In this document: positions 1-64,000 of the stretch, piece by piece
How the letters are laid out: each line of letters opens with the position of its first letter
Numbering within the stretch: position 1 is the stretch's first letter
Source of the DNA: Promethearchaeati archaeon
GTDB lineage: Archaea > Asgardarchaeota > Heimdallarchaeia > Heimdallarchaeales > Heimdallarchaeaceae
Assembly (NCBI GenBank): GCA_013166775.1
Contig: JABLTJ010000004.1
Location: forward strand, 105,834 to 169,833
Reading direction: 5' to 3'
DNA length: 64,000 bases
Position numbers and translations under genes: made by a program
Notes under the pieces: model-generated
What the model was told of the DNA's origin: nothing
Databases searched by the model: none
What the model saw: the letters and a program-made list of their open reading frames with translations, nothing else

Positions 1-35
1 ATATTTCTCTTCATAATGATGATGATGTAATTATT

Positions 36-1007
36 TTGATTCAGGGGGAAACAAAAGAAACTGATATACCAAATTTCACTCCAGGATTCAGTTTTCCACA
101 ATTTGATTTGCCTGTGGATTCAATGGGTAATATTTTCAGAAAGACCAAAGATAATCTAAGAGATCTTCATTCAATATCAGGATTGTTTGAGTTTTCAATA
201 AATCCGCTAGTTACAACGTATAGAGGAAGAAATTTTCAGAAATTGATGGAGAATCATAAGGAAAAACTTGGAAAAACAAATATCAAACACAATTTATTGG
301 ATATTGAAGATATTTCTAACTATTATCCCTTTATTTCTCGTCAAGAGGAAATATATCTTTTGGAGATATTTGATTCAATAACATGTGCAAATATCAATGA
401 ATTATCCCATGCTTTTCAGAAGTTTGCAGAAGAAAATAATGTTATTATAACAAAAGAATCTGGAAACCTAAGACTAGATGTGAAAAGTTGCCAATTACTA
501 TCAGAAGAGAGCAGCTATACAGCTAATAAGAATATCACAATTACGTCAAAACAACTATTTTCTTCTTCCTTTCATGAAGAATTTTTTGCTCTAGATATCT
601 CGACACCAGTCTTTGAAAAATTTCCTAGAATTAATCTAATTGATTTCAACAACAAATCCTGTATGTGGTTGGAAGAAGCGGGTTATTTTCATATCTTTAG
701 ACTGTTTGATGTCGACGATGAAGAACGTAATAGAAAACAAGTAGAGAAAGATTTTGAAAAAATCTTTCCACATCTTGGAATACTTGAAATTGCTGATTCC
801 AGCTTTGTTAAGTTAATGCAATGTAATAATCTGAGTAAATCACTTGGAACTTTAAGTTCCACCAACATTCATTACTTCTCACTCCCAGTAGAGTCTGAGC
901 TTTCATTGATTACAATTCTTGCAGAGAATTATTCATATTTAATTGCTGCTGATAGATTAAAGGAAAATGGAGAGTTTAATTTTCTCAATCTGGCAACAAA
1001 AGACTGA
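36..1007 (+). CDS. hypothetical protein
   Basis: 323-aa ORF converging on the HEAT-repeat gene; no recognisable motif; start uncertain (TTG 36 or ATG 123). Confidence 0.6.
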   Translation: MIQGETKETDIPNFTPGFSFPQFDLPVDSMGNIFRKTKDNLRDLHSISGLFEFSINPLVTTYRGRNFQKLMENHKEKLGKTNIKHNLLDIEDISNYYPFISRQEEIYLLEIFDSITCANINELSHAFQKFAEENNVIITKESGNLRLDVKSCQLLSEESSYTANKNITITSKQLFSSSFHEEFFALDISTPVFEKFPRINLIDFNNKSCMWLEEAGYFHIFRLFDVDDEERNRKQVEKDFEKIFPHLGILEIADSSFVKLMQCNNLSKSLGTLSSTNIHYFSLPVESELSLITILAENYSYLIAADRLKENGEFNFLNLATKD

Positions 1008-1020
1008 TTTCCAGATTCAA

Positions 1021-3378
1021 CTAATTTACCATTTCTTCTAAGAATTCACTGTACTTAATTAGATTATCTTGACAATATCTTCTTATTACCCTTGTATGTG
1101 ATTTAACGATTAGGTTATTTAGAAACTTTAGTTTCTTATTTTTCTTTATTGTATTCAGAATACCAACAACGATTTCAGCTTTTAATCCCTTAGATTTCTC
1201 AATGAATTGCTTCCTTGATTTCGCAGTCATTTTAGTTAGCCCTTTAACTATACCATCGACACTATCTACACCTAAATAATTTAATGAAGAAATTCCAACC
1301 CTAGCATTACCTTCAACTATCTGGTTGACTGTTTCTTGTATTATTTCAATATCCTGAGCAATAGCAAGGAGAAGTATTAATCGTTCTTTTGCTTTTTTGT
1401 TCCTTTCCTTTTGGAAGAATTTCCTCAATGGTTGAATCGCTGATTTTTCCATTTTTTCGATTATTTTTCGAAGATTATTGAACCATTTATCCTCAGCACT
1501 TTTTAGATTAGGAAGAATCAATTCGAGTGTTTTACTTTCCATTTTGCTTAATGCACTTATGGTAGACTTTACAAGATGCTGATTTGAAGAAGTTAATTGT
1601 TGGGAGAGTTTCTTTACAATGGGAGAACCTATTTTTACTGCAGCATAAATTGAAGCTTCTCTGACCAATTCTTTAGATCTCTTCATATTATTAATAATAA
1701 CATCAATAACGCCTGGATCTTGCAATTCACCTAGAGCTCTTGTTGAAATTTCTGCTATACCGTCATCATTATCTTTTGCAGCTTTTATTAATGAAATGAG
1801 AGCTCTCTTACTTTTTATTTTTCGTAAAGATTCAACAGCTTTTCGTCTTAATTTAATATTAGGGTCTGATAAGATTGATGAGAGGATAGGAACTGATTTA
1901 GTACCAAGATGAGACAACAAATCACAAGATTTTTCTCTAATTTCTGGATCTATCTCCTTCAAGGATTTAGTTAATAAATCGAAGATTTCGTCGTCTTTAG
2001 ATCTTATTTTTCCTTTATGGAGAGCGAATGAATAACCTAGTTCTTGCAGTTCTTCTGATGGGTAGTATAGAAATAGTATAATTCCAAGTTTCACACCTTG
2101 AGTAAGATTACTTTCAAGAAATCCATCTAGTGCGAGTTCGATATTATCTGTACCAAAATAATGTAAAACCTCCACTGCATTTTTCCTAAGTTGTAAGTCA
2201 TCATCAATCAGTTCTTCAATTAAAACCTTTATTGAGGGAGTGCCTAAAGTGAGTAGAGCTTGAGTAACAGCTTCAAGAATCGATGGATTCTTTCCTGCTA
2301 GTTGAGTTGTTAATAATCTTATTGCTCCTTCGTAACCATACTTTTGACTCATAACCAGAGTTAAACACTGTGCTGCGTTTCTCCTAACATTCCTTTTACC
2401 TTTTTGGAGAGCACTCATTAGATAATCATAACTCGATTCACCTATTCTTTTCATAGATTCAATTATGTAAGGAACGTTTCTATCTTTTTCAAGGGCAGTA
2501 ATCAAACTTGGAAGTGCTCCATTGCCAATTAAGGCTAGAGACCTTGCAGCATAATACGCAGCGGGATCACCCTTTTCAAATTGGTTTACAAGTATCCCAA
2601 TAGCTTTTTCACTCCCTAGATTCCCTAATGCTTCAATAATAGCTAATTGTGTATCTATAGAGTCCTTGAAATTTGAGAGTCTCGTGATTAAAACATCAAC
2701 ATGCTTTTGATTATCTAGATGCATCAAAATAATTGAACCATATTTAATATGCTCTTCAACATTGGAAGTCAGAATTATTTCACGAACTTGCTTTACGAAA
2801 AGATACGTAAGTTCAGGAAATTGAGTGATTGTGAGAAGAGTAAGTTCGGTGAAAATAGGATTAGTTTGCTTTAATCTATAAGAGAGAATTTTCTTTATTT
2901 CCTTAGATTGCTCATCAATAAATTGAAAATTAATGAAAGTGTCATCATAATTTGATAAGGAAGAATGACAGGTTCTGATGGCAATTTCAGTTAGAGTCGC
3001 TAGAACAGGTGTAACTATTTGTGCTTTACTAATAGCAGAAAAAATCTTCTTTGCTTGAAGTGTAGAAAGTATTTCGAAGAATAATTCAAAACTCTCATCC
3101 TTGATTAAATATGTATGAATAATAGGAATAAAATACTGAAGTTTATTGACTATAACAGCTTTTATTAGATTGTCATGATTTTTAAGATATTCTTGGATTA
3201 TCTTGTCCGTTGGAATATAATCCGTACTAAATAATAATTTTGTAGCATTTACTCTAACTAGCGTATCCTTATCAGTTAGAAAATTGATCAATAAATAATA
3301 ATCTTTAATGTTTTCTAGGCTTATTTTTTCTACTTTTTCTTCTTTCAAGAGGAGTCTTTTGAGCTCTTCTTCATTCAA
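1021..3378 (-). CDS. HEAT-repeat (alpha-solenoid) protein
   Basis: Repeated ~31-aa helical hairpins such as VRRNAAQCL, LRKNAVEVL, IREKSCDLL, LRRKAVESL, AIIEALGNLG; TTG start overlaps the GTPase stop. Confidence 0.85.
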   Translation of the reverse strand: MNEEELKRLLLKEEKVEKISLENIKDYYLLINFLTDKDTLVRVNATKLLFSTDYIPTDKIIQEYLKNHDNLIKAVIVNKLQYFIPIIHTYLIKDESFELFFEILSTLQAKKIFSAISKAQIVTPVLATLTEIAIRTCHSSLSNYDDTFINFQFIDEQSKEIKKILSYRLKQTNPIFTELTLLTITQFPELTYLFVKQVREIILTSNVEEHIKYGSIILMHLDNQKHVDVLITRLSNFKDSIDTQLAIIEALGNLGSEKAIGILVNQFEKGDPAAYYAARSLALIGNGALPSLITALEKDRNVPYIIESMKRIGESSYDYLMSALQKGKRNVRRNAAQCLTLVMSQKYGYEGAIRLLTTQLAGKNPSILEAVTQALLTLGTPSIKVLIEELIDDDLQLRKNAVEVLHYFGTDNIELALDGFLESNLTQGVKLGIILFLYYPSEELQELGYSFALHKGKIRSKDDEIFDLLTKSLKEIDPEIREKSCDLLSHLGTKSVPILSSILSDPNIKLRRKAVESLRKIKSKRALISLIKAAKDNDDGIAEISTRALGELQDPGVIDVIINNMKRSKELVREASIYAAVKIGSPIVKKLSQQLTSSNQHLVKSTISALSKMESKTLELILPNLKSAEDKWFNNLRKIIEKMEKSAIQPLRKFFQKERNKKAKERLILLLAIAQDIEIIQETVNQIVEGNARVGISSLNYLGVDSVDGIVKGLTKMTAKSRKQFIEKSKGLKAEIVVGILNTIKKNKKLKFLNNLIVKSHTRVIRRYCQDNLIKYSEFLEEMVN

Positions 3379-3965
3379 GTAGTCTGCCCCCTCTGCTTCT
3401 TGCGGTACTTAATGAAATCTATAATTCCAGAACCAAGATTCTCAAAAACTTCTTGAACATTTTCTCCAGTTCTTGCAGAAGTTTCATAGTATTTAACTTT
3501 GAATCCTTTAGATTTGTATTTCTTATTTAAATCTTGAACGTATGCTAATGCTTTTTCTTTTACATTTACTCGTTTTGTTTTAGAAAGAAGGTCCATTTTG
3601 TTACCTAAAACATAGAATGGAACAATACCTCTTTCTGTACCTATTTCTAATTCTTTCACCCATCTATCTAAAGTTTTTAGTGTAGAAATTTTCGTAGCGT
3701 CAAAAACCATTAATGCACCTAAAGTTCCCCTATAATACAACATACGAACTTTCTCGAAAATTTCTTGACCAGCAATGTCCCAGATTTGAAATAAAACTGA
3801 ATAATCGTAAATTTCTTTTGGTAAAGAAGCAAAATCAGCTCCAATTGTTTCAAGATGTTTTGTGATAAAACCTTCCCCCAAATACGAACGTCTTAGACTT
3901 GTTTTTCCAACCGCTGCTTCTCCTGCTAAGATGACCTTTAAAAATAGTTTTTGACCATAGCTCAC
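3375..3965 (-). CDS. Rab-like small GTPase (Ras superfamily)
   Basis: G1 GEAAVGKT, G2 TIGADF, G3 WDIAGQ, YYRG, G4 NKMD, G5 ETSAR; polybasic C-terminus with no Cys. Confidence 0.93.
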   Translation of the reverse strand: MSYGQKLFLKVILAGEAAVGKTSLRRSYLGEGFITKHLETIGADFASLPKEIYDYSVLFQIWDIAGQEIFEKVRMLYYRGTLGALMVFDATKISTLKTLDRWVKELEIGTERGIVPFYVLGNKMDLLSKTKRVNVKEKALAYVQDLNKKYKSKGFKVKYYETSARTGENVQEVFENLGSGIIDFIKYRKKQRGQTT

Positions 3966-3967
3966 TG

Positions 3968-5737
3968 TTATCCCGTCTCACTAGTTATATTGTTTTTAGA
4001 TAAATGCTTTGTTCGTCCTAGTTTATTATTAATAAAATTGAAAACAGCTGAAAGAGGGAGTAAGAATGAATAAATCAAATATAATGCACCTAAAGCTGTA
4101 ATCAACAATACAAGAATTTCTCCATTAAGAATTAAACCTAAATTAGGTGTAAGCAACATCCCTAAAACGAAATTGTTTACTACATGTAAGAAAATAGCTG
4201 CATGTAAACCATACTTATAGAAAGCATATCCAAAGATTAATCCAGCTACTGCAGCTTGGAAAATCTTCCCTTCTTGCCAATAAGGATAACCTAATTGATA
4301 GTGTACATACCCGAAACTATAGGATGAAAAGAGAAGAAAAAGAAAATCAATTAATCCTAATTTCTTCCAGCGTCCTGTTAGGTAAAAGAGGGGATTCTTA
4401 GGTTTTTTTTCAAATATATATCTTGCAACTCTAGACGAATTTGAATGATTTTTTTTGTTTCTTTTAATCATTATTTGTGATAATTTTATTATTCCATAAA
4501 AAATACCATTTAGAATAAACAGAGGTAGTCCAAACAAAAGAAAACGATATGTTATTTCTTCATTAAAACCAGCCCAATATAATTGTGATAACTGTACGTA
4601 TAGTACATCATAATTGATATCTATTTGTGAAGCTATGGGTATTCCTAAATTAAGAAGAATAATGATTATGAATGAAGCTAAAGCTAGATTTAAGCAAGCC
4701 AAGTTCATTACAGGAATTATATCACTGACCATTATTCGTTTGAAGAATTTCTCTGTTCTATTTTTCGAGGTTCCAGGCAAAGTTGATGGAGGGCTATATT
4801 CCTTTGGCTGAATATCAGGAGAGAGAATGTTGAATGCTATATCATCCATTGATTCTTCAGGAGAAAAATCTCCAGCATCAGATGGTACTTCCTCTAATGA
4901 CAGTTTTTTGTCCTTTCTAGGTAAGTAGAATAATAGAATAGTAATACCGAAGAGAGCAAAACACATTAAAGATTGAGTAAGTTTCCAATCAACGATAAAT
5001 TTTGATGGAATTGAGGTTGATACAAAAAATTCTTGTCTAAAACCCAACTCAGCTTTGTAAGAGTAAAAGAAATTAGGATAAGTAAAAGAAAGATTTGCGA
5101 CAACTGTATCAGAAGGTATTGAAGGAAAGACGATGAAAACAAGAAAATTAGAAACAACAAGCATTATTGCTACAACAACCATACTATTTTTCCACAGTTT
5201 ATTTATGGAATACTGAGATTGTTTAACAAGTGATCCCAAACCAATTTTCCTATCATCTGGTAAGATGATTTCTTTATGGATCAGTAATCCAAGATGCTGT
5301 TCAATTTTCGGATAGGTGAAGATTCCAATTAGAGAGCTCAATATAGCTATTTGTAGAAATTGAAGTAGGTTAGTAGAGACTGTGATTAGGATAAAATTAT
5401 CTCTGAAAATTGTTAAATAGACAATAATAGTATAAATCAGAATAATACCAAATAAAGGTAAGAAGAATTTAAACAGATGAGTGAGTGCATTATCACCTTG
5501 ATCCTTTTTATTTATTATAAACCATCTTCGAATTTTCCAACCATATAAAATGTAAAAGATTACTGAAATGAAATAAATTACTATAGAAATTATGAAGCCT
5601 TGTTCTAGGTAGTAGAAGCCGAAATCAATATCATTGGCAGAGAATAAGGTAATCATAGTGTTTAATGCAGATAAAGCAAGAATGAAAACAGGAATAAAGA
5701 GTGTGTCAAGAATCATTCTACTGATATTCTTCCGCAT
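3968..5737 (-). CDS. CPBP (Abi/Rce1-like) family intramembrane glutamic protease with additional N-terminal TM region
   Basis: Multi-TM protein with motifs EEITYR, FGYVH and HVVNN (EExxxR, FxxxH, HxxxN). Confidence 0.85.
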   Translation of the reverse strand: MRKNISRMILDTLFIPVFILALSALNTMITLFSANDIDFGFYYLEQGFIISIVIYFISVIFYILYGWKIRRWFIINKKDQGDNALTHLFKFFLPLFGIILIYTIIVYLTIFRDNFILITVSTNLLQFLQIAILSSLIGIFTYPKIEQHLGLLIHKEIILPDDRKIGLGSLVKQSQYSINKLWKNSMVVVAIMLVVSNFLVFIVFPSIPSDTVVANLSFTYPNFFYSYKAELGFRQEFFVSTSIPSKFIVDWKLTQSLMCFALFGITILLFYLPRKDKKLSLEEVPSDAGDFSPEESMDDIAFNILSPDIQPKEYSPPSTLPGTSKNRTEKFFKRIMVSDIIPVMNLACLNLALASFIIIILLNLGIPIASQIDINYDVLYVQLSQLYWAGFNEEITYRFLLFGLPLFILNGIFYGIIKLSQIMIKRNKKNHSNSSRVARYIFEKKPKNPLFYLTGRWKKLGLIDFLFLLFSSYSFGYVHYQLGYPYWQEGKIFQAAVAGLIFGYAFYKYGLHAAIFLHVVNNFVLGMLLTPNLGLILNGEILVLLITALGALYLIYSFLLPLSAVFNFINNKLGRTKHLSKNNITSETG

Positions 5738-5903
5738 TTTAATGACCTTTAAATATTATTACTTAAAGTTCTTTTCAGTCTTTAGGTATTTATGAATTTT
5801 TGATATCCAATAGTTTAAGGAAAAGCTTTTAAACATGAATACGACTTTTTGTTCTAATTCAAACATAAGCAAACTAAAGACAACCGATTTACAGGTGTAT
5901 TAT

Positions 5904-6323
5904 ATGAGCAAGAAAAAGAAAGATGAAAAAGAAGAAGTAGTTGAAGAGGAAGTCGAAGAAGAAGTAGGTGAAGAGGAAGCTGAAGAAAAAATAGTTGAAG
6001 AAGCAAAGAAAAAGAAGAAACCTGCTCCTAAAGCTAGAAGTGAAGAAGAGCGTCAAATAATCTACATCGGTAAGAAGAACACCATTAGCTATGTTCTCGT
6101 TGCTGTAACTATATTAAATAAGCATGATAACTGTAATATCCAAGCGAGAGGAAGGCAAATCTCTAAAGCAGTTGATGTTGCAGAGATTACTCGCAGAAAA
6201 TTCTTACAAGACATAGTTGAAGTAAGTGGTGTTATTATTGGTTCTGAAGATATCGCAAGTGATATAGAAGGAATGCCACCTAAGACTGTCTCTACAATTG
6301 AGATAATTATGAAGAAAAAATAG
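5904..6323 (+). CDS. albA: DNA/RNA-binding chromatin protein Alba with charged N-terminal extension
   Basis: IYIGKK..SYV, ARGRQISKAVDVAE and VSTIEI motifs; ATG 5904 is preceded by AGGTG and is preferred over the ORF start at 5835. Confidence 0.92.
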   Translation: MSKKKKDEKEEVVEEEVEEEVGEEEAEEKIVEEAKKKKKPAPKARSEEERQIIYIGKKNTISYVLVAVTILNKHDNCNIQARGRQISKAVDVAEITRRKFLQDIVEVSGVIIGSEDIASDIEGMPPKTVSTIEIIMKKK

Positions 6324-6345
6324 CAAAGTAAGATTCACTTAATAG

Positions 6346-6368
6346 AATTTTTTTCTTTAATTTTTTAT
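6346..6368 (+). terminator. T-rich tract after albA, possible archaeal terminator
   Basis: T-runs (ttttttt, tttttt) between the convergent albA and top6A stop codons. Confidence 0.35.
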
Positions 6369-6380
6369 ATATAATTGATG

Positions 6381-7790
6381 TTAGATGAAATCTCCTGTTT
6401 CAATCTTTTGAGGTAGATAGAAATTTGTAATATATTGTGGATCTCGAGCATTCAGAGCTTGTATTTCAGCTTTATACCCACTGGAAATTAGAATCTCTAA
6501 CTGTTCTTTCCATCTTGGTTTTCTTACTACAAATTCCTCTTCTAGCATAAGCTTAGATCTATGAATATCTTTGGCAGTCATTTTTAGGAGAGTGCTACTA
6601 GGAATATCAAAACCACTTTCTGGAGCTAGATCACTTGGAAGAAGCCCCAACCACTTAATGCTTGGTACTGCTAAATGACTAGATTCGAAGCTTAGTGCTT
6701 TGCTTCCTACACTATAAACTCTCATGATTTCAAATCCATAGGGATCGGCATCCATAATCGCAAAAATAGGGAGCTTCAATTCATCATCTATTTTTTTGAG
6801 AAACTGTCTTGTTGCAATATCTGGTTGTCCTTTTGCAGTTATTAGAATACTTGGCACATAATCATAAAAATGATCTTCTGCTAATCTATTAAAGACAGCA
6901 TCTTTTTCTATTACTAATACAAATTCTGCATCAGAATCTAAATCTTCTATGTCATCTATATTCGGTGAAATAGCTTTTCCTGCTCCAATTGCTCTACAAT
7001 TAATTAAATCACCTTTTTCCTTAAAATCTATGCGACCTACAACTATACCTTTAGAAGATGCACTTATGTTGAGTGAGGATCTAGTTACTTGCAACATTGC
7101 GCTCAAATCCTCTAATAATGAATCAGAGACAGTTTGCTTCTCAAACGAATTAACATCCATGTAAAATACATCTCTTTTGGTACTATGAATATCTCTGGTA
7201 AGAATATCGTGAATAATCCTCATAATGATAGTCATTTGTTCCACAGAGCTTACAGATGCAAGATTACGAAATTGTCGTTCAATCATTTGTCTTCCAATTA
7301 GAACGAGTTCTTGTTCTTCGTCAAATCCTACATTTGTTCCAGCTCTAGAGGGAATATAAAACGAAGCTTCAGATGGAGATAGCATTGCCTGTTGAAGAAA
7401 AGCCAAAGAGTATTCCACAAGCAAATTGTTGGTTTCTTCAGATGTTTTAGTATCTACATGAGTAACACCAAAAGGCATAAAATGATCTAATTTATGTTCA
7501 AGTTCTTTACGAACATCTTGAATCTTTTTCAGAGAAACTGCGTTTTTTATACTGATTTTCATTGTTTCCTTTTGCAAAGGGTATCTTGATAATTTTCGAG
7601 TTGATTCCAGTTTGTACCATTTCTTTGCACTTCTGAGAAATAAAACAAAAGATCCTCGCCTAAGATCAAAGGCTTCTCTAGCCCATGAATACATTTCTCT
7701 AACTAAAATTTCTTTATCAAAACTAAATGGTTTTTCCAATGCGGGTATAATTGTTGAGTTTCTAAATATGAAATTAAATTCAGGTGGCAT
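6381..7790 (-). CDS. top6A: DNA topoisomerase VI subunit A (Spo11 family) with N-terminal ubiquitin-like extension
   Basis: TKRDVFY (catalytic Tyr), VIEKDAVF, TAKGQPD, DADPYG (TOPRIM) and KAEIQAL; lies 2 bp downstream of top6B. Confidence 0.96.
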   Translation of the reverse strand: MPPEFNFIFRNSTIIPALEKPFSFDKEILVREMYSWAREAFDLRRGSFVLFLRSAKKWYKLESTRKLSRYPLQKETMKISIKNAVSLKKIQDVRKELEHKLDHFMPFGVTHVDTKTSEETNNLLVEYSLAFLQQAMLSPSEASFYIPSRAGTNVGFDEEQELVLIGRQMIERQFRNLASVSSVEQMTIIMRIIHDILTRDIHSTKRDVFYMDVNSFEKQTVSDSLLEDLSAMLQVTRSSLNISASSKGIVVGRIDFKEKGDLINCRAIGAGKAISPNIDDIEDLDSDAEFVLVIEKDAVFNRLAEDHFYDYVPSILITAKGQPDIATRQFLKKIDDELKLPIFAIMDADPYGFEIMRVYSVGSKALSFESSHLAVPSIKWLGLLPSDLAPESGFDIPSSTLLKMTAKDIHRSKLMLEEEFVVRKPRWKEQLEILISSGYKAEIQALNARDPQYITNFYLPQKIETGDFI

Positions 7791-7792
7791 TT

Positions 7793-10700
7793 TTAATTAC
7801 CCTCCTTTTTTTGGGTGTTTGAAGATTTCTTAACCGTTGTTGTATTTTTGTTACTTTTGGTCATATCCAACAAAGTTGTCTGTCTAGCTTTAGCTGATTT
7901 TCTATCGGCAGATTTTGTTGTAACTGAAGTTTTTGGTTTTACTGAGGTTGAACCAGCTTTTTTAGGTGTAGCTTTTTTAGTAACAGGTTTTGAGGTACTA
8001 GTTTTCTTAATGACTTTTACTTTCTTAGGTGGAAGTCTGCTTTTTAGGCTCTTGATAGCCATATAACTGAGATCTGTTTTCTCATCGAGTTGCGCAGCTG
8101 GATAAACTACAAAATCTTTGATGGTGGTAATTCCTAATTGCTTGATTTGCTTAATTACTTCAGGTTTTATCTCTAAAGTTCCAATGGGTTGTTCAAGTAT
8201 TCCTATCAGCTTCTTAACATTTGGATCCTTTAACGATGTGGAATTCTTCATCTCTGTATCTGGCATTAAAAGTGCTTGAAGAGTGGTTATACTACTTCCT
8301 TTCAATTGAGCTATATTACCTTCAGTAATATGTGGAAGTGTTTTTCTTATTTCGACTTGATCCTTTTCAGCTTGCTTGAGAGATTCAGGATTCAATGACG
8401 CATAAAGTGATCGAAGATCCTTTACAGGTAGTGTAATTATCTTAGAGAGCTGTTGAACTAGAGTTGCGAATAAATCCCATAAATTATTGATATTTTTGCT
8501 ATGCAACAGAAAAACACTCTGAGCATTGATTTTAATCATGTCAGTAAGATAATAAATCGGGGTTTCCAGAAGTTTTTGTATTCGAGATATTTGAAGTTTA
8601 TTTAATCTCGAAGTTGAAGCTATGAGTTCTTCTGAGGCTTTCAAATGAGCGATGGTTGTATAACCAGATATCTTTAATAATTTCTTTGTGTTTTTATCGA
8701 ACAAACCTATCTTATCTACAGGATAACTCTTGTTAACCAACGCATCTTTTATCGACAAGAGACTCAAGGAACTTTGTAATTTCTGTACAATTGTTTGTTC
8801 CTGTTCTGTAAGAGACATTTTTACAACTTTTCTTACATCTGGAACAACAATGAAATCAATAACTTGTACGATTCCTGCTACTTCTAATTTAGAAATTAAT
8901 CGTTCTTGATTAACAAACAGATTGATCGGAGCTCTTAGAGCAATAACTAATTCGACAAGTTCTGGCTCGTAATCTGCGATCTCCGTATTCTCTAGATGTT
9001 TAATCAGAGTACCGAAGGATCTAATTTTCTGTTTTCTGAGGAAAGGTGCTAACTCTGAACCGCGTATAAAGCTAGACAATCTCTTCTGTTCATCGTCCAG
9101 CATTCTTTCCACTTTTGTTGAGGATAATTTAGGTAAAAGATTAGCACAACTCAGTTTATCGCTTTCAGGTGTAGTTGATTTGCAATAGAGCAATAAATCA
9201 TAAATATTGACTAGCTTTAATTCTGATACAAGTTTCTGGATATTCTTGGATTGTCTAATAGGTGGTAATGAAAGCAATTCTGTTTCTACCATAGAACAAA
9301 CAGTTTCTGTGAGTTTCCAGAGAGAACTTGTTTTAGCACTAGATTGTCTATTGAAAATTATAGCTTCTTCAATTGAATAAATAGTGTTACTCTCTAATTG
9401 TGATATATTACTTCCACTAAGTAATTCAGAAGGTAGATTCGTCAATTCCTTTTCAAGATCATTTAAAAGACTAATTGATATATTTCTAAGATTTCTTAGG
9501 AATGTCGTTTCTGAGATCTGTTTCTTAATCTTGATACTATCTTCTAGCAATAACTCTCTGATATTTCTATATGGGAGTTTAGCTACTTGATCGATACTAT
9601 TTCTAGTAGGAGCTAAGAGAATAGGAGATCTTGATAAAAATGGAACCAATTCCTTGAATCGCTTACTTATTTTTGAGTGTAGATGCGATTTTGTTTGGTC
9701 ATAGATTGCAGTTTTATGCTTTTCAAGTAATAGTAAATATTCAATTGTTGAATCTGACATTTCCAATTTCTGATCTTTAGATTCAAGATTGAGTATTTGA
9801 GATAGGGGTAAACCTTTACTAAAAATGAAATTAATTACAGTACTGATACTATCTCGCTGTTTTTTCTCCATGGTCATTTTATCTATGCTTGGAGCCAAAT
9901 ATGCAAGGTCTAATATTGATAAGGAAAACTCGGAAGTTGAATCAAAATCTTTCAAATTTAGTTGTTTAAAGATTTTTATCTTATCCAAGATATAGTTTGG
10001 AACTTTCTCAAGTTTTACTTTCTTCTCAAAAAGGTCTACATAAGTCTTGATGTCCTTTTGTTTCAGGATGTCTATATCCTTTTTGGAGAATAATTTATTC
10101 TCTTTAATTATTGGATGATGACCAATGTTGCCTTCAGTTAATGAATAACGCAGTTTTTCAACTTCAGTTTGTTTAAGGGAAAGAATTGAAGATAACTCTT
10201 TGTTTGTTAATAAATATAAATCTTCAATTGTTTTAATCGATTGGAGTAACCTCTGCCAACTTTTTATTGTTACATTAGGGAATAACAATAATTGTATTGG
10301 AGTATTCAATCTTCTTTGTATTTTGTTTCCTAAAGCTCTGGATATTGGATAATTTTCTTGTTTCAAAGAGTAGATTAAATCGTCCATTGTGGAATAATGT
10401 TTAAGAGTTTCTTTCTTCGTTTCAGCATCAAAAATCTTAATCTTACTTAGTTGAACTTTTTTGCTAACATCTGTTTCTATCTTCTTATATGATAATGATG
10501 TTAGTGAAGTAATTATTGCTTCCTTGAATGAAGCAGGAGTCAAATTGGTCCAGAAAGAGCCAGGTTTGATAATAAGTTCACCAACAGTGAATACTCCTTT
10601 CAAGGCAAGATTTTCGGTATCAGACTTCGAAAGAAAAGACAATGAAGAAACAGGATTCTGGAATGATTGATTGATTTTGTGTCCTAATATGCTTAATGAA

Positions 10701-13700
10701 TCCTTATTCTGTTCTAAAACAGTGACTAAATCAACAACTGTGTTGACATTAGAGACACTAACCTTCTTTGAGAATAACTCACCTGGATTGTCATTTTCAA
10801 GATATTGTGAGAGTGGTATATAATCGCTTTTAACAGCTGTTTTGTTCGCAGAAAATAGTTTCATGAATCCTATGATTTTATTCTTTTCAGCTTGAGTACT
10901 TGAGGAAATGAGTTCTTGTACTGTTGTTATTCCAGTTTCAAAATAATCTCTTTTGATATCTGAAAGGGTATGTTCTGATATACTTGGATAATACAGGATT
11001 GAGGTTGCTAGAGCTGATCTTGTTTTATTTCGTATTTGTTGTATTTTCTTCTCTGAAACAAGCCAGTCATAAATGGAGTTTCCTGCAAGTTCATCTAGAG
11101 AATAAATTCCTATCGATTTTAAGAAATTTCTATCTGCTGTTGATAAGAAAAAGAATTCATCAGCAATCTTTTCAGCTATTGTATCAAGCTTTTGGATTAT
11201 ATTATCTATTTTAAAACTATCAATCTGATTTTGTATATCAGAAACTTTTGTCTTTGTCGTTGCTGCAACTATACTAGGGGACATAAAGAATAAATCTGCT
11301 ATAATTGTAAAATCAGCTTTTTTCCATTTATCTAGAATTTTTGGATCAACTTCTAGATATTTTAGATTTGCTAGAAGATAAGGAGCAAATTTAGTATAAA
11401 TCTCTTCATCTTCCTTAAATGAAGGAGAGGTTATAAGAGCCTTATATGACGAAAATCCTTTCTGCTGTAGAAAAACTTCCAACTCAGAGAGAGGTTCGAC
11501 GAATCCAGATTCTCTTATACTTTTGATCAATGAGAGAGAATCCAGAATTTCCTCTTGAATATTCTTGGGAAGTTTCTTTATGAAAATAAGATGCTCAATG
11601 ATTGTAGTTAGTCCTAGGTCATAACAAAAATCAATGGATTCTTGTGTAATAGTGGACAAGTAACTAATGTTATATGACAGTTTATCTCTCAAAGCATTAA
11701 TGTCATTTGATTTCAATCGTGTATTTTTCACAATATATTCAATAGGGATGAAATACAAGTGCTCGATTGTAGAAACACCTATTTGAAGGAGTGGAGTGGT
11801 TAATTTAGCTGACAAGCTTAATTTCTCTAATCCTATTCCCTGTTTCTTTATATTTTTAAAGAGCTTAACTAGATAATTTGGATCTTCTTTTTGATTATCA
11901 ATTAGCTTATGCAAGCTAGGAGACCAGTTCTTTGGAGGGATTTCCAACAAGTTTGTGTAGGTTATAACACTGTTGCTTAGCAAATCCTTAATCTCAGTAT
12001 GTTTGAATTTTAGAGTCTTTCCGATTAGAGTAATTGGTGTTAAGAGATAAGAAGTAAGTTTCACTATTTTGTTACGTTCTTCATTTGAGAAAGGTAATAA
12101 ATCTAGATTCAGTTTCGATGCTTGAATAAGCGAAACACAACCATAATCAGCTAAGATTTTTCTTGTATCTTGAGATATTTCAGGAAATAGGCTTAAATCC
12201 ATTCCAGTTTGTTTAACATTTTGCTCCAGAAGTTTTATATCTTGAGTTGTTTTGTTTCGAGTAACCTGCTCTTCTGGAATCTTTGTAATTGCGGAGAGTA
12301 GAGGTGTAGGAACCAATAGGAATTGGTAAAGATTCCTTATACCATGTCCCTTAATTTTATCAATTTGCTTTGTTGAAAGATTATCGACTGAAGACAAGGG
12401 AAGGCTTTTCAGAGAGAGAATCAAGGGATAAACCTCAGCTAGTAAGCTTTCATTTTCAACAATCTTGCTATCTAGTGAGAGTAGTTCATCTAAAAAGATA
12501 ATTTTTTCATCTTTTAGTTTCTTTAGAATAGATGGATCAGTTATTATTTTTGTATCTTCAAGTTTAATTGCCCAATCTGGTGGACTGAATTGAATAATAC
12601 TGCTATTCAGAAATTCAGTAGTCTTCGAATACAAACTTTGATATTGTTCATTTTGAGATAAAAGTAATAATCCTGAGATTATATTTATTCCACCTATTTG
12701 AGCAAGAGACAGCAATTGTTTAACACTTAAGGACAAGTCAGAAGTAAGCCAAGAGATTGGTTTAAACATATTTGAAGTTGCAATTCTTATGATTGATTTC
12801 TCAAGATCATCTAGCTCAAAAACTGGATGAGGGATGAAATCAATTATCAATAATGCGCTTGATAATCCATATTTCATAAATTGTTTTTCTGCTTTGTTTG
12901 GGAATGACAAAGAATGATCTATAAACTGTGAAAATGTTTCAGACATTTTCTTACTTAATTCAAATTCTCTCTTAAAATTCCTTATTTCTGATGTTGTTTC
13001 TTTTGAAACACCGGTTAATTCACTTAAGTTAAGTGAGAGAAGTTCTATAACATGTTTGATCCCTTTGTTCCACAAAACTGATTTTGTAGGAATACTAATG
13101 CCAGGGATGGATAATACATTCAAACATAAGAAACTGACGAGCTGTTCGATGAATGCGATGCTTGAGGTTTTTACAATCTTATCTGATTCTGTTAGTTGCA
13201 TTAAAGCCTCAGGTATGAACCCAAATAAGTCCTCTGCAGCTTTTTTAGTTGGATCAAATTCCAAGGATTTTAGTAATTGAATTATAGGTTCATTTAGCTT
13301 TAATTGAGCACCTTTAGAGAGAGTAAAAGCTCCTTTCCTAATCTTACTTATTTCTTTGGGAACAGAACCCTCGAATGCACTTTTAAGATCTTTATCTGAG
13401 CTATTGAATAGATCTATAAGTCTAAGAATTCCTTCTCCTATCAATCTTAGTTTATCCTCTGATGAAAGCTCTTTGATTCTATAAACAGAGATATGACATC
13501 CATTGAGAAATTCTCTCATGTAATCTCCTGAAACACTTATAGAGGGATAAGCTTGATAATTCAAACTATACAAATCTTGTACATATTCTTTTCCAGTTCT
13601 AAGTAATGAAGCAATCTTTCCTTTTGATAATACACTGAATTCTTCGAGTTTTACTCCTTTTCTGTTGACCTCTTTCATTAGGTTTTCAGGCGTTATTCGC

Positions 13701-16700
13701 TCTAAAAATCGCTGGACTTTCTTTTCACTCATTTTTAGAAGAAGAGCAATTGTAGATACATCTTCAGTTATAAATGAGAGAATATCCCCGACTCCTGAAT
13801 AAATTAGCTTGCGAACTTGGTTATTATCCAAGCCTATGAATGCAACAGAAGCTCGGTATAGTTGAACTTCTCTGAAGATGTCAAGTTTCACTAAAGCAGG
13901 ACGCGACTCTCTAATTTCTTCCATGCGGGAAATAAAGTCCTGGATTGAGTTTATTCCAATATCATTCAGTTTCTCCAGATAATCTTCCTCTATAGAGGGG
14001 CAAACAGAAAGAGGAATTGCAGAACTTATACGTCTTTCAGCAAGTTCATCAAAAGAGATAAGATCTAATGCATGAAACTCTTGATAAATTGGATTTTGAG
14101 TGATCTGATGTAACTCGTCTTTATTTACTAATGCAAGATCAATTACTGAATTTATCTCATGAAATTCTAATCGTTTCAATTCATCATATGAAAGAAATCC
14201 AATGAATCTTATAGATCCAGAAAGAAGCTCCTTTGCTTTCTTGTATTCTTCTATTGAAAGAATTTCAGAGATACCCATAATGCTTGCAGAATAAAAGAAT
14301 GATTCAATATCGGAAACACCTATGTCTTTCAGATCTTCTATCTTCTTTTCTGACAAGTACTCTGAAGGTCTTATTATATGAGCTTGAGATAAGCGGAAAG
14401 CAACTATATCGGAATAGGTTAATGCATCTTTTATTTCTCTTATTTCTTTTTGAGAATTACCAGTTATCTCAGAAATTTGTTTTACTGGAATTGAAAAGAA
14501 ATCAATTAAAGTATTAACTGAGGATTTACTTAACTTGAGAGCAATTGATCTAGGTAATCCCATAGAAGCAATAGGAATTGCAAGCTCCATGATTAACCTG
14601 TCTAACGAATCATCTTCTAATAAACGAGTATAAAATGGTTGAAGAGCAGAATGTTCTTCAAAATCAATTTCGAAAACATCTCCAATTATTACGTTTTTGT
14701 ATTCTTCTCGTCTTGCTTTTCTAATTCGAGTAAAGAACGGTGTGATTCTTAGAGGAAGCTCCAAAATTGATCGAATTAGGGTTAAATTATAATTCTCTGT
14801 TAGATATTGTTGATCCTTCCCCATTAGGTCTTTTATAACCTTATTATCGGTAATTACATCAAATAATGTCTTATTCTCTATATCTTGAACTACTTTCTTG
14901 AAATAAGATGAATTATAAACAGTAGCAGGGAGATTCGCAAAATAATGAAATGCCTGCATTATAATGATTTTTGAAGAATATGTTGATACAACACGGAACA
15001 GAACAGGATCTGTAAGATCTGCATCAGGAATGAAAAGCAATTGGTAAACATAATTGATGTTATTTTGCTCAAGAATCTCCATAGAAAACTCTGAAATCTC
15101 TGTGAAAATCTTTAATGGTAGTGTTAGATACTTCTGAACTGCAGAGATTTTTTTCCATATTTCTGGATTGGAATAATAGTATTGCTCCTCTGTTGAGTAA
15201 TATAGTTCTTGGATTGTTTGAAAACGCTCAAATTGAAATATTGAATCTCTACTTAATACTCTTTGCTCATGCTTATCAAATAGTTGTGTTTCAAAGGCAA
15301 AAATACCTTTGTTTTCATAGAGAGCTTGAATGCTAGATGTTGTCAAAGTTGTTATAATTTCCTTAACCTCTTCTGGTTGAGCTTTTATTAATTTACTAGT
15401 TTTTTGAGCTGGAGCCATAATGAATTCTGCAATAGTTTGAATTCCATTTTCTCTAAGAATTTCAGTATTGGTAAAGGATATAGATGGTAAGAAATAAACT
15501 GGTAATGAGAAGTAACCAAAGATATCGGATAAATCTAAAGCATTCTTTATGGTTTCAAATCTTTCATCCGCAATTCCTGTCTTTTCCATAAGTGCTTCAG
15601 GTGAGGATAACATGAATCCAAGTAGAGTGGAAATACTAGCTTTTCTTAGTATTTCGATAATCTCTGGATCTAACATATCTGATATATGATTGAGTGGAAG
15701 GTTCAAGATTGCTTTAAAAGATTCAATAACATACCAAGGTAGAGAATCTATTGTCCATTTGTCCTTTGAAGTTGAGAAGTACAGATCCTCAATTGTGACT
15801 ATATTATGTATATCTAATTCTCTTACAATCCTAGGTTCTAAAATTCCAAGTTCTGATAGATCTATTCCAGTATCACTTATTCGTACATTCTTTTGCAGTG
15901 ATCTAGCTTCTTCGATTTCAATACCTAGATACTCAATTAAATCTGAGGGTTGACTAACCAGTAAATCGATAATTTTTGTTATTCCATGATTACGAAGGGT
16001 GTTCAATTGTTGAGTAGATAGAGTAGAAACTAGTATATCATCTATATAACTATCTTCTTCTGTTTCCTCATCTTTTACTGCTCTCTTAATCTCTTGTTCC
16101 CAAGTCACTAAGGTTAATGGAGAACGTAGAAGTTTCCTAAATTTTTCTATCACATTCCAATTAACAAAAGCTGATGAAAATGTGAGAGGGTTTGCAAGAT
16201 AGAAGATTTTGTCTATGGTATCGTATCCAGATAGAATTAAAGAAACAATCTCAGGAGAGGAGAATCTCTCAGACTCTTCAAATTCAAATGAAATTAAGGA
16301 CTCATATTTATTCCCTTTTTTCTCAAAGAAGAAGGTTCCTTGTTTTAGAATTGAAAAATTCTCAAATAGTTGTGTTACATTTTCCTCTTCTTTTCCAAGA
16401 ATGGATGCTAATTCTGCAACAGTAAAATCAAAGATTTGATGGATGGCTATTATTCCATAATTTCTCAATTTATCATAATCATCCAAAGTGAGACCACTAA
16501 TTCTTGATATCGGAAGAGCTAGACTTCGTAGAAACTCATCATACTCGCTAATAAGAACTATTTGTTTATTAAATTCACTCTCTTCATCGATATCTCTTGT
16601 TTTAATTTTATTGTATAAATTCAAAGCTAACTTTCTTTCTTTTGTTGAACTAAGTTCTGACTCAATTATCTCAGGAAGCAAATCTAAAAACTGTCTGATT

Positions 16701-19700
16701 GTTACAATATTTCTTAATTTTAACTTTAGTAATGTATTTTTTAGTTCAGGATGCTCTTTGAACTTACTAGAATATATTTGAGTAAGCTCGATTAATTCAA
16801 GATTAGAAAGTTTGTTCAGACTCTCAAAATTCTTCCAAAAATCTTGAGTTAATGATGGTTTTTCAGTAGGGTAGACACTGAAAAGATCCTGCAAATTAAG
16901 GTTAAATTGATCAAAATAACTAATGAATTTTGGAAAGATTTTCTTAAATATTTCAATATCTTTTCCAAAAGTAGCTCTGTTTTTATTAATTTCTTCTGCT
17001 GAAACAGTCTTCTTGAATTCTTCTATTTTTATTTCCGATAGATTTAGAATTTCTGCTAATTCACTGTTAGACCATAGTGTGAAACGACCTATGCAGTTTA
17101 TACCCACATCATATAACAGATTAGAATTCTTACGAAGAGAGGGAAAAGCAAAAATCAGAGGAGTTCGGAGGAATGTTGAGATTTCTATATATTTTTTCTT
17201 GTTTTCTGATGATAAAGAATAGGCTTCTGGAGGATTATAAAACAGCTCTTCTAAGGTAACAATTCCTTCTGTTTTAAAGAATTCAGGTTCATCAATCCAA
17301 GAGGGTATAGGTACCCCCAGTTTCTTCTTAATCCACTCAATATCTTTTTTACGTAAACCAACTTTACGTAATTGGGGAGAAGGATAAGCTAAGAAAGAAG
17401 AGGTTGTAAAAATTTGAAGAGCAGTCAAGTCTCTTTCAATATCTTGAGGTATGATTTTTATGTGAGAGAGATCTTTATCCTGTTTGGTCTCCCTAATATG
17501 AGATAAGAGTTTATATTTAGATTCTTTAAGTAAGAAATCGCGAAGCGATGCAAATTTCTTGTTATGAATTGAATTTACTGGTAAATAAATTAAATCCAAT
17601 AAAGTTGAGATCTTGTTTGTAGCTAGAATCTTCTTGACTTCTGATTCTTCTTGGTTTAAACTTTCATCTGTTGTAAATTGTAACTTTGATAAAGAAATAG
17701 ACTTCGAAGAAGAAGAAAGGATATCCATATAAGATGCATAGAGTTTTCGTTCAAGTTCTTTGATTACTATTAGTTCATCAAGATTAGTATTCAGAAAATT
17801 CTCGATTGTTTTTATTTTTCTCCTGTGGAAAGCGTTCTTAGTATATGCATCCGTCCAATCAGGAGTCATTTTAGTAATATTTGTTTTAGCAAAATCTGGG
17901 AATTTATCACATAATTGGGAATAAACATTCTGCATATAATTTACTAATATTGCAGTAATTTCTGCTTGATAATTTATAGTAGTAGGTAGTTTAGTTTGAA
18001 AGAGAAACTCCTCGATAGTTGTTTCTTGAGCGATTAAACCCTTAGAATTATCCTTTAGGTAATCAAACGATGGGAATAAAGTCTGTATTTTTAGGTCTGT
18101 TGTTTTAGTCAAGGAAGCTATTAGTTGCTTACCTTCGGAGGAAATTGCAGCACCATTTTTCTTATTCCTATTGAGTAAAAACTGATGTAACAAATCTTCC
18201 CTCATATTTTCAAAAAGCTTCTCTGGTAAACCCGCAACTGATTGAAGTTTATAAAAATCAGTAGCAAAGTAATGATAACTATTTTGTATCCAACGTCTAT
18301 ACAAAGAGTCCTTTAAAGAATCAAATGATTTTCCATTGTCTGAAATAAATCTTTTTTCTATGGTTCTACTCACAAAGATTTTAGGATCAAATCCTGGACT
18401 CATACCTTCCCTATCTAGTTCTGATATTGTTCTCAATTTTATGTTGTAAATATCCTCTTCAGAGAGCGATAGAAGAGTTACAAGTTCTTTTGAAGGGGTA
18501 ATAAGAAAATCTGCAACAGACTCAATTTCTTTTGATTTCAAAGCTGATTGTATTCTTGAAGGACACCATACATTGGCTCCAAAAAGTCTTTTTCCTAAAG
18601 GCATGAAGAGTTTGACTTTTTTCGTTGCTCCATGAGCAAGCGCTGCTGCAATTCGATCTGTTTCCAACCTGAAATCAGTATAGCTTAGATCTTCATCTTC
18701 CAATATTTTTGTTAGATTCTCAACAATTATTGGAGCTGATCTAACAAAACGAGATAATCTTGCATGTTCTCTTCGTTTTCTTTTTGCTCTACTAAGAAAG
18801 GTCTTTAATCTTCTTCCTAATTGCATTAGAGCTAATCTAATTTCTTCCTCAATCTCTGGAACAATAGATACATATTCCTTGCTAGTTTCTGGGAAGGGTA
18901 TTTTTGTACTAACTAATGAAACAGCAATTGCTAATGGATCAGATTGTCTAGTAAGACCATAATCACTCCACCTTATTGAAGAGACAACATGTGTAATAAC
19001 ATCGTTCCCAGCACCAAAAACAAGAGGGATTCGATTAGCATAACGATATATTATCTTATTATCTGTTACTGTCGCACCTTTTACTTGTGATGCTTCAGCT
19101 ACTCCTCCACCATATCCTAATGCTGCTTCAATAACAAATGGATGTCCAGAGTAAGCTTTTGGAGCTCGAGTGATAGCTTCTACGAATTTTGGCTGTAATT
19201 CTTTTTCCAAACCTTTCCTTAATCGGTTTGATCCTAGAGGTGAAAGAGCTGTTCCTCTTGGGGCATCAAACTGGAAAATTCTATCTCTTTTTCTCTTTAC
19301 ATCTTTAGCTTCTTGATATGCTTTCACGAATCCTTCATGAACAATTCTTCGAATCTCATGAGATGTGATATCTTTTGGGGATTTGTTTGGATCTATCTCT
19401 AGGAGCTGGAAGAAATGCTCTGCTATTTCCTCATTCACTCCCATAAATTGTGTGGCTAGAAATTCCTTCAATTTCTTGCTTCTAGTCACTGCTAATTCAG
19501 CTTTAAACTGTGTAATATCACACCCCCAAGGATGAATTTTCACTGGTTGAGGAGGTGGAGGCATATCATCGACAACACTCTCATAGTCCAACTCCTCTGT
19601 TTCTCCTTCCTTGTCACCTGGTAATCTAACTTTGAAGCTTGAGTAAGGAGTAATAATTGCTAACTGTTTGAAATACTCCTTCACACTATTTTTCGCTAAT

Positions 19701-20305
19701 CTCCAAGCACCTGTAAATGTAATTGAAATTTCCAAACCTGGTTCTTCCAAATAATTAGGATCTCCTGGAAGATATTCATGCTGTTCCATAATAATTGGTT
19801 CATTCTTTTCCAGGTTAATCATCAAGTGCATTTCATGGGTTATATCGTCCATGAAATACCTACTACGAATCTTAGCGGGGAGATCTACAGAAGACATTGA
19901 ATAAAGCAAACACATTTTTGCTCCTAAACCGAATCTTCCACGTGTCTGAATAACACCATATTTAGTTCCTGTTAAAACTCTCCCAAATAGATCTGCAATC
20001 TCATTACCAGGAACTCCAACACCATTATCTCTGCATGATAATTGAAGAAAATCTAAATGCTTTTCCAGTTTCTTGTATTGTGTTACATCCAATAGCTCAT
20101 TAATTTCTCTACTGGATAATTTTCTTAAATCAATAGAAATAATTGGACTAGTTCCTCTCTTTTCTGCTGAATCCAAGCCATTTTCAACTAATTCTCTTAT
20201 GCTAGTAAAGACTGCTCTCATAGAATTTCCAAAGCCTGCAATAGCTCTATTCTCATTAAAAAAAGCTGCTGCAGACATCTTCTTTGTGATAGAATTTTCA
20301 GACAC
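7793..20305 (-). CDS. top6B: Giant DNA topoisomerase VI subunit B fused to a ~3500-aa array of HhH-like repeats
   Basis: First ~560 aa carry GHKL motifs (RELVENGLDS, DNGVG, TRGRFGLG), an H2TH region and the transducer (RYANRIPL, KIPFPETSKE). The rest is tandem L..xGI.TI.DL repeats ending in a basic tail. One uninterrupted 4170-aa frame with a GTG start. Confidence 0.93.
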   Translation of the reverse strand: MSENSITKKMSAAAFFNENRAIAGFGNSMRAVFTSIRELVENGLDSAEKRGTSPIISIDLRKLSSREINELLDVTQYKKLEKHLDFLQLSCRDNGVGVPGNEIADLFGRVLTGTKYGVIQTRGRFGLGAKMCLLYSMSSVDLPAKIRSRYFMDDITHEMHLMINLEKNEPIIMEQHEYLPGDPNYLEEPGLEISITFTGAWRLAKNSVKEYFKQLAIITPYSSFKVRLPGDKEGETEELDYESVVDDMPPPPQPVKIHPWGCDITQFKAELAVTRSKKLKEFLATQFMGVNEEIAEHFFQLLEIDPNKSPKDITSHEIRRIVHEGFVKAYQEAKDVKRKRDRIFQFDAPRGTALSPLGSNRLRKGLEKELQPKFVEAITRAPKAYSGHPFVIEAALGYGGGVAEASQVKGATVTDNKIIYRYANRIPLVFGAGNDVITHVVSSIRWSDYGLTRQSDPLAIAVSLVSTKIPFPETSKEYVSIVPEIEEEIRLALMQLGRRLKTFLSRAKRKRREHARLSRFVRSAPIIVENLTKILEDEDLSYTDFRLETDRIAAALAHGATKKVKLFMPLGKRLFGANVWCPSRIQSALKSKEIESVADFLITPSKELVTLLSLSEEDIYNIKLRTISELDREGMSPGFDPKIFVSRTIEKRFISDNGKSFDSLKDSLYRRWIQNSYHYFATDFYKLQSVAGLPEKLFENMREDLLHQFLLNRNKKNGAAISSEGKQLIASLTKTTDLKIQTLFPSFDYLKDNSKGLIAQETTIEEFLFQTKLPTTINYQAEITAILVNYMQNVYSQLCDKFPDFAKTNITKMTPDWTDAYTKNAFHRRKIKTIENFLNTNLDELIVIKELERKLYASYMDILSSSSKSISLSKLQFTTDESLNQEESEVKKILATNKISTLLDLIYLPVNSIHNKKFASLRDFLLKESKYKLLSHIRETKQDKDLSHIKIIPQDIERDLTALQIFTTSSFLAYPSPQLRKVGLRKKDIEWIKKKLGVPIPSWIDEPEFFKTEGIVTLEELFYNPPEAYSLSSENKKKYIEISTFLRTPLIFAFPSLRKNSNLLYDVGINCIGRFTLWSNSELAEILNLSEIKIEEFKKTVSAEEINKNRATFGKDIEIFKKIFPKFISYFDQFNLNLQDLFSVYPTEKPSLTQDFWKNFESLNKLSNLELIELTQIYSSKFKEHPELKNTLLKLKLRNIVTIRQFLDLLPEIIESELSSTKERKLALNLYNKIKTRDIDEESEFNKQIVLISEYDEFLRSLALPISRISGLTLDDYDKLRNYGIIAIHQIFDFTVAELASILGKEEENVTQLFENFSILKQGTFFFEKKGNKYESLISFEFEESERFSSPEIVSLILSGYDTIDKIFYLANPLTFSSAFVNWNVIEKFRKLLRSPLTLVTWEQEIKRAVKDEETEEDSYIDDILVSTLSTQQLNTLRNHGITKIIDLLVSQPSDLIEYLGIEIEEARSLQKNVRISDTGIDLSELGILEPRIVRELDIHNIVTIEDLYFSTSKDKWTIDSLPWYVIESFKAILNLPLNHISDMLDPEIIEILRKASISTLLGFMLSSPEALMEKTGIADERFETIKNALDLSDIFGYFSLPVYFLPSISFTNTEILRENGIQTIAEFIMAPAQKTSKLIKAQPEEVKEIITTLTTSSIQALYENKGIFAFETQLFDKHEQRVLSRDSIFQFERFQTIQELYYSTEEQYYYSNPEIWKKISAVQKYLTLPLKIFTEISEFSMEILEQNNINYVYQLLFIPDADLTDPVLFRVVSTYSSKIIIMQAFHYFANLPATVYNSSYFKKVVQDIENKTLFDVITDNKVIKDLMGKDQQYLTENYNLTLIRSILELPLRITPFFTRIRKARREEYKNVIIGDVFEIDFEEHSALQPFYTRLLEDDSLDRLIMELAIPIASMGLPRSIALKLSKSSVNTLIDFFSIPVKQISEITGNSQKEIREIKDALTYSDIVAFRLSQAHIIRPSEYLSEKKIEDLKDIGVSDIESFFYSASIMGISEILSIEEYKKAKELLSGSIRFIGFLSYDELKRLEFHEINSVIDLALVNKDELHQITQNPIYQEFHALDLISFDELAERRISSAIPLSVCPSIEEDYLEKLNDIGINSIQDFISRMEEIRESRPALVKLDIFREVQLYRASVAFIGLDNNQVRKLIYSGVGDILSFITEDVSTIALLLKMSEKKVQRFLERITPENLMKEVNRKGVKLEEFSVLSKGKIASLLRTGKEYVQDLYSLNYQAYPSISVSGDYMREFLNGCHISVYRIKELSSEDKLRLIGEGILRLIDLFNSSDKDLKSAFEGSVPKEISKIRKGAFTLSKGAQLKLNEPIIQLLKSLEFDPTKKAAEDLFGFIPEALMQLTESDKIVKTSSIAFIEQLVSFLCLNVLSIPGISIPTKSVLWNKGIKHVIELLSLNLSELTGVSKETTSEIRNFKREFELSKKMSETFSQFIDHSLSFPNKAEKQFMKYGLSSALLIIDFIPHPVFELDDLEKSIIRIATSNMFKPISWLTSDLSLSVKQLLSLAQIGGINIISGLLLLSQNEQYQSLYSKTTEFLNSSIIQFSPPDWAIKLEDTKIITDPSILKKLKDEKIIFLDELLSLDSKIVENESLLAEVYPLILSLKSLPLSSVDNLSTKQIDKIKGHGIRNLYQFLLVPTPLLSAITKIPEEQVTRNKTTQDIKLLEQNVKQTGMDLSLFPEISQDTRKILADYGCVSLIQASKLNLDLLPFSNEERNKIVKLTSYLLTPITLIGKTLKFKHTEIKDLLSNSVITYTNLLEIPPKNWSPSLHKLIDNQKEDPNYLVKLFKNIKKQGIGLEKLSLSAKLTTPLLQIGVSTIEHLYFIPIEYIVKNTRLKSNDINALRDKLSYNISYLSTITQESIDFCYDLGLTTIIEHLIFIKKLPKNIQEEILDSLSLIKSIRESGFVEPLSELEVFLQQKGFSSYKALITSPSFKEDEEIYTKFAPYLLANLKYLEVDPKILDKWKKADFTIIADLFFMSPSIVAATTKTKVSDIQNQIDSFKIDNIIQKLDTIAEKIADEFFFLSTADRNFLKSIGIYSLDELAGNSIYDWLVSEKKIQQIRNKTRSALATSILYYPSISEHTLSDIKRDYFETGITTVQELISSSTQAEKNKIIGFMKLFSANKTAVKSDYIPLSQYLENDNPGELFSKKVSVSNVNTVVDLVTVLEQNKDSLSILGHKINQSFQNPVSSLSFLSKSDTENLALKGVFTVGELIIKPGSFWTNLTPASFKEAIITSLTSLSYKKIETDVSKKVQLSKIKIFDAETKKETLKHYSTMDDLIYSLKQENYPISRALGNKIQRRLNTPIQLLLFPNVTIKSWQRLLQSIKTIEDLYLLTNKELSSILSLKQTEVEKLRYSLTEGNIGHHPIIKENKLFSKKDIDILKQKDIKTYVDLFEKKVKLEKVPNYILDKIKIFKQLNLKDFDSTSEFSLSILDLAYLAPSIDKMTMEKKQRDSISTVINFIFSKGLPLSQILNLESKDQKLEMSDSTIEYLLLLEKHKTAIYDQTKSHLHSKISKRFKELVPFLSRSPILLAPTRNSIDQVAKLPYRNIRELLLEDSIKIKKQISETTFLRNLRNISISLLNDLEKELTNLPSELLSGSNISQLESNTIYSIEEAIIFNRQSSAKTSSLWKLTETVCSMVETELLSLPPIRQSKNIQKLVSELKLVNIYDLLLYCKSTTPESDKLSCANLLPKLSSTKVERMLDDEQKRLSSFIRGSELAPFLRKQKIRSFGTLIKHLENTEIADYEPELVELVIALRAPINLFVNQERLISKLEVAGIVQVIDFIVVPDVRKVVKMSLTEQEQTIVQKLQSSLSLLSIKDALVNKSYPVDKIGLFDKNTKKLLKISGYTTIAHLKASEELIASTSRLNKLQISRIQKLLETPIYYLTDMIKINAQSVFLLHSKNINNLWDLFATLVQQLSKIITLPVKDLRSLYASLNPESLKQAEKDQVEIRKTLPHITEGNIAQLKGSSITTLQALLMPDTEMKNSTSLKDPNVKKLIGILEQPIGTLEIKPEVIKQIKQLGITTIKDFVVYPAAQLDEKTDLSYMAIKSLKSRLPPKKVKVIKKTSTSKPVTKKATPKKAGSTSVKPKTSVTTKSADRKSAKARQTTLLDMTKSNKNTTTVKKSSNTQKKEGN
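8040..18560 (-). repeat. Protein-level tandem repeat of ~55-60-aa helical units (RadA/Rad51 N-terminal or RNAP alpha-CTD-like HhH)
   Basis: Examples: LRNYGIIAIHQIFDFTVAELASILG, LRNHGITKIIDLLVSQPSDLIEYLGI, LRENGIQTIAEFIMAP, IKQLGITTIKDFVVYPAAQL. No exact DNA repeat seen; boundaries approximate. Confidence 0.8.
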
Positions 20306-20474
20306 GTTGTCTACCCCACTTTATAACTCATATTTAACTTTCTATTATATTACATTAATTATAGTCTTACACGAGTATATAGTTTACAGAATCAGATATC
20401 TATATTTAAAGTTAAATTTTACCGGCAAAAATTGTTAAAATTAAGAAAATGGAAAAAGAAAAGAAGGAGAGGTG

Positions 20475-23400
20475 TTACGATTTCCTGAATTTAGGTCCAG
20501 TTCTATAAAGAACAACTGACGTAACTACGAAACCAATTGTAACTAAGAATAAAGAAGCAAAAGCACCTATGGTACGGTTTGCATCTGCATTACTGATTTC
20601 ATCTAGGAAATTCACCAGAAGGTATTCATAGAACTTAGAAGTTGCTCTGTGAACATCTTCTCCCCAAAAGAGAGTTCCCATGTTACCTGTTAATCCAGGA
20701 TTAGTTGTGTGCCATGTTCTGTATCTATCACTTTCAGCTAAAATATCAGGATCTATAATCCATTCATCTCTAACAGCGTCATAATAACCATATAACGTTG
20801 CATTAAGAAATGCATAAGCTTCTGAAAATCCTTCCACTCCTGTACAGTACTGTACTCTATCTTCTCTTAGAATAACACTTCCAGTGACAGGCTCTGCTCT
20901 CATATTTTGCATATGGAAAGGATCTCTGGAAAATCCAGGGAGAGAGTGCGTAAGCTCAAAATCACTAGGGCGGAAATCAAGATCATACATTCTATTCCAT
21001 CTTCCTACGTGTATGAAACTAGAGTTCAGAAAGTTGGAAGTTATCATCCAATAAATATCTGTCATTGCTAATTGTCTGAGCGGTACAGTAGCTTGAGCAG
21101 TATAAACTAGAACATCTTGATCATAGAAGATAGCAGTATCTGTCAGAGAAGAATACGCAAATGGTCTAAAGAAGAATTCACTCCATTGTTGTCGTAAACC
21201 TTTTTCAGCATAAGGATAAACAGCAAAATTGTCGTAAGTTTCGTTAAATATTAATTCTGATTCTATAAGTGTCCAATCATTAAATTGAATCTTTGAATCT
21301 TGTCTCCAACACTCAACGAATGCATGCAACTCATCTCGTTCAAGTTCTTCAAAAGTGCCACCAACCCCTAACTCTAAATGGACAAGACCTTCAGAACCAT
21401 CAGCAAGGTAAATATCATCTAGATCAGCAAAAATACCATATGCTGAACCTAAATGGTCAGTTCCATCAAATCTGTGTAGTTCTGTTAGGGTTGCAGGTGC
21501 AGTTGTACTTACAATTGTGAATCCATAATCACCTTGTGTAAGATAAGCTCTTGCTGTACCTTCATCAACATAGAGATTGTTGAAATAAGTCTCTGCTGGA
21601 TCGTAGGAGAATTGATCTAATTCTGTGAGAATACCATCAAAATCAACACTAAAAGTAAGTAATCCTTCTATTTGATCTAAAACATAAACAGTACTACCTT
21701 TAGCTTTGATATCAATAACGTTTTTGAGATTTGGAAAATCAGCTGCATTATAGTGTAACACATCACCTAAATAACCTGTAGCTTGCTCAATTTCTACAAC
21801 ATTGATTCCATCTGTACCTAGTGCTATATATGCATGTCTTCGATTATCGTTAACATCAATTGCAATAGCAGTACCGTTTAATGCTTTGGTCTCTATAGTT
21901 GTACTTATTGCTCCTTCTGAACCAATTGTATCGCTTATTCTAGCATATGTTATTCCATATACACCGTTAGCGATATACAGAGCATCAAATGGAAGACCTT
22001 CTCCCATGGAAGAATAATCTATATCTCGCATGTCAGAGTCGCCAAAATTACTCCATTGATCTACTTCATATATTGAGGCTGGATTTGTTGCATTCAACAC
22101 TTCTAATCCTCTTGCTCCTTCAACAGCATATACATATCCATCAACTACTGCAAAACCTAATATTTGGCCATCAGATCCAAAGGCTTGTTCTGTAGTTGTA
22201 ACATAATCACCATATTGACCAATAGCCATGAACAATGGGTGAGTCATATTAACAATCTTAATATCTGTACCTCCTTCAAGAACATAAGCTAAATCATCTT
22301 CCACAATGACATCTGATGATTGAGAGTTTTCATAGTATGGGATGTTTGCAATCCCCAGAATTTTTCCGACATCTTGAACATCATATGTACCTAATTGCTC
22401 AGCGTAGAAAAGATCTTCAGTCCAATCAATACTATCACTTGTGAGGGTTTGATTTATAATGAATGGGAATCTTCGATTTCCAAGTAAAGGATCCTCAATA
22501 CCTAAGATCCATTCAAGAGCTGTTCTTTTGCATACGTAAGAAATCTTGTTTTCATATAGCCAGTCAACAGAAGGCCTACCTAATAGATATTGCAAATAAG
22601 CAGCAAAAGATTGTGCTAATTCTCTTTCATATACTGTATCTATATCATAAATATCTGCGAGAAGTTGTTCCACATCAACAATTAGATCGTTTGCATCATA
22701 ATCCAATCCTTTCACTAAATCAATGAAGAATTTAGCTGAACCTGACTCTCCTTTTAATATAGAATAATCATGACCATTATATTGTGCATCATACAAGATT
22801 TTATAGCTTGTGGCTTGGTCAAAATCAAGATCTGGGTATGCAGGTCGAACACTTAACCAATTATGAGGTAAATAAATACCCAAATCTAATAATCCTTCTT
22901 CCTCTGCATAGGTTCGATTAAGAACTGCATAGGCTAGTTCACTATCAGAATATACAACAGGATCACCCTTGAAATTTAAGAGTTCTTTCTGAAGAAGGAA
23001 GGCTGCAACATAAGCTTGAAAACCATATTCTGTTCCATTACCAAACTCATTAATATAATAAGGCCACATATAATTAAAATTCAAAACTGCTTCATCACCT
23101 GTTAAGGTTGAGGCTGTTGCGTTGAAAAGATATTGCTTTCTATAGGCATATACTATATAATCTCCTTCTATATCATATTCTAGAATTGTTTTGTTTATTA
23201 TAATATCAAAGATAAGATCACCTTGAACGAAGTAATAAGCAATTGGGTTACCATAATCAAGAAAACCTGCACGATCACTTACATTGAAGAACTCAAAGAA
23301 TGCTTGATCATAGAATAGTGAATCATTTTCCCAGCCACCTGTATACATCCACTCTGAATTCGCTCCTGAATCATCAAAGGGATCAAAATCATCTTCTGTT

Positions 23401-23546
23401 AATTTCCCAAAAATATTTAATCTTTCATTTATGTCCTCAATTTTATTCACAGAGCTTTGTGGGAGAAGAAGTCCGATTGTAACTGCTGAACCCACGAAAA
23501 TAGTTATAATTAATATTCCTAAAGCTGTCCGAAATTCTGCTCGCAT
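20475..23546 (-). CDS. CD36/LIMP-2/SR-BI-like two-TM membrane protein with inserted LVIVD-repeat beta-propeller
   Basis: N- and C-terminal TM helices; CD36-like motifs FFEFFNVS, KRTALEWILGIEDPLL, AEPVTG..REDRVQY and TLFWGE; central LVIVD repeats (GYVYAVEGARGLEVLNATNP, AYIALGTDGINVV, IYLADGSEGLV). Confidence 0.7.
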   Translation of the reverse strand: MRAEFRTALGILIITIFVGSAVTIGLLLPQSSVNKIEDINERLNIFGKLTEDDFDPFDDSGANSEWMYTGGWENDSLFYDQAFFEFFNVSDRAGFLDYGNPIAYYFVQGDLIFDIIINKTILEYDIEGDYIVYAYRKQYLFNATASTLTGDEAVLNFNYMWPYYINEFGNGTEYGFQAYVAAFLLQKELLNFKGDPVVYSDSELAYAVLNRTYAEEEGLLDLGIYLPHNWLSVRPAYPDLDFDQATSYKILYDAQYNGHDYSILKGESGSAKFFIDLVKGLDYDANDLIVDVEQLLADIYDIDTVYERELAQSFAAYLQYLLGRPSVDWLYENKISYVCKRTALEWILGIEDPLLGNRRFPFIINQTLTSDSIDWTEDLFYAEQLGTYDVQDVGKILGIANIPYYENSQSSDVIVEDDLAYVLEGGTDIKIVNMTHPLFMAIGQYGDYVTTTEQAFGSDGQILGFAVVDGYVYAVEGARGLEVLNATNPASIYEVDQWSNFGDSDMRDIDYSSMGEGLPFDALYIANGVYGITYARISDTIGSEGAISTTIETKALNGTAIAIDVNDNRRHAYIALGTDGINVVEIEQATGYLGDVLHYNAADFPNLKNVIDIKAKGSTVYVLDQIEGLLTFSVDFDGILTELDQFSYDPAETYFNNLYVDEGTARAYLTQGDYGFTIVSTTAPATLTELHRFDGTDHLGSAYGIFADLDDIYLADGSEGLVHLELGVGGTFEELERDELHAFVECWRQDSKIQFNDWTLIESELIFNETYDNFAVYPYAEKGLRQQWSEFFFRPFAYSSLTDTAIFYDQDVLVYTAQATVPLRQLAMTDIYWMITSNFLNSSFIHVGRWNRMYDLDFRPSDFELTHSLPGFSRDPFHMQNMRAEPVTGSVILREDRVQYCTGVEGFSEAYAFLNATLYGYYDAVRDEWIIDPDILAESDRYRTWHTTNPGLTGNMGTLFWGEDVHRATSKFYEYLLVNFLDEISNADANRTIGAFASLFLVTIGFVVTSVVLYRTGPKFRKS

Positions 23547-23723
23547 AATGAATCCTCATAAATTTAATTGTTAAAGTGCCGTCTCAACATATATATATAA
23601 AGGTAATGACCACAGCATTACATTACAGACGGTTTAAAGGAAAAAATGATAGAGCAATTATAAATCTATCTCTGTGGTTTTGTGATGGAAAAATAAAGGA
23701 AGAGTTCGAAGATTGTTGGAAAC

Positions 23724-25025
23724 TTATTCTTTTTTATCTTCTTTTAATATTCGTTGAATCTTGTAGGTATCATGAAGCCAAATATCTTCTAATTTTGCTG
23801 TATCAAGATATCCTACAACTTCATTTTCTTCATTTAGCAACTCAATAATTACTTCAGATAGAATTCCATACCTATTCAACACTTGCTTTGGTATCTCTAA
23901 ATACGATAAAATTCCTCTAATAATAGCGCCGTTATTTCTGCGTTTTTGAATCGAAAAAACAACATCAAGATTTGTATATCTTTTTCTTATTTCATGATAA
24001 TCCTCAGCTGAGAGACCCTCAGGTCCAGATTGAATAATAATGTAACCTCGAGTAGGTTTTTCCTTAATATCATAACTTTCTAGAATCCCTTTTTGATCAA
24101 TAATTCCTGATAAGAGAGGATTATTATCATATATATCCAAAGAAAGAAGATTGCACAATCCTTTTGCATTATTGAAAGTTTTTGCAAAACTTCCAAAATC
24201 TGTATGGTAAAATTCAGAAGAATTTTGGGTTCCTATCATGAAATCTACTAATAGATTAGCTTCTCTGTGATACATTTTCTCCTTGAGAATATCAAATGGG
24301 ATATCATTTGGATTGTTCTTTACTATTTTTGATTCATCCACAAGTATGAAGGGTAAGCTTTCAGTAAAATCTTTCTTCATCAAATAGTGAATAAAGGATA
24401 AAACTGAAATAGAATCTCTAATGATCTCATCAGTTTTTTCCACTTCAGCTGAATCTTGTATGAACATAGGGAGAGTCAAAAATAAGACAATTTGGATATC
24501 TTTTTCTTTCAGTATCTCTGAAATTTTGTAAATTGCTCCAAGACTAAAAGCATCATTATCCAAAACAAGGAAGATAAAAGACACGTCTCTGAATATTCTT
24601 TCTATATAACTTGAAATATTCATTTTGTTTGATTCAAACCATTTAATTCCTCTTGAAAATGTTTGTTTATTGATTGGAGTTTCAGGTAGTTCTAGTGTAG
24701 GTATTTTCAAGTTGATCATTTCAGAGTCTGATTTACTGGCTAACAATAATGATTCAGGGAAACTGCTTTTAATTCGGTTCTTTATCACTGTGAGTATGGA
24801 ACATCCCCTCTTCCCTGAGAAAATAAAACCAATTGATTTTGTTTTCTCTTCTCCTTCCAGATAAAGAGTATTTGATTTATCACAACCGATCAAAACAGAA
24901 TCAGTTTGAAGACTGTCACTAATGATGTTTTCATGATAGAATTGATATAGTCCATTATACTTCTTAGGAACATCAATACCCACTTTTTTTCTTCTCCTTC
25001 CTAAAATAGATTTCATTCTAGACAT
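23724..25025 (-). CDS. Degenerate tubulin/FtsZ-superfamily protein (probable pseudo-GTPase)
   Basis: Colinear with 26524..27666 (FSGKRGCSI, LTLP, LVDESK, RGYIII, IRGILS) but the GGGTGS signature is replaced by DNDAFSLG. Confidence 0.65.
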   Translation of the reverse strand: MSRMKSILGRRRKKVGIDVPKKYNGLYQFYHENIISDSLQTDSVLIGCDKSNTLYLEGEEKTKSIGFIFSGKRGCSILTVIKNRIKSSFPESLLLASKSDSEMINLKIPTLELPETPINKQTFSRGIKWFESNKMNISSYIERIFRDVSFIFLVLDNDAFSLGAIYKISEILKEKDIQIVLFLTLPMFIQDSAEVEKTDEIIRDSISVLSFIHYLMKKDFTESLPFILVDESKIVKNNPNDIPFDILKEKMYHREANLLVDFMIGTQNSSEFYHTDFGSFAKTFNNAKGLCNLLSLDIYDNNPLLSGIIDQKGILESYDIKEKPTRGYIIIQSGPEGLSAEDYHEIRKRYTNLDVVFSIQKRRNNGAIIRGILSYLEIPKQVLNRYGILSEVIIELLNEENEVVGYLDTAKLEDIWLHDTYKIQRILKEDKKE

Positions 25026-25147
25026 TGTTTCTTCAAATACAGATAGTCCTCGTTATTTTTAAGACTTTTCGACTAAAGATACATAGGAGTATTTTAATGA
25101 ATCAATACGAAATTGTTAAAAGTAAGCGCACGGTATAGAAACTTGTT

Positions 25148-26521
25148 ATGGAGTCGAATCTCACTAAACCAACAGAGGTCAAAGCTAAGATTATTCAACC
25201 TGACAAAGTTGAACTTCCAAAATTTGAATTTGAAGATATGTTAATTGAGCATTATAAAAAATATCCAAGAACGGCAGGGATGATAGAAAATCCAAGGTAC
25301 TTGGAAGCGTTGCAGAATCCTTTCAAGAAATTCTATCTTGTGCCCTTAGCTCTTTTTAGTTTAAAGATGAATACGATTCTTTCATTAAAGTGGAAGGATT
25401 ATCTTAAATTATGGTTATACATAGTGATTATGTCAATACCTACATTTATAATGATATATTTTCCGTTTGTGGGAAAAACAGATCCCCTTACTGGAAACAG
25501 GGTGGTCGTAGATGTAACTGTATCAATATACACGCCTATCCTTATAGCTGTTCTACTATCGTTATTCTATCTAAAATTCACACATGATGGTTTTCTAGGT
25601 TTAGTTTTGGAAAAAAGAGTGGAGTGGATAGAAGAGCCAGTAAGGAAGTATTATTCCAAATTTTATGATAGAAAAATACCTAAAAATCCCTTGATAATCT
25701 TACTAGCATTAGGAACGGGATTAGCAGTTAATATTCCATTAATATTATCAACTCCGAGTATTTCTCTGTTTCCAGAAAATGTTCCATTATCACAAACATT
25801 TGGAATAATTTCTTGCATATTAAGCCCTATTTGGTTTTACATATTTTATGTTGAAACCTATTACTTAATCCAAAATACAAGGTTATATTCAAAGATTCTT
25901 GATTCAATAAAAGAAAAAATCGAAGTTTATCTTAATGAATACGGCACACTACTAACAAGAGAAAACTATGATATCATATGGGCTTTGGGTGATAAATGGA
26001 GCAAAGGTCGTTCAATAAGGCAAATAGAAAATATACCTGTTTCAGGTATCTTATCTGCCTTGGTAATTACAATTGCTATGATGATGGGAAGCATCAACGC
26101 TATCATATATGGTATTGTAGGCAGGATGCCAGAGATAGGATTTAGTCTAGGAAAATTACTGGATAGCTCTGCACCTTGGACAGTAATTGTGATTGTAATT
26201 TCAGCTTTGCTCGCAATAATTCTGTTTTTAGTAGTCTTCCTACCTTTGAATTCACTTAGAAAGAAGTTAAAGAAATTTAAGATTAAAGCTCTAATAGAAC
26301 TAGATAATTACATTTTCGCGAATGTAGTAGAATTTGAAACTAGATATGCAGAGGAAGCGAGAGAGGAATCAGTAACAATGTTTCAATTGAGAGAATATAT
26401 TGCAGGTATGAGAACATTCCCGATTTCAACAAATAAGATCTTTAGAACCATTGTAGCAATAGTTATTTGGATTGTGAATATTCAAAAAATCTTTAGAGCA
26501 GTCACACAAACAGGGGTATAA
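25148..26521 (+). CDS. multi-pass membrane protein
   Basis: About 6-7 hydrophobic segments; ends 2 bp before the tubulin/FtsZ-like gene. Confidence 0.8.
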   Translation: MESNLTKPTEVKAKIIQPDKVELPKFEFEDMLIEHYKKYPRTAGMIENPRYLEALQNPFKKFYLVPLALFSLKMNTILSLKWKDYLKLWLYIVIMSIPTFIMIYFPFVGKTDPLTGNRVVVDVTVSIYTPILIAVLLSLFYLKFTHDGFLGLVLEKRVEWIEEPVRKYYSKFYDRKIPKNPLIILLALGTGLAVNIPLILSTPSISLFPENVPLSQTFGIISCILSPIWFYIFYVETYYLIQNTRLYSKILDSIKEKIEVYLNEYGTLLTRENYDIIWALGDKWSKGRSIRQIENIPVSGILSALVITIAMMMGSINAIIYGIVGRMPEIGFSLGKLLDSSAPWTVIVIVISALLAIILFLVVFLPLNSLRKKLKKFKIKALIELDNYIFANVVEFETRYAEEAREESVTMFQLREYIAGMRTFPISTNKIFRTIVAIVIWIVNIQKIFRAVTQTGV

Positions 26522-26523
26522 CA

Positions 26524-27666
26524 ATGTCTTGGTTAAAAAGAAAATTATTCAAAAAGAAAATCTCAATCGCAGTAATCGGAATAGGAAATGCGGGTTGTAA
26601 GATAGGTGATGAAATTATTCATCAGCTCAAGGAGAGCAATATCAATGTAAAATCTTTAGCAATTAATTATACAGATAATTTTGAACCAAAAATAAAGCAT
26701 TTTGCTGAAAATTTCTGGTTTGGAAGCCAAGATAATCCTTCTTCTAATAGTAATCTGGAGGATGCATGGAATGAAATACAAAACAAAGAACTTAATCTAA
26801 AGAACAAGCTAGAAGACGTTGTATTTTACAAGAAAGGAGATAGAAAATCTGAAGATGATTTAGCTCTACATCTTATTGTGGGAAGTGGAGGAGGAACAGG
26901 AAGTGCAGGAACAATGATAGCTAGTAATCTAATATTAGATATAACAGGTGACGCTCCTACAATCATCTACATTGTTCCTGAGAAAGATGAAGCTTCACTA
27001 ATTCAGTATAATGCTGCAACCGCACTACATTTTCTAGGGTTCAGCGCAAAGGGTCCTCAATCTCCGATTCTTCTATTTGATAATGAGAAACTAATGAAGA
27101 TTCTCAAAGATGAGAAAATTGATGAGATTCTAAATATCTCCAACAATATTTTAGCTGAAATATTAACTACGACAATATTAGCAGCTTTACAGGAGAGTAT
27201 TCACCAAGAATATAATGCAGATTTGAATGACTTCTTCTCCTCCTTTACTAAAGAAGCAAGAGGATTAGGTGTAATTGTCTCTGTAGATAAGGAATTTGAA
27301 ACTCTAGAGAAGGCTCAAAATGTTCGATTTTCTGATATTTTTTTCAACGAGCTAGATGAAAGTTCAAGTTTATCAGCTGATGTTACTAGAGCAAAAAGAG
27401 GATATTTAACTATAAATATGCCTACCACTTATCAATCAACATTTGAGACTAGGAAGATTGTAAAACGATTTGAGAAAGGATCTATCAAAGTAGCATTAAA
27501 TTCTATTGAAGAACCAGTTCTCACAATAAGAGGAGTTCTTACAGGTATTCATCCAGATTATGTAGATAGATTCTGGGAAATTCTAGAAAAAGGCAGAGAT
27601 GGTCGAAATGAAATTATAACTAAAGAAGAGAAAATTAGACAATCCCATATAGATTTGAAACATTAA
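26524..27666 (+). CDS. tubulin/FtsZ/CetZ-superfamily GTPase
   Basis: T1 IGIGNAGCKI, signature GSGGGTGSAG, IVPEKDE, LFDNEK, T7-like NADLND. Confidence 0.9.
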   Translation: MSWLKRKLFKKKISIAVIGIGNAGCKIGDEIIHQLKESNINVKSLAINYTDNFEPKIKHFAENFWFGSQDNPSSNSNLEDAWNEIQNKELNLKNKLEDVVFYKKGDRKSEDDLALHLIVGSGGGTGSAGTMIASNLILDITGDAPTIIYIVPEKDEASLIQYNAATALHFLGFSAKGPQSPILLFDNEKLMKILKDEKIDEILNISNNILAEILTTTILAALQESIHQEYNADLNDFFSSFTKEARGLGVIVSVDKEFETLEKAQNVRFSDIFFNELDESSSLSADVTRAKRGYLTINMPTTYQSTFETRKIVKRFEKGSIKVALNSIEEPVLTIRGVLTGIHPDYVDRFWEILEKGRDGRNEIITKEEKIRQSHIDLKH

Positions 27667-27762
27667 GAATTGCTTTTCTTCTCAGTATTTTTCTGTTTTT
27701 TACAATTTTCAAAAAAGTGAAAACTTATAAATATAGGCATTTTATCAGCCTAATTATAAACA

Positions 27763-30700
27763 GTGAGTAAAATGACAAAACCTTCTGTTAATATTGAAAG
27801 TAAACTAAAAAGTAGAATTGAGATCACTCGAGTTTTTAATTTAATTCCTTGGGTAAAGCTAAAGCGAAAATTCAAAGGAGATGTTAAGGAAGATAACATT
27901 ACAAGATACCTTTACTCAACTGATGCTAGTATATACAAAGTTAAACCTTTAGCAGTTGTACAACCAAAAGATGTGAAAGATGTTCAAAAAGTTATAAAAT
28001 TCTGTGCTGAGAATAGAATACCTCTTCACGCAAGAGGAGCAGGAAGTGGAGTAGCAGGACAAGCGCTCGGAGCAGGGATAGTTATAGATTTCACTAGATT
28101 TATGAACAAAATATACGAGATAAATCCAGAAGAGGATTATTTCATAGCTGGACCAGGTCTGAAGGGTTCAACTTTGCAAAGAAAGCTTGATGTTTACAAT
28201 AAATATATTCCACCTGATCCAAGCAGTTTTGATTATGCAACGCTAGGAGGAATGATAGCAACCAATGCTTCTGGAGCACATTCTGTTATGCATGGAGATT
28301 TCGATAAGTGGGTAGAGGAGTTAGAAGTAGTTCTTCCTAATGGTGAGATAATTACAATTAAAGAATATGAGATGGAAAGTGACGAATTTAAATCCATACT
28401 CAAAGCCGATACAGCAGAAGCAGCGATTTATAAGAAACTTATTAAAATTTGGAAAGAAAAGAAAGATTTGATTTTTGAATCTTATCCTCATCTTCCACAC
28501 AATAACACTGGATATGAATTGAGAAATACGATAAAAAATGGCAAAATCAATCTAGTAAGAATGATAGCTGGATCGGAAGGGACATTGGGTCTTATAACAA
28601 AATTAAAAATGAGAATAACAACAAAACCAACCTACAAAGTTCTGGCATTAGCTTTGTTCGATGATATTAAAAAAGCAGGAAAATCTATACAATTCATTCT
28701 TGAGCAACAGAAAGCAGCAATTGAGTTGTTAGGCAAGAAACTAATAGGCATGACAAGAGAAAGATATCCTTCAATTGATGCGAAATTGCCTAAAGAATTG
28801 GATACAATGCTGCTTATAGAGTTTGAAGGCGAAGACCTCGACGAACTCAAAACATTAGCTGCTAATACTGAAGAGATTTTGGTAAGAAAAGAAAAACTTG
28901 CTTTCAGTTATCGAGCATCAGATGATCCTAAGGAACAAGAAGAGCTTTGGGAAGCAAGAAAATCAGCAGTACCTTTGTTATATAAGATAAAAGGGGAAAG
29001 AAAAATAATTGCACTCTTTGAAGATGCAGTTGTTCCAACAGATTATTTAGGAGATTATGTGGCCGATTTACAGAAAATCTGTGACGATTTAGAAATCGAA
29101 CTACTGGCTTATGGCCATGCTGGAAAAGGATTGTTACATAATCGACCTCTCATAAATATGAAAGATGCTGAAGATATAAGAAAAATGGAGATATTAGCAG
29201 AGAAGAGCTTTGAATTAGTTCAAAGATATGGAGGAGTAGTAAGCGGAGAACATTCTGATGGAAGAGTAAGAGCTAAATTCATAAGAAGACAATATGGAGA
29301 TGAATTTTTCAATCTCCTGCACGAAGTGCGATCTACTTTTGATCCTTACAGAATTTTCAATCCAGATAACAAAATAACTGATAATGAAAATGTGTTGATG
29401 GAGGATTTTAGATATGGAGCTGATTATTCAACTATCAAACCAGATACTTTGCTAAGCTGGGAAGAAGATGAGTTCAATACAACAATCGAAACATGTTTTG
29501 GATGTGGAAAATGTGGTATTGGTACTACTCATCTAGTTATGTGTCCAGTGTATAAAGGAAAGCATGAAGAGTTTGTTCTTCCAAGAGCTAAGAATAACAT
29601 GATGAGAGGGTATCTTGAAGGAGAATATGGCTATGATGAACTAATGAATCATGAACTCTTCGAACACATAATCTATAATTGCATAGGATGCCAAAATTGT
29701 TCTTTTGAATGTCCAAGTGAAGTCGATACAGGTAAAGTAATGGTTGAAATGAAATCCCAATATATGGATTATCATAGACCAAAAATTTGGAATTTCTTTC
29801 CAAGATCTATCTATCCAAGAGAAGCATATAAGCTATTTAGAAGATCTGCACATCAAACACACCAATATATTAGAAATAAAACACTAGCAAATATTGGATT
29901 CATAGGAAAAATGGCATCGCTTTTTGCGCCTATATCAGGATGGGCAACCAGCTTTATAGGAACGAGATTTGGTATGGATTTAGCAGTTGGAATATCCTAC
30001 AAACGTAAAATGCCTAAGTTCACAAACAAGACTTTTCTCAAGTGGTGGAAAAAACATAAGAAATCAGAAGAATATCTCAAAGAAGGAAAGAGGAAAGTTG
30101 TCTATTACCACGGATGTTCTGCTAATGCTATTACTCCTGATGTTGGTATAGCAACAGTAGAATTGATGGAAAAACTAGATGTCTCTGTTGACGTTTGTGA
30201 CCAGAAATGTTGTGGCAGTCCAGCATTTTCCTATGGAGTGAAAGATGTCTATTCTAAATATGCACAATTTAACGTAGATGAACTATACAAATATGTTCAG
30301 GATGGTTATGACATAATTACAAGTTGTACAAGCTGTGCATTAGCTCTAAAAGTCGAATTCGAAGAAATGATAGATGATTCAAGGACAGAAAAAATAGCAG
30401 AACACACATACTTGACAACAGAATTTGTAAATAAATTAATGGAAGAAGGAGAGGTAGATTTAGAATTCGGAGCAATAAACGCAAATGTCGCTTATCACAC
30501 TTCTTGTCATTTGAGAGCTCAAAGAGATATTACATCTGTATCATATGAACTATTGCAAAAAATCCCTGATTTAGTTACTGAAAAAGTAGTTGATACATGC
30601 TGTGGTATATCAGGAAGCTGGGGAATGAAGAAAGAAAATTATGATGCATCAATGAAAATTGGTGAACCCATGTTTGATACAATTTCAAAAGAAAACATAG

Positions 30701-30810
30701 ATTTTGCCTTAACAGATTGTCCCACTTGTGCCATGCAAATTGAACATGGAACCAAAAAGGACGTTTCCCATCCAGTAATTCTTCTGAACAAGTCTGTTGA
30801 AAAAAAATAA
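27763..30810 (+). CDS. FAD-linked oxidoreductase with Fe-S and CCG domains (GlcD/Dld-GlcF/GlpC-type fusion)
   Basis: YSTDASIY, RGAGSG, PDPSS, GSEGTLG, SGEHSDG; CxxCxxC..CP clusters; two CCG motifs. Confidence 0.9.
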   Translation: MSKMTKPSVNIESKLKSRIEITRVFNLIPWVKLKRKFKGDVKEDNITRYLYSTDASIYKVKPLAVVQPKDVKDVQKVIKFCAENRIPLHARGAGSGVAGQALGAGIVIDFTRFMNKIYEINPEEDYFIAGPGLKGSTLQRKLDVYNKYIPPDPSSFDYATLGGMIATNASGAHSVMHGDFDKWVEELEVVLPNGEIITIKEYEMESDEFKSILKADTAEAAIYKKLIKIWKEKKDLIFESYPHLPHNNTGYELRNTIKNGKINLVRMIAGSEGTLGLITKLKMRITTKPTYKVLALALFDDIKKAGKSIQFILEQQKAAIELLGKKLIGMTRERYPSIDAKLPKELDTMLLIEFEGEDLDELKTLAANTEEILVRKEKLAFSYRASDDPKEQEELWEARKSAVPLLYKIKGERKIIALFEDAVVPTDYLGDYVADLQKICDDLEIELLAYGHAGKGLLHNRPLINMKDAEDIRKMEILAEKSFELVQRYGGVVSGEHSDGRVRAKFIRRQYGDEFFNLLHEVRSTFDPYRIFNPDNKITDNENVLMEDFRYGADYSTIKPDTLLSWEEDEFNTTIETCFGCGKCGIGTTHLVMCPVYKGKHEEFVLPRAKNNMMRGYLEGEYGYDELMNHELFEHIIYNCIGCQNCSFECPSEVDTGKVMVEMKSQYMDYHRPKIWNFFPRSIYPREAYKLFRRSAHQTHQYIRNKTLANIGFIGKMASLFAPISGWATSFIGTRFGMDLAVGISYKRKMPKFTNKTFLKWWKKHKKSEEYLKEGKRKVVYYHGCSANAITPDVGIATVELMEKLDVSVDVCDQKCCGSPAFSYGVKDVYSKYAQFNVDELYKYVQDGYDIITSCTSCALALKVEFEEMIDDSRTEKIAEHTYLTTEFVNKLMEEGEVDLEFGAINANVAYHTSCHLRAQRDITSVSYELLQKIPDLVTEKVVDTCCGISGSWGMKKENYDASMKIGEPMFDTISKENIDFALTDCPTCAMQIEHGTKKDVSHPVILLNKSVEKK

Positions 30811-30892
30811 AAAAGAAAGCTAATAATTAGCTTTCCAATTTTTCATTTTTCATAAGAAGACAAATAATATAAAGTTATGATGTAACAGCTTC

Positions 30893-31786
30893 TTGAAAGC
30901 TATGAGTTCAATGAACGACTGCCCCTACTGTGGTAGACAAATAAGAGCGTCATCAAAGTTCTGCAAATATTGTGGTCAAAGCTTGAAGATATGTCCAGAG
31001 TGTCAAGAATTAAATAACCATGATGACGCATTTTGTGCTTTATGTGGGACAGATATTTCTAAAGTAGAAGCATCAGAAACAATTAGATTAGATGAAAGAA
31101 CTGAAGAGGTGAAAGAACAAGGACAACAAAAAATTGTCATGTGGCCTCCATTATCTCCAGTAAGACAAATACAACCAAAACCACAATTTAGTGTTTTTGA
31201 AGAAGGGACACCCTATAAACCAACATCCATAAAATATCCATATAGTAGAGTACGAGCCTTAGGATTTTTAGGGGGACCATTACCTACTTCTACAGTATTC
31301 AGTGCCACAATTGAGGCATTAGGACTTGCATTAGCTTTAATTGCAGCTGGTGTAGCAATTATTGGGATAGGATTAGCTTTCTTTCAGATTCTTATTTTAC
31401 CAATCATGGCAGGAGTTCTAGGTGGAGCACTTCTACTATCAGCACCATTTTTTGGAATCTATTATGTCAGTTCAAATTGGTTATACAAAACATTTCAAAT
31501 CAAGAGGCCAGTTAAATCAATAACAATCATTTGGAATTATGCTTTGGGTACCTTGCTATTCTCTTTGGTGGGATTAATATTCGCCCCTGTTTTCATTCAA
31601 GGCAGTGCTTTATGGATTTCTCTTGCAGTTCTTGGTGGAATAATCTATCTAATGGGTCTAATAATCATACCTTTGAAAGCTTTTCTTGCTGATCTTGTAT
31701 ATGTAAAAGCAGCAATGAAACTTCGGGATGAAGGAAAGGACACTAAAGAACAAAAAGAGGATGAAAAACCAAAAACCGAAGATTAA
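30893..31786 (+). CDS. double zinc-ribbon domain membrane protein
   Basis: CPYCG..FCKYCG..CPEC..FCALCG followed by ~4 TM helices. Confidence 0.85.
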   Translation: MKAMSSMNDCPYCGRQIRASSKFCKYCGQSLKICPECQELNNHDDAFCALCGTDISKVEASETIRLDERTEEVKEQGQQKIVMWPPLSPVRQIQPKPQFSVFEEGTPYKPTSIKYPYSRVRALGFLGGPLPTSTVFSATIEALGLALALIAAGVAIIGIGLAFFQILILPIMAGVLGGALLLSAPFFGIYYVSSNWLYKTFQIKRPVKSITIIWNYALGTLLFSLVGLIFAPVFIQGSALWISLAVLGGIIYLMGLIIIPLKAFLADLVYVKAAMKLRDEGKDTKEQKEDEKPKTED

Positions 31787-31839
31787 TTCTAAATCTATAA
31801 CAGTCCGAAAATCATAAAAAGGTACATTTTTGATATTAT

Positions 31840-32418
31840 TTGATTAATATGATTGAGAATGCTTCAGAAGCTGTATATAGAGTTATTAAAGATCGGAGGA
31901 GTATAAGATCTTTTATTGACAAAGAAATTCCAGACAGTCTAGTTCAACAGATATTAGAAGCAGGATGGATGGCTCCATCTGCAGGAAATAGGCAACCAGT
32001 GGAGTTTATTGTTGTAAAAGATCCTGCTATAAAACAACGTTTATCAACACAGAAATTCGTAATAGAAGCTCCAATTGTTATAATTGTTGTAGTCAATTTA
32101 GAAAGAACAACATCAAGATATGGGGAAAGAGGAGAGACGATGTATATCTATCATGACTCAGGTTCAGCGATACAAAATATTCTGCTAATGTGTAAAGCAT
32201 TAAATCTGGGATCATGTTGGATAGGAGCCTTTAATGATGAAAAAATATCAAGATTTCTAGAGCTACCAGAAAATGTTTTACCAATGGCAATAATCCCAAT
32301 AGGATATCCAAATCAAAATCCTGATCCTCCAAGAAAAATTCCATTAGAAAAAATAAGTCATAATGAAAAATATGAAGAACAGAAAATTAAGGAATATTTA
32401 ATGTCTCTAGTTGACTGA
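31840..32418 (+). CDS. nitroreductase family protein
   Basis: RRSIRSF, APSAGNRQP, LGSCWIGAF, IPIGYP. Confidence 0.93.
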   Translation: MINMIENASEAVYRVIKDRRSIRSFIDKEIPDSLVQQILEAGWMAPSAGNRQPVEFIVVKDPAIKQRLSTQKFVIEAPIVIIVVVNLERTTSRYGERGETMYIYHDSGSAIQNILLMCKALNLGSCWIGAFNDEKISRFLELPENVLPMAIIPIGYPNQNPDPPRKIPLEKISHNEKYEEQKIKEYLMSLVD

Positions 32419-32427
32419 TCCGAATTT

Positions 32428-32976
32428 CTATTCTTTCTTCTGAATTAGTTTTACTTCTTGAGCAGATTCATCTAACTCGACTATATCATTATTCCTCAAA
32501 TCATGTAGAGCTTTGATAATTGCTGCTGGAGTGAAATTTGTTGTTTTAACTAACTCATCTCTAGTCCAAATTTCTTTATCAACACCTTGAAGCAGTAAAA
32601 GAATCTTTGTATGGGGATTAGCTGCAAATACTTTCTCAAAAAGAACAGTATAGATTGCTAGAAGTTCTTGGATTTCTAGATCCTTTGATCTTTCTTGAGT
32701 CATCTCTTCATACATTTCACGTAATCCTTTCATTTGGTTTTCTACGCTTTCAAGTTGTCTCTTATAATCAGTAGCTTCTTTTGTGAGTTTTTCAACTTCA
32801 GTGCTTTTTTCTTCCAGTTCTTTGATCTTGACTTTCAATTCTTTGTTTTCTTTCACTATATTATCAGAATAGGAAGACAATTTAGTTAGTACTGAAGGGA
32901 GTTGTTCAAATTTATCTTTAATTTGGCTATAGAGTTCTACAAAATTCTCTAGAGGAGTCTTGGTCTCTGGTTCCAT
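32428..32976 (-). CDS. coiled-coil protein with C-terminal winged-helix-like domain
   Basis: Heptad-rich N-terminal half, then PHTKILLLL..TRDELVKTT..AAIIKALHDLRNNDIVE. Confidence 0.65.
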   Translation of the reverse strand: MEPETKTPLENFVELYSQIKDKFEQLPSVLTKLSSYSDNIVKENKELKVKIKELEEKSTEVEKLTKEATDYKRQLESVENQMKGLREMYEEMTQERSKDLEIQELLAIYTVLFEKVFAANPHTKILLLLQGVDKEIWTRDELVKTTNFTPAAIIKALHDLRNNDIVELDESAQEVKLIQKKE

Positions 32977-33083
32977 AATGTGTTATAAAACGTAACACAT
33001 TATTTTAACTTTACGTCACTGTTAAACAAGTAAGTATATCCAGTAGGAAAGATTATTAAATCCTAGCCCAGTTTTACACTACT

Positions 33084-33800
33084 ATGGATACTATTATTCT
33101 TTGTGGCGGTTTAGGAACGAGAATCAGAACTGTAACTCAGGACAGTTATCCTAAAGCAATGATACAAATTTCAGGAAAAACAATTCTGGAATGGGAATTA
33201 TCTTGGCTTCGGAAAAATGAAGTTAAGCATGCTATCCTCGCTGTGAGATATCTTGCAGATTATATAGAAGAACAATATGGAAGTTGCTTTGAAACTAATT
33301 TTGGTGAAATTGAAGTCAGCTATAGCAGAGAGAGGGAAAAACTTGGATCGGGAGGAGCAGTAAAACTAGCTAACTCACTAGTAACAACAAAACAAGGAAT
33401 AATTATGAATGGAGATGTAATGACTAATTTCGACTTGCATAAAATGATGCAAGGCCATCGAAAGGACAAAATTAAAGGTACAATAGCAATAGCAAAAATG
33501 AGAAGTCCATTTGGAATCGTGGAAACTGATAATTCAGGAGCTATTTTTGAATTCAAGGAAAAACCTATTTTGGATCATTGGATACATGCAGGAGTTGATA
33601 TTTTTGAGACGGATGTACTACAAGAGTTTCCAAATACAGGACAAATGGAAGAAACAATTTTTGAAAAACTTGCAAATGAAAAGCAACTTAGAGCTTATAA
33701 TATAGATCCTAAATATTATTGGAAAAGTATCGATAATCCCAAAGATTTTCAAGAAGCTGAAAAAGACTGGAAGGGCTTAGATTTAGGAAATTGGTCCTAA
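33084..33800 (+). CDS. sugar-phosphate nucleotidyltransferase (NTP_transferase family)
   Basis: ILCGGLGTRIR, PKAM, LGSGGA, MNGD, FKEKP. Confidence 0.92.
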   Translation: MDTIILCGGLGTRIRTVTQDSYPKAMIQISGKTILEWELSWLRKNEVKHAILAVRYLADYIEEQYGSCFETNFGEIEVSYSREREKLGSGGAVKLANSLVTTKQGIIMNGDVMTNFDLHKMMQGHRKDKIKGTIAIAKMRSPFGIVETDNSGAIFEFKEKPILDHWIHAGVDIFETDVLQEFPNTGQMEETIFEKLANEKQLRAYNIDPKYYWKSIDNPKDFQEAEKDWKGLDLGNWS

Positions 33801-34592
33801 AGTTGAGGGATCCCAATCGAATCTTTTCAGAGAAAAACTTTTCTCAAAACCTATTTTTTTATATAGTCTCTCTGCACTACTTCTAGACTGAACTTGAAGA
33901 CAGAATTTTGAAGAAGTGTCTGATTTTATAATAGATTCAATATAATTTGATAAAGTGATACTTGCATATCCCTTCCTTCGAAATTTATGTTTGGTTCCTA
34001 CTCCATAAAATCCATGATAAGGTTGTTGTCTAAAGACACAAAAACAGCTTACATCTTTTCCAGAAGCTTTTCCAACATAAAATTCAATTCCATTTTCAGC
34101 TTGTTTATTTACCATTGATGAGATATATTTTCTTAAATCATTGGGATAATCGAAAGCATCGAAAAAAACATCGACCCATTTGTTAAGATTTCTAATAGTA
34201 AGTAGTTCTAGTTCCACTTCTTCACTGGTTCTAAGGTAGGGGAAACCTTCCTTATTCCAAGACATTACTGATATATCTATATGATGTGCAATCAATCTTT
34301 TTTCTCTTAATATCTTTGAATTTGTTCGAAAATATTCATCAAATGGATGTTTAATGATGAAATACTCTTTCCCGTCAGCAAAGAAAGAAAATGTATAACT
34401 CAGGAACTTATCGAAGTTTTTTTCACCTAACAGAGTCGGTGCAACATAGCTATATGTTTCTATTTTGTGATTCTTAAGAAAATATCCTAATTCATTCTTT
34501 ACTGCTATTGAATCTGGCATATAAAAGTAAAAACCATATTCGTTGAGATCTATTAGAGCTCTCTCATCTTGAGAATCATTAGAATTTGACAT
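33783..34592 (-). CDS. GNAT family N-acetyltransferase
   Basis: VGTKHKFRRKGYA and AERLYKKIGF. Confidence 0.85.
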   Translation of the reverse strand: MSNSNDSQDERALIDLNEYGFYFYMPDSIAVKNELGYFLKNHKIETYSYVAPTLLGEKNFDKFLSYTFSFFADGKEYFIIKHPFDEYFRTNSKILREKRLIAHHIDISVMSWNKEGFPYLRTSEEVELELLTIRNLNKWVDVFFDAFDYPNDLRKYISSMVNKQAENGIEFYVGKASGKDVSCFCVFRQQPYHGFYGVGTKHKFRRKGYASITLSNYIESIIKSDTSSKFCLQVQSRSSAERLYKKIGFEKSFSLKRFDWDPSTLGPIS

Positions 34593-34709
34593 AATTACTA
34601 TGATTATAGTTTCATGTATTAAATTAAATTTTGTCTTTGAACTACAGTAATGTTTACAACGTTAGCAAAAAACATTTAAAGATACAGAATTTCTGGAGTT
34701 TGAATCTGA

Positions 34710-35009
34710 ATGAGCTCTAAAGATAAAGGAGAACGAAAAGAATTCATAAGACAGATAATCCGTGGTGTAAGTGGAGCATTAGTTCTTATATTTCTACTAA
34801 TAATCTGGTTTACTTGGGATGGGATATATAATTGGTTTTACACAAAAGTAGCTCCGGGAGCTAATTTAAGTGAAGGTATTCGTGGTGATCCTCTTTTATT
34901 ATTCTGGCTGGTAATTCTCTTCCCATTACTCGCAGGTGGTATAGCTTTAGTAGTTAGCGGAGGATGGAAAGCTTACAGAATAGCTGTTCCTCCATCAGAA
35001 GAGGATTAA
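34710..35009 (+). CDS. small two-TM membrane protein
   Basis: Two hydrophobic helices in a 99-aa ORF. Confidence 0.75.
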   Translation: MSSKDKGERKEFIRQIIRGVSGALVLIFLLIIWFTWDGIYNWFYTKVAPGANLSEGIRGDPLLLFWLVILFPLLAGGIALVVSGGWKAYRIAVPPSEED

Positions 35010-35146
35010 ACGCTTTATTAAGTCATTTTTTCCCCAGTTTTTCACTTTGAACTATCACTGGATACTTTCAAAAAATTATTAATTGCATATAATTATATGT
35101 GAACGGGGTATACTGATTCAATAAGTAAAAAACTAGGTGGTTTGGG

Positions 35147-36169
35147 ATGTTCTCATATTTGGATGCGGATGTAGTTCCTATTATTCTGAAAATGTTTAGG
35201 GATAACCTATGTATACAAGAGAATGAGAAGATGATAATTGCAACAGATTATGCTAGACCAAAGGATATGATGATTAAACCTGTTGAGATTCTAGAGAAAA
35301 TTATAAGAAGAAATTTCCTAGCAAGGAGAATTCAAGAGATAGCTAAAGATAATTACCCTAATAATGAGATAGATTTGTTTTGTTATCCATGCCCTTGGGA
35401 GCAATATCCTTCACTAGATGAGGAAATTAAGAATCATATGTTTAATTATGATTTAATTTATGTTATTTCAAAATTTTCAGTTTACAAGTCTTTTTCATCC
35501 AAAGAACTTGAAAAACATGAAATAAGAGCAGCTTTCTCTCCTGGACTTGAAACAACGCTTTTTCTTCCAGAGGGACCTATGGATATGGATTTTCAAAAAT
35601 TAGAAAGAGAAGCAATGACCTTGTATAGTAAATGCAAGAAAGCTGAAAAAATTAGAATCTATACCGATTTAGGAACAGAAATTATAGTGGAACCTGATCC
35701 CAAGCATATCAAATACGAAACAGGAATATTATCTTATCCTGGAAAGAAAGCGAATTTTCCACCAGGTGAAGTTACAATAAGCAGAGCTAATATCAACGGT
35801 GTTTATACTATTCCAAAAGGATGGATAGAGGGAATAACTGCACAAGTAAAATTGGAAATAAAGGATTCAAATATTATTGCAATCTTGAGTGATGAGGAAT
35901 CAGTTAGGAAGCTTCAAAGATGGTTTGGAGGAAGTTTACCATACACGATAAACAGCTTAGCTGTAGGATTAAACGAAAATGCCAAGAATCCATTTAACCA
36001 GTTAGAGCTAGAAAAAATGAAAGGTGTGGCTAATCTTGCAGGAACTCTTAAAAAACAAACAATAAGTCCTTTTGAAACTTTCACTTTTGCAGGTCATTTT
36101 CCTACACCAAATATCTATCTTGAGATTGAAGAAGAATTAGTAATTAAGAATGGAAAATTACTATTCTAG
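35147..36169 (+). CDS. M29 (aminopeptidase T/II)-like protein with degenerate metal-binding motifs
   Basis: TDLGTEI, NFPPGEV, AVGLNENA, LELEKMKG and terminal VIKNGK match the family layout; several expected ligands are substituted. Confidence 0.7.
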   Translation: MFSYLDADVVPIILKMFRDNLCIQENEKMIIATDYARPKDMMIKPVEILEKIIRRNFLARRIQEIAKDNYPNNEIDLFCYPCPWEQYPSLDEEIKNHMFNYDLIYVISKFSVYKSFSSKELEKHEIRAAFSPGLETTLFLPEGPMDMDFQKLEREAMTLYSKCKKAEKIRIYTDLGTEIIVEPDPKHIKYETGILSYPGKKANFPPGEVTISRANINGVYTIPKGWIEGITAQVKLEIKDSNIIAILSDEESVRKLQRWFGGSLPYTINSLAVGLNENAKNPFNQLELEKMKGVANLAGTLKKQTISPFETFTFAGHFPTPNIYLEIEEELVIKNGKLLF

Positions 36170-36222
36170 ATTCTGAATTAAGACTAGAAAAATAAATAAT
36201 CTAGCAAGTTTCTATTTCTTCC

Positions 36223-36675
36223 ATGGGAGAAAAAATAAACAAAGATTTAGGTGTAAACAATTATTGTTTCGGTTGTGGTGAAGAGAACCCAATAGGAGCA
36301 AAGTTAGATTTCTACAAGATCTCAGATAATAGCTTAAAATCAACATTTACTATTCCCCTTACATGGGGAGGATGGGGAGATATTGCTCACGGGGGATTAC
36401 AAACTGTTTTGTTAGATGAGGTTTCAGGATGGTCTATCATTAGTCTTTTAGATAAATATGCATTAACTATTAATTTACAAATGAAATTTTTCAAACCTAT
36501 TTACGTTGGTGAAACTATCGTAGCTGTTAGTAAAATTGAAAATATCCAAGGAAGAAATATAACAGTAAAAAGCAGTCTAAATAATGAAAATGGAGATGAG
36601 TGCACCAAAGGGATATTCGTTTTTAGGGAAGTGGGAAAAGAAAAAATTGAAAGATTGATAAGGAAGAACAGCTAG
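36223..36675 (+). CDS. PaaI/hotdog-fold thioesterase
   Basis: CFGCG.ENP.G, AHGG...LLDE, FFKP. Confidence 0.9.
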   Translation: MGEKINKDLGVNNYCFGCGEENPIGAKLDFYKISDNSLKSTFTIPLTWGGWGDIAHGGLQTVLLDEVSGWSIISLLDKYALTINLQMKFFKPIYVGETIVAVSKIENIQGRNITVKSSLNNENGDECTKGIFVFREVGKEKIERLIRKNS

Positions 36676-36884
36676 CAGCTGGTGTGTTCGATTGCTTCTG
36701 TTGGACATGCAGTTACACAAGCACAACATTCAATACAATCATCAACATTTGATGCAAAAGATTTTCCATCTTTTAATTCAAAGACGTCAGAGGGGCATAC
36801 ATCGACACAATCACCTGCTCCAGTACATTTGTCATGATCAATCTTTATTGTCCAATCATCCGAAACAAATTCTTTTATAGACAT
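36672..36884 (-). CDS. dicluster ferredoxin
   Basis: CTGAGDCVDVCP and CIECCACVTACP; ATG 36884 taken as start (ORF extends to 36893). Confidence 0.92.
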   Translation of the reverse strand: MSIKEFVSDDWTIKIDHDKCTGAGDCVDVCPSDVFELKDGKSFASNVDDCIECCACVTACPTEAIEHTSC

Positions 36885-36982
36885 TAGTATCAAAATGGAT
36901 TAATCTTTCTTATTTTTATACTTTCTTCACAAATAAAAAAAAGCTCCACAAAATATATGATATACATTGAGATTGTTGTATC

Positions 36983-37735
36983 ATGGATTTCAAAGACAAG
37001 ACTGTAATCGTCACCGGAGCGAGTTCAGGAATTGGTGAAGCGACAGTTAAAGCTTTCATAAAAAGACAAGCAAATGTGCTGATGGTAGCAAGATCAGAAG
37101 ATAAACTCAAAGAACTATCAGATGGAGTGTACTCTAGATATTTAGCCTTAGATTTAACAGATGAAAAAGCAGCAGAGAAGATTGTAGGTGAAGCAACTAT
37201 AGAATGGGAGAGGATTGATATTGTGGTAAATGCTGCAGGAATTCTTCAAACAGGTTCCATTATGAATACTTCACTAGAAGATTTTGATTATATGATGAAC
37301 ATAAACATGAGATCTGTATTTTCTATCATGCAAACTGCAATACCGTTTCTAAAGGAAACGAAAGGGAATATAGTAAATGTTTCAAGTGTTGTTGGATTGA
37401 GAGCTTTTCCGAACATTCTTTCCTATTGTGTAAGTAAAGCAGCTTTAGATCATCTAACAAGGTGTTCAGCTTTGGAATTAGCACCCTTCGGAATCAGAGT
37501 TAATGCAGTGAATCCAGGAGTTATTACAACAAACCTTCACAAAGCAAGCGGAATGGATGAAAAATCGTATGAAAACTTTCTAGAACATAGTAAAACAACT
37601 CATCCTTTAGGAAGAGTTGGGGAACCAGAAGAAGTAGCGGAGCTAATACTTTTCTTAGCTTCAGACAAAGCAGGATGGATTACTGGAGAAACAGTCAGCA
37701 TTGATGGGGGAAGATTCTTAACTTGTTTACGCTAG
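36983..37735 (+). CDS. SDR family oxidoreductase (FabG-like)
   Basis: TGASSGIG, NAAG, YCVSK, VNPG, IDGG. Confidence 0.95.
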   Translation: MDFKDKTVIVTGASSGIGEATVKAFIKRQANVLMVARSEDKLKELSDGVYSRYLALDLTDEKAAEKIVGEATIEWERIDIVVNAAGILQTGSIMNTSLEDFDYMMNINMRSVFSIMQTAIPFLKETKGNIVNVSSVVGLRAFPNILSYCVSKAALDHLTRCSALELAPFGIRVNAVNPGVITTNLHKASGMDEKSYENFLEHSKTTHPLGRVGEPEEVAELILFLASDKAGWITGETVSIDGGRFLTCLR

Positions 37736-39183
37736 CCTAAAACGAATTTTCCTCCAAGTTTTTTCACTACTGTATTTGAATGAAAATCTCCAAATACTTT
37801 AGGAGTCTCAGTATGAATAGGTATAAGTGTTTTAGGTGAGATTTGATCAACCATTTCTTTGATTTCAAATCCTGAAGCATGACCAGAACAATGAATTTGT
37901 TCATAAGGATAAAGATTGAATAATTTCAACCAATTATCAGCTTTCACTTTCTCTATTTCCATTTCCTCATCTACTGGTTCTGTAACAGATCTGATATACT
38001 TAGAACCCTCAGGAGGTTCAACATCAAACAGGAATTTCAACTCATAAAAATCACATCTAAAGATGTAGTCTGTTGGATTTTCTTTGATGTCTTCATCAGT
38101 AACACTATTTGATTTGTTAATTAATTCTGCTTCCCAATATTGATAATCTTTCATTTGAACATAGTCTGGATAATTGTCATCGTTTAATATTCCCCAACCT
38201 TTCCGTGGAATGAAAATATTAATCTCATCTAATCTAGGAACCTCAGCTCCACAGCATTGTTCTAGAAGACTCAAGGTGTAAGCTTGTTTCATATTTATAA
38301 CTAGTTTCCTATCTACAGATTTTGCAGCAGCAATAAAAGATTTCATTCTGTCAGTATCTCTGACAGGAAAATTAACAATAATTAAACCAGAAATATCGGA
38401 TACAAGAGAATAAAGTTTACGTTCGAGATCTAATTCACCAAAAGTAGTTTTATCACCGATTCTTGTCCCTTCACTCATCATTACTACTGGATCAAATTCC
38501 GCAGCTTTTTCCACAAATAATTTACTATAATTAGCTTTTCTCCCATGAAAACGAATATCACCAGTATAAACAATTGCTCCTTCAGATGTTTCTATTACAA
38601 ATGAATTTGCTCCCGCAACTGAATGATCAACTGGAAAGGTATGAATGGTTAAATCATCTATAGTAAATTTTGGTTTGAATAGATTTAATTGTCTAGGAAT
38701 AATAGATTTGTATTCCCTTACTTTTTTTGTAGGATCAGTTTTGCTATCCCGAATCTTGAAAGCTTCTTTTATCTTTGTGTATTCATGAAAACCTGATCCT
38801 GTTTCCTCTAAAGCTTGAAGGATGCTTTTGCATCCTGGTGAGCAATGAACTGGAATCTCTGTTCTGATATAAGATAAAAATCCAGCGTGATCTAAATGAG
38901 GATGAGAAAGAACTACCCCATCATATTCTGGTTCTGTTTTACTTTCTCTTAACCTATTTTCAAAATCAGGACGATATAGTCCTTCAAGGTCGGGAAGTAT
39001 CCCCAATTTTGTAAAATCACTGATATAACTCCATTTGCGAGGTTGTAAATACGGTGTGAAATAACTCCCCCATTTTGAAAAACTTAAACCAAAATCTAGA
39101 AAGATTTTTGTATCTTTATCTTCGACAAGGATTTTGTTTCCTCCAATTTCTCCCGCTGCTCCATGAATAGTAACTGATGTCAT
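37732..39183 (-). CDS. MBL-fold/beta-CASP metallo-hydrolase, RNase J-related
   Basis: EIGGNKI, LDFG, SHPHLDH, VDHS, YTGD, EGT, HCSGHA. Confidence 0.88.
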   Translation of the reverse strand: MTSVTIHGAAGEIGGNKILVEDKDTKIFLDFGLSFSKWGSYFTPYLQPRKWSYISDFTKLGILPDLEGLYRPDFENRLRESKTEPEYDGVVLSHPHLDHAGFLSYIRTEIPVHCSPGCKSILQALEETGSGFHEYTKIKEAFKIRDSKTDPTKKVREYKSIIPRQLNLFKPKFTIDDLTIHTFPVDHSVAGANSFVIETSEGAIVYTGDIRFHGRKANYSKLFVEKAAEFDPVVMMSEGTRIGDKTTFGELDLERKLYSLVSDISGLIIVNFPVRDTDRMKSFIAAAKSVDRKLVINMKQAYTLSLLEQCCGAEVPRLDEINIFIPRKGWGILNDDNYPDYVQMKDYQYWEAELINKSNSVTDEDIKENPTDYIFRCDFYELKFLFDVEPPEGSKYIRSVTEPVDEEMEIEKVKADNWLKLFNLYPYEQIHCSGHASGFEIKEMVDQISPKTLIPIHTETPKVFGDFHSNTVVKKLGGKFVLG

Positions 39184-39282
39184 CTATTAACTTCTAGAGT
39201 ATTCAGTTAAAAAATATGCTGGAAAAAATGACTAATTTTGTCTTTGCTGAATATTTTAATAAACATTTGTTACTGTTTTACC

Positions 39283-39570
39283 ATGAGTATTCTTCGATGC
39301 CCAAAATGCAATAATATACTTGATACATATATTGGAGTTTTAAGTCCAATGGAAGTCGTGGCAGCTGATATGCTATAAAAAGGGATTATCTTCCATTGTC
39401 CAGGATGTCATTCTCGAAATTATCACTCTTCTGACTTAACATGCCCACAATGTAACACTCAAAGCTTGGGTTCGTCAATAAGTGAAGAAAAGATTCCTGG
39501 TCAGATTATGAAGAAAGTTGAGGGATCAATTTATTGTCTTAATTGTGAGTTCAAATTAGCAGTCTGGTAA
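39283..39570 (+). pseudogene. four-CxxC zinc-finger protein interrupted by an in-frame TAA
   Basis: Manual translation: MSILRCPKCNN...ADML*KGIIFHCPGCH...TCPQCN...IYCLNCEFKLAVW*; internal stop at 39376-39378; absent from the ORF track. Confidence 0.75.
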
Positions 39571-39590
39571 ATAGTGTTTCTTAATCAGAT

Positions 39591-40574
39591 TTATCGTTCA
39601 ACTACAAGTTCAACTATATCGGTATCAGCTAAAGTATGATCTAAACCTACCTGTTGTCCTTCAAATTCAGCAGATGGTCCCCATACACGAGCGAATCGGA
39701 ATCTGCTTAAGAAGCTTGTATGAATTCTTTCAGCAACATCAGTTATAGTACCACCTTCAGGAAGAACAAATGGTTGTTCTAAATCAGCTTTTTGTCCAGG
39801 TTTCTTAGTATAGATTCTTATTATTTCTAGTTGTTCAAATAATGCTTTTTTGAGATTCTCTAACGAATCATCGAACTTTATTGAGACAGGGCAGATAGGA
39901 AGAGAAGTAATTTCTTTCAACTTACTAAATTTCTCTTCAGATCCAGGTAGATCTCCTTTGGTAGCAATGATACTCAACTTATAATGAGTCTCACCGTCCA
40001 CCACTAGTTTTGAATCTTCTAGTTGTTGCATTAGAAAATTATATTGTCTATCTATATCCAATGATAAATCTATAACCATCATAATAGCATCACTAGTTCT
40101 AGCAACACGAACAATTTGTCTGTTAACTCCCCAATCGTCTTTGAAATCAAGGAAACCGGGAACATCGATAATCTGTATCTTCAAATTCTCATATTCTAGA
40201 GTACCCGCATGTGCTACTCGAGTAGTGTGCAGATAAGCACCTATTTTGACATCAGTATTAGTTATTGCATTCATTAGAGTACTTTTGCCTACGTTTGAAA
40301 GCCCAAAGAGTGCGATACGTCCATCCCCTGAAGCAGGAATATGGAAAGGATCATGTACTCTAGTTTTCGCCTTAGGTTTTATTTTTAGTTCATCAATCAT
40401 ATTTTCTAATTCTCGAAGCTGAAGTTGAAACACCCCAAGTTTATCGAGTTTTTTATCGCGAATATCTTGGATTATATCCTCTAATTCGGCTAAGAGTTCT
40501 TTTCCTTCAAGATTCCAAATTCTTCGAGCAATTTTGAATCGATACCATTTGAGTTTGGTGTATTCTTTTTTCAT
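39591..40574 (-). CDS. OBG/DRG family GTPase with TGS domain
   Basis: GLSNVGKST, DVPG, TKGD, IRIYTK, ARVWGPSA...VGLDH.L.D.D; GGAGG upstream. Confidence 0.92.
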   Translation of the reverse strand: MKKEYTKLKWYRFKIARRIWNLEGKELLAELEDIIQDIRDKKLDKLGVFQLQLRELENMIDELKIKPKAKTRVHDPFHIPASGDGRIALFGLSNVGKSTLMNAITNTDVKIGAYLHTTRVAHAGTLEYENLKIQIIDVPGFLDFKDDWGVNRQIVRVARTSDAIMMVIDLSLDIDRQYNFLMQQLEDSKLVVDGETHYKLSIIATKGDLPGSEEKFSKLKEITSLPICPVSIKFDDSLENLKKALFEQLEIIRIYTKKPGQKADLEQPFVLPEGGTITDVAERIHTSFLSRFRFARVWGPSAEFEGQQVGLDHTLADTDIVELVVER

Positions 40575-40935
40575 TCAAACACCTCCATTTTCTTTTAATT
40601 CTATTTCAATTTTTTTCTTAGTTTTAGTAAATTTATGGAAAACTAGTAGCTTGTGAGTGTGATTGAATATCATTGAAACTGATTTAGATGAAAAATCAAC
40701 GAAAACAATGACAACTACTCGCTACTAATCTAATAATATACAGGATAGTAGGAGCGAGTTCCCCTCGCATGAAGTTATTCTGCAAGAAGATAAGGTTTCA
40801 TTGTTATCAAGTGAAAAACAACCTCCAACACATATAAATTTATCTAGAATTGAGTACAACTAATTCGGCTAAATATCTAAGAAAGGAGAACAGATTGGAA
40901 TCATATTAAAATGGAACTCTAAAGAGAGGGAATAA

Positions 40936-41487
40936 ATGTCTTTTAGTAAATTGAAGAAGAAAAAGAACTTAGCAACTTTAATCTTGCTATCAATATTGTT
41001 TGTTCTGGCATCAGTTATATTACAAGCAAAAGAGAAAAAGGTAATAGATACAATTGACACTACCGAAGGGATTTTCTGTTATACCTCCAATCTTAATACA
41101 CTTTTTCTCTATTATGAAGTTAGAGTCGAACCGGGAGAAATTACTAATTTTTATGAAATCCTTCTGAATAGCTCATTACTTATTCCCTCTAATTGGGGAG
41201 TAGAAGTAACAGTTTACGACGATAAAAGTGAAGAAATCGAAGGAAACAGAATTAATAACATACTCACTTATCAATGCTCAACAAGAAATATGACTTTTAT
41301 TGTTTATCAAAATTCTTACCTTCTTGTTTCTTTTACAATAGAAGTTGAAGCGTTTTATTATGAAGCTTCAACAATAATTCTATACATATTCTTATCATTT
41401 ATTTTCATATGGATAAACTATTTGACCTATGTTCTGATAAAACGAAGAAAGGAAACAGAAAAATGGTTTAAACCATTTAGTAGATAA
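40936..41487 (+). CDS. hypothetical membrane protein
   Basis: N-terminal signal/TM segment and C-terminal TM followed by a basic tail. Confidence 0.7.
   Translation: MSFSKLKKKKNLATLILLSILFVLASVILQAKEKKVIDTIDTTEGIFCYTSNLNTLFLYYEVRVEPGEITNFYEILLNSSLLIPSNWGVEVTVYDDKSEEIEGNRINNILTYQCSTRNMTFIVYQNSYLLVSFTIEVEAFYYEASTIILYIFLSFIFIWINYLTYVLIKRRKETEKWFKPFSR
41452..41487 (+). repeat. direct repeat copy 1 (3' end of 40936..41487)
   Basis: 32/36 identical to 42640..42675. Confidence 0.9.
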
Positions 41488-41599
41488 TCACTATCTGGTA
41501 AAAAATGAATTCCAAAATTCAGTAAAAAAAACTTATTTCTTTGCTTCTAACTACACAGATTTTTAAAATTCATGCGAATTATTTTTCCTCTCCAAGATA

Positions 41600-42580
41600 T
41601 CATATCGGAAGATTATTCAGAAACTCTATTCTCTTCTTCTGGATCTCATCTTTGTTTTCTCCTACCCACATGAAATGTCCCCCATGAACTTCAAAGAGTT
41701 CAGCATGTGCAATGTTTTCTGTTAGGTATTCTGCGTGGTGCCACTTCACGTCATTATCCATTCTGCTGTATATCAACAATGTAGGAAAGGATATCTGATC
41801 AACTGGAATTATATCGATTTTCTCCATCAATCTCACATCGTGTATTAATCCCTTCTTCCTATGGCTTAGTGGCAAGGTGGTATTGGTTAAATCCCGTACC
41901 CACTTCTTTCTGACCTCATCATTCGATACTAATTTCACAAAATCATCCAGTTCACTTTCCTCATACAATGTTTCAAGTTTAAGAACAGCTTTGAAACTGG
42001 CAGCAAAACTGATTTTCATGAAAACCGCAGTTAACCAACCCGTTAAGTCATCTAATCCTCTCATAAAAAACAGTCGTGCCCACCCATCCAGCATTCCCTC
42101 AGTACTATATTCTGATGCTACTCCAGCCTCCATTATTAGTCCATTTACCCTTTCTGGATACTTATTGGCGAGGAAAAGAGCAACTGGTCCTCCTGCAGAG
42201 GCTCCAACAACCACTACTTTTTCGATATTTAGACTATCCATCAGAGCTACACAAAGGTCAGCCTGTTCTTCATAGGAGAGAGGATTGAAAGGAGTTCCAA
42301 GATATCCCGTCCTGGAGGGTGCCAAGATGGAATAGCCTTGTTTTATTAGATATTCAAGCAGGAATCCCTGATCATAGCCACCAGGACCGCCATGTAGCAC
42401 CAAGATTGTTGGACCTTTTCCTGCAAGCTTGTATTCTATCTTACCAAGCTTGGTTTCTGCTACGATCCCATCTTTCAATGTTGCCAATAATCCATTTTTC
42501 CAAGCGTAATAACGGAAGATAATAACAATTAACAAGATGAAAATGATTCCAAGAGTGATTAGTAAGACAGTTGATACCAT
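41600..42580 (-). CDS. membrane-anchored alpha/beta hydrolase
   Basis: N-terminal TM, LHGGPGG, GASAGG nucleophile motif, D (RMDNDV), GGH. Confidence 0.9.
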   Translation of the reverse strand: MVSTVLLITLGIIFILLIVIIFRYYAWKNGLLATLKDGIVAETKLGKIEYKLAGKGPTILVLHGGPGGYDQGFLLEYLIKQGYSILAPSRTGYLGTPFNPLSYEEQADLCVALMDSLNIEKVVVVGASAGGPVALFLANKYPERVNGLIMEAGVASEYSTEGMLDGWARLFFMRGLDDLTGWLTAVFMKISFAASFKAVLKLETLYEESELDDFVKLVSNDEVRKKWVRDLTNTTLPLSHRKKGLIHDVRLMEKIDIIPVDQISFPTLLIYSRMDNDVKWHHAEYLTENIAHAELFEVHGGHFMWVGENKDEIQKKRIEFLNNLPI

Positions 42581-42639
42581 CTTTGTTCATGTGTATCAAT
42601 AATTCATCTAAATTAAATATTTCTTACCCTGAATAATCA

Positions 42640-42675
42640 GAAACAGAAAAATGGTTTAAACTATTTAGAAAATAG
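42640..42675 (+). repeat. direct repeat copy 2 (orphan gene tail ETEKWFKLFRK*)
   Basis: 32/36 identical to 41452..41487, with a stop codon at the same position. Confidence 0.9.
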
Positions 42676-42714
42676 AAGCAGAAAAGATAATGTTTTGAAG
42701 TATGAAAATTCTAT

Positions 42715-43365
42715 TTAAACATCCAGTTTTTGTTGCCATTTTTCATCTAACTTGTGAAAAATCTCCTTGATAAGATCAGACTTGTAACCATAAAATAGAT
42801 AACAATCAAGCCACTTGTTATGATAAACAATCTCAATAACTGAAAGCTTTTTCCAATTTATTTTTTTAAAAGGAGGAATATTAAAATTTTTAAGCTCTTT
42901 GAAATTTATTCCACTTCTGAATAAAATATACTGAACTGCAGGAATTTCATTATCATTACATGAATCATCGATATAATTATCTAGTTCTATTTCTGCTGGA
43001 AATCTATGAAACTTTTCCATAGATAAAATAGTTAAAAGACTATATTTCCAGTCGTCTAATTTAAGAGAATTAGATATAACTAATTCATAGAATGAAGGAA
43101 AATTAAAATCAATTTCTCTATACTCTAGGTGATAAGTTTAAATTGTACCATCATCTTCAAAGACATCTATATCCTCTATTTTCTTATCAATAAATCTCAA
43201 AATGATTTCTTGATTTGCACTTCTCGCTACATCAGCTAACCTACCTTCGGAACTAATTCTATCAAGTGCTATTAGAGAGTTAATTCCTTCACCTTCCCAA
43301 CCATGGTAAGAAGTCATTTCTGCATCGCTACTAAAGGTATAAACTACTCAAATTTTATCTTTCAT
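42715..43365 (-). pseudogene. hypothetical gene with two in-frame stops
   Basis: ATG 43365 is in frame with ORF 42715..43020; interrupted by TGA 43348-43350 and TAA 43138-43140. Confidence 0.65.
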
Positions 43366-43423
43366 AAAATCACTGAATAAAAAATACTAAGCAAATTATA
43401 AAGAAAAATGAAGAGAGAAGAGT

Positions 43424-43657
43424 TTACTGATCCACGCAGATCATTGTCATAGTGGAGCGTACTTTCTCTAAAACTCTAAGGTTTTCAGTCACAATCTTCT
43501 TTAAGGAATCAGTGTCGTCAGCTTCTATTTTTGCAATGAGATCATAAACTCCGTAAACAATATGAACTTCAACAACGTTTGGCATCTCTTTGAGTTGAGA
43601 CATTACACTGCTTTCTTCTCCAATTTCACAATTGATCAATATATAGGCTGAAGCCAT
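43424..43657 (-). CDS. stand-alone Lrp/AsnC ligand-binding (RAM) domain protein
   Basis: AYILIN, V.EVHIVYGVYDLIAKI, VRSTMT; GGTGA upstream. Confidence 0.93.
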   Translation of the reverse strand: MASAYILINCEIGEESSVMSQLKEMPNVVEVHIVYGVYDLIAKIEADDTDSLKKIVTENLRVLEKVRSTMTMICVDQ

Positions 43658-43828
43658 CTTTTATTTCACCATTAAAGAGAATTAATCCATCGTTTAATAA
43701 ATTTTCCCTCCAACATCAAAAATGGTTCTGTTACTCACATTTGGAGAATATTATAGTATTTCAAGCCTAAATAATAGCCATGGAAAGAATTATAATTGTT
43801 TAAGCAGCTATTGTGATGAATCATATTT

Positions 43829-44218
43829 ATGGTGAAAACAATGACAGATGTTCAAGAACTTGAAGCTGTAAAGAGAATTATTATGGATCATTATCATGAA
43901 GGTCATGCAAAACATGATTACAAGTATTATGAAGGAGCTTTGCATAAAGAATGGAAATTTTTCTTGCTAACTCCAGAGGGAAAACTAGCGATTATTGATA
44001 AGGAGAAATATTATGCTTGGTATGATCCTAAGGATTATGATGAAAATTTACATTGGGAAACTGAAATCTACAATGTAGATATAACAGGTAATGTAGGATC
44101 AGCTAAAATTCGACTAGAGTGTGAGAGAGTACAGTACATAGATTACTTCAATCTGATGAAAATTGAAGGAAAATGGTGGATAGTCCACAAAATTTCTCAT
44201 GGAAACAAAAAAGAATAA
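43829..44218 (+). CDS. NTF2-like (putative lumazine-binding) protein
   Basis: IYNVDITGNVGSAKI...YIDYFNLMKIEGKWWIVHK. Confidence 0.85.
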   Translation: MVKTMTDVQELEAVKRIIMDHYHEGHAKHDYKYYEGALHKEWKFFLLTPEGKLAIIDKEKYYAWYDPKDYDENLHWETEIYNVDITGNVGSAKIRLECERVQYIDYFNLMKIEGKWWIVHKISHGNKKE

Positions 44219-44453
44219 TGTTGCAAAGTAAGGGCTATTCCTCTACTATTTTTTCTAAATTTTTAGCATTCTTAATGTTACCTACTAAGTTTTTGGGATT
44301 AGGAACAATCCATCTTCTTCTCTTTTTACAAATCCAATAGAACGAATCACGAATCCTTGTTCAAAATCATTCATCTTCTATCACTTAACTAGCAAACATC
44401 TTTTTTATATTTAAATCTGTATCCAAAAGGTTTCTAGCATCTAGATACTCGAA

Positions 44454-45341
44454 TTATACTAGAGTTGAAATCATATCTCCAATATAATTGAAAAGAGTTG
44501 AATAATGGCCCTCATTTGGATAAAATACTGCATTACAATGAGGGATTGCTTCTGCAAGCTGTCTTCCAATGCATACAGGAATAAGAGGGTCTAACTCTCC
44601 ATGCCACACATATATACCTACATTCTTTGGAATTTCTTCTAAATCAAAACCCCAGTGTGTAATGTATAATGATCCTTCATCACATACACCCTTTATTCCA
44701 AGTGTAAATGCTTCCTTTATCTGGTTCCACATGATATCTAGGATTTCTTCATTTTTGAAAAACTCTAGATCCTGTTTAGTTAGGATTTTTTCAAATCTGG
44801 AATACATTTTTGCCTTTGATCTTTCTTGATTCTTGGAATTAAATGGACGTGCAAAAAAGAACCATAGAACAATTTTAACTAACCATTTCATTCTTCTTCC
44901 AGTAGTTAACAAAAACTTCACATAAGGTGGTACATGGTCTTTGCACATATAAAAAGGACCCAATCCTGAAACAATTCCCACAGATTTAACACGGTCAGGA
45001 ATCTTGTATGCACATGCTAAAGCTGAAGCGGCACCTCCTGAAACACCCATAATTGAAAATCTATTCAAATCCAAATAATCTGCAAGTTCAGCAACATCAT
45101 CTGGCCATTCTAACAGTTTCCTATTCTTTTTTCGATCGGATAAACCTATACCAGGGCGGTTTACAGAGATTATTCTAGCATTTGCAATTGGTATCAGAAC
45201 TTCACCAAATTTGGCTTCAAAGCAAGATCCGGGCCAACCATGAAAATGAAATAATGGTTTAGCTTTTGGGTTACCTAGTTCAGTATAACATAATGTTCGC
45301 CCATCTTGTAATTTGAAGAATCGCATAATACTCTGATCCAT
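44454..45341 (-). CDS. alpha/beta hydrolase
   Basis: DGRTL.Y.E.G, FHGWPG, RPGIGLS, GVSGG, WHGELD, EGH. Confidence 0.92.
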   Translation of the reverse strand: MDQSIMRFFKLQDGRTLCYTELGNPKAKPLFHFHGWPGSCFEAKFGEVLIPIANARIISVNRPGIGLSDRKKNRKLLEWPDDVAELADYLDLNRFSIMGVSGGAASALACAYKIPDRVKSVGIVSGLGPFYMCKDHVPPYVKFLLTTGRRMKWLVKIVLWFFFARPFNSKNQERSKAKMYSRFEKILTKQDLEFFKNEEILDIMWNQIKEAFTLGIKGVCDEGSLYITHWGFDLEEIPKNVGIYVWHGELDPLIPVCIGRQLAEAIPHCNAVFYPNEGHYSTLFNYIGDMISTLV

Positions 45342-45574
45342 TACCTGTCAACCTTATACTTACGCAATACAGTTAATGAATTTTTTCCCACTCTAGTTGA
45401 AAGAAAAAGAATGTAAAAAAATGGAACCTCTAAAAGGAAGAATTCCAGGAGCAGTAATAGTACCTTTGAAGGATTGTTGAGATCGAGAAAAATGTAAGAA
45501 AAGAAATATATATCCTTTTTTCCAAACTATAAGACAACACAAAGGTTCAACCATCTTTAAATCTGGTGAAGTAG

Positions 45575-46531
45575 ATGAAAAGAAGTAAATTATTACTAGG
45601 AATAATAAGTACACTATTTATTGTTATAATGATTTCAGGAACAACTCAAGCAGTTATTTCCCCATATGTTGGAGTAGTGATAGGTGAAGAATTCGAATAT
45701 GAGATTACAATTTTTCATATTAAACAAGATTTAAACAATGTAAATTATATTAACATAAATCCTTTTGGAATGGAAGGTAATAAAATAAAAATCAAAGTTG
45801 CCGATATAGTTGAGGAGGAGCAGAGTTCTTTTTTGGGAATACCTATGGAAAATCAAACAAAAATTAAAACAACTGAATCTTTTGCTGGTAAAACGTTTGA
45901 AAGTGAATCCTTTCTTGATGATTGGTTCGAAACATTCTTTTTCCTAACTTTCTATTACGAAACAAGTCCGATTACTTTTAATCCAGAAACATACGAATTC
46001 AATGAACCGAAACCTTTTAACGACAGCGATGAAAACTACGAAGGATTACCAGTATTTGCATCAACAAACGAGAGTTATTATCAGCAGTTAAACGCATCAT
46101 TTTCAGAACCTGCTACATTTGTTCCAGTAAAGAATGAAGTAGAAAGAGATTCTCCCTTCCAATTAGCATATGAATCATATGAAGTAGGTTATTGGCCAGA
46201 TAAAAATGAATTTTATCTCAACGTAAGCCTTTATTCGAGTAACACTGGTACAACATCAACTGATATTGGATGGGATTTAAACATAGGAGTCGATATAGTT
46301 ACACACATCGATATAGCTAATGGTTTAGTTAAGGATTTAGATTATTCAATAAATGAGTTTATTGCAGTTGGTACCAATAGCTCGTTGATGAAGGCTAGAC
46401 AGGCATTCAAGAAAGTAGGAGGAGGAAGACCAACAATTACACTTGATTATAATTTTATAGCACCCTCCTTAACAATGCTTGGTTTAGTAGCAATAATAGT
46501 TACTAGGAAGAAATTAGTAATAAAGAAATAA
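45575..46531 (+). CDS. secreted surface protein with C-terminal TM anchor
   Basis: Signal peptide, acidic beta-rich body with several N-x-S/T sequons, terminal TM followed by RKK. Confidence 0.8.
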   Translation: MKRSKLLLGIISTLFIVIMISGTTQAVISPYVGVVIGEEFEYEITIFHIKQDLNNVNYININPFGMEGNKIKIKVADIVEEEQSSFLGIPMENQTKIKTTESFAGKTFESESFLDDWFETFFFLTFYYETSPITFNPETYEFNEPKPFNDSDENYEGLPVFASTNESYYQQLNASFSEPATFVPVKNEVERDSPFQLAYESYEVGYWPDKNEFYLNVSLYSSNTGTTSTDIGWDLNIGVDIVTHIDIANGLVKDLDYSINEFIAVGTNSSLMKARQAFKKVGGGRPTITLDYNFIAPSLTMLGLVAIIVTRKKLVIKK

Positions 46532-46613
46532 ATTGGTGCTTCTTTAAGCATGTTTTATTTTTATTTTTTGATTTAAAGATTCATGTTCTAGCTGTATTAT
46601 TCTAACCACTTAG

Positions 46614-46784
46614 TTAAGATTTCACTAGGGTATAATTTCCATGTCTTGCACCTTTGAACACTTCGAAGGTGACATTAAAATCTTCTTCCTTTAGAGCATC
46701 AGCGAATTCCTTAACAGGTTCGAATGCTACAATTCGATCTTCATCTCCATGTAACACTAAGTAATTGATATGATTCGCATTTCC
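46614..46784 (-). pseudogene. C-terminal remnant of an alpha/beta hydrolase (esterase/peptidase)
   Basis: Translates to ..YLVLHGDEDRIV..F..ALKE....VTFEVFKGARHG..*; an in-frame TGA lies directly upstream and the N-terminal part is missing. Confidence 0.7.
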
Positions 46785-47037
46785 TCATAAGTGTCGAACA
46801 TCCCTTTAATTCGACTCTCGAGAGAAGTTAAGCCAGCTGAGCTTAGTTTGAAGAGTATGTGATCATGAGATTCCTTTACATTTTGGATATTCATAATCTT
46901 CATTTGATAATATAAGATCTGTCCATTCTCCCTCCTTAATTTTAAGATCTTTTATGACTTTTATGAAATCTAAAATTTAAGAATACTAAAAATATTTTTG
47001 CAAATAAATTTAAAAAAAGATTTGACATATATTAGCT

Positions 47038-47808
47038 ATGCCTTTCGTAGACAACAATGGGATTAAACTACATTATCAAGTTGAAGGCGAAGGTTCTCCC
47101 ATAGTTTTACAGCACGGTTTCATGGATTCCATGGATGAATGGTACAGACCAGGATATGTAGATTCATTAAAGCAAGAATATCAGCTCATTCTAATAGATC
47201 TAAGAGGTCATGGATTAAGTGATAAGCCACACAAAATAGAATCTTACACTCTGAAAATAATAGCTTCAGACGTCATTGCAGTCATGAATGATTTAAAGAT
47301 AAATAAAGCACATTTCTGGGGATATTCGATGGGAGGAAATGTTGGGATGGGATTAACAAAATTTTACGCAGATAGATTTCTCTCTTTTATTCTGGGGGGA
47401 ATAACTCCTCAGAGAGTAGATAAGGAAATGGAAGTAAGAGTGAAAAGATATTTAAAGAAGCTCCAAGGCGGAGCTGAAGCCTTTTTTTCGGGCTTTAGAG
47501 ATATTGGTATGGAAATAACAAAAGAAATAGAAGAGATTTTCACAAGCTTTGACTATGAAGCTCTCGCTGCTTTCTGGTGTGGAGATATATTCTATGATAG
47601 TGTTGAGAGTCTTCAACAGTTAAAAGTACCTTGTCAATTATATGTGGGAGAAGAAGATGAATGGGGGCATTATCCAAGAGCAAAAGAAGCTGCTCGGATA
47701 ATTCCAAATATTGAAGTTGTAACATTTATAGATCAAGGACATGGAGTCCATGAACAAAAGGAATTAGTTCTTCCAGAAATACTGAAATTCCTTGATAGCA
47801 TGAAATAA
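47038..47808 (+). CDS. alpha/beta hydrolase
   Basis: LQHGF, DLRGHGLSDKP, GYSMGG, GEED, GH. Confidence 0.93.
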   Translation: MPFVDNNGIKLHYQVEGEGSPIVLQHGFMDSMDEWYRPGYVDSLKQEYQLILIDLRGHGLSDKPHKIESYTLKIIASDVIAVMNDLKINKAHFWGYSMGGNVGMGLTKFYADRFLSFILGGITPQRVDKEMEVRVKRYLKKLQGGAEAFFSGFRDIGMEITKEIEEIFTSFDYEALAAFWCGDIFYDSVESLQQLKVPCQLYVGEEDEWGHYPRAKEAARIIPNIEVVTFIDQGHGVHEQKELVLPEILKFLDSMK

Positions 47809-47843
47809 GTCATTCTTCCAATCTTATGTTAATAGAGAAAAAA

Positions 47844-48443
47844 CTATTGTTTCTCTAAAAGAATTTCCTCCATTACTTCAAAGATAGAATCTTCATAAAT
47901 AGATGTTCCATAGATTTTCACACTTTCTAGTGTATCGAGGTAAAAGATTTCCGAAATTCGTTTGATTTTTTCCTCTCTTTCCTCTTCTGGAATTAAATCC
48001 ATTTTATGTACCAGAACTGTAATAGTTGCTCCCATACATATTTTTTCTACACTTTTTAGTGCTAAAGCAAAATACTCTCGAGCTTGATAATATTCTTCGA
48101 ATCTTTCTACATCAACAACGTAGAAGAGATAATTTAAATTTGTAAAGATTGTTTCTTCAAGAATATCGAAAATTTCTTCTAGATAGGCAATCTGTCCCCC
48201 AACATCTACTACATAATAATTGAACCCTTTTAGTTGACTATGTTCTCTTGTGTAACGAACTGTAGAAGGCAAATCTATAGTTTCTTCAGGTTTCATACCC
48301 TTAAACACGACTTGTATAATAGAAGTTTTACCTGTATGAGCTAATCCGGTTAAGAGGACCTTATTACCAATATCCTCTTCATTTACTTCATCTTTTTTCT
48401 CTTGGATTATAAAACTCATAAAGACAATATGGATTATAATCAA
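47844..48443 (-). CDS. Rag/Gtr1-like small GTPase (G domain only)
   Basis: KVLLTGLAHTGKTSI..VVF.G..P.ET..L.ST, DVGGQ..Y, IF.N...L.YVVD, HKMD, TSIY; ATG 48419 is a likely alternative start. Confidence 0.85.
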   Translation of the reverse strand: MIIIHIVFMSFIIQEKKDEVNEEDIGNKVLLTGLAHTGKTSIIQVVFKGMKPEETIDLPSTVRYTREHSQLKGFNYYVVDVGGQIAYLEEIFDILEETIFTNLNYLFYVVDVERFEEYYQAREYFALALKSVEKICMGATITVLVHKMDLIPEEEREEKIKRISEIFYLDTLESVKIYGTSIYEDSIFEVMEEILLEKQ

Positions 48444-48528
48444 TAAAATCTTTTCTACTCACCTGTTAGTTTAATTGAAATCAATTAATTGTGACATATA
48501 TTGAAAAGAAGAGAAAAATTTCTATAAT

Positions 48529-51500
48529 TTAATTTGTTTCTTCGATTGCTGCTAGAATTACATGAGTAGCTCGTCTACGGATTTTCAATATTTGTTCTTT
48601 AATCTCGTCAGCAGATTTCTTTACCTCTAAACTAGAGATTAATTCATCTATTTCTTGAAAGATGTATTCACTGTAAGTTAAGAGAAGAGTCCCATAATCA
48701 GCTTGAGTTATTATAATAATAGAAAGATTCTCAAATCCACCTCTAGCTTTTTTATTCTCAAGCTGAATAGCATGTACAAAGCCAACTAGACCTTCATTTG
48801 GAAGATTAAGTGCACTAGTTTTTCTTCCTTGATGAATATCTTCAAAACCAAGTGTAGAATAAGCTTGATCACATAGCTTTAATAGAAAATTTTCCGTTTC
48901 TAAGGCGAATCTACCTGCATAATCATAACTAAATGAATGGTCACTTAAAAGAGGAACGGGGCCTGTTCTTTGATTAAAAATACTAAGGATAACTCCCGGA
49001 CAAATTTCATTTAGTTTCATCATTAAATCTTGTGAGGGTATTTTATTGAGATATTTTTCAAATGGTTTCCTTTTAGTTGAGAAGTAAATAAGCAAAGATA
49101 CTAGTACAAGTAGAAATATACTCCCACCTATAATAGAATAAAGAAAAACAGGTGATAATCCTGCTTTGATTGTTTTCACTTCCTCCTCAAAATCAAAGGA
49201 GACAAATCCTAAGATATCAGATCCTTGAAAAGATGCTGAGATTGCTATAGATGAAACGTTTTCAGTTAAGAGAAAGTCTACAATAGCTCTCCCATCTGAA
49301 CCTGTAGTATCATTAAGCATAGTATAATCATTAAAGTCTTCTCTGGCTGCTTCTACTGTTGATTGATCTGATTTGTAGAAAATATATATGATAAAATTTA
49401 TTTCATAGCCAACAACAGGAGAGCCATCTATGTAAGTGAGAATACCTGTAATGGCAACTGTACTTCCTTCGACTATTTCCAAATTTGAAACTGATAATGC
49501 TAATTTCAGAGGAATAGGTTCGATAGTAATTTCAAATGATAAATTTTCGTTTGTGCTTCCGAAGTAAAAATCAGATTGAACACCTATTTGTAAAGTAAAA
49601 TGACCTTTGCAATTTACTTGACTTGATGGAAAATCAAATTGATAATCATAATCAGCAATGTTTCTAAAACTCATTGAAGTACCATTGACTGAAATTTCAA
49701 TTATGTTTAAATCATTCATCGATTCATCCTTCAGATTTACATCGATTGTTATATTCTCACCATAAACACATGAATTTTCGCTTGTTTTTAATATTGTTAG
49801 ACTGCCTTCTTTCTTAATGGTAAAAGAAAATACAACCTCAATCTCATTTGGAGATGTTTCTTCTCCTGTACAATCTCGTAAGATGATTGTAAGATTATGT
49901 AATCCAATTTGTGCTGGAGATTCTATTAACCAAGGATCATTCAAAATCTGTCCATTCTCATCATTCCAGTAGTAGATAAATATGGATAAATCGCTGCTAG
50001 TTGTATTATCGTACCAAAGCTCTGTGCTAATAGTGATATAGTCATAATCCAAAGCATCAACATACTCTCCTAAATCTTCATCAAAGATATAAAGAGTTGA
50101 ATCAGGAGGAGTAAAGTCTACTTCAAAGTTAAAGAAATAAGTATTATTGTTACCTACTACATCTTCAGTATAAATTGCTAAAGTAGCAATATCTCCTGTA
50201 GAATAAGGCGCTAAAAGGATTACATCGAAATCACCATTACTATCAAGAATAATTTCAAGTGAGGTCTCAGGACGAGCATCCCAGTAATATTTAACAAGAT
50301 CAATAGATTTTTGTGATATATCATCAGCATTGAAAAGAAGACTTGTATAATCATTGATTGATGAATACTCAAATGGAAAGGTTAGAGTAATTTCTGGAGC
50401 TTGACTATCTATTGTAAGTATATAACTCAATTCAAGTTGATTACCAATAGAATCACTCCCGTTTATAATTAATAGACCTTCTCCATCACTATAATCTAAA
50501 TTAATAGTATCAGTAAAGATTTGATAGAGAGAACCATCCCATGAATAAGTTAAGATGAAAATAGGATCATCATCTGTTGCAGAGATCACAATAGTAGAAC
50601 CATAAGGGACATACATGCTAGCATCAGGTAAAGTAACTAAGCCCTCAATACTCTCAACTATAATTACTGGAGCAGAAGAATCAATATAGAATTCAATAAA
50701 CTGAGATACACTATTACCTGCAATGTCAAAGACGTAAAGAGTAAAATTATGTAAACCATCTAAAAATGGTGATAAATCTAAAAGGTAAGGATCATTCAAA
50801 GTAATATTAGAAGATCCATCAATGGAAATAAGAACAATTAATTCTGGGATTTCTGTAGCGTTATCACTCAAAATAAAGATAAGATCTTCTGTATTTTTAA
50901 AACGTTCATTATTATAAATTAAAATACTGGAATCAATGACAGGATTTTCTGTATCAATTCTGAATTCATAAACAAACATGTGTTCTTTATTATCTATATC
51001 ACCTACTAAGATAGTGAGGTAATGATAGAAAGAAATATCTGAGGGGAGAGTGTGTATTCCATCAAGTGTAAGAATCTGACTAACAAGAAAGGGAATACCA
51101 TCATTAAAAATTCCATCATCCCATTTGAAGAGAACAGTACCATTGGTTCCACTTATTGTTACTTCAACAATATCTCCTCCTTGATACCAGGATTCATCTT
51201 GCATTGTCCTTAATTCTACTAAAAGAGTTTCACTACTTACATTGAATCTAAACATTTGTAAAATGAAATGTCCAAAAATATCCTCTGCAGTAACTGTGAG
51301 ATTGTTGAACCCTTCTGTTTCTGGTAAGTATGTTTGATATATTGTGTCAACACTCGGAGTCCATGGTAAAAAGATGTTATCATTCCATTTATAATTGATT
51401 TCCAAATTTGTTGAGAAGTCTGTAATAATCACTTCAATTAATTTTCCAGCAGCTTGTTTCGTATCATTGGCTACATTATGAAGAGAAATCAAAGGAGAAT

Positions 51501-52884
51501 TAGCATCAATTCCAAAATAGTAGTAATAGTACTCAATTTTGAATGTATCATTTAAACAAATAGATAGATTGTGATATCCTTCATCTATGGGAACAGAGAG
51601 ATTATGACCTGACAGAGTAAGTAACTCTATTAAGGTCCCATTATCATCCCATTCGCATAAAATACTATTAGCTCCAAATGCAGTAAAATCTAAAATTGAA
51701 GCAGAATGTAAGAACGTATTATTATCTGCATTGTTTAGTATTAGAGAACTTTCTGTGGGGTCATAACCAATGTCATATACTTCAATAGCTGTATTATTAT
51801 AATCATCATTTGCTCTCACCTCAAGATAGTGCCATCCTTCTGTGGTTGGTAAGTCTGTATTAGTTTCAGATGTAAAACTCGTATAATTATCTAAATTCCA
51901 TCTGTAAGAACTAGATACAGCTCCAGTTACAGAGATTTGAATGTTTTTTTCTTCATAGTAATAAGTTGAATTTGTAATACCAGTTACTATAATTTCAGGA
52001 TAAGTCGCACTTTTAAAATAAATCTGCATCCCTAGAATTTCGTTATATCCTCCAAAAGTGTAACTATTACTATATTCTCCATCACTTATGACCCAATCAT
52101 AAGTTCCAGCACCTTTACGTGAGGAACTGAGCTGTACCTCACCCTGAGCATCTATATCATTAACTTTGGCTTGAAAAGTTAATTTTAGTCTATTACCAGC
52201 AGGAATAATATAAATATCATTTAGTATTAACTCAAACACTTTCTGATTAGCAGAATTCATATTATCTGGGAGAATTTCTTCGTGAGAAGCTATTTCTGTA
52301 ATATTTCCATTACTAGGATCAAAAATTGATACATTCACTTTAAGAATGATTGTAATAGAATCAAAATAGGAAGTATCAAAATGGGATACAACATGAATTT
52401 TACCTTTAATATTTGTAGCTTCTTCAAAAGCAGGAGTAAACATACTTGATATTGTATATGGAGAATTTTCTTCTTTTAGTGGATAATAAACATCAACTTG
52501 ATCTGGCCAGGTCTGACTCACTGTGTAATCCATTTTGAAGTATTTAGAGGTTGCAGAAGAAGCTTTATTTTTCATATCATCATAATCTTTTAAAACATAA
52601 ACACTTCCATCAGCATCAAGACTAATAAATTCGTTATGGGTAAAAAAACCTCCTTTTACATAGTCTCCTTCAATAATAGTACTTGATAATACCTCTGGAG
52701 GTTTTTTTTCAAACCCATATTTTATTAATGGAGTTTCACCTATAAAATTCTGCGAATCGAGTTCTACTTCTTTCTTCAAGTTCGATTCTTCTAAATCTGG
52801 TATAACCAGTTCATAGTAGACCATTGAATTGATAAAGAATAAAATACACACAAACGCAATAATAGAGTTGAGATTCCTTTGCAC
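48529..52884 (-). CDS. single-pass receptor-like protein: Ig-like ectodomain, TM helix, cytoplasmic longin/uDENN (folliculin-like) domain
   Basis: Signal/anchor; repeated Ig-like units (Y.WD..., G.HNL.I...D..GN, ID...P); TM at ~49080-49150; tail with VILSIFNQRTGP and GFVHAIQLENKKARGGFENLSIIII. Confidence 0.8.
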   Translation of the reverse strand: MQRNLNSIIAFVCILFFINSMVYYELVIPDLEESNLKKEVELDSQNFIGETPLIKYGFEKKPPEVLSSTIIEGDYVKGGFFTHNEFISLDADGSVYVLKDYDDMKNKASSATSKYFKMDYTVSQTWPDQVDVYYPLKEENSPYTISSMFTPAFEEATNIKGKIHVVSHFDTSYFDSITIILKVNVSIFDPSNGNITEIASHEEILPDNMNSANQKVFELILNDIYIIPAGNRLKLTFQAKVNDIDAQGEVQLSSSRKGAGTYDWVISDGEYSNSYTFGGYNEILGMQIYFKSATYPEIIVTGITNSTYYYEEKNIQISVTGAVSSSYRWNLDNYTSFTSETNTDLPTTEGWHYLEVRANDDYNNTAIEVYDIGYDPTESSLILNNADNNTFLHSASILDFTAFGANSILCEWDDNGTLIELLTLSGHNLSVPIDEGYHNLSICLNDTFKIEYYYYYFGIDANSPLISLHNVANDTKQAAGKLIEVIITDFSTNLEINYKWNDNIFLPWTPSVDTIYQTYLPETEGFNNLTVTAEDIFGHFILQMFRFNVSSETLLVELRTMQDESWYQGGDIVEVTISGTNGTVLFKWDDGIFNDGIPFLVSQILTLDGIHTLPSDISFYHYLTILVGDIDNKEHMFVYEFRIDTENPVIDSSILIYNNERFKNTEDLIFILSDNATEIPELIVLISIDGSSNITLNDPYLLDLSPFLDGLHNFTLYVFDIAGNSVSQFIEFYIDSSAPVIIVESIEGLVTLPDASMYVPYGSTIVISATDDDPIFILTYSWDGSLYQIFTDTINLDYSDGEGLLIINGSDSIGNQLELSYILTIDSQAPEITLTFPFEYSSINDYTSLLFNADDISQKSIDLVKYYWDARPETSLEIILDSNGDFDVILLAPYSTGDIATLAIYTEDVVGNNNTYFFNFEVDFTPPDSTLYIFDEDLGEYVDALDYDYITISTELWYDNTTSSDLSIFIYYWNDENGQILNDPWLIESPAQIGLHNLTIILRDCTGEETSPNEIEVVFSFTIKKEGSLTILKTSENSCVYGENITIDVNLKDESMNDLNIIEISVNGTSMSFRNIADYDYQFDFPSSQVNCKGHFTLQIGVQSDFYFGSTNENLSFEITIEPIPLKLALSVSNLEIVEGSTVAITGILTYIDGSPVVGYEINFIIYIFYKSDQSTVEAAREDFNDYTMLNDTTGSDGRAIVDFLLTENVSSIAISASFQGSDILGFVSFDFEEEVKTIKAGLSPVFLYSIIGGSIFLLVLVSLLIYFSTKRKPFEKYLNKIPSQDLMMKLNEICPGVILSIFNQRTGPVPLLSDHSFSYDYAGRFALETENFLLKLCDQAYSTLGFEDIHQGRKTSALNLPNEGLVGFVHAIQLENKKARGGFENLSIIIITQADYGTLLLTYSEYIFQEIDELISSLEVKKSADEIKEQILKIRRRATHVILAAIEETN

Positions 52885-53107
52885 GATAGCATCATCCGGA
52901 TAGTGAGTGAACCCTTTGTTATTGAATCTAATTCAAGTGTTCGACATAATGAACACCCCATTATACATTATAAACCATAGTAAATATGCAAGCATATAAC
53001 TTTACATTTAATTCTTAAGCCTTATCTGAAAGAAATAGAAGAATCCTGAGCAAATTAAATTTTGAAAAAGAAGTGATGATTTACTTTCAATTCTACATTG
53101 TACAATC

Positions 53108-53860
53108 TTACAATTTATTAAACTCAATAGAATTTACTTTAAATCGCACATATTGAAAATCTTCTTGAGGAAGATTCCATTCTGCGATGAAATAGGTAGG
53201 AATTCTAAATCCATCGAAATCTTTGTAATCAGAAAAGTTACCAGTCCACTTAGTTGGTTTTGGTCCCTCTTTAGTATCTCGAGCTCTAGTGGATTCATAC
53301 TTGATAATTTCCCCAAGATTATTGAAAGTAAAAACACCTTCAGCTTTGACTCCCCTATCTCGTATATTTATCTTTACAGAGGAAGAATCGATTTCTTCCC
53401 ACGAAATGAATTTTGCAGTCAAAAAAACACTCGGAAATAATGGTGCTTCTGAAACGTATCTCATTAATGAAGCTTCATCCATCTCTGGTCCTACACTCTT
53501 TCCTAAAGGAATAATTCCATTGAGTCTAATCTTCATTTCTCCTTTTCCTCGAAAATAGAAATCTCTAGCAGATATGGCTAAAATTGGAAGTGGTTTAATT
53601 ATTCCTCTCCAAATGAAAGCAGGTTCATAAGCTAAGTAGTGATATTCACCTTTAATAGAGAACCATGGTTGATCAGGAGATGTTCTGAATTCCCCACCAT
53701 GTTTGAGATTAGCATAATAGATTGCTTCCCTACCTTCTTCTAAAGAATTTCTAAGATAATATTGAACTATTTTAGGATAATTAGATAAATCCCTTAGAGA
53801 GAGTACAATCTTTTCTTTTTGTGAATCTAATGCTGCTTGTTGAAGTATTACATTTTTCAT
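53108..53860 (-). CDS. conserved hypothetical protein (DUF6544-like)
   Basis: P..VQ.YL, G.FR...DQPW, PAFIW, L.RY..E.PLFP, Y..FDG..IPT...AEW; family recalled, not searched. Confidence 0.65.
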   Translation of the reverse strand: MKNVILQQAALDSQKEKIVLSLRDLSNYPKIVQYYLRNSLEEGREAIYYANLKHGGEFRTSPDQPWFSIKGEYHYLAYEPAFIWRGIIKPLPILAISARDFYFRGKGEMKIRLNGIIPLGKSVGPEMDEASLMRYVSEAPLFPSVFLTAKFISWEEIDSSSVKINIRDRGVKAEGVFTFNNLGEIIKYESTRARDTKEGPKPTKWTGNFSDYKDFDGFRIPTYFIAEWNLPQEDFQYVRFKVNSIEFNKL

Positions 53861-53960
53861 TAAATTAAATTAAAGTATAGTATTGAAAAATTTTTTTCAA
53901 ATCATCAGTTTTATATATAGAACAAATTTCGTAAAAATAAGCTTAGGAGCAAAGACAAAA

Positions 53961-56204
53961 ATGTTCAGATTACTAAAATACTCAAAACCTTATCTTTTGA
54001 TGATTCTGTTTTCTATTGGTTTGTTATTTGCTCAAGCAAATTTGGAACTTGCGTTGCCCGATTATCTTTCAAATATTGTTGATACTGGAATTCAGCAAGG
54101 AGGTGTGGAAAGCAGTGTACCTATTGTCATTCGAGAAATAGAAATGGATAGACTCTTGCTTTTTACAGACACAGAAAATGCTTCCATGATTCTAGAAAAA
54201 TATAAACTAATAGATGAAAACTCTTCAACGTATGAAGATGACCTAGAATTATACCCAATACTCCTAAGTGAACCAATCTACGTTCTAAATAAGCTAAAAA
54301 ATCCAGAAGTTGAAGAACTAAATCAAATAATGATCAAACCTTTAATCACAGCCTTTATTTTTGAACAAGCTATAGCTAATCCGGAAAATGCTACAGAAAT
54401 TTTCGATAAAATCAACTACAATCCTGATGATCCCCCTTTTGGAATGGGTTTATTCGAATATCTGGAGTTCGCTTTTCCTGAAGAAGGACGGATTGCATTA
54501 GCTGATGCACTAGCATTAAGCTTTGAAGCAATAGGTGAAACAATGTTAAGCCAATTTGCAATTGTAGCTGTAAGAGCGGAATATGAAATTATAGGGGTTA
54601 ACACAGATAAAATACAAAACAATTTCATCCTTCGATCTGGTGGATTGATGCTTCTAATGACTTTATTAGCTGTTATATGCACAATTGCCGTGAGCTACTT
54701 AGCTTCAAAAACATCAGCAGGAATGGCTCGAGATATACGAAGCAATTTATTCAGAAAAGTTGAGAATTTTTCAAGTATTGAATTTGATAGTTTCTCAACA
54801 GCATCTCTAATAACTCGATCTACCAATGATGTCACTCAAGTGCAAACTGCAATTTATATGATAGTAAGAATGGTCGCTTATGCGCCCATACTAGGTATAG
54901 GAGGAATTATTCGTGCTCTTCAGAAAAGCAGAGAGATGTGGTGGTTGATAGGTGTAGCAGTTTTAGCATTAATAATTATGATTTCAATTGTATTTACAGT
55001 TTCTTTGCCTAAATTTAAAATTATGCAGAAATTAACCGATCGAATCAATCTTGTCGCTAGAGAGAATCTTACGGGGATGTTAGTAATCAGAGCATTCAAC
55101 ATGGAGGAATATGAAGAGAAGAGATTTGACAAAGCTAACATTGACCTTACTGCAGTAAGTTTGTTTGTAATCAGAGTTTTTGTAATCATGATGCCATTTA
55201 TGATGCTTATTTTGAATGGTCTTATGATAGGAATCATATGGGTAGGAGCACAAAGAGTTTCTGAATTAAGCATGCAAGTGGGGGATATGATGGCTTTCCT
55301 ACAATATGCTATGCAAATCGTAATGGCCTTTCTAATGCTAACAATGATGTTCATAGTACTCCCTCGAGCATTTGTAGCAGGTAATCGTATTAGTGAGGTG
55401 CTTGAAACAGATCCGGTAATCAAAGACCATCCTGAACCTAAGAAATTTAGTAAACCATTTAAGGGAAAAGTAGAATTTCGCAACGTATCTTTCAACTATC
55501 CAGGAGCTAAGAAAAGGGTGCTTGAAAATATTAGTTTTACAGCTGAACCAGGACAAACTACAGCTTTTATAGGTGCAACAGGATCAGGTAAATCAACTGT
55601 TATCAATCTATTACCAAGATTCTATGAAGTAACGGAAGGATCTATTCTAGTTGATGGTGTAGATATTCGAGAAGTTAAACAACACGATTTAAGAGAAGTA
55701 GTAGGTTTTGTACCTCAAAAGAGCTTCTTATTCTCAGGTACGATTGAGAGTAATCTAAGGTTTGCAAAAGAAGATGCAAGTGAAGAGGAACTTCAGTCAT
55801 CACTAGAGATAGCACAAGCGACTGAATTTGTTACATCCAAGGAAGAAGGAATAAAAAGCGAAATAGCTCAAGGTGGAATGAACGTATCTGGAGGGCAGAA
55901 ACAAAGGCTTTCTATTGCTAGAGCAATGGTTAAGAAGCCACCCATATACATTTTCGATGATAGTTTTTCACAATTAGATTTCAAAACTGATGCAGCTTTA
56001 CGTAAAGCTTTGAAGAAACATACAGGAGATAGCACATTACTTATTGTCACTCAAAGAGTCTCAACGATCAAAAATGCGGAGCAAATAATCATCTTAGACG
56101 ATGGAAAAATAGTCGGGAAAGGAACACACGAAGAATTACTGAAAGTATCTGATATTTATCGGGAGATAGCAACATCACAACTTGAACTGGAGGAAGCATC
56201 ATGA
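53961..56204 (+). CDS. heterodimeric ABC exporter, TMD-NBD subunit (degenerate site)
   Basis: SLITRSTND, Walker A GATGSGKST, signature VSGGQKQR, Walker B IFDD, switch TQR; ATG 53961 preferred over 53883. Confidence 0.95.
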   Translation: MFRLLKYSKPYLLMILFSIGLLFAQANLELALPDYLSNIVDTGIQQGGVESSVPIVIREIEMDRLLLFTDTENASMILEKYKLIDENSSTYEDDLELYPILLSEPIYVLNKLKNPEVEELNQIMIKPLITAFIFEQAIANPENATEIFDKINYNPDDPPFGMGLFEYLEFAFPEEGRIALADALALSFEAIGETMLSQFAIVAVRAEYEIIGVNTDKIQNNFILRSGGLMLLMTLLAVICTIAVSYLASKTSAGMARDIRSNLFRKVENFSSIEFDSFSTASLITRSTNDVTQVQTAIYMIVRMVAYAPILGIGGIIRALQKSREMWWLIGVAVLALIIMISIVFTVSLPKFKIMQKLTDRINLVARENLTGMLVIRAFNMEEYEEKRFDKANIDLTAVSLFVIRVFVIMMPFMMLILNGLMIGIIWVGAQRVSELSMQVGDMMAFLQYAMQIVMAFLMLTMMFIVLPRAFVAGNRISEVLETDPVIKDHPEPKKFSKPFKGKVEFRNVSFNYPGAKKRVLENISFTAEPGQTTAFIGATGSGKSTVINLLPRFYEVTEGSILVDGVDIREVKQHDLREVVGFVPQKSFLFSGTIESNLRFAKEDASEEELQSSLEIAQATEFVTSKEEGIKSEIAQGGMNVSGGQKQRLSIARAMVKKPPIYIFDDSFSQLDFKTDAALRKALKKHTGDSTLLIVTQRVSTIKNAEQIIILDDGKIVGKGTHEELLKVSDIYREIATSQLELEEAS

Positions 56205-58087
56205 GTCACGGTCCAAGCGGATCAGGAAGAAGGTCATCAAGACCTAGAGGACCAATGGGAGCTATGATGAAAGGAGATAAAGCTAGCGATTTCAAAGGAA
56301 CGATGAAGAAACTAATCAGATATCTGGGGAGATATAGGGTAGTAATATTAATTGCGATTCTAATTGCTGTAGCTTCAACAGCATCTAGTATTGCTGGCCC
56401 AAAAATTCTTGGTCAAGCAACTACTATACTATTTGAAGGTTTGTTAGAAACTATTAGAGGAACGGGTGTTGTGGATTTTGATTCAATCAAGAAATTTATT
56501 TTCATTACACTAGCATTATACGTAGGTTCAGGAATTCTTAGTTATGGTCAAGGATGGATAATGGCTAGAGTTTCAACAAACATAGCTTATAGATTTCGAA
56601 GAGATATCGCAGAAAAAATAAACAAGATGAAACTCAAATACTTTGATAAAACTACACATGGTGAAGTTCTTTCTAGAATCACAAACGATGTTGATACCAT
56701 TAATCAAACCCTAAGTCAGAGTTTATCTCAAATCATTACTTCAGCCATAACTGTAGTTGGAGTTTTAATTATGATGTTTACAATAAGTTGGATGATGACA
56801 CTTCTTGCATTAGTGATTATCCCTCTATCTGGTGGAATAGTTGCATTTATCGTAAAGAAATCACAAAAACACTTTAACCAACAACAGGAATACATTGGTC
56901 ATGTCAATAGCCATGTTGAAGAGATGTATGGTGGGCATGTAGTAATGAAAGCATTCAACGGAGAAGAGAAAAGTCAAGAGAAATTTGAAGGATACAATAG
57001 CACTCTCTACAAATCAGCATGGAAATCTCAGTTCTTTTCTGGATTGATGATGCCAATCATGACTTTTGTCGGTAACTTAGGGTATGTGGGAATCGCAATC
57101 ATGGGAGGATGGTTAGCCATCAAAGAAGTAATTGGTGTAGGAGATATTCAAGCCTTTATTCAATATGTCCGAACATTTACACAACCAATTGCACAATTAG
57201 CTAATGTCTCCAATGTTCTACAGCGAACAGCTGCAGCTGCCGAAAGAGTGTTTGAATTTATAGAAGAACCAGAAGAAGTAGCGGAAACTACTGACCCACT
57301 TAAACTTGAAGAAGTAAAAGGACTCGTAGAATTTAAGAATGTAAGCTTTGGATACGACCCAGAAAAAATCATTATTCACAATTTTTCAGCAGTTGCTCAA
57401 CCAGGTCAGAAGATAGCTATTGTTGGACCAACAGGAGCTGGAAAAACTACAATGGTCAAACTACTTATGCGGTTCTATGATATTAACTCTGGATCCATTT
57501 TTGTAGATGGAAATAATATCTATGACTTCACTCGTAAAGATCTGCGTGATATGTTTGGAATGGTGCTTCAAGACACTTGGCTCTTTAATGATACGATTCT
57601 AGAAAATATCAGATATGGCCGTCCTGTTGCAAATGATGCAGAAGTAGTTTCAGCAGCTGAAGCTGCACATGTTGACCAATTTGTTCATACTTTAGCAGGT
57701 GGATATCATATGGAGCTTAACGAAGAAGTGACCAACATATCTGAAGGACAGAAACAACTTCTTACCATCGCGAGAGCTGTATTAGCTGATCCTCCAGTTC
57801 TCATCCTAGATGAAGCAACAAGTTCAGTGGACACTCGTACAGAAATTCTAATTCAAAGAGCAATGGATGAACTTATGGAGAACAGAACAAGCTTTGTTAT
57901 AGCTCATAGATTATCAACTATCAGAAATGCAGATCTTATTCTTGTCATGGATGAAGGAGATATAGTTGAACAAGGCACTCACAAAGAATTGTTAGCAAAA
58001 TGTGGATTCTATGCAGAACTATACAATAGTCAATTTGAGGTTACTGAAGACTCACCTGAAACAATAGCAATGGAAGCTTGTGATTGA
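56201..58087 (+). CDS. heterodimeric ABC exporter, TMD-NBD subunit (consensus site)
   Basis: GPTGAGKTT, ISEGQKQL, ILDEATSSVD, IAHRLSTI; ATGA overlap with the partner gene. Confidence 0.95.
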   Translation: MSHGPSGSGRRSSRPRGPMGAMMKGDKASDFKGTMKKLIRYLGRYRVVILIAILIAVASTASSIAGPKILGQATTILFEGLLETIRGTGVVDFDSIKKFIFITLALYVGSGILSYGQGWIMARVSTNIAYRFRRDIAEKINKMKLKYFDKTTHGEVLSRITNDVDTINQTLSQSLSQIITSAITVVGVLIMMFTISWMMTLLALVIIPLSGGIVAFIVKKSQKHFNQQQEYIGHVNSHVEEMYGGHVVMKAFNGEEKSQEKFEGYNSTLYKSAWKSQFFSGLMMPIMTFVGNLGYVGIAIMGGWLAIKEVIGVGDIQAFIQYVRTFTQPIAQLANVSNVLQRTAAAAERVFEFIEEPEEVAETTDPLKLEEVKGLVEFKNVSFGYDPEKIIIHNFSAVAQPGQKIAIVGPTGAGKTTMVKLLMRFYDINSGSIFVDGNNIYDFTRKDLRDMFGMVLQDTWLFNDTILENIRYGRPVANDAEVVSAAEAAHVDQFVHTLAGGYHMELNEEVTNISEGQKQLLTIARAVLADPPVLILDEATSSVDTRTEILIQRAMDELMENRTSFVIAHRLSTIRNADLILVMDEGDIVEQGTHKELLAKCGFYAELYNSQFEVTEDSPETIAMEACD

Positions 58088-58229
58088 AGAAATAAGGAAG
58101 AAAAATCCTACGATTGATTCTCTTATAATTGCTATATGAAAGATAATTACACAGCTTTTCCAGCATTTTTTTGACATGATTTCAAAATCTTGTTAAACAG
58201 TATGTTTTGACATCAAATTTTCTTGTGTG

Positions 58230-58427
58230 TTATTCTTTACGTGTTAATTTAAATATAAAGAAAATATCACCAAAAAGTAAAAAAATGCTTACAACAGATA
58301 AAGCTATCCAAGCATTACCATACCATACCATTAGTCCAAATCCGTAGATTATCCCTGCTATTGATCCAGCGGCGATTAAAATACAAACTACAATTAAAAA
58401 CCATTTTCTAGAAGTTTTTTCTGACAT
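58230..58427 (-). CDS. small two-TM membrane protein
   Basis: MSEKTSRKW followed by two TM helices; similar to both halves of 59465..59950; ORF extends upstream to 58487. Confidence 0.7.
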   Translation of the reverse strand: MSEKTSRKWFLIVVCILIAAGSIAGIIYGFGLMVWYGNAWIALSVVSIFLLFGDIFFIFKLTRKE

Positions 58428-58558
58428 GTTATTAACCACTTTTAGATATTCTAGAATTTCTACTACATTAAAAGATATTGGGAACATAGATTGAATTCAT
58501 ACCGAAAAACATCAAATTCACATATATGAAGAATATTTGCATAACATATGTGGGTATT

Positions 58559-58624
58559 TACATTAGTCAATTTGATGTAACTGAAGACTCTCCCAAAGCT
58601 TCAGAAATGCAAGCGTGTGATTAA
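58559..58624 (+). repeat. diverged duplicate of the ABC gene 3' end (58022..58087)
   Basis: 52/66 nt identical, ungapped; YISQFDVTEDSPKASEMQACD* versus YNSQFEVTEDSPETIAMEACD*. Confidence 0.9.
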
Positions 58625-58774
58625 AGTAGATGCTGAAGAACTTCAGACAGATCAGTGATTGTAATAACGTCTTCTACTTCATGTAGATTATAGGGATTAA
58701 AGTAGATGCTGAAGAACTTCAGACAGATCAGTGATTGTAATAACGTCTTCTACTTCATGTAGATTATAGGGATT
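58619..58774. repeat. exact 76-bp tandem duplication of the HAD gene 3' end
   Basis: 58619..58694 equals 58695..58770, followed by a third GATT. Confidence 0.95.
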
Positions 58775-59401
58775 GAAAAAAATCGGAATCATCCCCACTT
58801 TTTGAGCCATTCGAACATCCATCTTCAAATCATCACCAACATGCACAATTTTCTCAGGATTATTTGCATTCATGGCTTTCAAAGCAATTTCATAGATCTC
58901 AATTTGTGATTTATTGTAACCAGTATCTTCTGTAAGGACAAAGATTTCAAAGAATTTCAACAATCCAAACCTCTCTAAAACAGTTTTACAAAGAGAAGGT
59001 GATGCATGTGAGATAAGACCTATTTTCAGATTAAGAGCGTGTATCTGTTCTATAGTTGTTCTGCAATTGGGGTTTAATCGAAAAGCTTTTCCTGTGGAAA
59101 ATTCTTGTTTAAATTCCTCATTAACAAAACTTTCCGATGCTTCCTGGTTAATGCCCATAGCTTTGAGAACGATGGTGTTCAATTTCTTTCTCTGCACGAT
59201 TGTGAAATTCATGTAATTGTCACTCATAGTAGCTGCTACTTCATTTTGTTCTTGCATCCCTTGCAATATTCGTGGGTCACTTGGTTCAATTTCTTTACCT
59301 AATTTTTGAGCTATTCTTGACCAGACTGAAGTAATTGAATGACGACCATCGACTAATGTACCAAAGAAATCGAAGTAAATACCGTTGAATTTAACTGACA
59401 T
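58697..59401 (-). CDS. HAD superfamily hydrolase
   Basis: FDFFGTL, GLISH, K, HVGDD...D...A...G. Confidence 0.9.
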   Translation of the reverse strand: MSVKFNGIYFDFFGTLVDGRHSITSVWSRIAQKLGKEIEPSDPRILQGMQEQNEVAATMSDNYMNFTIVQRKKLNTIVLKAMGINQEASESFVNEEFKQEFSTGKAFRLNPNCRTTIEQIHALNLKIGLISHASPSLCKTVLERFGLLKFFEIFVLTEDTGYNKSQIEIYEIALKAMNANNPEKIVHVGDDLKMDVRMAQKVGMIPIFFNPYNLHEVEDVITITDLSEVLQHLL

Positions 59402-59464
59402 ATTAAGCAGTTCCTTTAGAGAGATGGTTTATTTTATAGTTTCTCCTTGAATGTAATAAAGAAA

Positions 59465-59950
59465 TTATTCAGTAGTTATATCTTCAACATCTGCAGGAAC
59501 TTCAGTATCAGCAATTGTCTCTTTTTTCTGTCTTCCACGAAAAACTAACCTATAAATCGAAAAAAAGAACAAAGCAGCAATAAGACAAATGAGCATTAAA
59601 AACAACACAAAGGATGCAATGGAACTCGACCATTCCACAAGTTTGATACCAATTAGTACTTCTCCTGCAACAGATCCAATAGCGACAACTCCCCATATAA
59701 TTATTTCTCTAATAGATCTCTCTATACTCTTTGTTTTCTTCTCTTTCTGGGATCTTTTTGTATATATTTCATGAAATATCCCATAAATGGCTCCTATTAA
59801 TATTAACACAATTACAATTATTACCGCTATATAGCTTCTACTATGCCAAGCCCATCCTATAATTCCTCCAAAAAGTCCGAAACCTGATCCAACTACAATT
59901 AAACAATAAAGCACAAGCAAACCAATTTCCTTCTTTGTCCTTTTTGACAT
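59465..59950 (-). CDS. four-TM membrane protein (internal duplication of a two-TM unit)
   Basis: Two similar halves, each with ..GS..G.....W. Confidence 0.75.
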   Translation of the reverse strand: MSKRTKKEIGLLVLYCLIVVGSGFGLFGGIIGWAWHSRSYIAVIIVIVLILIGAIYGIFHEIYTKRSQKEKKTKSIERSIREIIIWGVVAIGSVAGEVLIGIKLVEWSSSIASFVLFLMLICLIAALFFFSIYRLVFRGRQKKETIADTEVPADVEDITTE

Positions 59951-60102
59951 AATTTTTCTCCTCTTGCTAAATAGTACTTTTTATCGTTCAAATTTAAAAA
60001 ACTTCTTACTCCATTTAAAAGAATCTGGAAAATAAAAATGATTATTAGAAGTTTATGCACTGATTTTTTTTCTGGATTTTCTCAATAGAACTACTTCTTT
60101 AT

Positions 60103-60750
60103 TTATTTAATTGATAGTACTTTTTTTGAGTATTCTGTAATAATTTTGCTTATTAGTTCAGTATCAATTCCTTCTTTCTTCTGTTTATAGAGAGCTTTCA
60201 TGAGCATTTCTACTGGAACTTTGGGAAAATTCTCCATCTTCCAGTTGAAGTATTCCAAAGGAACCAAAAGCTTGTCATATTGATCTATGAACGGATTCCT
60301 CATTGCCTTAAGATTAAAAATTCGAACTAGCCATACAAGAAAATCCATTTCTTTCGCAGCAAAACCTCCTGTACCTAACATGATGGTAGCGTCTAGATTC
60401 CCCCCTTTGTTGACTAGATAATCAAAAATAGTTCCCCCACCTAAGGAAATACCTAAACCGATTACTGTTTGATATTTCTCCTTAAGCTCTTCTATGTATT
60501 TTCTTCCAAAGTCATAAAATAGATCAGCTGATTCAGCGCTGCATAATAATTCAGAGTTTACACCATGTAAGGGTAGTAAAGGAGCTTTAACATCAACTCC
60601 TAGTTCAGCTATTTTTTCAGTCCAATCTTTCAACTCAAAGGGAGCTGCAGATAATCCGTGAAATAAAAAAACGCAAGTAGTAGAATTGTTTTCTATAATT
60701 ATATCATCGGAGAATTTACTCTTGAGCATGACAAGAATGTAATTTGTCAC
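60103..60750 (-). pseudogene. carboxylesterase-like alpha/beta hydrolase, C-terminally truncated
   Basis: LFHGL, APLLPLHG and GISLGG are present, but the ORF ends before the strand carrying the catalytic Asp and before the His. Confidence 0.6.
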
Positions 60751-60799
60751 ACTATCTTTATAATTTGCTATTTGCAGATAGTAATGCTAAAGTGATATT

Positions 60800-62518
60800 A
60801 TGACATGGTTAAAGAAAGAATACATCCTTGTTTTACTTGTATTAGCATTAATCTCGGTACTTCCAGCTAATGTTCTATATTCAAGAGTGAATGTCAGAAA
60901 CCATGTATCTGAACTGAATTACGAATTTTTTTGGAAAGATCCATCCAATCCACCTAGTTATTTACTTACACCTGATTTATGGATTAATAGATTTCTATTC
61001 GAAGTAGAATTACTAGAGTATGGACCTTACACGAGAGATATTGTAAATAGATCGGTTCATAAATATCAGTTAGGAGAGATAACAGAACATCATCCTTTTC
61101 AGAGTGAGATTGGAGAGTGGGGCTACTCATTTCATCATCTCTATGGATTAACTGATGGTTCTGGAAGATATCATGATGGGAAGTATCCAAAACCTCCAGA
61201 TACACGAGAAGAAGCTTTGGGACATATCAGAGATTATCTATTAAGTATTCTAGAAAATATATCTAGACCATGGGCTGCGTTTAATGGGCATTATCCTTAT
61301 CATCATTATGCTGCAGAATGGGGATATGATGTGATTGGGAGTGAGATAGGGGAAAATATCAATAATTATCAAATGCTTTTGGCTTTCAATCGAGGAGCAG
61401 CTAGACAATACCAAAAATCTTGGTTTATAGATGTTTCAGCATGGATGCAAGGAGGGATTACAGATTATAGTGAATTTAAACCCTGGGGAGAATCAGGAGG
61501 ACCAAATAAAGGACATTCTTTATCACTCTATCGTCGCTGTTACTACATGTCATATATGGGAGGTACAAAATCAATAGTGGCAGAAGCTGGAGGAGTAAAC
61601 TTCCTACTAGATAGTAAAGATGAAGATGATTGTTTTATTCCTTCTCCTTTAGGATATATTGGACAAGAATTCTATAATTTCTCGCGGAATTTTCCTGATC
61701 CTGGTGTACCATATACTCCATATGCAATACTATTAGATCATAACCATGGATCTTATCCAGGCTTTGGAAGAAAACTTGCATTGGATTTTTTCAAATATTC
61801 TCAAGGGGATAAGATGTCTTACAAGTGGTTGGATATCTTCTTTCCTGGGGGCTGGGAAATAAGAAGGGAGAACGATGTGTTAGTTAACAGTCAGTATGGA
61901 GATACTTGTGATATTCTTCTACAGAATGCTCCATTAGAATGTTTGAAGAGTTATCCTGTGATTATACCTTCAGGAGAGATACAATTCAGCATATCTCAAA
62001 TTGAAGATCTTTTGAGCTATACAGATGCTGGAGGTATACTAGTACTTAATCAAGCATACTTACCTCAATTTCCTGAAGATATAACTAATAGTTTAGACTC
62101 CACAAGTCTGTATGAACAGAGAGATTGGGGAGAAGGTTCTATTATCATTTATGGACCAGAATATAATCCTAAAGTGATTGGACCTACTATAATCCAAGAA
62201 CTGAACAATCTATTGCTTCCCTTCAGAATTGAAGGAGACATCCAGTTCATGATTAATAGAAAAGAAGCAAGCTGGGTACTCACACTGATGAATAATAATG
62301 GTATACGAAAACCTTTTGATGGAATTGCAAAAATTAATCGCAAAAAAGTAAGTGAGATTATTATCTATTTCAATCCTATACAAGAGATGGGAGATTCAAA
62401 TGGTGTTCTAGATACAACAATTTATTCCAATAATATTAATTTGGAGCTAGTAAGCAATAATCTTTGGAAAACAAAGATTCCTCCTGGTGAGATAATCATT
62501 ATTGAATTCAAACTCTGA
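60800..62518 (+). CDS. secreted/membrane-anchored protein, possibly glycoside-hydrolase-like
   Basis: Signal peptide; aromatic-rich domain with EIGE motifs; then a segment resembling a beta-galactosidase trimerisation domain (LKSYPVII..GE, L..Y...GG.LV). Function is a guess. Confidence 0.5.
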   Translation: MTWLKKEYILVLLVLALISVLPANVLYSRVNVRNHVSELNYEFFWKDPSNPPSYLLTPDLWINRFLFEVELLEYGPYTRDIVNRSVHKYQLGEITEHHPFQSEIGEWGYSFHHLYGLTDGSGRYHDGKYPKPPDTREEALGHIRDYLLSILENISRPWAAFNGHYPYHHYAAEWGYDVIGSEIGENINNYQMLLAFNRGAARQYQKSWFIDVSAWMQGGITDYSEFKPWGESGGPNKGHSLSLYRRCYYMSYMGGTKSIVAEAGGVNFLLDSKDEDDCFIPSPLGYIGQEFYNFSRNFPDPGVPYTPYAILLDHNHGSYPGFGRKLALDFFKYSQGDKMSYKWLDIFFPGGWEIRRENDVLVNSQYGDTCDILLQNAPLECLKSYPVIIPSGEIQFSISQIEDLLSYTDAGGILVLNQAYLPQFPEDITNSLDSTSLYEQRDWGEGSIIIYGPEYNPKVIGPTIIQELNNLLLPFRIEGDIQFMINRKEASWVLTLMNNNGIRKPFDGIAKINRKKVSEIIIYFNPIQEMGDSNGVLDTTIYSNNINLELVSNNLWKTKIPPGEIIIIEFKL

Positions 62519-62611
62519 TAACAATCAAGTTAAGTTTATAAGGGTTCTTAGGTTTTTTCTTTTAACTTTCAAATTTTAGCAGAAAGGACAGTTATTAATG
62601 AGGAGAGAATA

Positions 62612-62920
62612 TTGAGTTATAATGTAAAGATAACAGTTGTAAAACAATTTGAACCAAAGGATGTTATTGGAGAAGATTTCATTCGTGAATCAGGAAAACC
62701 AATAACCAAATGTTTCATGAAAGAAAATAAAGAATTTATTGTGGGAGATACAGGTGATATGCCAGAAGGATTCTGTCATCATGCTTGGTATGGAATTTAC
62801 AAGAGTGTTGAATTTCTAAAATATGGTGGATTAGTTAAAGATTGGACTGGTGAAAATACCCTCTATGGTGTGTGTCCAGATGGGATAAGACCAGTAATAT
62901 TCAAACTGGAAAGAATTTAG
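62612..62920 (+). CDS. TIGR04076-family protein
   Basis: VKITV, C...G/N.EF, PEGFC..AW, CPDGIRPVIFKLERI; GAGGAG upstream of the TTG start. Confidence 0.85.
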   Translation: MSYNVKITVVKQFEPKDVIGEDFIRESGKPITKCFMKENKEFIVGDTGDMPEGFCHHAWYGIYKSVEFLKYGGLVKDWTGENTLYGVCPDGIRPVIFKLERI

Positions 62921-62941
62921 TTTAAAACTGGTGTTTATTTT

Positions 62942-63739
62942 ATGGATGAGAATCTAAAACTTCAGAGGATAAAACTAATCGAAGATAATGTTGCTGCAAT
63001 GTTAACAATCTGGAAAGATTTAGATAACTCTGAATTTGTTAATGATTCAACGAAAGTACAAATTGTTACAGGATTGCCTTTTGCTTTCATGAATTCAGTT
63101 ACTAATGTAAATTTCTTAGATAACGATACAGATCAACAATTAGATGAAATAATAGCACTGTTTGAAAATAGAAAAGTTCCAGTACTATGGTGGATTGGCC
63201 CAAACTCGACACCCAAGAATTTAGATACATTTCTTGAAAAACGAGAATTCAGGAAAGTAGATGAACCACCAGGTATGTACATGGATTTGAATAATTTGGA
63301 CTTATCCTCTCTCAACAGTTCTAACCTTAGGATTGAGTTAGTCAAAAACCTCAAACAAATAGAAGATTGGGTAAATGTATTCAGTGCAGGAATGGGAACA
63401 CCAGAGAATCGTAGAGAACATCTACTGAAATCACAAACAATTCTGAAAGAGAAAGAAGACTATATTGGTTTCATCGGTTATAGCAATGATGAACCAGTCA
63501 CTATTTCAGCTTTAATTCTTGATGACAATGTTGCAGGTGTATATTTTGTAATTACAAAAACTGAACAAAGAGGTAAAGGATTTGGTACATTAATAACATT
63601 AGCAGCTTTAAAGGAAGCTCGTGATCAGGGATATCATCAAGCTATTTTACAAAGTTCAGCAATGGGGTATAACATCTACAAGAGAATAGGATTTGAAGAA
63701 TATTGTAAATTCAAATGGTACTATAAAAAATTTGATTGA
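62942..63739 (+). CDS. GNAT family N-acetyltransferase
   Basis: AGVYFVIT..EQRGKGFG, LQSSAMGYNIYKRIGF. Confidence 0.92.
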   Translation: MDENLKLQRIKLIEDNVAAMLTIWKDLDNSEFVNDSTKVQIVTGLPFAFMNSVTNVNFLDNDTDQQLDEIIALFENRKVPVLWWIGPNSTPKNLDTFLEKREFRKVDEPPGMYMDLNNLDLSSLNSSNLRIELVKNLKQIEDWVNVFSAGMGTPENRREHLLKSQTILKEKEDYIGFIGYSNDEPVTISALILDDNVAGVYFVITKTEQRGKGFGTLITLAALKEARDQGYHQAILQSSAMGYNIYKRIGFEEYCKFKWYYKKFD

Positions 63740-63788
63740 AAATATTCATCAGTTAAATTTTTATTTTGTTATTTATATTAATATTAAA

Positions 63789-64000
63789 ATGGTAAATTTC
63801 AATCCAAACAAGCTGAGCGTGAAGTATCTTCATTCAGAGAATCTTGATATTCTTTCCAGAAAATATACACTTACACACTCAGATTTTACTGGAGAACTTT
63901 TTCTATCCATCGATAAAGATTATGATTATCAGAAACTGAAAAATTCTATGTACGTTTAATGAGAGACGAGGTTCTTGCTGAATGGAAAAGAAATAATGAA
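63789..64000 (+). pseudogene. Staygreen (SGR) family protein, frameshifted; runs off the window end
   Basis: FNPNKLSV and RKYTLTHSDFTGELFLSI, then RLMRDEVLAEWK continues in another frame after ~63945. Confidence 0.8.

Follow-up and report, generated by a model that had tools for sequence, protein, structure and literature searches.

This locus raises the question of whether the catalytic subunit of an archaeal type IIB topoisomerase can begin with a ubiquitin-like domain (UBL) and, if so, what such a domain would do there. The A subunit of topoisomerase VI (Top6A) is the ancestor of Spo11, the initiator of meiotic recombination, and eukaryotes have their closest known relatives in the Heimdall group of Asgard archaea. 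The window, a 64,000-nucleotide stretch of a contig from one of these archaea, contains a Top6A open reading frame of 469 aa (6381-7790, minus strand), the first part of which was proposed in the initial annotation to adopt a ubiquitin-like beta-grasp fold.

Pfam searches of the Top6A protein detected TP6A_N (5Y-CAP) at aa 183-242 (E = 5e-20) and Toprim at aa 290-463 (E = 3e-58). The catalytic tyrosine, Tyr210, lies within a conserved Lys-Arg-Asp-Val-Phe-Tyr motif, and the Toprim metal-binding residues Glu295 and Asp347/Asp349 (DxD) are all present. Residues 7-388 of the S. shibatae chain 2zbk_A aligned with aa 110-469 (E = 4e-56), and the core from aa 110 also aligned end to end with the other canonical archaeal subunits, 1d3y_A of M. 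jannaschii and 2q2e_A of M. mazei. The NCBIfam Top6A models aligned from ~aa 110 only, with scores below the equivalog cutoffs. As neither these models nor 2zbk_A extended further upstream, ~105 N-terminal residues are extra; aa 1-105 were covered by no solved Top6A or Spo11 chain, which bears out the view that Top6A normally lacks such a domain. The protein shares with canonical Top6A both the catalytic tyrosine and the Toprim acidic residues, and its gene follows that of Top6B in an operon. These analyses indicated that it is, by sequence, a topoisomerase VI A subunit with intact catalytic residues and a core that begins at about aa 105. The features of the locus are collected in Table 1.

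Table 1. Features of the Top6A-Top6B operon, in window coordinates
Feature	Position	Strand	Content or basis
Top6A core, aa 104-469 and stop	6381..7481	-	Top6B-binding N-terminal segment, 5Y-CAP, Toprim; Pfam, 2zbk_A alignment, motifs
Top6A helix aa 87-103, Asgard-type extra N-terminal helix	7482..7532	-	AlphaFold models, N-terminal alignment
Top6A predicted ubiquitin-like beta-grasp domain, aa 1-86	7533..7790	-	AlphaFold, Foldseek and VIA matches, family profile against PDB ubiquitin
aa 61-75, 9/15 match to ubiquitin 50-64	7566..7610	-	End of strand 4, 3(10) turn, loop preceding strand 5
Five-residue family-specific insertion, aa 55-59, after ubiquitin K48 position	7614..7628	-	Profile alignment; holds K56, K57, W58
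Ribosome-binding site AAGGAGG, 10 nt upstream of Top6A ATG, within last Top6B codons	7801..7807	-	Sequence
Giant Top6B, 4170 aa	7793..20305	-	GHKL and transducer core, ~3500 aa of HhH-like repeats, basic tail

A start codon downstream of the N-terminal segment would remove the domain from the protein. Two observations placed the start at Met1, namely, the ribosome-binding site 10 nt upstream of the ATG and conservation from Met1 onward. All 16 database orthologues were exactly 469 aa long, with the same start Met and 60-92% identity in aa 1-110; in public annotations (Candidatus Heimdallarchaeaceae or Heimdallarchaeota) these are labeled "hypothetical protein" or "meiotic recombination protein SPO11". 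A profile of the N-terminal region detected one copy each in 39 of 41 related genomes, representing 4 families and 9 genera of the order, and these copies headed open frames of ~470 aa wherever the contig was complete. Weaker matches were present in one further family of the window's class. Overall, the region is kept as protein from Met1, stop-free, in more than 50 genomes. An internal start at Met77 was considered and rejected: this Met is conserved only in the window's order, the 76 residues upstream are kept as protein, and the ribosome-binding site precedes Met1. The UBL profile also matched weakly at a second site, G024:C78:16983-17156 (minus strand; E = 0.006); this sequence has five stop codons inside and may be a decayed fragment or a chance match.

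The fold of aa 1-86 was predicted with AlphaFold in two separate runs. With close orthologues as the alignment, one of five models was confident (pLDDT of ~84 over aa 1-103; the other four, 38-46). With alignment A4, which comprises 30 homologous domains from six families at 16-71% identity with the window sequence placed first, four of five models reached a pLDDT of 79-81 with identical topology. DSSP analysis of two models assigned strands at aa 4-11, 18-25, 48-54, 57-60, and 77-83, a helix at aa 30-40, and a 3(10) turn at aa 67-69, followed by the helix at aa 87-103. The topology in both runs is thus beta-beta-alpha-beta-beta-3(10)-beta, a ubiquitin-like beta-grasp in which a mixed sheet packs around a single helix, and the strand, strand, helix, and strand guessed from the letters in the initial annotation agree with the predicted strands 4-11, 18-25, and 48-54 and helix 30-40.

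Comparison of the models with solved structures by use of Foldseek ranked ubiquitin and UBL domains at the top (target TM of 0.7-0.84), and in a Foldseek-independent structure search the best 50 matches were all ubiquitin-like domains. Matches to solved ubiquitin or UBL domains had Z values of 10-12.3 and rmsd values of 1.6-2.6 over 72-82 residues. For the first model, the best match was the TBCE UBL (Z = 12.2; rmsd of 2.4 over 81 residues), while the second model matched TBCE at a Z of 12.3 and ISG15 at 12.2 (rmsd of 1.7-1.8), SUMO1 at 11.4, and the ubiquitin of Caldiarchaeum at 11.1. The nearest known structures, which share the same beta-grasp topology, were the UBLs of TBCE and TBCB (Ubiquitin_2), the DUSP-UBL of USP11 and USP15, and the C-terminal domain of ISG15 (Z of 11.5-12.3; rmsd of 1.7-2.6 over 75-82 residues). 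The Z value was 10.3 against ubiquitin and 11.1 against the archaeal ubiquitin of Caldiarchaeum subterraneum, and sequence identity to any solved UBL was 7-20%. An independent model was available for a cluster of Heimdall Top6A proteins in the ESM Atlas; this had a TM of 0.72 over 96 residues to the AlphaFold model, and the cluster bears the automatic name "ubiquitin-like protein". An ESM Atlas feature search with aa 1-106 returned nothing usable.

The proposal of a ubiquitin-like domain had started from a gapless alignment of aa 61-75 to ubiquitin 50-64 with 9 of 15 residues identical, and this match proved to be exact. It is the best-scoring 15-mer against ubiquitin within Top6A and the sole 15-mer with at least 8 ubiquitin identities across the window's open frames of at least 100 aa. 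When aa 1-105 were shuffled 3000 times with composition preserved, nine identities were never obtained and eight were obtained only twice. With 3.5 bits per ubiquitin unit, the bare 15-mer falls short of significance in a profile search. A first profile search of the PDB, which used close orthologues only, was discounted, as the polyubiquitin E-values that it produced were the sum of nine weak repeats of 3.5 bits each, and a diverse profile was used instead. The A4 family profile matched mono-ubiquitin chains in the PDB over ubiquitin 7-69 (E = 6e-5 to 9e-4; 22-26 bits). The resulting alignment set L61-E75 on ubiquitin L50-E64, in the register first proposed, and contained the five-residue insertion following ubiquitin K48. 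Core residues equivalent to ubiquitin L43, F45, L50, L56, Y59, L67, and L69 are retained in the Top6A domain.

Several family members could be assigned directly. Copies from genus g33 pass the Pfam gathering thresholds for ubiquitin (31-32 bits) and Rad60-SLD (33-35 bits), and one fragment passes that for Ubiquitin_2 (23.7 bits). The window's own Top6A sequence matched no Pfam ubiquitin family, and single-sequence scans of aa 1-100 with Pfam and NCBIfam yielded only a sub-threshold YlbE match. Membership in the ubiquitin family (PF00240 and related), as judged by these profiles, is thus a property of the domain family by transitivity and not of the window sequence alone. A library-wide profile search recovered more distant Top6A-linked copies and, beyond these, only polyubiquitins.

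These data bear on the possibility that the similarity to ubiquitin is due to chance or that the region lies upstream of the true start and is untranslated. The failure of the window sequence alone to match Pfam and the 3.5 bits of the isolated 15-mer would be expected in that case, but the stop-free conservation of protein from Met1 across more than 50 genomes, the ribosome-binding site upstream of the ATG, the confident and repeatable fold predictions, and the significant match of the family profile to ubiquitin would not, and we regard this explanation as vanishingly improbable. Agreement between the two AlphaFold runs, the structure matches, and the family profile upholds the proposal that Top6A begins with a ubiquitin-like beta-grasp domain and supports the assignment of aa 1-86, as modeled, to an integral ubiquitin-family domain.

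Gly-Gly was absent from the whole of Top6A and from all 30 of the aligned domains, and the chain continues into helix 87-103; hence, as had been anticipated, the domain is integral and not a cleavable modifier. The sequence is that of a built-in domain, predicted to be neither cleaved off nor conjugated. In lacking Gly-Gly and running on into its host protein, it resembles the integral type-2 UBLs. It differs from them in its host, the catalytic subunit of a type IIB topoisomerase, and in the extra five-residue Lys-Lys-Trp insertion after the ubiquitin K48 position. Unlike ubiquitin itself, the Top6A domain has no C-terminal Gly-Gly, is not free-standing, is basic, and has Lys and Ser in place of H68 and V70 of the Ile44 patch.

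The extent and origin of the addition were examined by comparison with other Asgard proteins. An N-terminal alignment indicated that, in Asgard Top6A proteins without the UBL, the start lies shortly upstream of the helix equivalent to aa 87-103. An extra N-terminal helix is known in Asgard and eukaryotic TopoVIA (Brinkmeier et al. 2022, PMC9665070); it corresponds to helix 87-103 and is common to the non-UBL Asgard proteins, and that paper reports the helix only and does not contain the word ubiquitin. As the non-UBL proteins start at this known helix, the novelty comprises aa 1 to about 84. In 161 genomes surveyed from the phylum, Top6A frames were mostly 397-425 aa in length; those of ~462-483 aa came from five families of the window's class (f1-f5) and from f20, a family that is not in this class. 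All 13 of the long Top6A proteins that were extracted matched the UBL profile, compared with 0 of 18 others. When a maximum-likelihood tree was built from the last 345 aa, i.e., from the core alone, a branch with support of 100/99 separated the 13 UBL-bearing cores from the rest, a result consistent with a single fusion of the UBL to Top6A, as read from these sequences. The UBL is missing from the 403-aa Top6A of family f7, which belongs to the window's class.

The partner subunit is also atypical. The stop codon of Top6B lies 2 nt before the Top6A ATG, the transducer match has an E value of 3e-53, and the 4170-aa protein was the sole Top6B found in the genome; the giant Top6B and UBL-Top6A pair was likewise the only topoisomerase VI found there. 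In all seven fully readable loci, the gene upstream of UBL-Top6A encoded a large Top6B (4170, 4185, 3473, 2314, 2324, 2293, and 2286 aa), and an eighth locus contained 856 aa of a Top6B arm before being cut off. Top6A proteins without the UBL adjoined Top6B proteins of 564, 660, 674, and 1123 aa. Co-occurrence of UBL-Top6A with giant Top6B in related genomes, which the initial annotation had put forward as a check, therefore held in every locus examined. The giant Top6B proteins are colinear with that of the window through at least about aa 1112, and their extension gives helix-hairpin-helix (HhH) matches. Together, the UBL and a Top6B of 2300-4200 aa mark a distinct and probably much larger form of topoisomerase VI. 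Both forms can be present in one genome: genus g33 (family f20) has tandem topoisomerase VI operons at L021 (G119:C6:510000-529999), with the same layout in L033. The canonical operon (Top6B of 564 aa and Top6A of 389 aa) is followed by a 972-aa HEAT-repeat protein and then by a 2293-aa Top6B and UBL-Top6A. The HEAT neighbor was rejected as a conserved partner, since the g33 protein and a 785-aa repeat protein of the window (1021-3378, minus strand) are alike at the level of repeats only (24-33%, with several off-diagonal alignments).

Additions of HhH modules to topoisomerase VI were also observed outside the UBL lineage. In a genome of family f7, a 1123-aa Top6B (L025:1577-4945, minus strand; G077) has a C-terminal extension with strong HHH_5 and IMS_HHH matches and lies beside the 403-aa non-UBL Top6A; this arm could represent an intermediate state or have arisen independently. 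In family f11, Top6A occupies a 714-aa frame (L031:757-2898, minus strand; G184) with a Lys-rich N-terminal extension that contains HHH_5 modules, and Top6A frames of 650-950 aa occur in other f11 genomes; this is a second, independent route of HhH addition. The presence of an HhH arm without a UBL in f7 and of HhH modules on Top6A itself in f11 indicated that the UBL is tied to the giant arm specifically and not to HhH additions generally. The two features mark a single clade, and so shared ancestry alone could, on this sequence evidence, account for their co-occurrence.

The surface of the domain was then considered as a guide to its role. In the A4 alignment, K56 is conserved in 90% of sequences, K57 in 70%, and an aromatic residue at position 58 in 93%. 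The conserved non-core positions are N11/S12, R53, K56, K57, aromatic 58, K82, and K/R83. N11/S12 sit in the turn between strands 1 and 2, the position of the ubiquitin L8 loop, and the basic and aromatic positions map, on alignment to ubiquitin, beside G47/K48 and R72, around the Ile44-patch face. Hydrophobic residues are kept at the equivalents of L8 and I44 (I15 and L50), whereas those of H68 and V70 are K78 and S80, so that the classical patch is kept only partly. The UBL is the most basic part of Top6A, with a net charge of +8 over 86 aa versus -17 for the core and a pI of about 10. Net charge is positive in 26 of the 30 family domains and acidic in four, which makes it unlikely that electrostatics alone would account for the role of the domain.

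In solved holoenzymes, the segment downstream of the added domain meets the Top6B transducer. This position and the strict pairing with giant Top6B favor a role as a docking module. The UBL would sit at the A-B junction, the site at which the giant arm emerges from the Top6B transducer, and would most likely bind through the face equivalent to the ubiquitin Ile44 patch, ringed by R53, K56, K57, W58, K82, and K/R83. The favored partner, at a guess, would be either the arm's proximal portion or DNA held at that site. Overall, we consider it probable that an integral UBL was fused to Top6A once, has been kept only in the lineage with a giant-arm Top6B, and acts as a docking module at the A-B junction. 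A complex prediction between the UBL (A4) and Top6B aa 540-1110 (alignment A5, the part of the arm that is colinear in all giant Top6B proteins) returned a score of 0.00 against a mark of 0.32, giving no answer either way.

Other roles can be envisaged for the domain. In eukaryotes, UBL and UBX domains recruit unfoldase- and proteasome-type machines, and the Top6A domain might similarly be a handle for trans factors, such as ubiquitin-binding receptors or a Cdc48/proteasome-type unfoldase, by which Top6A caught in covalent complexes with DNA would be extracted or degraded. Its fold is nearest to those of receptor-handle UBLs, e.g., Dsk2, Ddi2, UBX, and Nub1; the L8 and I44 positions remain hydrophobic; and the genome has ubiquitin-family genes of its own, with two PF00240 matches above threshold. 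However, K78 and S80 replace residues of the classical patch, and recruitment in trans would leave the strict pairing with giant Top6B unexplained, so that this seems an improbable function. We similarly give a low probability to the broader idea that the UBL brings an Asgard ubiquitin receptor, a Cdc48/proteasome-type machine, or another trans partner to a type II topoisomerase. If true, such a recruitment handle would be an archaeal forerunner of the eukaryotic ubiquitin/SUMO-guided handling of topoisomerase-DNA covalent complexes, situated in the lineage closest to the ancestor of Spo11, which may once have carried a UBL. The genome encodes free-standing ubiquitin-family proteins at G000:C27:11419-11616 and G000:C102:26182-26343, in frames of 88 and 118 aa, and the Top6A UBL profile matches these two weakly (12.6 and 9.0 bits).

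The basic charge of the domain raises the possibility of contact with DNA, either flanking the gate segment or at a DNA crossing; M. mazei Top6B is reported to make such contact through an additional domain at its C-terminus. The predominance of net positive charge in the family and the conserved cluster of Lys/Arg and aromatic residues would suit such a function, as would the RNA binding of a structural neighbor, the SF3A1 UBL. Four members are net acidic, however, a Lys-rich composition is expected at a genome GC content of ~32%, and no nucleic-acid-binding family was matched; DNA contact as the main role therefore appears unlikely. By analogy with human SMCHD1, the UBL might instead act as an intramolecular or dimer-stabilizing strap. 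SMCHD1 is a GHKL ATPase related to Top6B in which an N-terminal UBL is needed for ATP-dependent dimerization, and constructs without the UBL fail to dimerize (PMC6620310), providing a precedent for a UBL that supports assembly within a GHKL/transducer DNA-associated machine. In SMCHD1, a chromatin protein of eukaryotes, the ATPase chain itself carries the UBL, and the likeness shown between that domain and the Top6A UBL is one of fold. The UBL described here belongs to the A subunit, whereas the GHKL domain, from which it is distant in sequence, belongs to the B subunit; canonical topoisomerase VI, moreover, dimerizes without any such domain, which makes a strap very improbable. Docking at the A-B junction remains our preferred reading.

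The Top6A UBL is not mentioned in the topoisomerase VI/Spo11 surveys PMC9665070 and PMC11302465 or in the Asgard replisome study PMC12680538. A full-text literature search pairing a ubiquitin-like domain with topoisomerase VI returned only SMCHD1 and one GHKL review, and the only prior trace of the domain that was found was the automatic ESM Atlas cluster name. The predicted domain is a new case of the ubiquitin fold as a fixed module in archaeal DNA machinery, and its ~86 residues offer a defined experimental handle on the giant topoisomerase VI.

Two further features of these loci were noted. In f5 genomes (L023:6910-11438 and L024:7083-11597, plus strand), giant Top6B is immediately preceded by two open frames, one of ~670 aa and one of 840-856 aa, and the first of the two contains a putative gyrase B-like motif. 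In the window, a 162-aa Alba-family chromatin protein (5835-6323, plus strand; Pfam Alba at aa 75-131, E = 1e-13) is encoded convergently with Top6A and has an unusual N-terminal extension of ~70 aa that is rich in Glu and Lys.

Follow-up and report, generated by a model that had tools for sequence, protein, structure and literature searches.

The only Top6B of a Heimdallarchaeaceae archaeon is about eight times larger than usual. An intact topoisomerase VI B core is fused in frame to a continuous train of about 55–58 small helix-hairpin-helix ((HhH)2) domains, which is predicted to be folded and ends in a basic tail with a PIP-box-like motif. The gene was analysed in a 64,000-nucleotide stretch of DNA (the window; GCA_013166775.1, contig JABLTJ010000004.1, positions 105,834 to 169,833), and the coordinates below are those of the window. 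The observation in the original prediction, a Top6B core continuing into a huge repeat array within the normal top6B-top6A operon, was confirmed. Its interpretation is only partly supported, and the reading of the array as a DNA-binding or DNA-wrapping arm is not supported as stated. The features of the locus are as follows.

7793..20305, minus strand: giant top6B ORF, 4170 aa including the stop codon (7793–7795)
18671..20305, minus strand: Top6B catalytic core, aa 1–545, with GHKL ATPase (about aa 9–245), H2TH (about aa 258–340) and transducer (aa 349–537) with a long C-terminal helix (aa 483–537)
8030..18622, minus strand: array of about 55–58 (HhH)2 units, aa 562–4092, units of about 54–67 aa often alternating short and long; aa 624–864 is helical but less regular
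12686..15685, minus strand: most constrained part of the array, aa 1541–2540; aa ~1400–2130 is net acidic
12926..16108, minus strand: segment modelled with AlphaFold2, aa 1400–2460
7796..8029, minus strand: Lys/Ser/Thr/Pro-rich basic tail, aa 4093–4170, net charge +20, pI 10.9
7862..7882, minus strand: PIP-box-like motif QTTLLDM, aa 4142–4148, inside the basic tail
6381..7790, minus strand: top6A (Spo11 homologue), 469 aa, with TP6A_N and Toprim domains and about 110 extra N-terminal residues

The giant top6B is one continuous frame of 4170 codons with a GTG start. Orthologues have ATG at the same position, and an alternative ATG at codon 10 would give 4161 aa. Residues 1–545 match NCBIfam PRK04184 (2.3e-131), the Pfam transducer Topo-VIb_trans (2.9e-53, positions 1–158 of 159) and S. 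shibatae 2zbk_B (5.8e-85). The N-box, G1 and G2 motifs (RELVENGLDS, DNGVGVP and TRGRFGLGAK) align to those of S. shibatae and are invariant in 29 orthologues, and the switch-lysine segment STKIPF aligns to STKIPY. The alignment to 2zbk_B runs through the H2TH region, and the model of the core (pLDDT 83) shows this helical module at aa 264–335 with pLDDT of about 85–90. In the WKxY DNA-sensing motif of the transducer, W446 and Y449 are invariant, but the lysine is replaced by serine (WSDY against WKRY). top6A starts 2 nt after the stop, read as TAA-AA-ATG, and matches TP6A_N at 5e-20 and Toprim at 3.1e-58, with KRDVFY and DADPYG present. The genome contains a single Top6B and a single Top6A.

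Residues 562–4092 form a gap-free train of ~60-aa units, which are real but divergent, at 20–30% identity between units. A self-trained HMM finds 33 units, and a profile-profile scan with orthologue alignments finds 41. The AlphaFold model of aa 1400–2460 shows 17 contiguous helical units where sequence methods see 13, so the sequence-silent gaps are units too. About 55–58 units is therefore a fair estimate for the whole array, and it matches the count by eye in the original prediction. The claimed alternation of long and short units was also confirmed over long stretches, with spacings of 67/54/67/54 and a dyad of about 121 aa, and internal BLAST matches of 113–123 aa fit this. The modelled segment has a mean pLDDT of 86.4 and a pTM of 0.71 over 1061 aa, with only 5 residues below pLDDT 50 and no disordered linkers, although pTM from a 24-sequence alignment may overstate rigidity.

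Single units have the predicted five-helix fold of RNAP alpha-CTD and RAD51-paralogue N-terminal (HhH)2 domains, which supports the original proposal of HhH modules of the RadA/Rad51 N-terminal and alpha-CTD kind. Pfam RAD51D_N scores 79.4 bits against a cut-off of 27.3, and the unit profile matches RNAP alpha-CTD 1doq over its full length (residues 5–61, E 1.4e-4), RAD51B and NusA AR. VIA-align gives Z 8.1, 1.8 A and 58 aligned residues to the RAD51B N-terminal domain (9q2a_B), and Z 7.8, 2.1 A and 61 of 67 residues to alpha-CTD (1z3e_B). A Z under 8 alone would be weak for helical folds, but here sequence and structure agree. However, the hairpins are degenerate in most units. Over 463 units, Gly is present in 51% at the first hairpin (position 29) and in 30% at the second (position 49). 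The positions equivalent to the alpha-CTD DNA determinants R265 and K298 are not basic in the unit consensus, with K/R 25% against D/E 36% at position 20 and K/R 13% at position 51.

The gene is not an assembly error. It is intact and collinear in more than 25 relatives from many studies, including the two closed Ca. Heimdallarchaeum genomes CP084166 and CP084167, and top6A always follows. Logan contigs of three runs span the whole gene without indels, although two of these runs may be the source of this DNA. The low identity between units means that assembly collapse is not an issue. Orthologues are 4140–4305 aa across the family, while sister families have 3470–3590, 2286–2346 and 1108–1123 aa, giving lineage-typical lengths of 4.2, 3.5, 2.3 and 1.1 kaa. 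All 13 array-bearing cores lie on one side of a branch with SH-aLRT 100. dN/dS is 0.04–0.15 along the array (dS 0.27–0.56) against 0.05 for the core, and falls to 0.043–0.058 over aa 1541–2540, as low as in the catalytic core. No indels were found against 97%-identical relatives. These values use only the 97% pair, because relatives at 77–89% core identity were saturated (dS above 2 or undefined). The proposal that the architecture is old and maintained is thus supported, with purifying selection unit by unit and conservation across a class.

In one relative (L042, a MAG) the core and the array lie in different frames, but this is a single frameshift inside homologous sequence, in an A-rich run, and is most likely a MAG error. 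An array-only protein of 3547 aa without a core (P0008) looked like a split form, but its frame is open to the contig edge, so it is a 5'-cut fragment. A single HMM hit to an HhH unit in a short sister Top6B (L078) did not hold up, and the C-terminal extensions of the short sister Top6Bs are 10–165 aa of acidic or unstructured sequence. The ~1000-aa ORFs upstream of the gene in Heimdallarchaeaceae and Borrarchaeum are unrelated, and no conserved neighbour beyond top6A was found. In this genome the repeat profile matches nothing outside this ORF. Promoter and terminator scans used bacterial consensus patterns and are uninformative for an archaeon. No RNA data set was listed among the sequencing runs, which says nothing about expression, and no name for the protein is on record in public sources. 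Full-text literature searches on topoisomerase VI, Asgard archaea, HhH domains, giant proteins and PCNA/PIP motifs, including PMC9665070, PMC11302465, PMC11894792, PMC8813620 and PMC4929162, found no description of this architecture. PMC8813620 (Extended Data Fig. 7b) lists Asgard proteins over 3000 aa with their CDD domains, and its text and 25 supplementary files do not mention topoisomerase, so the protein may be plotted there without comment.

The array is uncharged to acidic. Its net charge is -17 over 3547 aa (pI 6.3), orthologues range from -114 to +39, and the mean unit charge is -0.17. In contrast, the last 78 residues are strongly basic, and basic tails of +14 to +40 occur in the 3.5–4.3 kaa orthologues. 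The original prediction covered neither the basic tail nor the conserved PIP-like motif in it. The tail holds the conserved motif [KR]-Q-x-T-L-x-[DE]-[MIV], in which Q, T and L are invariant in 7 of 8 family orthologues within otherwise variable sequence. It resembles the archaeal PIP consensus peptide KTTQSTLDSFFK quoted in PMC4929162. In QTTLLDMT the Q and L of a canonical PIP box (Q-x-x-[LIM]-x-x-[FYW]-[FYW]) are present, but the aromatic pair is replaced by M and T. PIP-like C-terminal endings also occur in some other lineages (QKSLNAF, QKTLDAM, LGQLDKFM and KEVDKFF). The motif is missing, however, from the tails of the three sister families of the same order (forms of 3.5–4.2 kaa), from one family member and from the 1.1-kaa forms. 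The strict motif occurs in 10 of 29 complete proteins, against 14% of interior 40-aa windows, and the positives are mostly close kin.

A complex prediction of the tail with the genome's own PCNA gave a score of 0.80, whereas the best of 3 controls reached 0.01. This mark was reached by 58 of 80 solved complexes and 2 of 110 mismatched pairs, although these counts hold only roughly because our own alignments were used. The runs agree in at least 55% of contacts, and the partner pLDDT is at least 48. The predicted contacts run from tail aa 4139–4148 to PCNA residues 41, 44–48, 126, 130, 231–232 and 248–255, which is the canonical PIP site, comprising the hydrophobic pocket, the interdomain connecting loop (IDCL) and the C-terminal strand. 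Because many PIP-PCNA complexes are solved, this result may reflect likeness and is not proof that this copy binds.

We regard the architecture as shown by these analyses with high confidence: the single Top6B with its intact core, the continuous all-helical (HhH)2 train, the basic tail with the PIP-like motif, the layout for co-transcription with top6A, so that the A2B2 enzyme would carry two such arms, and a single origin in an Asgard Top6B lineage followed by unit-by-unit purifying selection at lineage-typical lengths. What the arm does is inferred, and only tentatively, as are strand passage and decatenation by this enzyme, DNA binding by its units and PCNA binding by its tail. In the favoured view, the arm is mainly a long, stiff, largely uncharged tether or scaffold rather than a DNA-coating array. 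Its distal basic tail would bind DNA and its PIP-like motif would dock on the PCNA sliding clamp, so that the decatenase would be held within reach of replication forks and freshly replicated sister duplexes. The genome also has gyrase (GyrA is present), so topo VI would be free to specialise in unlinking. Individual basic units may add DNA contacts, and the acidic, highly constrained middle part may bind other proteins. The uncharged to acidic array, the lack of conserved alpha-CTD DNA determinants and the tight conservation of length within each lineage favour a tether over a coat, and the basic tail and its PIP-like motif point to a distal anchor rather than wrapping along the whole length. 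Taken as a whole, mechanism included, this explanation remains somewhat less likely than not.

The DNA-wrapping reading proposed originally, by analogy with topoisomerase V, holds that most of the ~57 units bind the DNA backbone, so that each arm coats or encircles hundreds of base pairs and would hold topo VI on DNA, raise processivity or compact the chromosome. It is considered unlikely, though partial DNA coating is not excluded. The units have the fold of known DNA-binding modules (RAD51 NTD, alpha-CTD, polymerase thumb, Hel308 domain 5), 33% of them carry a net charge of +2 or more, K/R is enriched at unit positions 1, 4, 24 and 59, the C-terminal third of the array is mildly basic and the tail strongly basic, and the best, though non-significant, whole-model Foldseek matches are M. 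kandleri Topo V fragments. However, the array is strongly acidic in several orthologues (-63 to -114), the DNA determinants and second hairpin Gly are poorly kept, the best-conserved kilobase is partly acidic, and alpha-CTD and NusA-AR type domains also serve as protein-binding modules. In another reading, also unlikely on present evidence, the arm is a docking platform for chromatin, replisome or segregation proteins (for example histones, Alba or SMC-type factors), in the way RNAP alpha-CTD, NusA AR and the RAD51-paralogue N-domains bind protein partners, with DNA contact limited to the tail. Constraint is unit-specific, with orthologous units far more alike than paralogous ones and dN/dS over aa 1541–2540 equal to that of the catalytic core, the acidic patches in the conserved middle could bind basic chromatin proteins, and the closest folds include protein-binding HhH2 domains. 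But no partner has been identified, no conserved neighbour gene points to one, and the constraint could equally come from inter-unit packing. A misassembled, chimeric or decaying gene, or a selfishly expanding repeat tract no longer translated as one protein, is for practical purposes refuted by the conserved open frame, the low dN/dS and the absence of any other Top6B in the genome.

A more far-reaching possibility, which is unlikely but not excluded, is that Heimdall-group archaea, the closest known relatives of eukaryotes, turned their type IIB topoisomerase into a clamp-anchored structural machine. Each A2B2 enzyme would carry two rigid arms, possibly around 100 nm long, whose length would be set per lineage and would act as a molecular ruler or chromosome-axis element linking PCNA or replicated DNA to the decatenation site. 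That would be a prokaryotic counterpart of the scaffold and tether roles of the eukaryotic Topo II C-terminal domain, and the first sliding-clamp-coupled type II topoisomerase. Topo VI is the archaeal decatenase and the ancestor of the Spo11/TOPOVIBL meiotic break machinery, and all studied B subunits are 470–800 aa. A B subunit eight times larger, conserved under selection across Heimdallarchaeia, implies an unrecognised layer of topoisomerase biology in the lineage nearest to eukaryotes, which could be tethering to the replisome, chromosome scaffolding or long-range capture of DNA segments. It gives a concrete handle on how these cells, which have histones, gyrase and a eukaryote-like replisome, unlink sister chromosomes.

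Canonical archaeal Top6Bs (S. shibatae 2zbk_B, 530 aa; M. mazei 2q2e_B, 621 aa, 1.8e-62) share the GHKL, H2TH and transducer domains and the adjacent top6A. The protein described here differs by about 3,600 extra C-terminal residues and the replaced WKxY lysine. Known Top6B C-terminal additions are a single Ig-like domain (M. mazei) or short tails, and other Asgard Top6Bs in our sample are 415–750 aa. PIP-box clients of archaeal PCNA (e.g. Fen1; consensus peptide KTTQSTLDSFFK, PDB 1RXM as cited in PMC4929162) share a C-terminal Q-x-T-L-x-x-h motif preceded by basic residues and the PCNA pocket in which the tail is predicted to dock, but have the aromatic pair. No topoisomerase VI is known to carry a PIP box, and the only link found is co-purification of topo VI subunits with NucS in P. 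abyssi extracts.

The RNAP alpha-CTD and RAD51-family N-terminal domains (Pfam RNA_pol_A_CTD, RAD51D_N, HHH_5; clan HHH) share the single-unit fold and hydrophobic skeleton, with the unit consensus ..PI..L..Ls......L...GI.TI.DLL.....eL..I.GLs...I..IK..L. and matches of Z 7–8 at about 2 A over 56–61 residues. These domains occur singly, or as two repeats in NusA, and use defined basic residues for DNA contact that are not conserved here. Uncharacterised proteins of 450–900 aa with 6–11 tandem alpha-CTD-like repeats were found in a library of 1.84 billion proteins (library entries P0032, P0035, P0036 and P0039, for example), but they have no Top6B core, arrays five to ten times shorter and much stronger matches to the Pfam alpha-CTD model, and are unrelated in context. 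The array is the longest natural HhH-domain train that we could find. The nearest precedent is topoisomerase V of Methanopyrus kandleri (PDB 2csb, 4gfj, 5hm5, 8df9), the only known topoisomerase followed by a long train of (HhH)2 domains, which there is a DNA-binding module. Its catalytic core is unrelated (type IC against type IIB), and it has 12 domains against about 57 here. A Foldseek search of the whole 1061-aa model against the PDB gave nothing at E <= 0.001, and its top rows, Topo V fragments 4gfj, 2csb and 5hm5, are not significant (E 0.03–0.1, rmsd above 20 A), so the trains have different geometry. The Top6B array is also not basic overall. An independent origin is likely.

The minus strand of the window carries one open frame from 20305 to 7793, and its 4170 codons start from a GTG. 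The orthologues begin with MSE..K.KMSAAAFF and have ATG at the same place, so the GTG start is credible, and a start at Met10 (4161 aa) is the alternative. The next gene encodes Top6A, which matched TP6A_N at 5e-20 and Toprim at 3.1e-58 and starts 2 nt after the stop codon of top6B (TAA-AA-ATG). The surrounding features are as follows.

3968-5737, minus strand: ORF of 589 aa with no Pfam family at E <= 0.01
5835-6323, plus strand: 162-aa protein with an Alba domain (Pfam 1e-13, aa 75-131) and a 74-residue N-terminal extension
6381-7790, minus strand: top6A, 469 aa
7793-20305, minus strand: giant top6B, 4170 codons
20475-23546, minus strand: ORF of 1023 aa with no Pfam hit, 170 nt upstream of top6B
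23724-25025, minus strand: ORF of 433 aa with no Pfam family at E <= 0.01

For Top6A, the family models aligned only from about residue 110-140 onward, which leaves about 110 N-terminal residues outside the models. An extra N-terminal helix has been reported in Asgard TopoVIA (PMC9665070). The Alba-domain protein is a chromatin protein next to the topo VI operon, and its gene lies just beyond top6A on the other strand. ORFs of 983-1051 aa sit at the same place as the 1023-aa ORF in most family relatives, but the ~975-aa ORF upstream in Borrarchaeum is unrelated (BLASTP E 0.61). The genome (3.85 Mb, 115 contigs, 89% complete) holds no other Top6B or Top6A. It does encode a GyrA-type protein (contig 54, 81792-83123, minus strand; 853-aa frame, Pfam DNA_topoisoIV 1.8e-140), showing that this Heimdall-group genome has gyrase alongside the giant topo VI.

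Residues 1-545 matched NCBIfam PRK04184 (2.3e-131) and TIGR01052, the Pfam transducer domain (2.9e-53), and the solved B subunits of S. shibatae and M. mazei (5.8e-85 and 1.8e-62, respectively). The N-box, the G1 box, the G2 box and the switch-lysine region all aligned, whereas only W and Y of the WKxY motif are kept (WSDY). An AlphaFold model of aa 1-1100, built with a 29-orthologue alignment (pLDDT 83, pTM 0.50), showed the GHKL, H2TH and transducer domains, the long transducer helix (aa 483-537), one more helix (aa 549-558) and the first repeat unit at aa 583-632. A less regular helical stretch follows to about aa 800, after which regular units resume.

Internal BLAST of the array gave 83 off-diagonal matches at 20-31% identity, and many of them were 110-125 aa long. 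A self-trained 64-position HMM found 33 units. A sliding profile-profile scan with an 18-orthologue alignment found 41 units at 50% probability or more (31 at 90% or more), with spacings mostly of 54-68 aa. An AlphaFold model of aa 1400-2460, built with a 24-orthologue alignment, showed 17 units where the sequence methods found 13. The model has a mean pLDDT of 86.4 and a pTM of 0.71, and only five residues fall below pLDDT 50. It is all-helical and contains 17 copies of the signature "9-residue helix, hairpin, 6-residue helix", with spacings of 60, 56, 64, 67, 61, 60, 64, 56, 67, 54, 67, 54, 67, 54, 57 and 66. The stretches left blank by the sequence methods are therefore units of the same kind. 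With a mean spacing of 61 aa, aa 562-4092 holds about 55-58 units. The 67/54 alternation gives the roughly 120-aa dyad that the original prediction had seen, and the observation of a Top6B with a huge tandem repeat array held.

For the fold of a single unit, Pfam RAD51D_N scored above threshold (79.4 bits), while HHH_5 and RNA_pol_A_CTD were below. The unit profile matched the alpha-CTD of T. thermophilus over its whole length (E 1.4e-4), and also matched the RAD51B and RAD51 N-domains, NusA AR and a Pol IV HhH region. VIA-align placed single units on the RAD51B NTD (Z 8.1, 1.8 A, 58 residues), on alpha-CTD (Z 7.8, 2.1 A, 61 of 67 residues), and on RAD51C/D, Dmc1/RadA, the Hel308/Pol-theta HhH domains and the Dpo4 thumb. 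Such Z values alone are modest for helical domains, but here they agree with the sequence evidence. When the whole model was searched with Foldseek, no significant match was obtained, and the best rows were topoisomerase V fragments at E 0.03-0.1.

The organism is a Heimdallarchaeota MAG of the AB_125 group. To examine whether the gene is real and maintained, Top6B open frames were compared across Asgard lineages, in which f2 to f6 denote families labelled by the genome search.

Table. Length of the Top6B open frame by lineage. Shorter values at contig ends are exceptions, and 396 further matches are not listed.
Own genus and family, including the closed genomes of Ca. Heimdallarchaeum aukensis and endolithica: 4140-4305 aa
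Three sister families of the order (f2-f4): 3470-4244 aa
Another family of the class (f5): 2312-2346 aa
Ca. Borrarchaeum: 2286-2297 aa
Family f6 (which also has a plain ~500-aa paralogue): 1108-1123 aa
All other Asgard families listed: 415-750 aa

Another exception is an Asgard Top6B from another family with a 1353-aa open frame (genome G125, contig C93, 32300-39500). Its extra length is N-terminal to the core and no HhH units were detected, so it is a different kind of enlarged Top6B. Several Asgard families carry two to four Top6B paralogues (for example the loci L060/L061 of genome G056). In family f6 the plain form coexists with the 1.1-kaa array form, and Borrarchaeum has a 564-aa copy beside its 2.3-kaa form. 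In every complete locus, top6A follows the giant gene. In one MAG (Dive100_bin10.34, JAJRQD010000303, 4957-15800), the Top6B core (629-aa frame) and the array (3018-aa frame) are in different frames. The shift lies inside homologous sequence in an A-rich run, so it is probably a MAG sequencing error and not a natural split.

Against two relatives with 97% core identity, the protein is collinear with no indels to aa 3890. The dN/dS is 0.05 in the core and 0.04-0.15 along the array, and aa 1541-2540 is as constrained as the core. Orthologous units are thus far more alike than neighbouring units, so there is no concerted evolution. Logan contigs from three runs of one study, two of which may be the source of this DNA, span the gene without indels. 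On a quick maximum-likelihood tree of 34 Asgard Top6B cores (midpoint root, short search, no outgroup), the 13 array-bearing proteins lie on one side of a branch (SH-aLRT 100), and the 1.1-kaa form branches first. When 1.84 billion representative proteins were searched, the unit profile found only 281 proteins at E <= 0.001. The top ones are giant Top6Bs or contig-cut pieces of them. Lower hits are unrelated proteins of 450-900 aa with 6-11 alpha-CTD-like repeats. Six library proteins of this size (P0032, P0033, P0035, P0036, P0039 and P0047) consist of 4-11 tandem RNAP alpha-CTD-like domains (Pfam RNA_pol_A_CTD up to 7e-100) with no other recognised domain. In the window's own genome, all 28 matches of the profile lie in this ORF.

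While the Top6B core, the repeat array and its conservation are findings of the analysis, the role of the arm, including any binding to DNA or PCNA, is inferred. Three observations argue against a simple DNA coat. The net charge of the array is -17 (pI 6.3), and the orthologous arrays range from -114 to +39. Over 463 aligned units the mean charge is -0.17, the positions equivalent to alpha-CTD R265 and K298 are not basic, and the hairpin glycines are kept in only 51% and 30% of units. The most constrained kilobase also includes the most acidic bins. In contrast, the last 78 residues are Lys/Ser/Thr/Pro-rich with a net charge of +20, and all 3.5-4.3-kaa forms end in such a tail. Inside the tail, the motif [KR]-Q-x-T-L-x-[DE]-[MIV] (aa 4142-4148, QTTLLDM) is conserved in 7 of 8 family members amid otherwise unalignable sequence. 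It resembles the archaeal PIP consensus KTTQSTLDSFFK (PMC4929162), although it lacks the aromatic pair. The motif is absent from the three sister families of the order (f2-f4) and from the 1.1-kaa forms, and some 2.3-3.0-kaa forms end in other PIP-like strings (QKSLNAF, QKTLDAM, LGQLDKFM and KEVDKFF).

To test whether the tail could dock on the sliding clamp, the genome's own PCNA (261 aa, 15-row alignment) was folded together with the tail (7-row alignment). The score was 0.80 (0.79-0.82 among runs), while the best of three controls was 0.01. This mark was reached by 58 of 80 solved complexes and by 2 of 110 mismatched pairs, but these counts hold only roughly because our own alignments were used. 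The runs agreed in at least 55% of contacts, and the partner pLDDT was 48-51. The predicted contacts are between tail aa 4139-4148 and PCNA residues 41, 44-48, 126, 130, 231-232 and 248-255, which is the canonical PIP site. Because PIP-PCNA complexes are abundant among solved structures, the result shows likeness and does not prove binding.

A tether model is therefore favoured, but only tentatively. In this model, two long, stiff and mostly uncharged arms would anchor the decatenase by a basic, clamp-docking end near forks or on replicated DNA. The tightly conserved, lineage-specific arm lengths fit a ruler or tether better than a generic DNA coat. The two alternatives, a DNA-coating arm and a protein-docking scaffold, are both considered unlikely, the scaffold slightly more so, and the three readings are not mutually exclusive. 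The interpretation in the original prediction, that the array is a DNA-wrapping or scaffolding arm, is thus only partly supported.

The giant Top6B is real, conserved and surprising. No paper describing such a protein was found in the literature, although a figure in PMC8813620 may list it among Asgard giant proteins. By every sequence feature that could be tested the protein is a true Top6B. The units of the arm belong to the HHH clan, but most of them have degenerate hairpins and lack the known DNA-contact residues. Topoisomerase V is the only described topoisomerase with an HhH train, and it differs from the giant Top6B in that its catalytic core is unrelated, it has 12 domains rather than about 57, and its geometry differs.

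Follow-up and report, generated by a model that had tools for sequence, protein, structure and literature searches.

The window, a stretch of 64,000 nucleotides, carries at positions 20475..23546 an uninterrupted ORF whose translation gives a complete protein of 1023 amino acids followed by a stop codon; this gene and all of its features described below are on the minus strand. The N terminus of the protein lines up with the N termini of 27 orthologues. A putative promoter and ribosome-binding region (23551..23602) was read from the sequence by eye: a TATA-like run of alternating A and T may be located ~45-55 nt 5' of the ATG, and a GAGG 8 nt 5' of it. The neighbouring genes are those of topoisomerase VI, a tubulin-like gene and several unknowns, and their order is kept across the family, although the flanking genes gave no functional link or hint. 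Three DNA sequencing runs of marine sediment, all from a single study, contain the stretch, and two of the three are possible sources of it; there were no RNA runs among those listed with it. Proteins of the family are named in NCBI only as 'LVIVD repeat-containing' or 'hypothetical'.

A Kyte-Doolittle scan of the full protein found only two hydrophobic windows, residues 8-30 and 993-1015, while the top internal window reached 0.99 against a threshold of 1.6. The N-terminal transmembrane (TM) helix (residues ~8-30, 23457..23525) has a peak of 2.49 and is part of a helix 3-46 in two models; it is preceded by a 7-residue tail with two Arg. The C-terminal TM helix (residues ~993-1015, 20502..20570), with a peak of 2.39, belongs to a modelled helix 970-1016, and the tail behind it is basic (R, K, R, K). 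Both termini are long helices in the AlphaFold model, and in the profile alignment the TM helices at both ends line up with those of the canonical (PF01130) CD36 proteins of Asgard archaea. The two peaks, the basic tails and the modelled helices give the CD36-type hairpin topology, with a TM at each end, short tails and the rest of the protein outside; terminal TM helices enclosing an ectodomain were described in the initial annotation. The enclosed ectodomain of ~960 residues is acidic and contains 14 N-glycosylation sequons, three of which (N88, N170 and N365) are kept in 28/28 orthologues.

Three blocks of the ectodomain were assigned to CD36 homology. The first one (residues 47-160, 23067..23408; hhalign, shuffles and pLDDT) comprises the first barrel strands, the motif FFEFFNVSD (83-91) with a sequon kept in 28/28 orthologues, RKQYLFN (at 136) and VLNFN; strands 109-141 are modelled with pLDDT of about 80-89. 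In hhalign comparisons, residues 53-158 matched LIMP-2 40-137 of the metazoan CD36-family alignment with P of 3.6e-6 to 8.7e-6, and this N segment matched the canonical Asgard CD36 alignment with P of 5e-5. The second block (residues 335-405, 22332..22544; hhalign and shuffles) consists of the hinge motif KRTALEWILGIEDPLL (340-355), followed by the hairpin LG-x-x-D-V...I-L-G-I-A-N; here hhalign gave matches to canonical Asgard positions 580-692 (P 3e-5) and to LIMP-2 164-229 (P 1.2e-4 to 7e-4). The third block (residues 742-972, 20631..21323; hhalign and docking) contains CW, FFFRP (in WSEFFFRP, 788-795), SLPGF (868-872) with G871, H878, EPVTG and RVQY (H...MRAEPVTG...RVQY, 878-900), and TLFWGE (958-963), the last barrel strand. 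Its hhalign matches are to canonical Asgard positions 715-916 (P 6.8e-7) and, for residues 870-969, to LIMP-2 354-428 of the metazoan alignment (P 3.9e-5). All three segments are non-overlapping and colinear in both alignments, the metazoan (LIMP-2/CD36/SR-B1) and the canonical Asgard one, and in a column-shuffle control 0/40 shuffles per segment reached the observed value (shuffled maximum 20-23, observed 34-49). For residues 742-860 (~120 residues), hhalign found no significant profile match to the CD36 alignments. Identity to LIMP-2 in the alignable blocks is about 17-22%.

All of the motif strings listed in the initial annotation are present in the translation and follow each other in the CD36 order stated there. 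Its equation of SLPGF with the SxPHF of CD36 was wrong: SLPGF aligns with the glycine of 'G-M-x-P', ~8 residues before a conserved His, and at the SxPHF position itself (~850-857) this motif is not conserved in the family. Residues G871, H878, P886 and Q899 are equivalent, with matching spacing, to G355, H363, P371 and Q384 of LIMP-2, which are invariant in Metazoa; G871 and H878 are invariant across the propeller-containing archaeal family (hereafter propeller family). Only three Cys (339, 746 and 901) are present, none of them at the positions of the metazoan disulfides (invariant C274, C312, C318 and C329 in LIMP-2 numbering). Since the canonical Asgard CD36 members are also devoid of invariant Cys, the disulfides are a metazoan feature and not a family-wide one.

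The 1023-aa protein gave no Pfam CD36 or LVIVD match even at E<=10, and the Pfam CD36 check suggested earlier for the flanks, performed on two separate flanks with the propeller excluded, returned nothing relevant. Matches to PF01130 were found in 14/28 orthologues at E<=1, and they are colinear (residues 109-222 to profile positions 78-183, and 874-904 to 365-395); only P0005, with 27.3 bits, exceeded the curated gathering threshold of 26.5 bits. A PF01130 scan of the own genome, which is 89% complete, found no match at E<=1. An exhaustive hmmsearch of 1.84 billion proteins with the N-half profile retrieved the own family only, with neither a propeller-less form nor a canonical CD36, and the PDB sequence search gave a weak Kelch-like repeat match in the propeller only (single sequence) or nothing (family profile). 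Since the Pfam gathering threshold, which is an operational one, is not reached, the protein is classed as a divergent relative of CD36 (sister subfamily) and not as a Pfam-defined member. Judged from the sequence profiles, the resemblance of its flanks to CD36 is greater than expected by chance.

An expanded all-helical apex (residues 161-334, 22545..23066; identified by model, conservation and position) separates the N block from the hinge block and takes the place of the CD36 three-helix bundle; canonical Asgard CD36 proteins have their ~400-aa insertions here as well. Its eight helices are modelled with pLDDT up to 95, and with 20% invariant columns it exceeds all other parts of the family in conservation; W161, Y163, H228, W230 and R234 are among its invariant residues. 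In the predicted contact between the two barrel halves are the invariant apex residues 156-177. The expansions known in eukaryotes are all helical and situated at the alpha4/alpha5 apex (PMC10715195).

Residues ~406-741 (21324..22331; model and Pfam matches of orthologues) are confidently modelled as seven four-stranded blades, forming a seven-bladed beta-propeller of the LVIVD type. The propeller, of 336 residues, follows the position of LIMP-2 residue ~229, in a hairpin ~60 residues past the hinge motif. PF08309 (LVIVD) matches were found in 26/28 orthologues (best 3.7e-13), while the own repeats of the 1023-aa protein are below the PF08309 threshold of 20.2 bits and the locus is absent from the PF08309 scan of the genome; its LVIVD membership is thus by orthology. 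The ~330 aa of LVIVD repeats described earlier are to be kept as a propeller of this type, but not as repeats with a Pfam LVIVD match of their own. The same scan detected 57 LVIVD repeat matches in about 10 ORFs of the genome, and the closest paralogue encoded there is 28% identical (E 2e-4). The propeller is the least conserved region of the protein, with 4% invariant columns and 30% identity between orthologues versus 46-66% elsewhere. This low conservation, together with an insertion site other than the alpha4/alpha5 apex, hints weakly against the earlier suggestion that the propeller is an added ligand-binding head.

Comparison of the whole-protein model with PDB, by Foldseek and by a second structure search, gave lists filled by propellers, and for this reason the N half was folded alone. 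Foldseek placed LIMP-2 or CD36 in 10 of the top 24 rows for the N half, with E of 0.24 or worse and no rows at E<=0.001. The two proteins were the only top structural matches of this half among 48,161 chains. Residues 47-405 and 742-973, modelled as separate chains without the propeller, docked with a score of 0.73, the best control reaching 0.00. The two-chain runs scored 0.84, 0.73 and 0.71 and had at least 54% of contacts in common, with the pLDDT of the partner down to 44; the mark set for docking is attained by 58/80 solved complexes and 2/110 mismatched pairs. In the two-chain model strand 75-87 pairs with strand 957-972. The only family row of the ESM-Atlas shape search was a cluster of archaeal proteins, 94% of which carry PF01130 (TM 0.51, 301 aligned). 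In the ESM-Atlas sequence-feature search the nearest rows for the C part were below 0.9, a Thermoplasmatota CD36 cluster at 0.87 being a lead only, and the N part had no usable match. The first ~120 residues of the third block are poorly modelled, with pLDDT of about 30 for residues 756-841. In the CD36-fold check, LIMP-2 and CD36 are top for the N half and the two flanks dock at 0.73, the Foldseek E being 0.24 or worse. According to the models, the flanks would dock as one domain; the model may here be reproducing a CD36 fold that it has memorised, which is in itself a likeness.

Taken together, these data make one joint reading of identity and architecture very probable. The source is a Heimdallarchaeaceae archaeon from marine sediment, and the product is a two-TM surface membrane protein of type III (N-in, C-in), the ectodomain of which is a very divergent domain of the CD36/SR-B family. 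According to the models, its two flanks would form a single barrel in which the first and the last strands pair near the membrane, and the domain carries two lineage-specific additions, the helical apex (161-334) and the inserted propeller (406-741). The core of the initial annotation, an archaeal two-TM protein with a CD36/LIMP-2-homologous ectodomain interrupted by an LVIVD-type propeller, is hereby upheld by Pfam matches in orthologues, by hhalign and by structure prediction.

Two terminal TMs, short tails and a large ectodomain, which is glycosylated in vertebrates, are shared with LIMP-2/SCARB2 (PDB 4F7B, 4Q4B, 4TW0), CD36 (5LGD) and SR-B1. The blocks colinear with vertebrate SR-B are the FFNV(S/T) sequon strand, the Y-x-F...S strand, the hinge (R/H)T(A/V)xE(W/L)(I/L)xGxxDP(L/I)L, the TG-x-D-x hairpin, G...H...(E/N)PxTG...RxQxN and the last strand, W/Y-x-x-E, before TM2. 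Unlike vertebrate SR-B, the protein has an archaeal host, an apex enlarged to about 175 residues and a propeller past LIMP-2 position ~229; it shows about 17-22% identity only, stays below the Pfam threshold and contains neither the disulfide Cys nor SxPHF. The canonical Asgard CD36 proteins (607-1368 aa; L021-L025 from sister families of the same order, L004-L019 from another Asgard family) belong to the same phylum, have the same topology and block order, also carry a large lineage-specific addition, and are the best profile-profile partners of the middle (3e-5) and C-terminal (6.8e-7) blocks. They differ in strong PF01130 matches (E down to 4e-71), in a single insertion of ~400 aa or more at the apex (profile ~150-180) and in having no propeller. 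One of them directly matches a LIMP-2-like protein of brine shrimp (3.6e-10); the word-based homologue search started from a canonical Asgard CD36 gave 4 matches only. Helical enlargement at the alpha4/alpha5 apex, comparable with residues 161-334, is described for SR-B of Dictyostelium (LmpA), Phytophthora, Tetrahymena and Aurelia (PMC10715195). In contrast to these, the archaeal protein uses a second site, with a whole beta-propeller there, and its apex is the most conserved region of the family, whereas in the expanded eukaryotic SR-B it is the most variable. As in other LVIVD-repeat surface proteins (PF08309; 26/28 orthologues pass), the propeller has seven four-stranded blades, but it is nested inside another domain, and not free-standing or in tandem, and its own repeats no longer score.

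CD36, SR-B1, LIMP-2 and SNMP1 hand hydrophobic ligands on to the membrane by way of a tunnel that runs through their ectodomain. By analogy, the membrane-distal end of the archaeal protein might capture a hydrophobic ligand, as in these receptors; a fatty acid, an isoprenoid lipid, a quinone or a lipid-bearing particle are the candidates. The ligand would pass inside the domain, towards the outer face of the cell membrane or away from it, with the conserved aromatic-rich apex as a possible entrance and the variable propeller as a possible accessory docking surface for a carrier, a glycan or a structure of a partner cell. This lipid-transfer mechanism is proposed tentatively, and the 'lipid-conducting fold' of the initial annotation would rest on homology at about 17% identity. 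Genes for acyl-CoA synthetase-type enzymes, for one acyl-CoA dehydrogenase and for one 3-hydroxyacyl-CoA dehydrogenase are present in the genome, which is weak circumstantial support for the mechanism; that the beta-oxidation set is minimal counts against it.

Another possible explanation, though on the unlikely side, is that the same fold does another job, the CD36-like barrel being a membrane-anchored stalk of an adhesin or recognition receptor with no lipid passage. Its targets might be glycans, S-layer components, partner cells or particles, bound via the propeller and/or the conserved apex. It is established that several eukaryotic CD36 members are receptors of particles or pathogens (PMC10715195), and LVIVD propellers are common in the surface proteins of this genome, as the 57 repeat matches in about 10 ORFs indicate. 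The sequon-rich and acidic ectodomain is what is expected of an exposed surface protein, and the low identity of the propeller (30% versus 46-66% elsewhere) is often the case for exposed recognition surfaces. However, the most conserved residues are those of the apex and of the predicted contact between the barrel halves, and not those of the propeller. To our knowledge, all of the characterised CD36-family members handle hydrophobic ligands or lipid-bearing particles, which also speaks against a mere stalk.

The propeller family is present in single copy in 29/30 genomes of the window's own archaeal family and in 0/369 other Asgard genomes (399 Asgard genomes in all), with one propeller-only match elsewhere. 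Among the papers searched, none connects CD36 with Asgard archaea, and a recent survey, which makes no mention of prokaryotes, counts the SR-B/CD36 family as pan-eukaryotic and links its origin to the early phagosome (PMC10715195); the earlier statement that the family is regarded as eukaryotic agrees with the papers searched. The CD36 resemblance might be real and yet not that of an ancestral signature protein of Asgard archaea and eukaryotes, if the gene was transferred horizontally from eukaryotes or among archaea, or is an old paralogue; this is unlikely in our view. The propeller family would be a fast-evolving offshoot in the case of transfer, and unrelated to eukaryote origins in the case of paralogy. 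Such a history is favoured by the patchy distribution of canonical PF01130 genes in Asgard archaea (28/399 genomes, 11/85 genera) and by the presence of PF01130 in Thermoplasmatota clusters as well. On the other hand, the canonical genes occur in sister families of the same order and essentially not in the window's own family, a complementary distribution that fits replacement by descent.

A tree was built from the three blocks joined end to end, 281 columns in all. It covers 13 sequences of the propeller family, from which 15 near-duplicates had been left out, 13 canonical Asgard proteins and, as the only eukaryotes, 22 sequences of Metazoa. The propeller family joined the node between Metazoa and the canonical Asgard proteins by a branch of ~3.5 substitutions/site, and because of this branch no vertical signal is recoverable, which again would agree with a non-ancestral origin. 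Against that origin, the canonical Asgard proteins make up a clan of their own, separate from Metazoa (support 88/80 and 97/91), the grouping of the propeller family with canonical proteins of the same order is not rejected (AU p 0.53), and a tree free of protists has no bearing on direction. The phylogeny asked for in the initial annotation thus separated the canonical Asgard clan from Metazoa, but gave no firm placement of the propeller family.

That the flanks are an unrelated archaeal surface domain with short CD36-like motifs, arisen by chance or convergence, is already disfavoured and hardly credible: the own protein has no direct Pfam match, the Foldseek E is 0.24 or worse and about 120 residues (742-860) are unmatched, but profile-profile comparison with each of two independent CD36 alignments gave three matches in colinear order (shuffles 0/40 per segment), the two-TM topology is the same as in CD36, LIMP-2 and CD36 are the sole top structural matches among 48,161 chains, the nearest Atlas models are of the CD36 family, and the first and last strands are predicted to pair as in that family.

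CD36, SR-B1 and LIMP-2 have a central place in the lipid uptake of eukaryotes, in their lysosome biology and in how they recognise particles. A native, family-wide archaeal relative, next to the canonical CD36 genes of sister Asgard lineages, offers a testable prokaryotic model of the tunnel fold without cholesterol or lipoproteins, as well as a case of a whole propeller nested in a CD36 domain at a site unused in eukaryotes. It also provides material for the question of whether the CD36 receptor family is older than eukaryotes or has been exchanged between them and archaea. A very doubtful, but far-reaching, version of the first alternative is that CD36-type receptors arose or were present in Asgard archaea before eukaryotes, and that Heimdallarchaeaceae keep a remodelled lipid-tunnel version with a new, conserved apex and a propeller docking platform, by which they may take up or exchange lipids or lipid-bearing particles at the cell surface. 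If true, this would place a forerunner of scavenger and phagocytic receptor function among prokaryotes.

The gene at 20475-23546 (minus strand) is a real feature of the window (G+C 31-37%). The ORF list and translation give a single ORF of 1023 codons; immediately upstream of its ATG, inspection by eye alone picks out a TATA-like stretch rich in A/T and a GAGG. The initial annotation proposed for its product, P0001, a CD36/LIMP-2-like receptor with an inserted LVIVD beta-propeller; all the motifs it quoted are present in the translation in the order stated. The terminal transmembrane (TM) helices also hold, since a hydropathy scan finds two hydrophobic windows only (residues 8-30 and 993-1015), the top internal window reaching 0.99 vs a threshold of 1.6. 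The ectodomain of ~960 residues between them is acidic (16% D+E, 5.5% K+R) and carries 14 N-x-S/T sequons, of which N88, N170 and N365 are kept in 28 of 28 aligned orthologues. P0001 contains three cysteines only.

P0001 itself has no Pfam CD36 match; half of the orthologues (14/28) match PF01130 at E<=1, in colinear stretches, and one exceeds the curated cut-off (27.3 vs 26.5 bits). Profiles were compared with an alignment of 22 metazoan proteins (LIMP-2, SR-B1, CD36, croquemort, peste) and one of 13 canonical CD36-family proteins of other Asgard genomes, which lack a propeller and match PF01130 at E values as low as 4e-71. Three separate matches appeared, in identical order for both targets: residues 53-158 with LIMP-2 40-137 (P 3.6e-6 metazoan, 5e-5 canonical Asgard), 335-398 with 164-229 (1.2e-4 and 3e-5) and 870-969 with 354-428 (3.9e-5 and 6.8e-7). 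In a column-shuffle control, 0 of 40 shuffles per segment came near the observed scores (shuffled maximum 20-23 vs observed 34-49). In block alignments the metazoan-invariant LIMP-2 residues G355, H363, P371 and Q384 stand opposite G871, H878, P886 and Q899 of P0001, with matching spacing. The equation of SLPGF with the SxPHF motif proved wrong: SLPGF pairs with a G-M-x-P turn in these alignments, and SxPHF is not conserved at its expected position (~850-857). Residues 742-860 alone give no significant profile match. Alignments to the canonical Asgard proteins run longer, taking in both TM helices, and the full-length comparison spans 742-860, with C-W opposite V-W and FFFRP opposite DLLRP.

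The structural scores for CD36 likeness are each modest. For the N half (residues 1-410), folded alone at pLDDT 70.2, Foldseek returned no significant row; LIMP-2 or CD36 chains made up 10 of its 24 top rows, none of them significant. In the ESM-Atlas shape search the single family row was an archaeal cluster, 94% of whose members carry PF01130 (TM 0.51 by query, 301 aligned). When the parts of the ectodomain on either side of the propeller (47-405 and 742-973) were folded as two chains, the score was 0.73 (runs 0.84, 0.73 and 0.71) vs 0.00 for the best control, by a mark that 58 of 80 solved complexes pass, as do 2 of 110 mismatched pairs. At least 54% of contacts recurred across the runs, with partner pLDDT down to 44; the predicted fold sets the first strand (75-87) against the last (957-972) and places the invariant 156-177 stretch at the interface. 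This pass may reflect model memory of the CD36 fold, and the prediction supports the likeness and a single discontinuous domain, nothing beyond. Taken together, the sequence and structural evidence makes homology of these flanks to the CD36 family very probable.

A 2023 survey of eukaryotic SR-B proteins, in which prokaryotes go unmentioned, describes every lineage-specific expansion as helical and places them all at the alpha4/alpha5 apex, a single site flanked by motifs M4 and M6 (PMC10715195). The canonical Asgard proteins likewise carry an insertion of at least ~400 aa at the apex, as judged from Pfam matches that break off at profile positions ~150-180. These proteins (loci L004-L025 in other Asgard genomes) are 607-1368 aa long, a large insertion splitting every Pfam match, and one has a direct match to a LIMP-2-like protein of brine shrimp (E 3.6e-10). 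P0001 has at the apex site a helical region of ~175 residues (161-334, pLDDT up to 95). Unlike in eukaryotic SR-B proteins, its seven-bladed propeller (residues ~406-741) occupies a second site, immediately following the hairpin aligning with LIMP-2 ~215-229. Among P0001 and its orthologues, the propeller family, conservation is highest in the helical apex (20% invariant columns) and lowest in the propeller (4%); between distant members, identity is 30% in the propeller vs 46-66% in the apex.

A homologue search retrieved 41 proteins of ~1000 aa (40-86% identity), recorded as 'LVIVD repeat-containing protein' or 'hypothetical protein'. Those with a named source come from Heimdallarchaeaceae or Heimdallarchaeota metagenome-assembled genomes, except for one partial record labelled Thorarchaeota. 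By whole-genome search, 29 of the 30 genomes of the window's GTDB family carry the gene, mostly in single copy; in other Asgard families (399 Asgard genomes searched) none was found, save one propeller-only match. The window's DNA was found in marine-sediment metagenomes, and no RNA data for the stretch were found among sequencing runs. The genome itself is LVIVD-rich, with 57 repeat matches in ~10 ORFs (contigs C65, C47, C27, C19, C88, C110, C94 and C111); two of these ORFs, 1193 and 1155 aa long, are neighbours on C65.

Gene order is kept around orthologues of 40-52% identity (tubulin-like gene, two unknowns, propeller-family gene, giant topoisomerase VI-B gene) and gives no functional hint. 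The upstream cluster (23724-27666) comprises a 433-aa protein lacking a Pfam match (23724-25025, minus strand) and, divergently transcribed, a 457-aa protein of unknown kind (25148-26521, plus) and a 380-aa tubulin/FtsZ-like protein (26524-27666, plus; 32.5 bits vs a Pfam cut-off of 33). The trio also adjoins the CD36-like gene at loci L027 and L028, beside a pyruvate kinase gene that is absent from that spot in the window. Farther on (27763-30810, plus) lies a 1015-aa fusion of an FAD-linked oxidase (FAD_binding_4 and FAD-oxidase_C), a 4Fe-4S dicluster and two CCG cysteine-rich domains, a glycolate/D-lactate-dehydrogenase-like architecture. Directly downstream is a topoisomerase VI subunit B of 4170 aa (7793-20305, minus), followed by a Topo VI-A/Spo11 gene (6381-7790, minus). 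The normal GHKL and transducer module fills its first ~520 aa (transducer E 5e-54); the ~3600 additional residues give scattered weak helix-hairpin-helix-type matches (RAD51D_N, HHH_5, RNA_pol_A_CTD), and no DNA tandem repeats were found in the gene. Orthologues of 4170 and 4341 aa hold the equivalent position in two other genomes.

In all, 28 of 399 Asgard genomes carry canonical CD36-family genes (best PF01130 E 4e-71). These genes belong to sister families within the same order and class and to another Asgard family, and are essentially absent from the window's family; the two forms have a complementary distribution. A tree of 281 block columns, covering propeller-family, canonical Asgard and metazoan sequences, recovered four clans. 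The propeller family, on a branch of ~3.5 substitutions/site, joined the node between Metazoa and the canonical Asgard proteins. Strongly accelerated descent from a canonical Heimdall-order gene is compatible with these data, because constraining the family to group with the canonical proteins of its order brings no loss of likelihood (lnL +0.17, AU p 0.53).

CD36 handles fatty acids, SR-B1 cholesteryl esters, LIMP-2 lipids and glucocerebrosidase, and SNMP1 pheromones. From these characterised members we infer a lipid role for P0001, which the minimal set of acyl-CoA enzymes in the genome backs weakly. Tentatively, the conserved apex would capture a hydrophobic ligand, which would pass through the barrel either towards the membrane or away from it; the propeller would serve as an accessory surface for docking. 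The chief rival reading, a protein acting purely in adhesion or recognition, is only slightly less probable.

No description of archaeal CD36-family proteins was found in the searchable literature, which is of limited extent and included the supplements of a 2023 Heimdallarchaeia paper and a 2026 structural-clustering preprint. A known protein kind is met in a domain of life where that literature does not describe it, and in a new architecture, with a propeller nested at a non-apex site and a conserved, enlarged apex.
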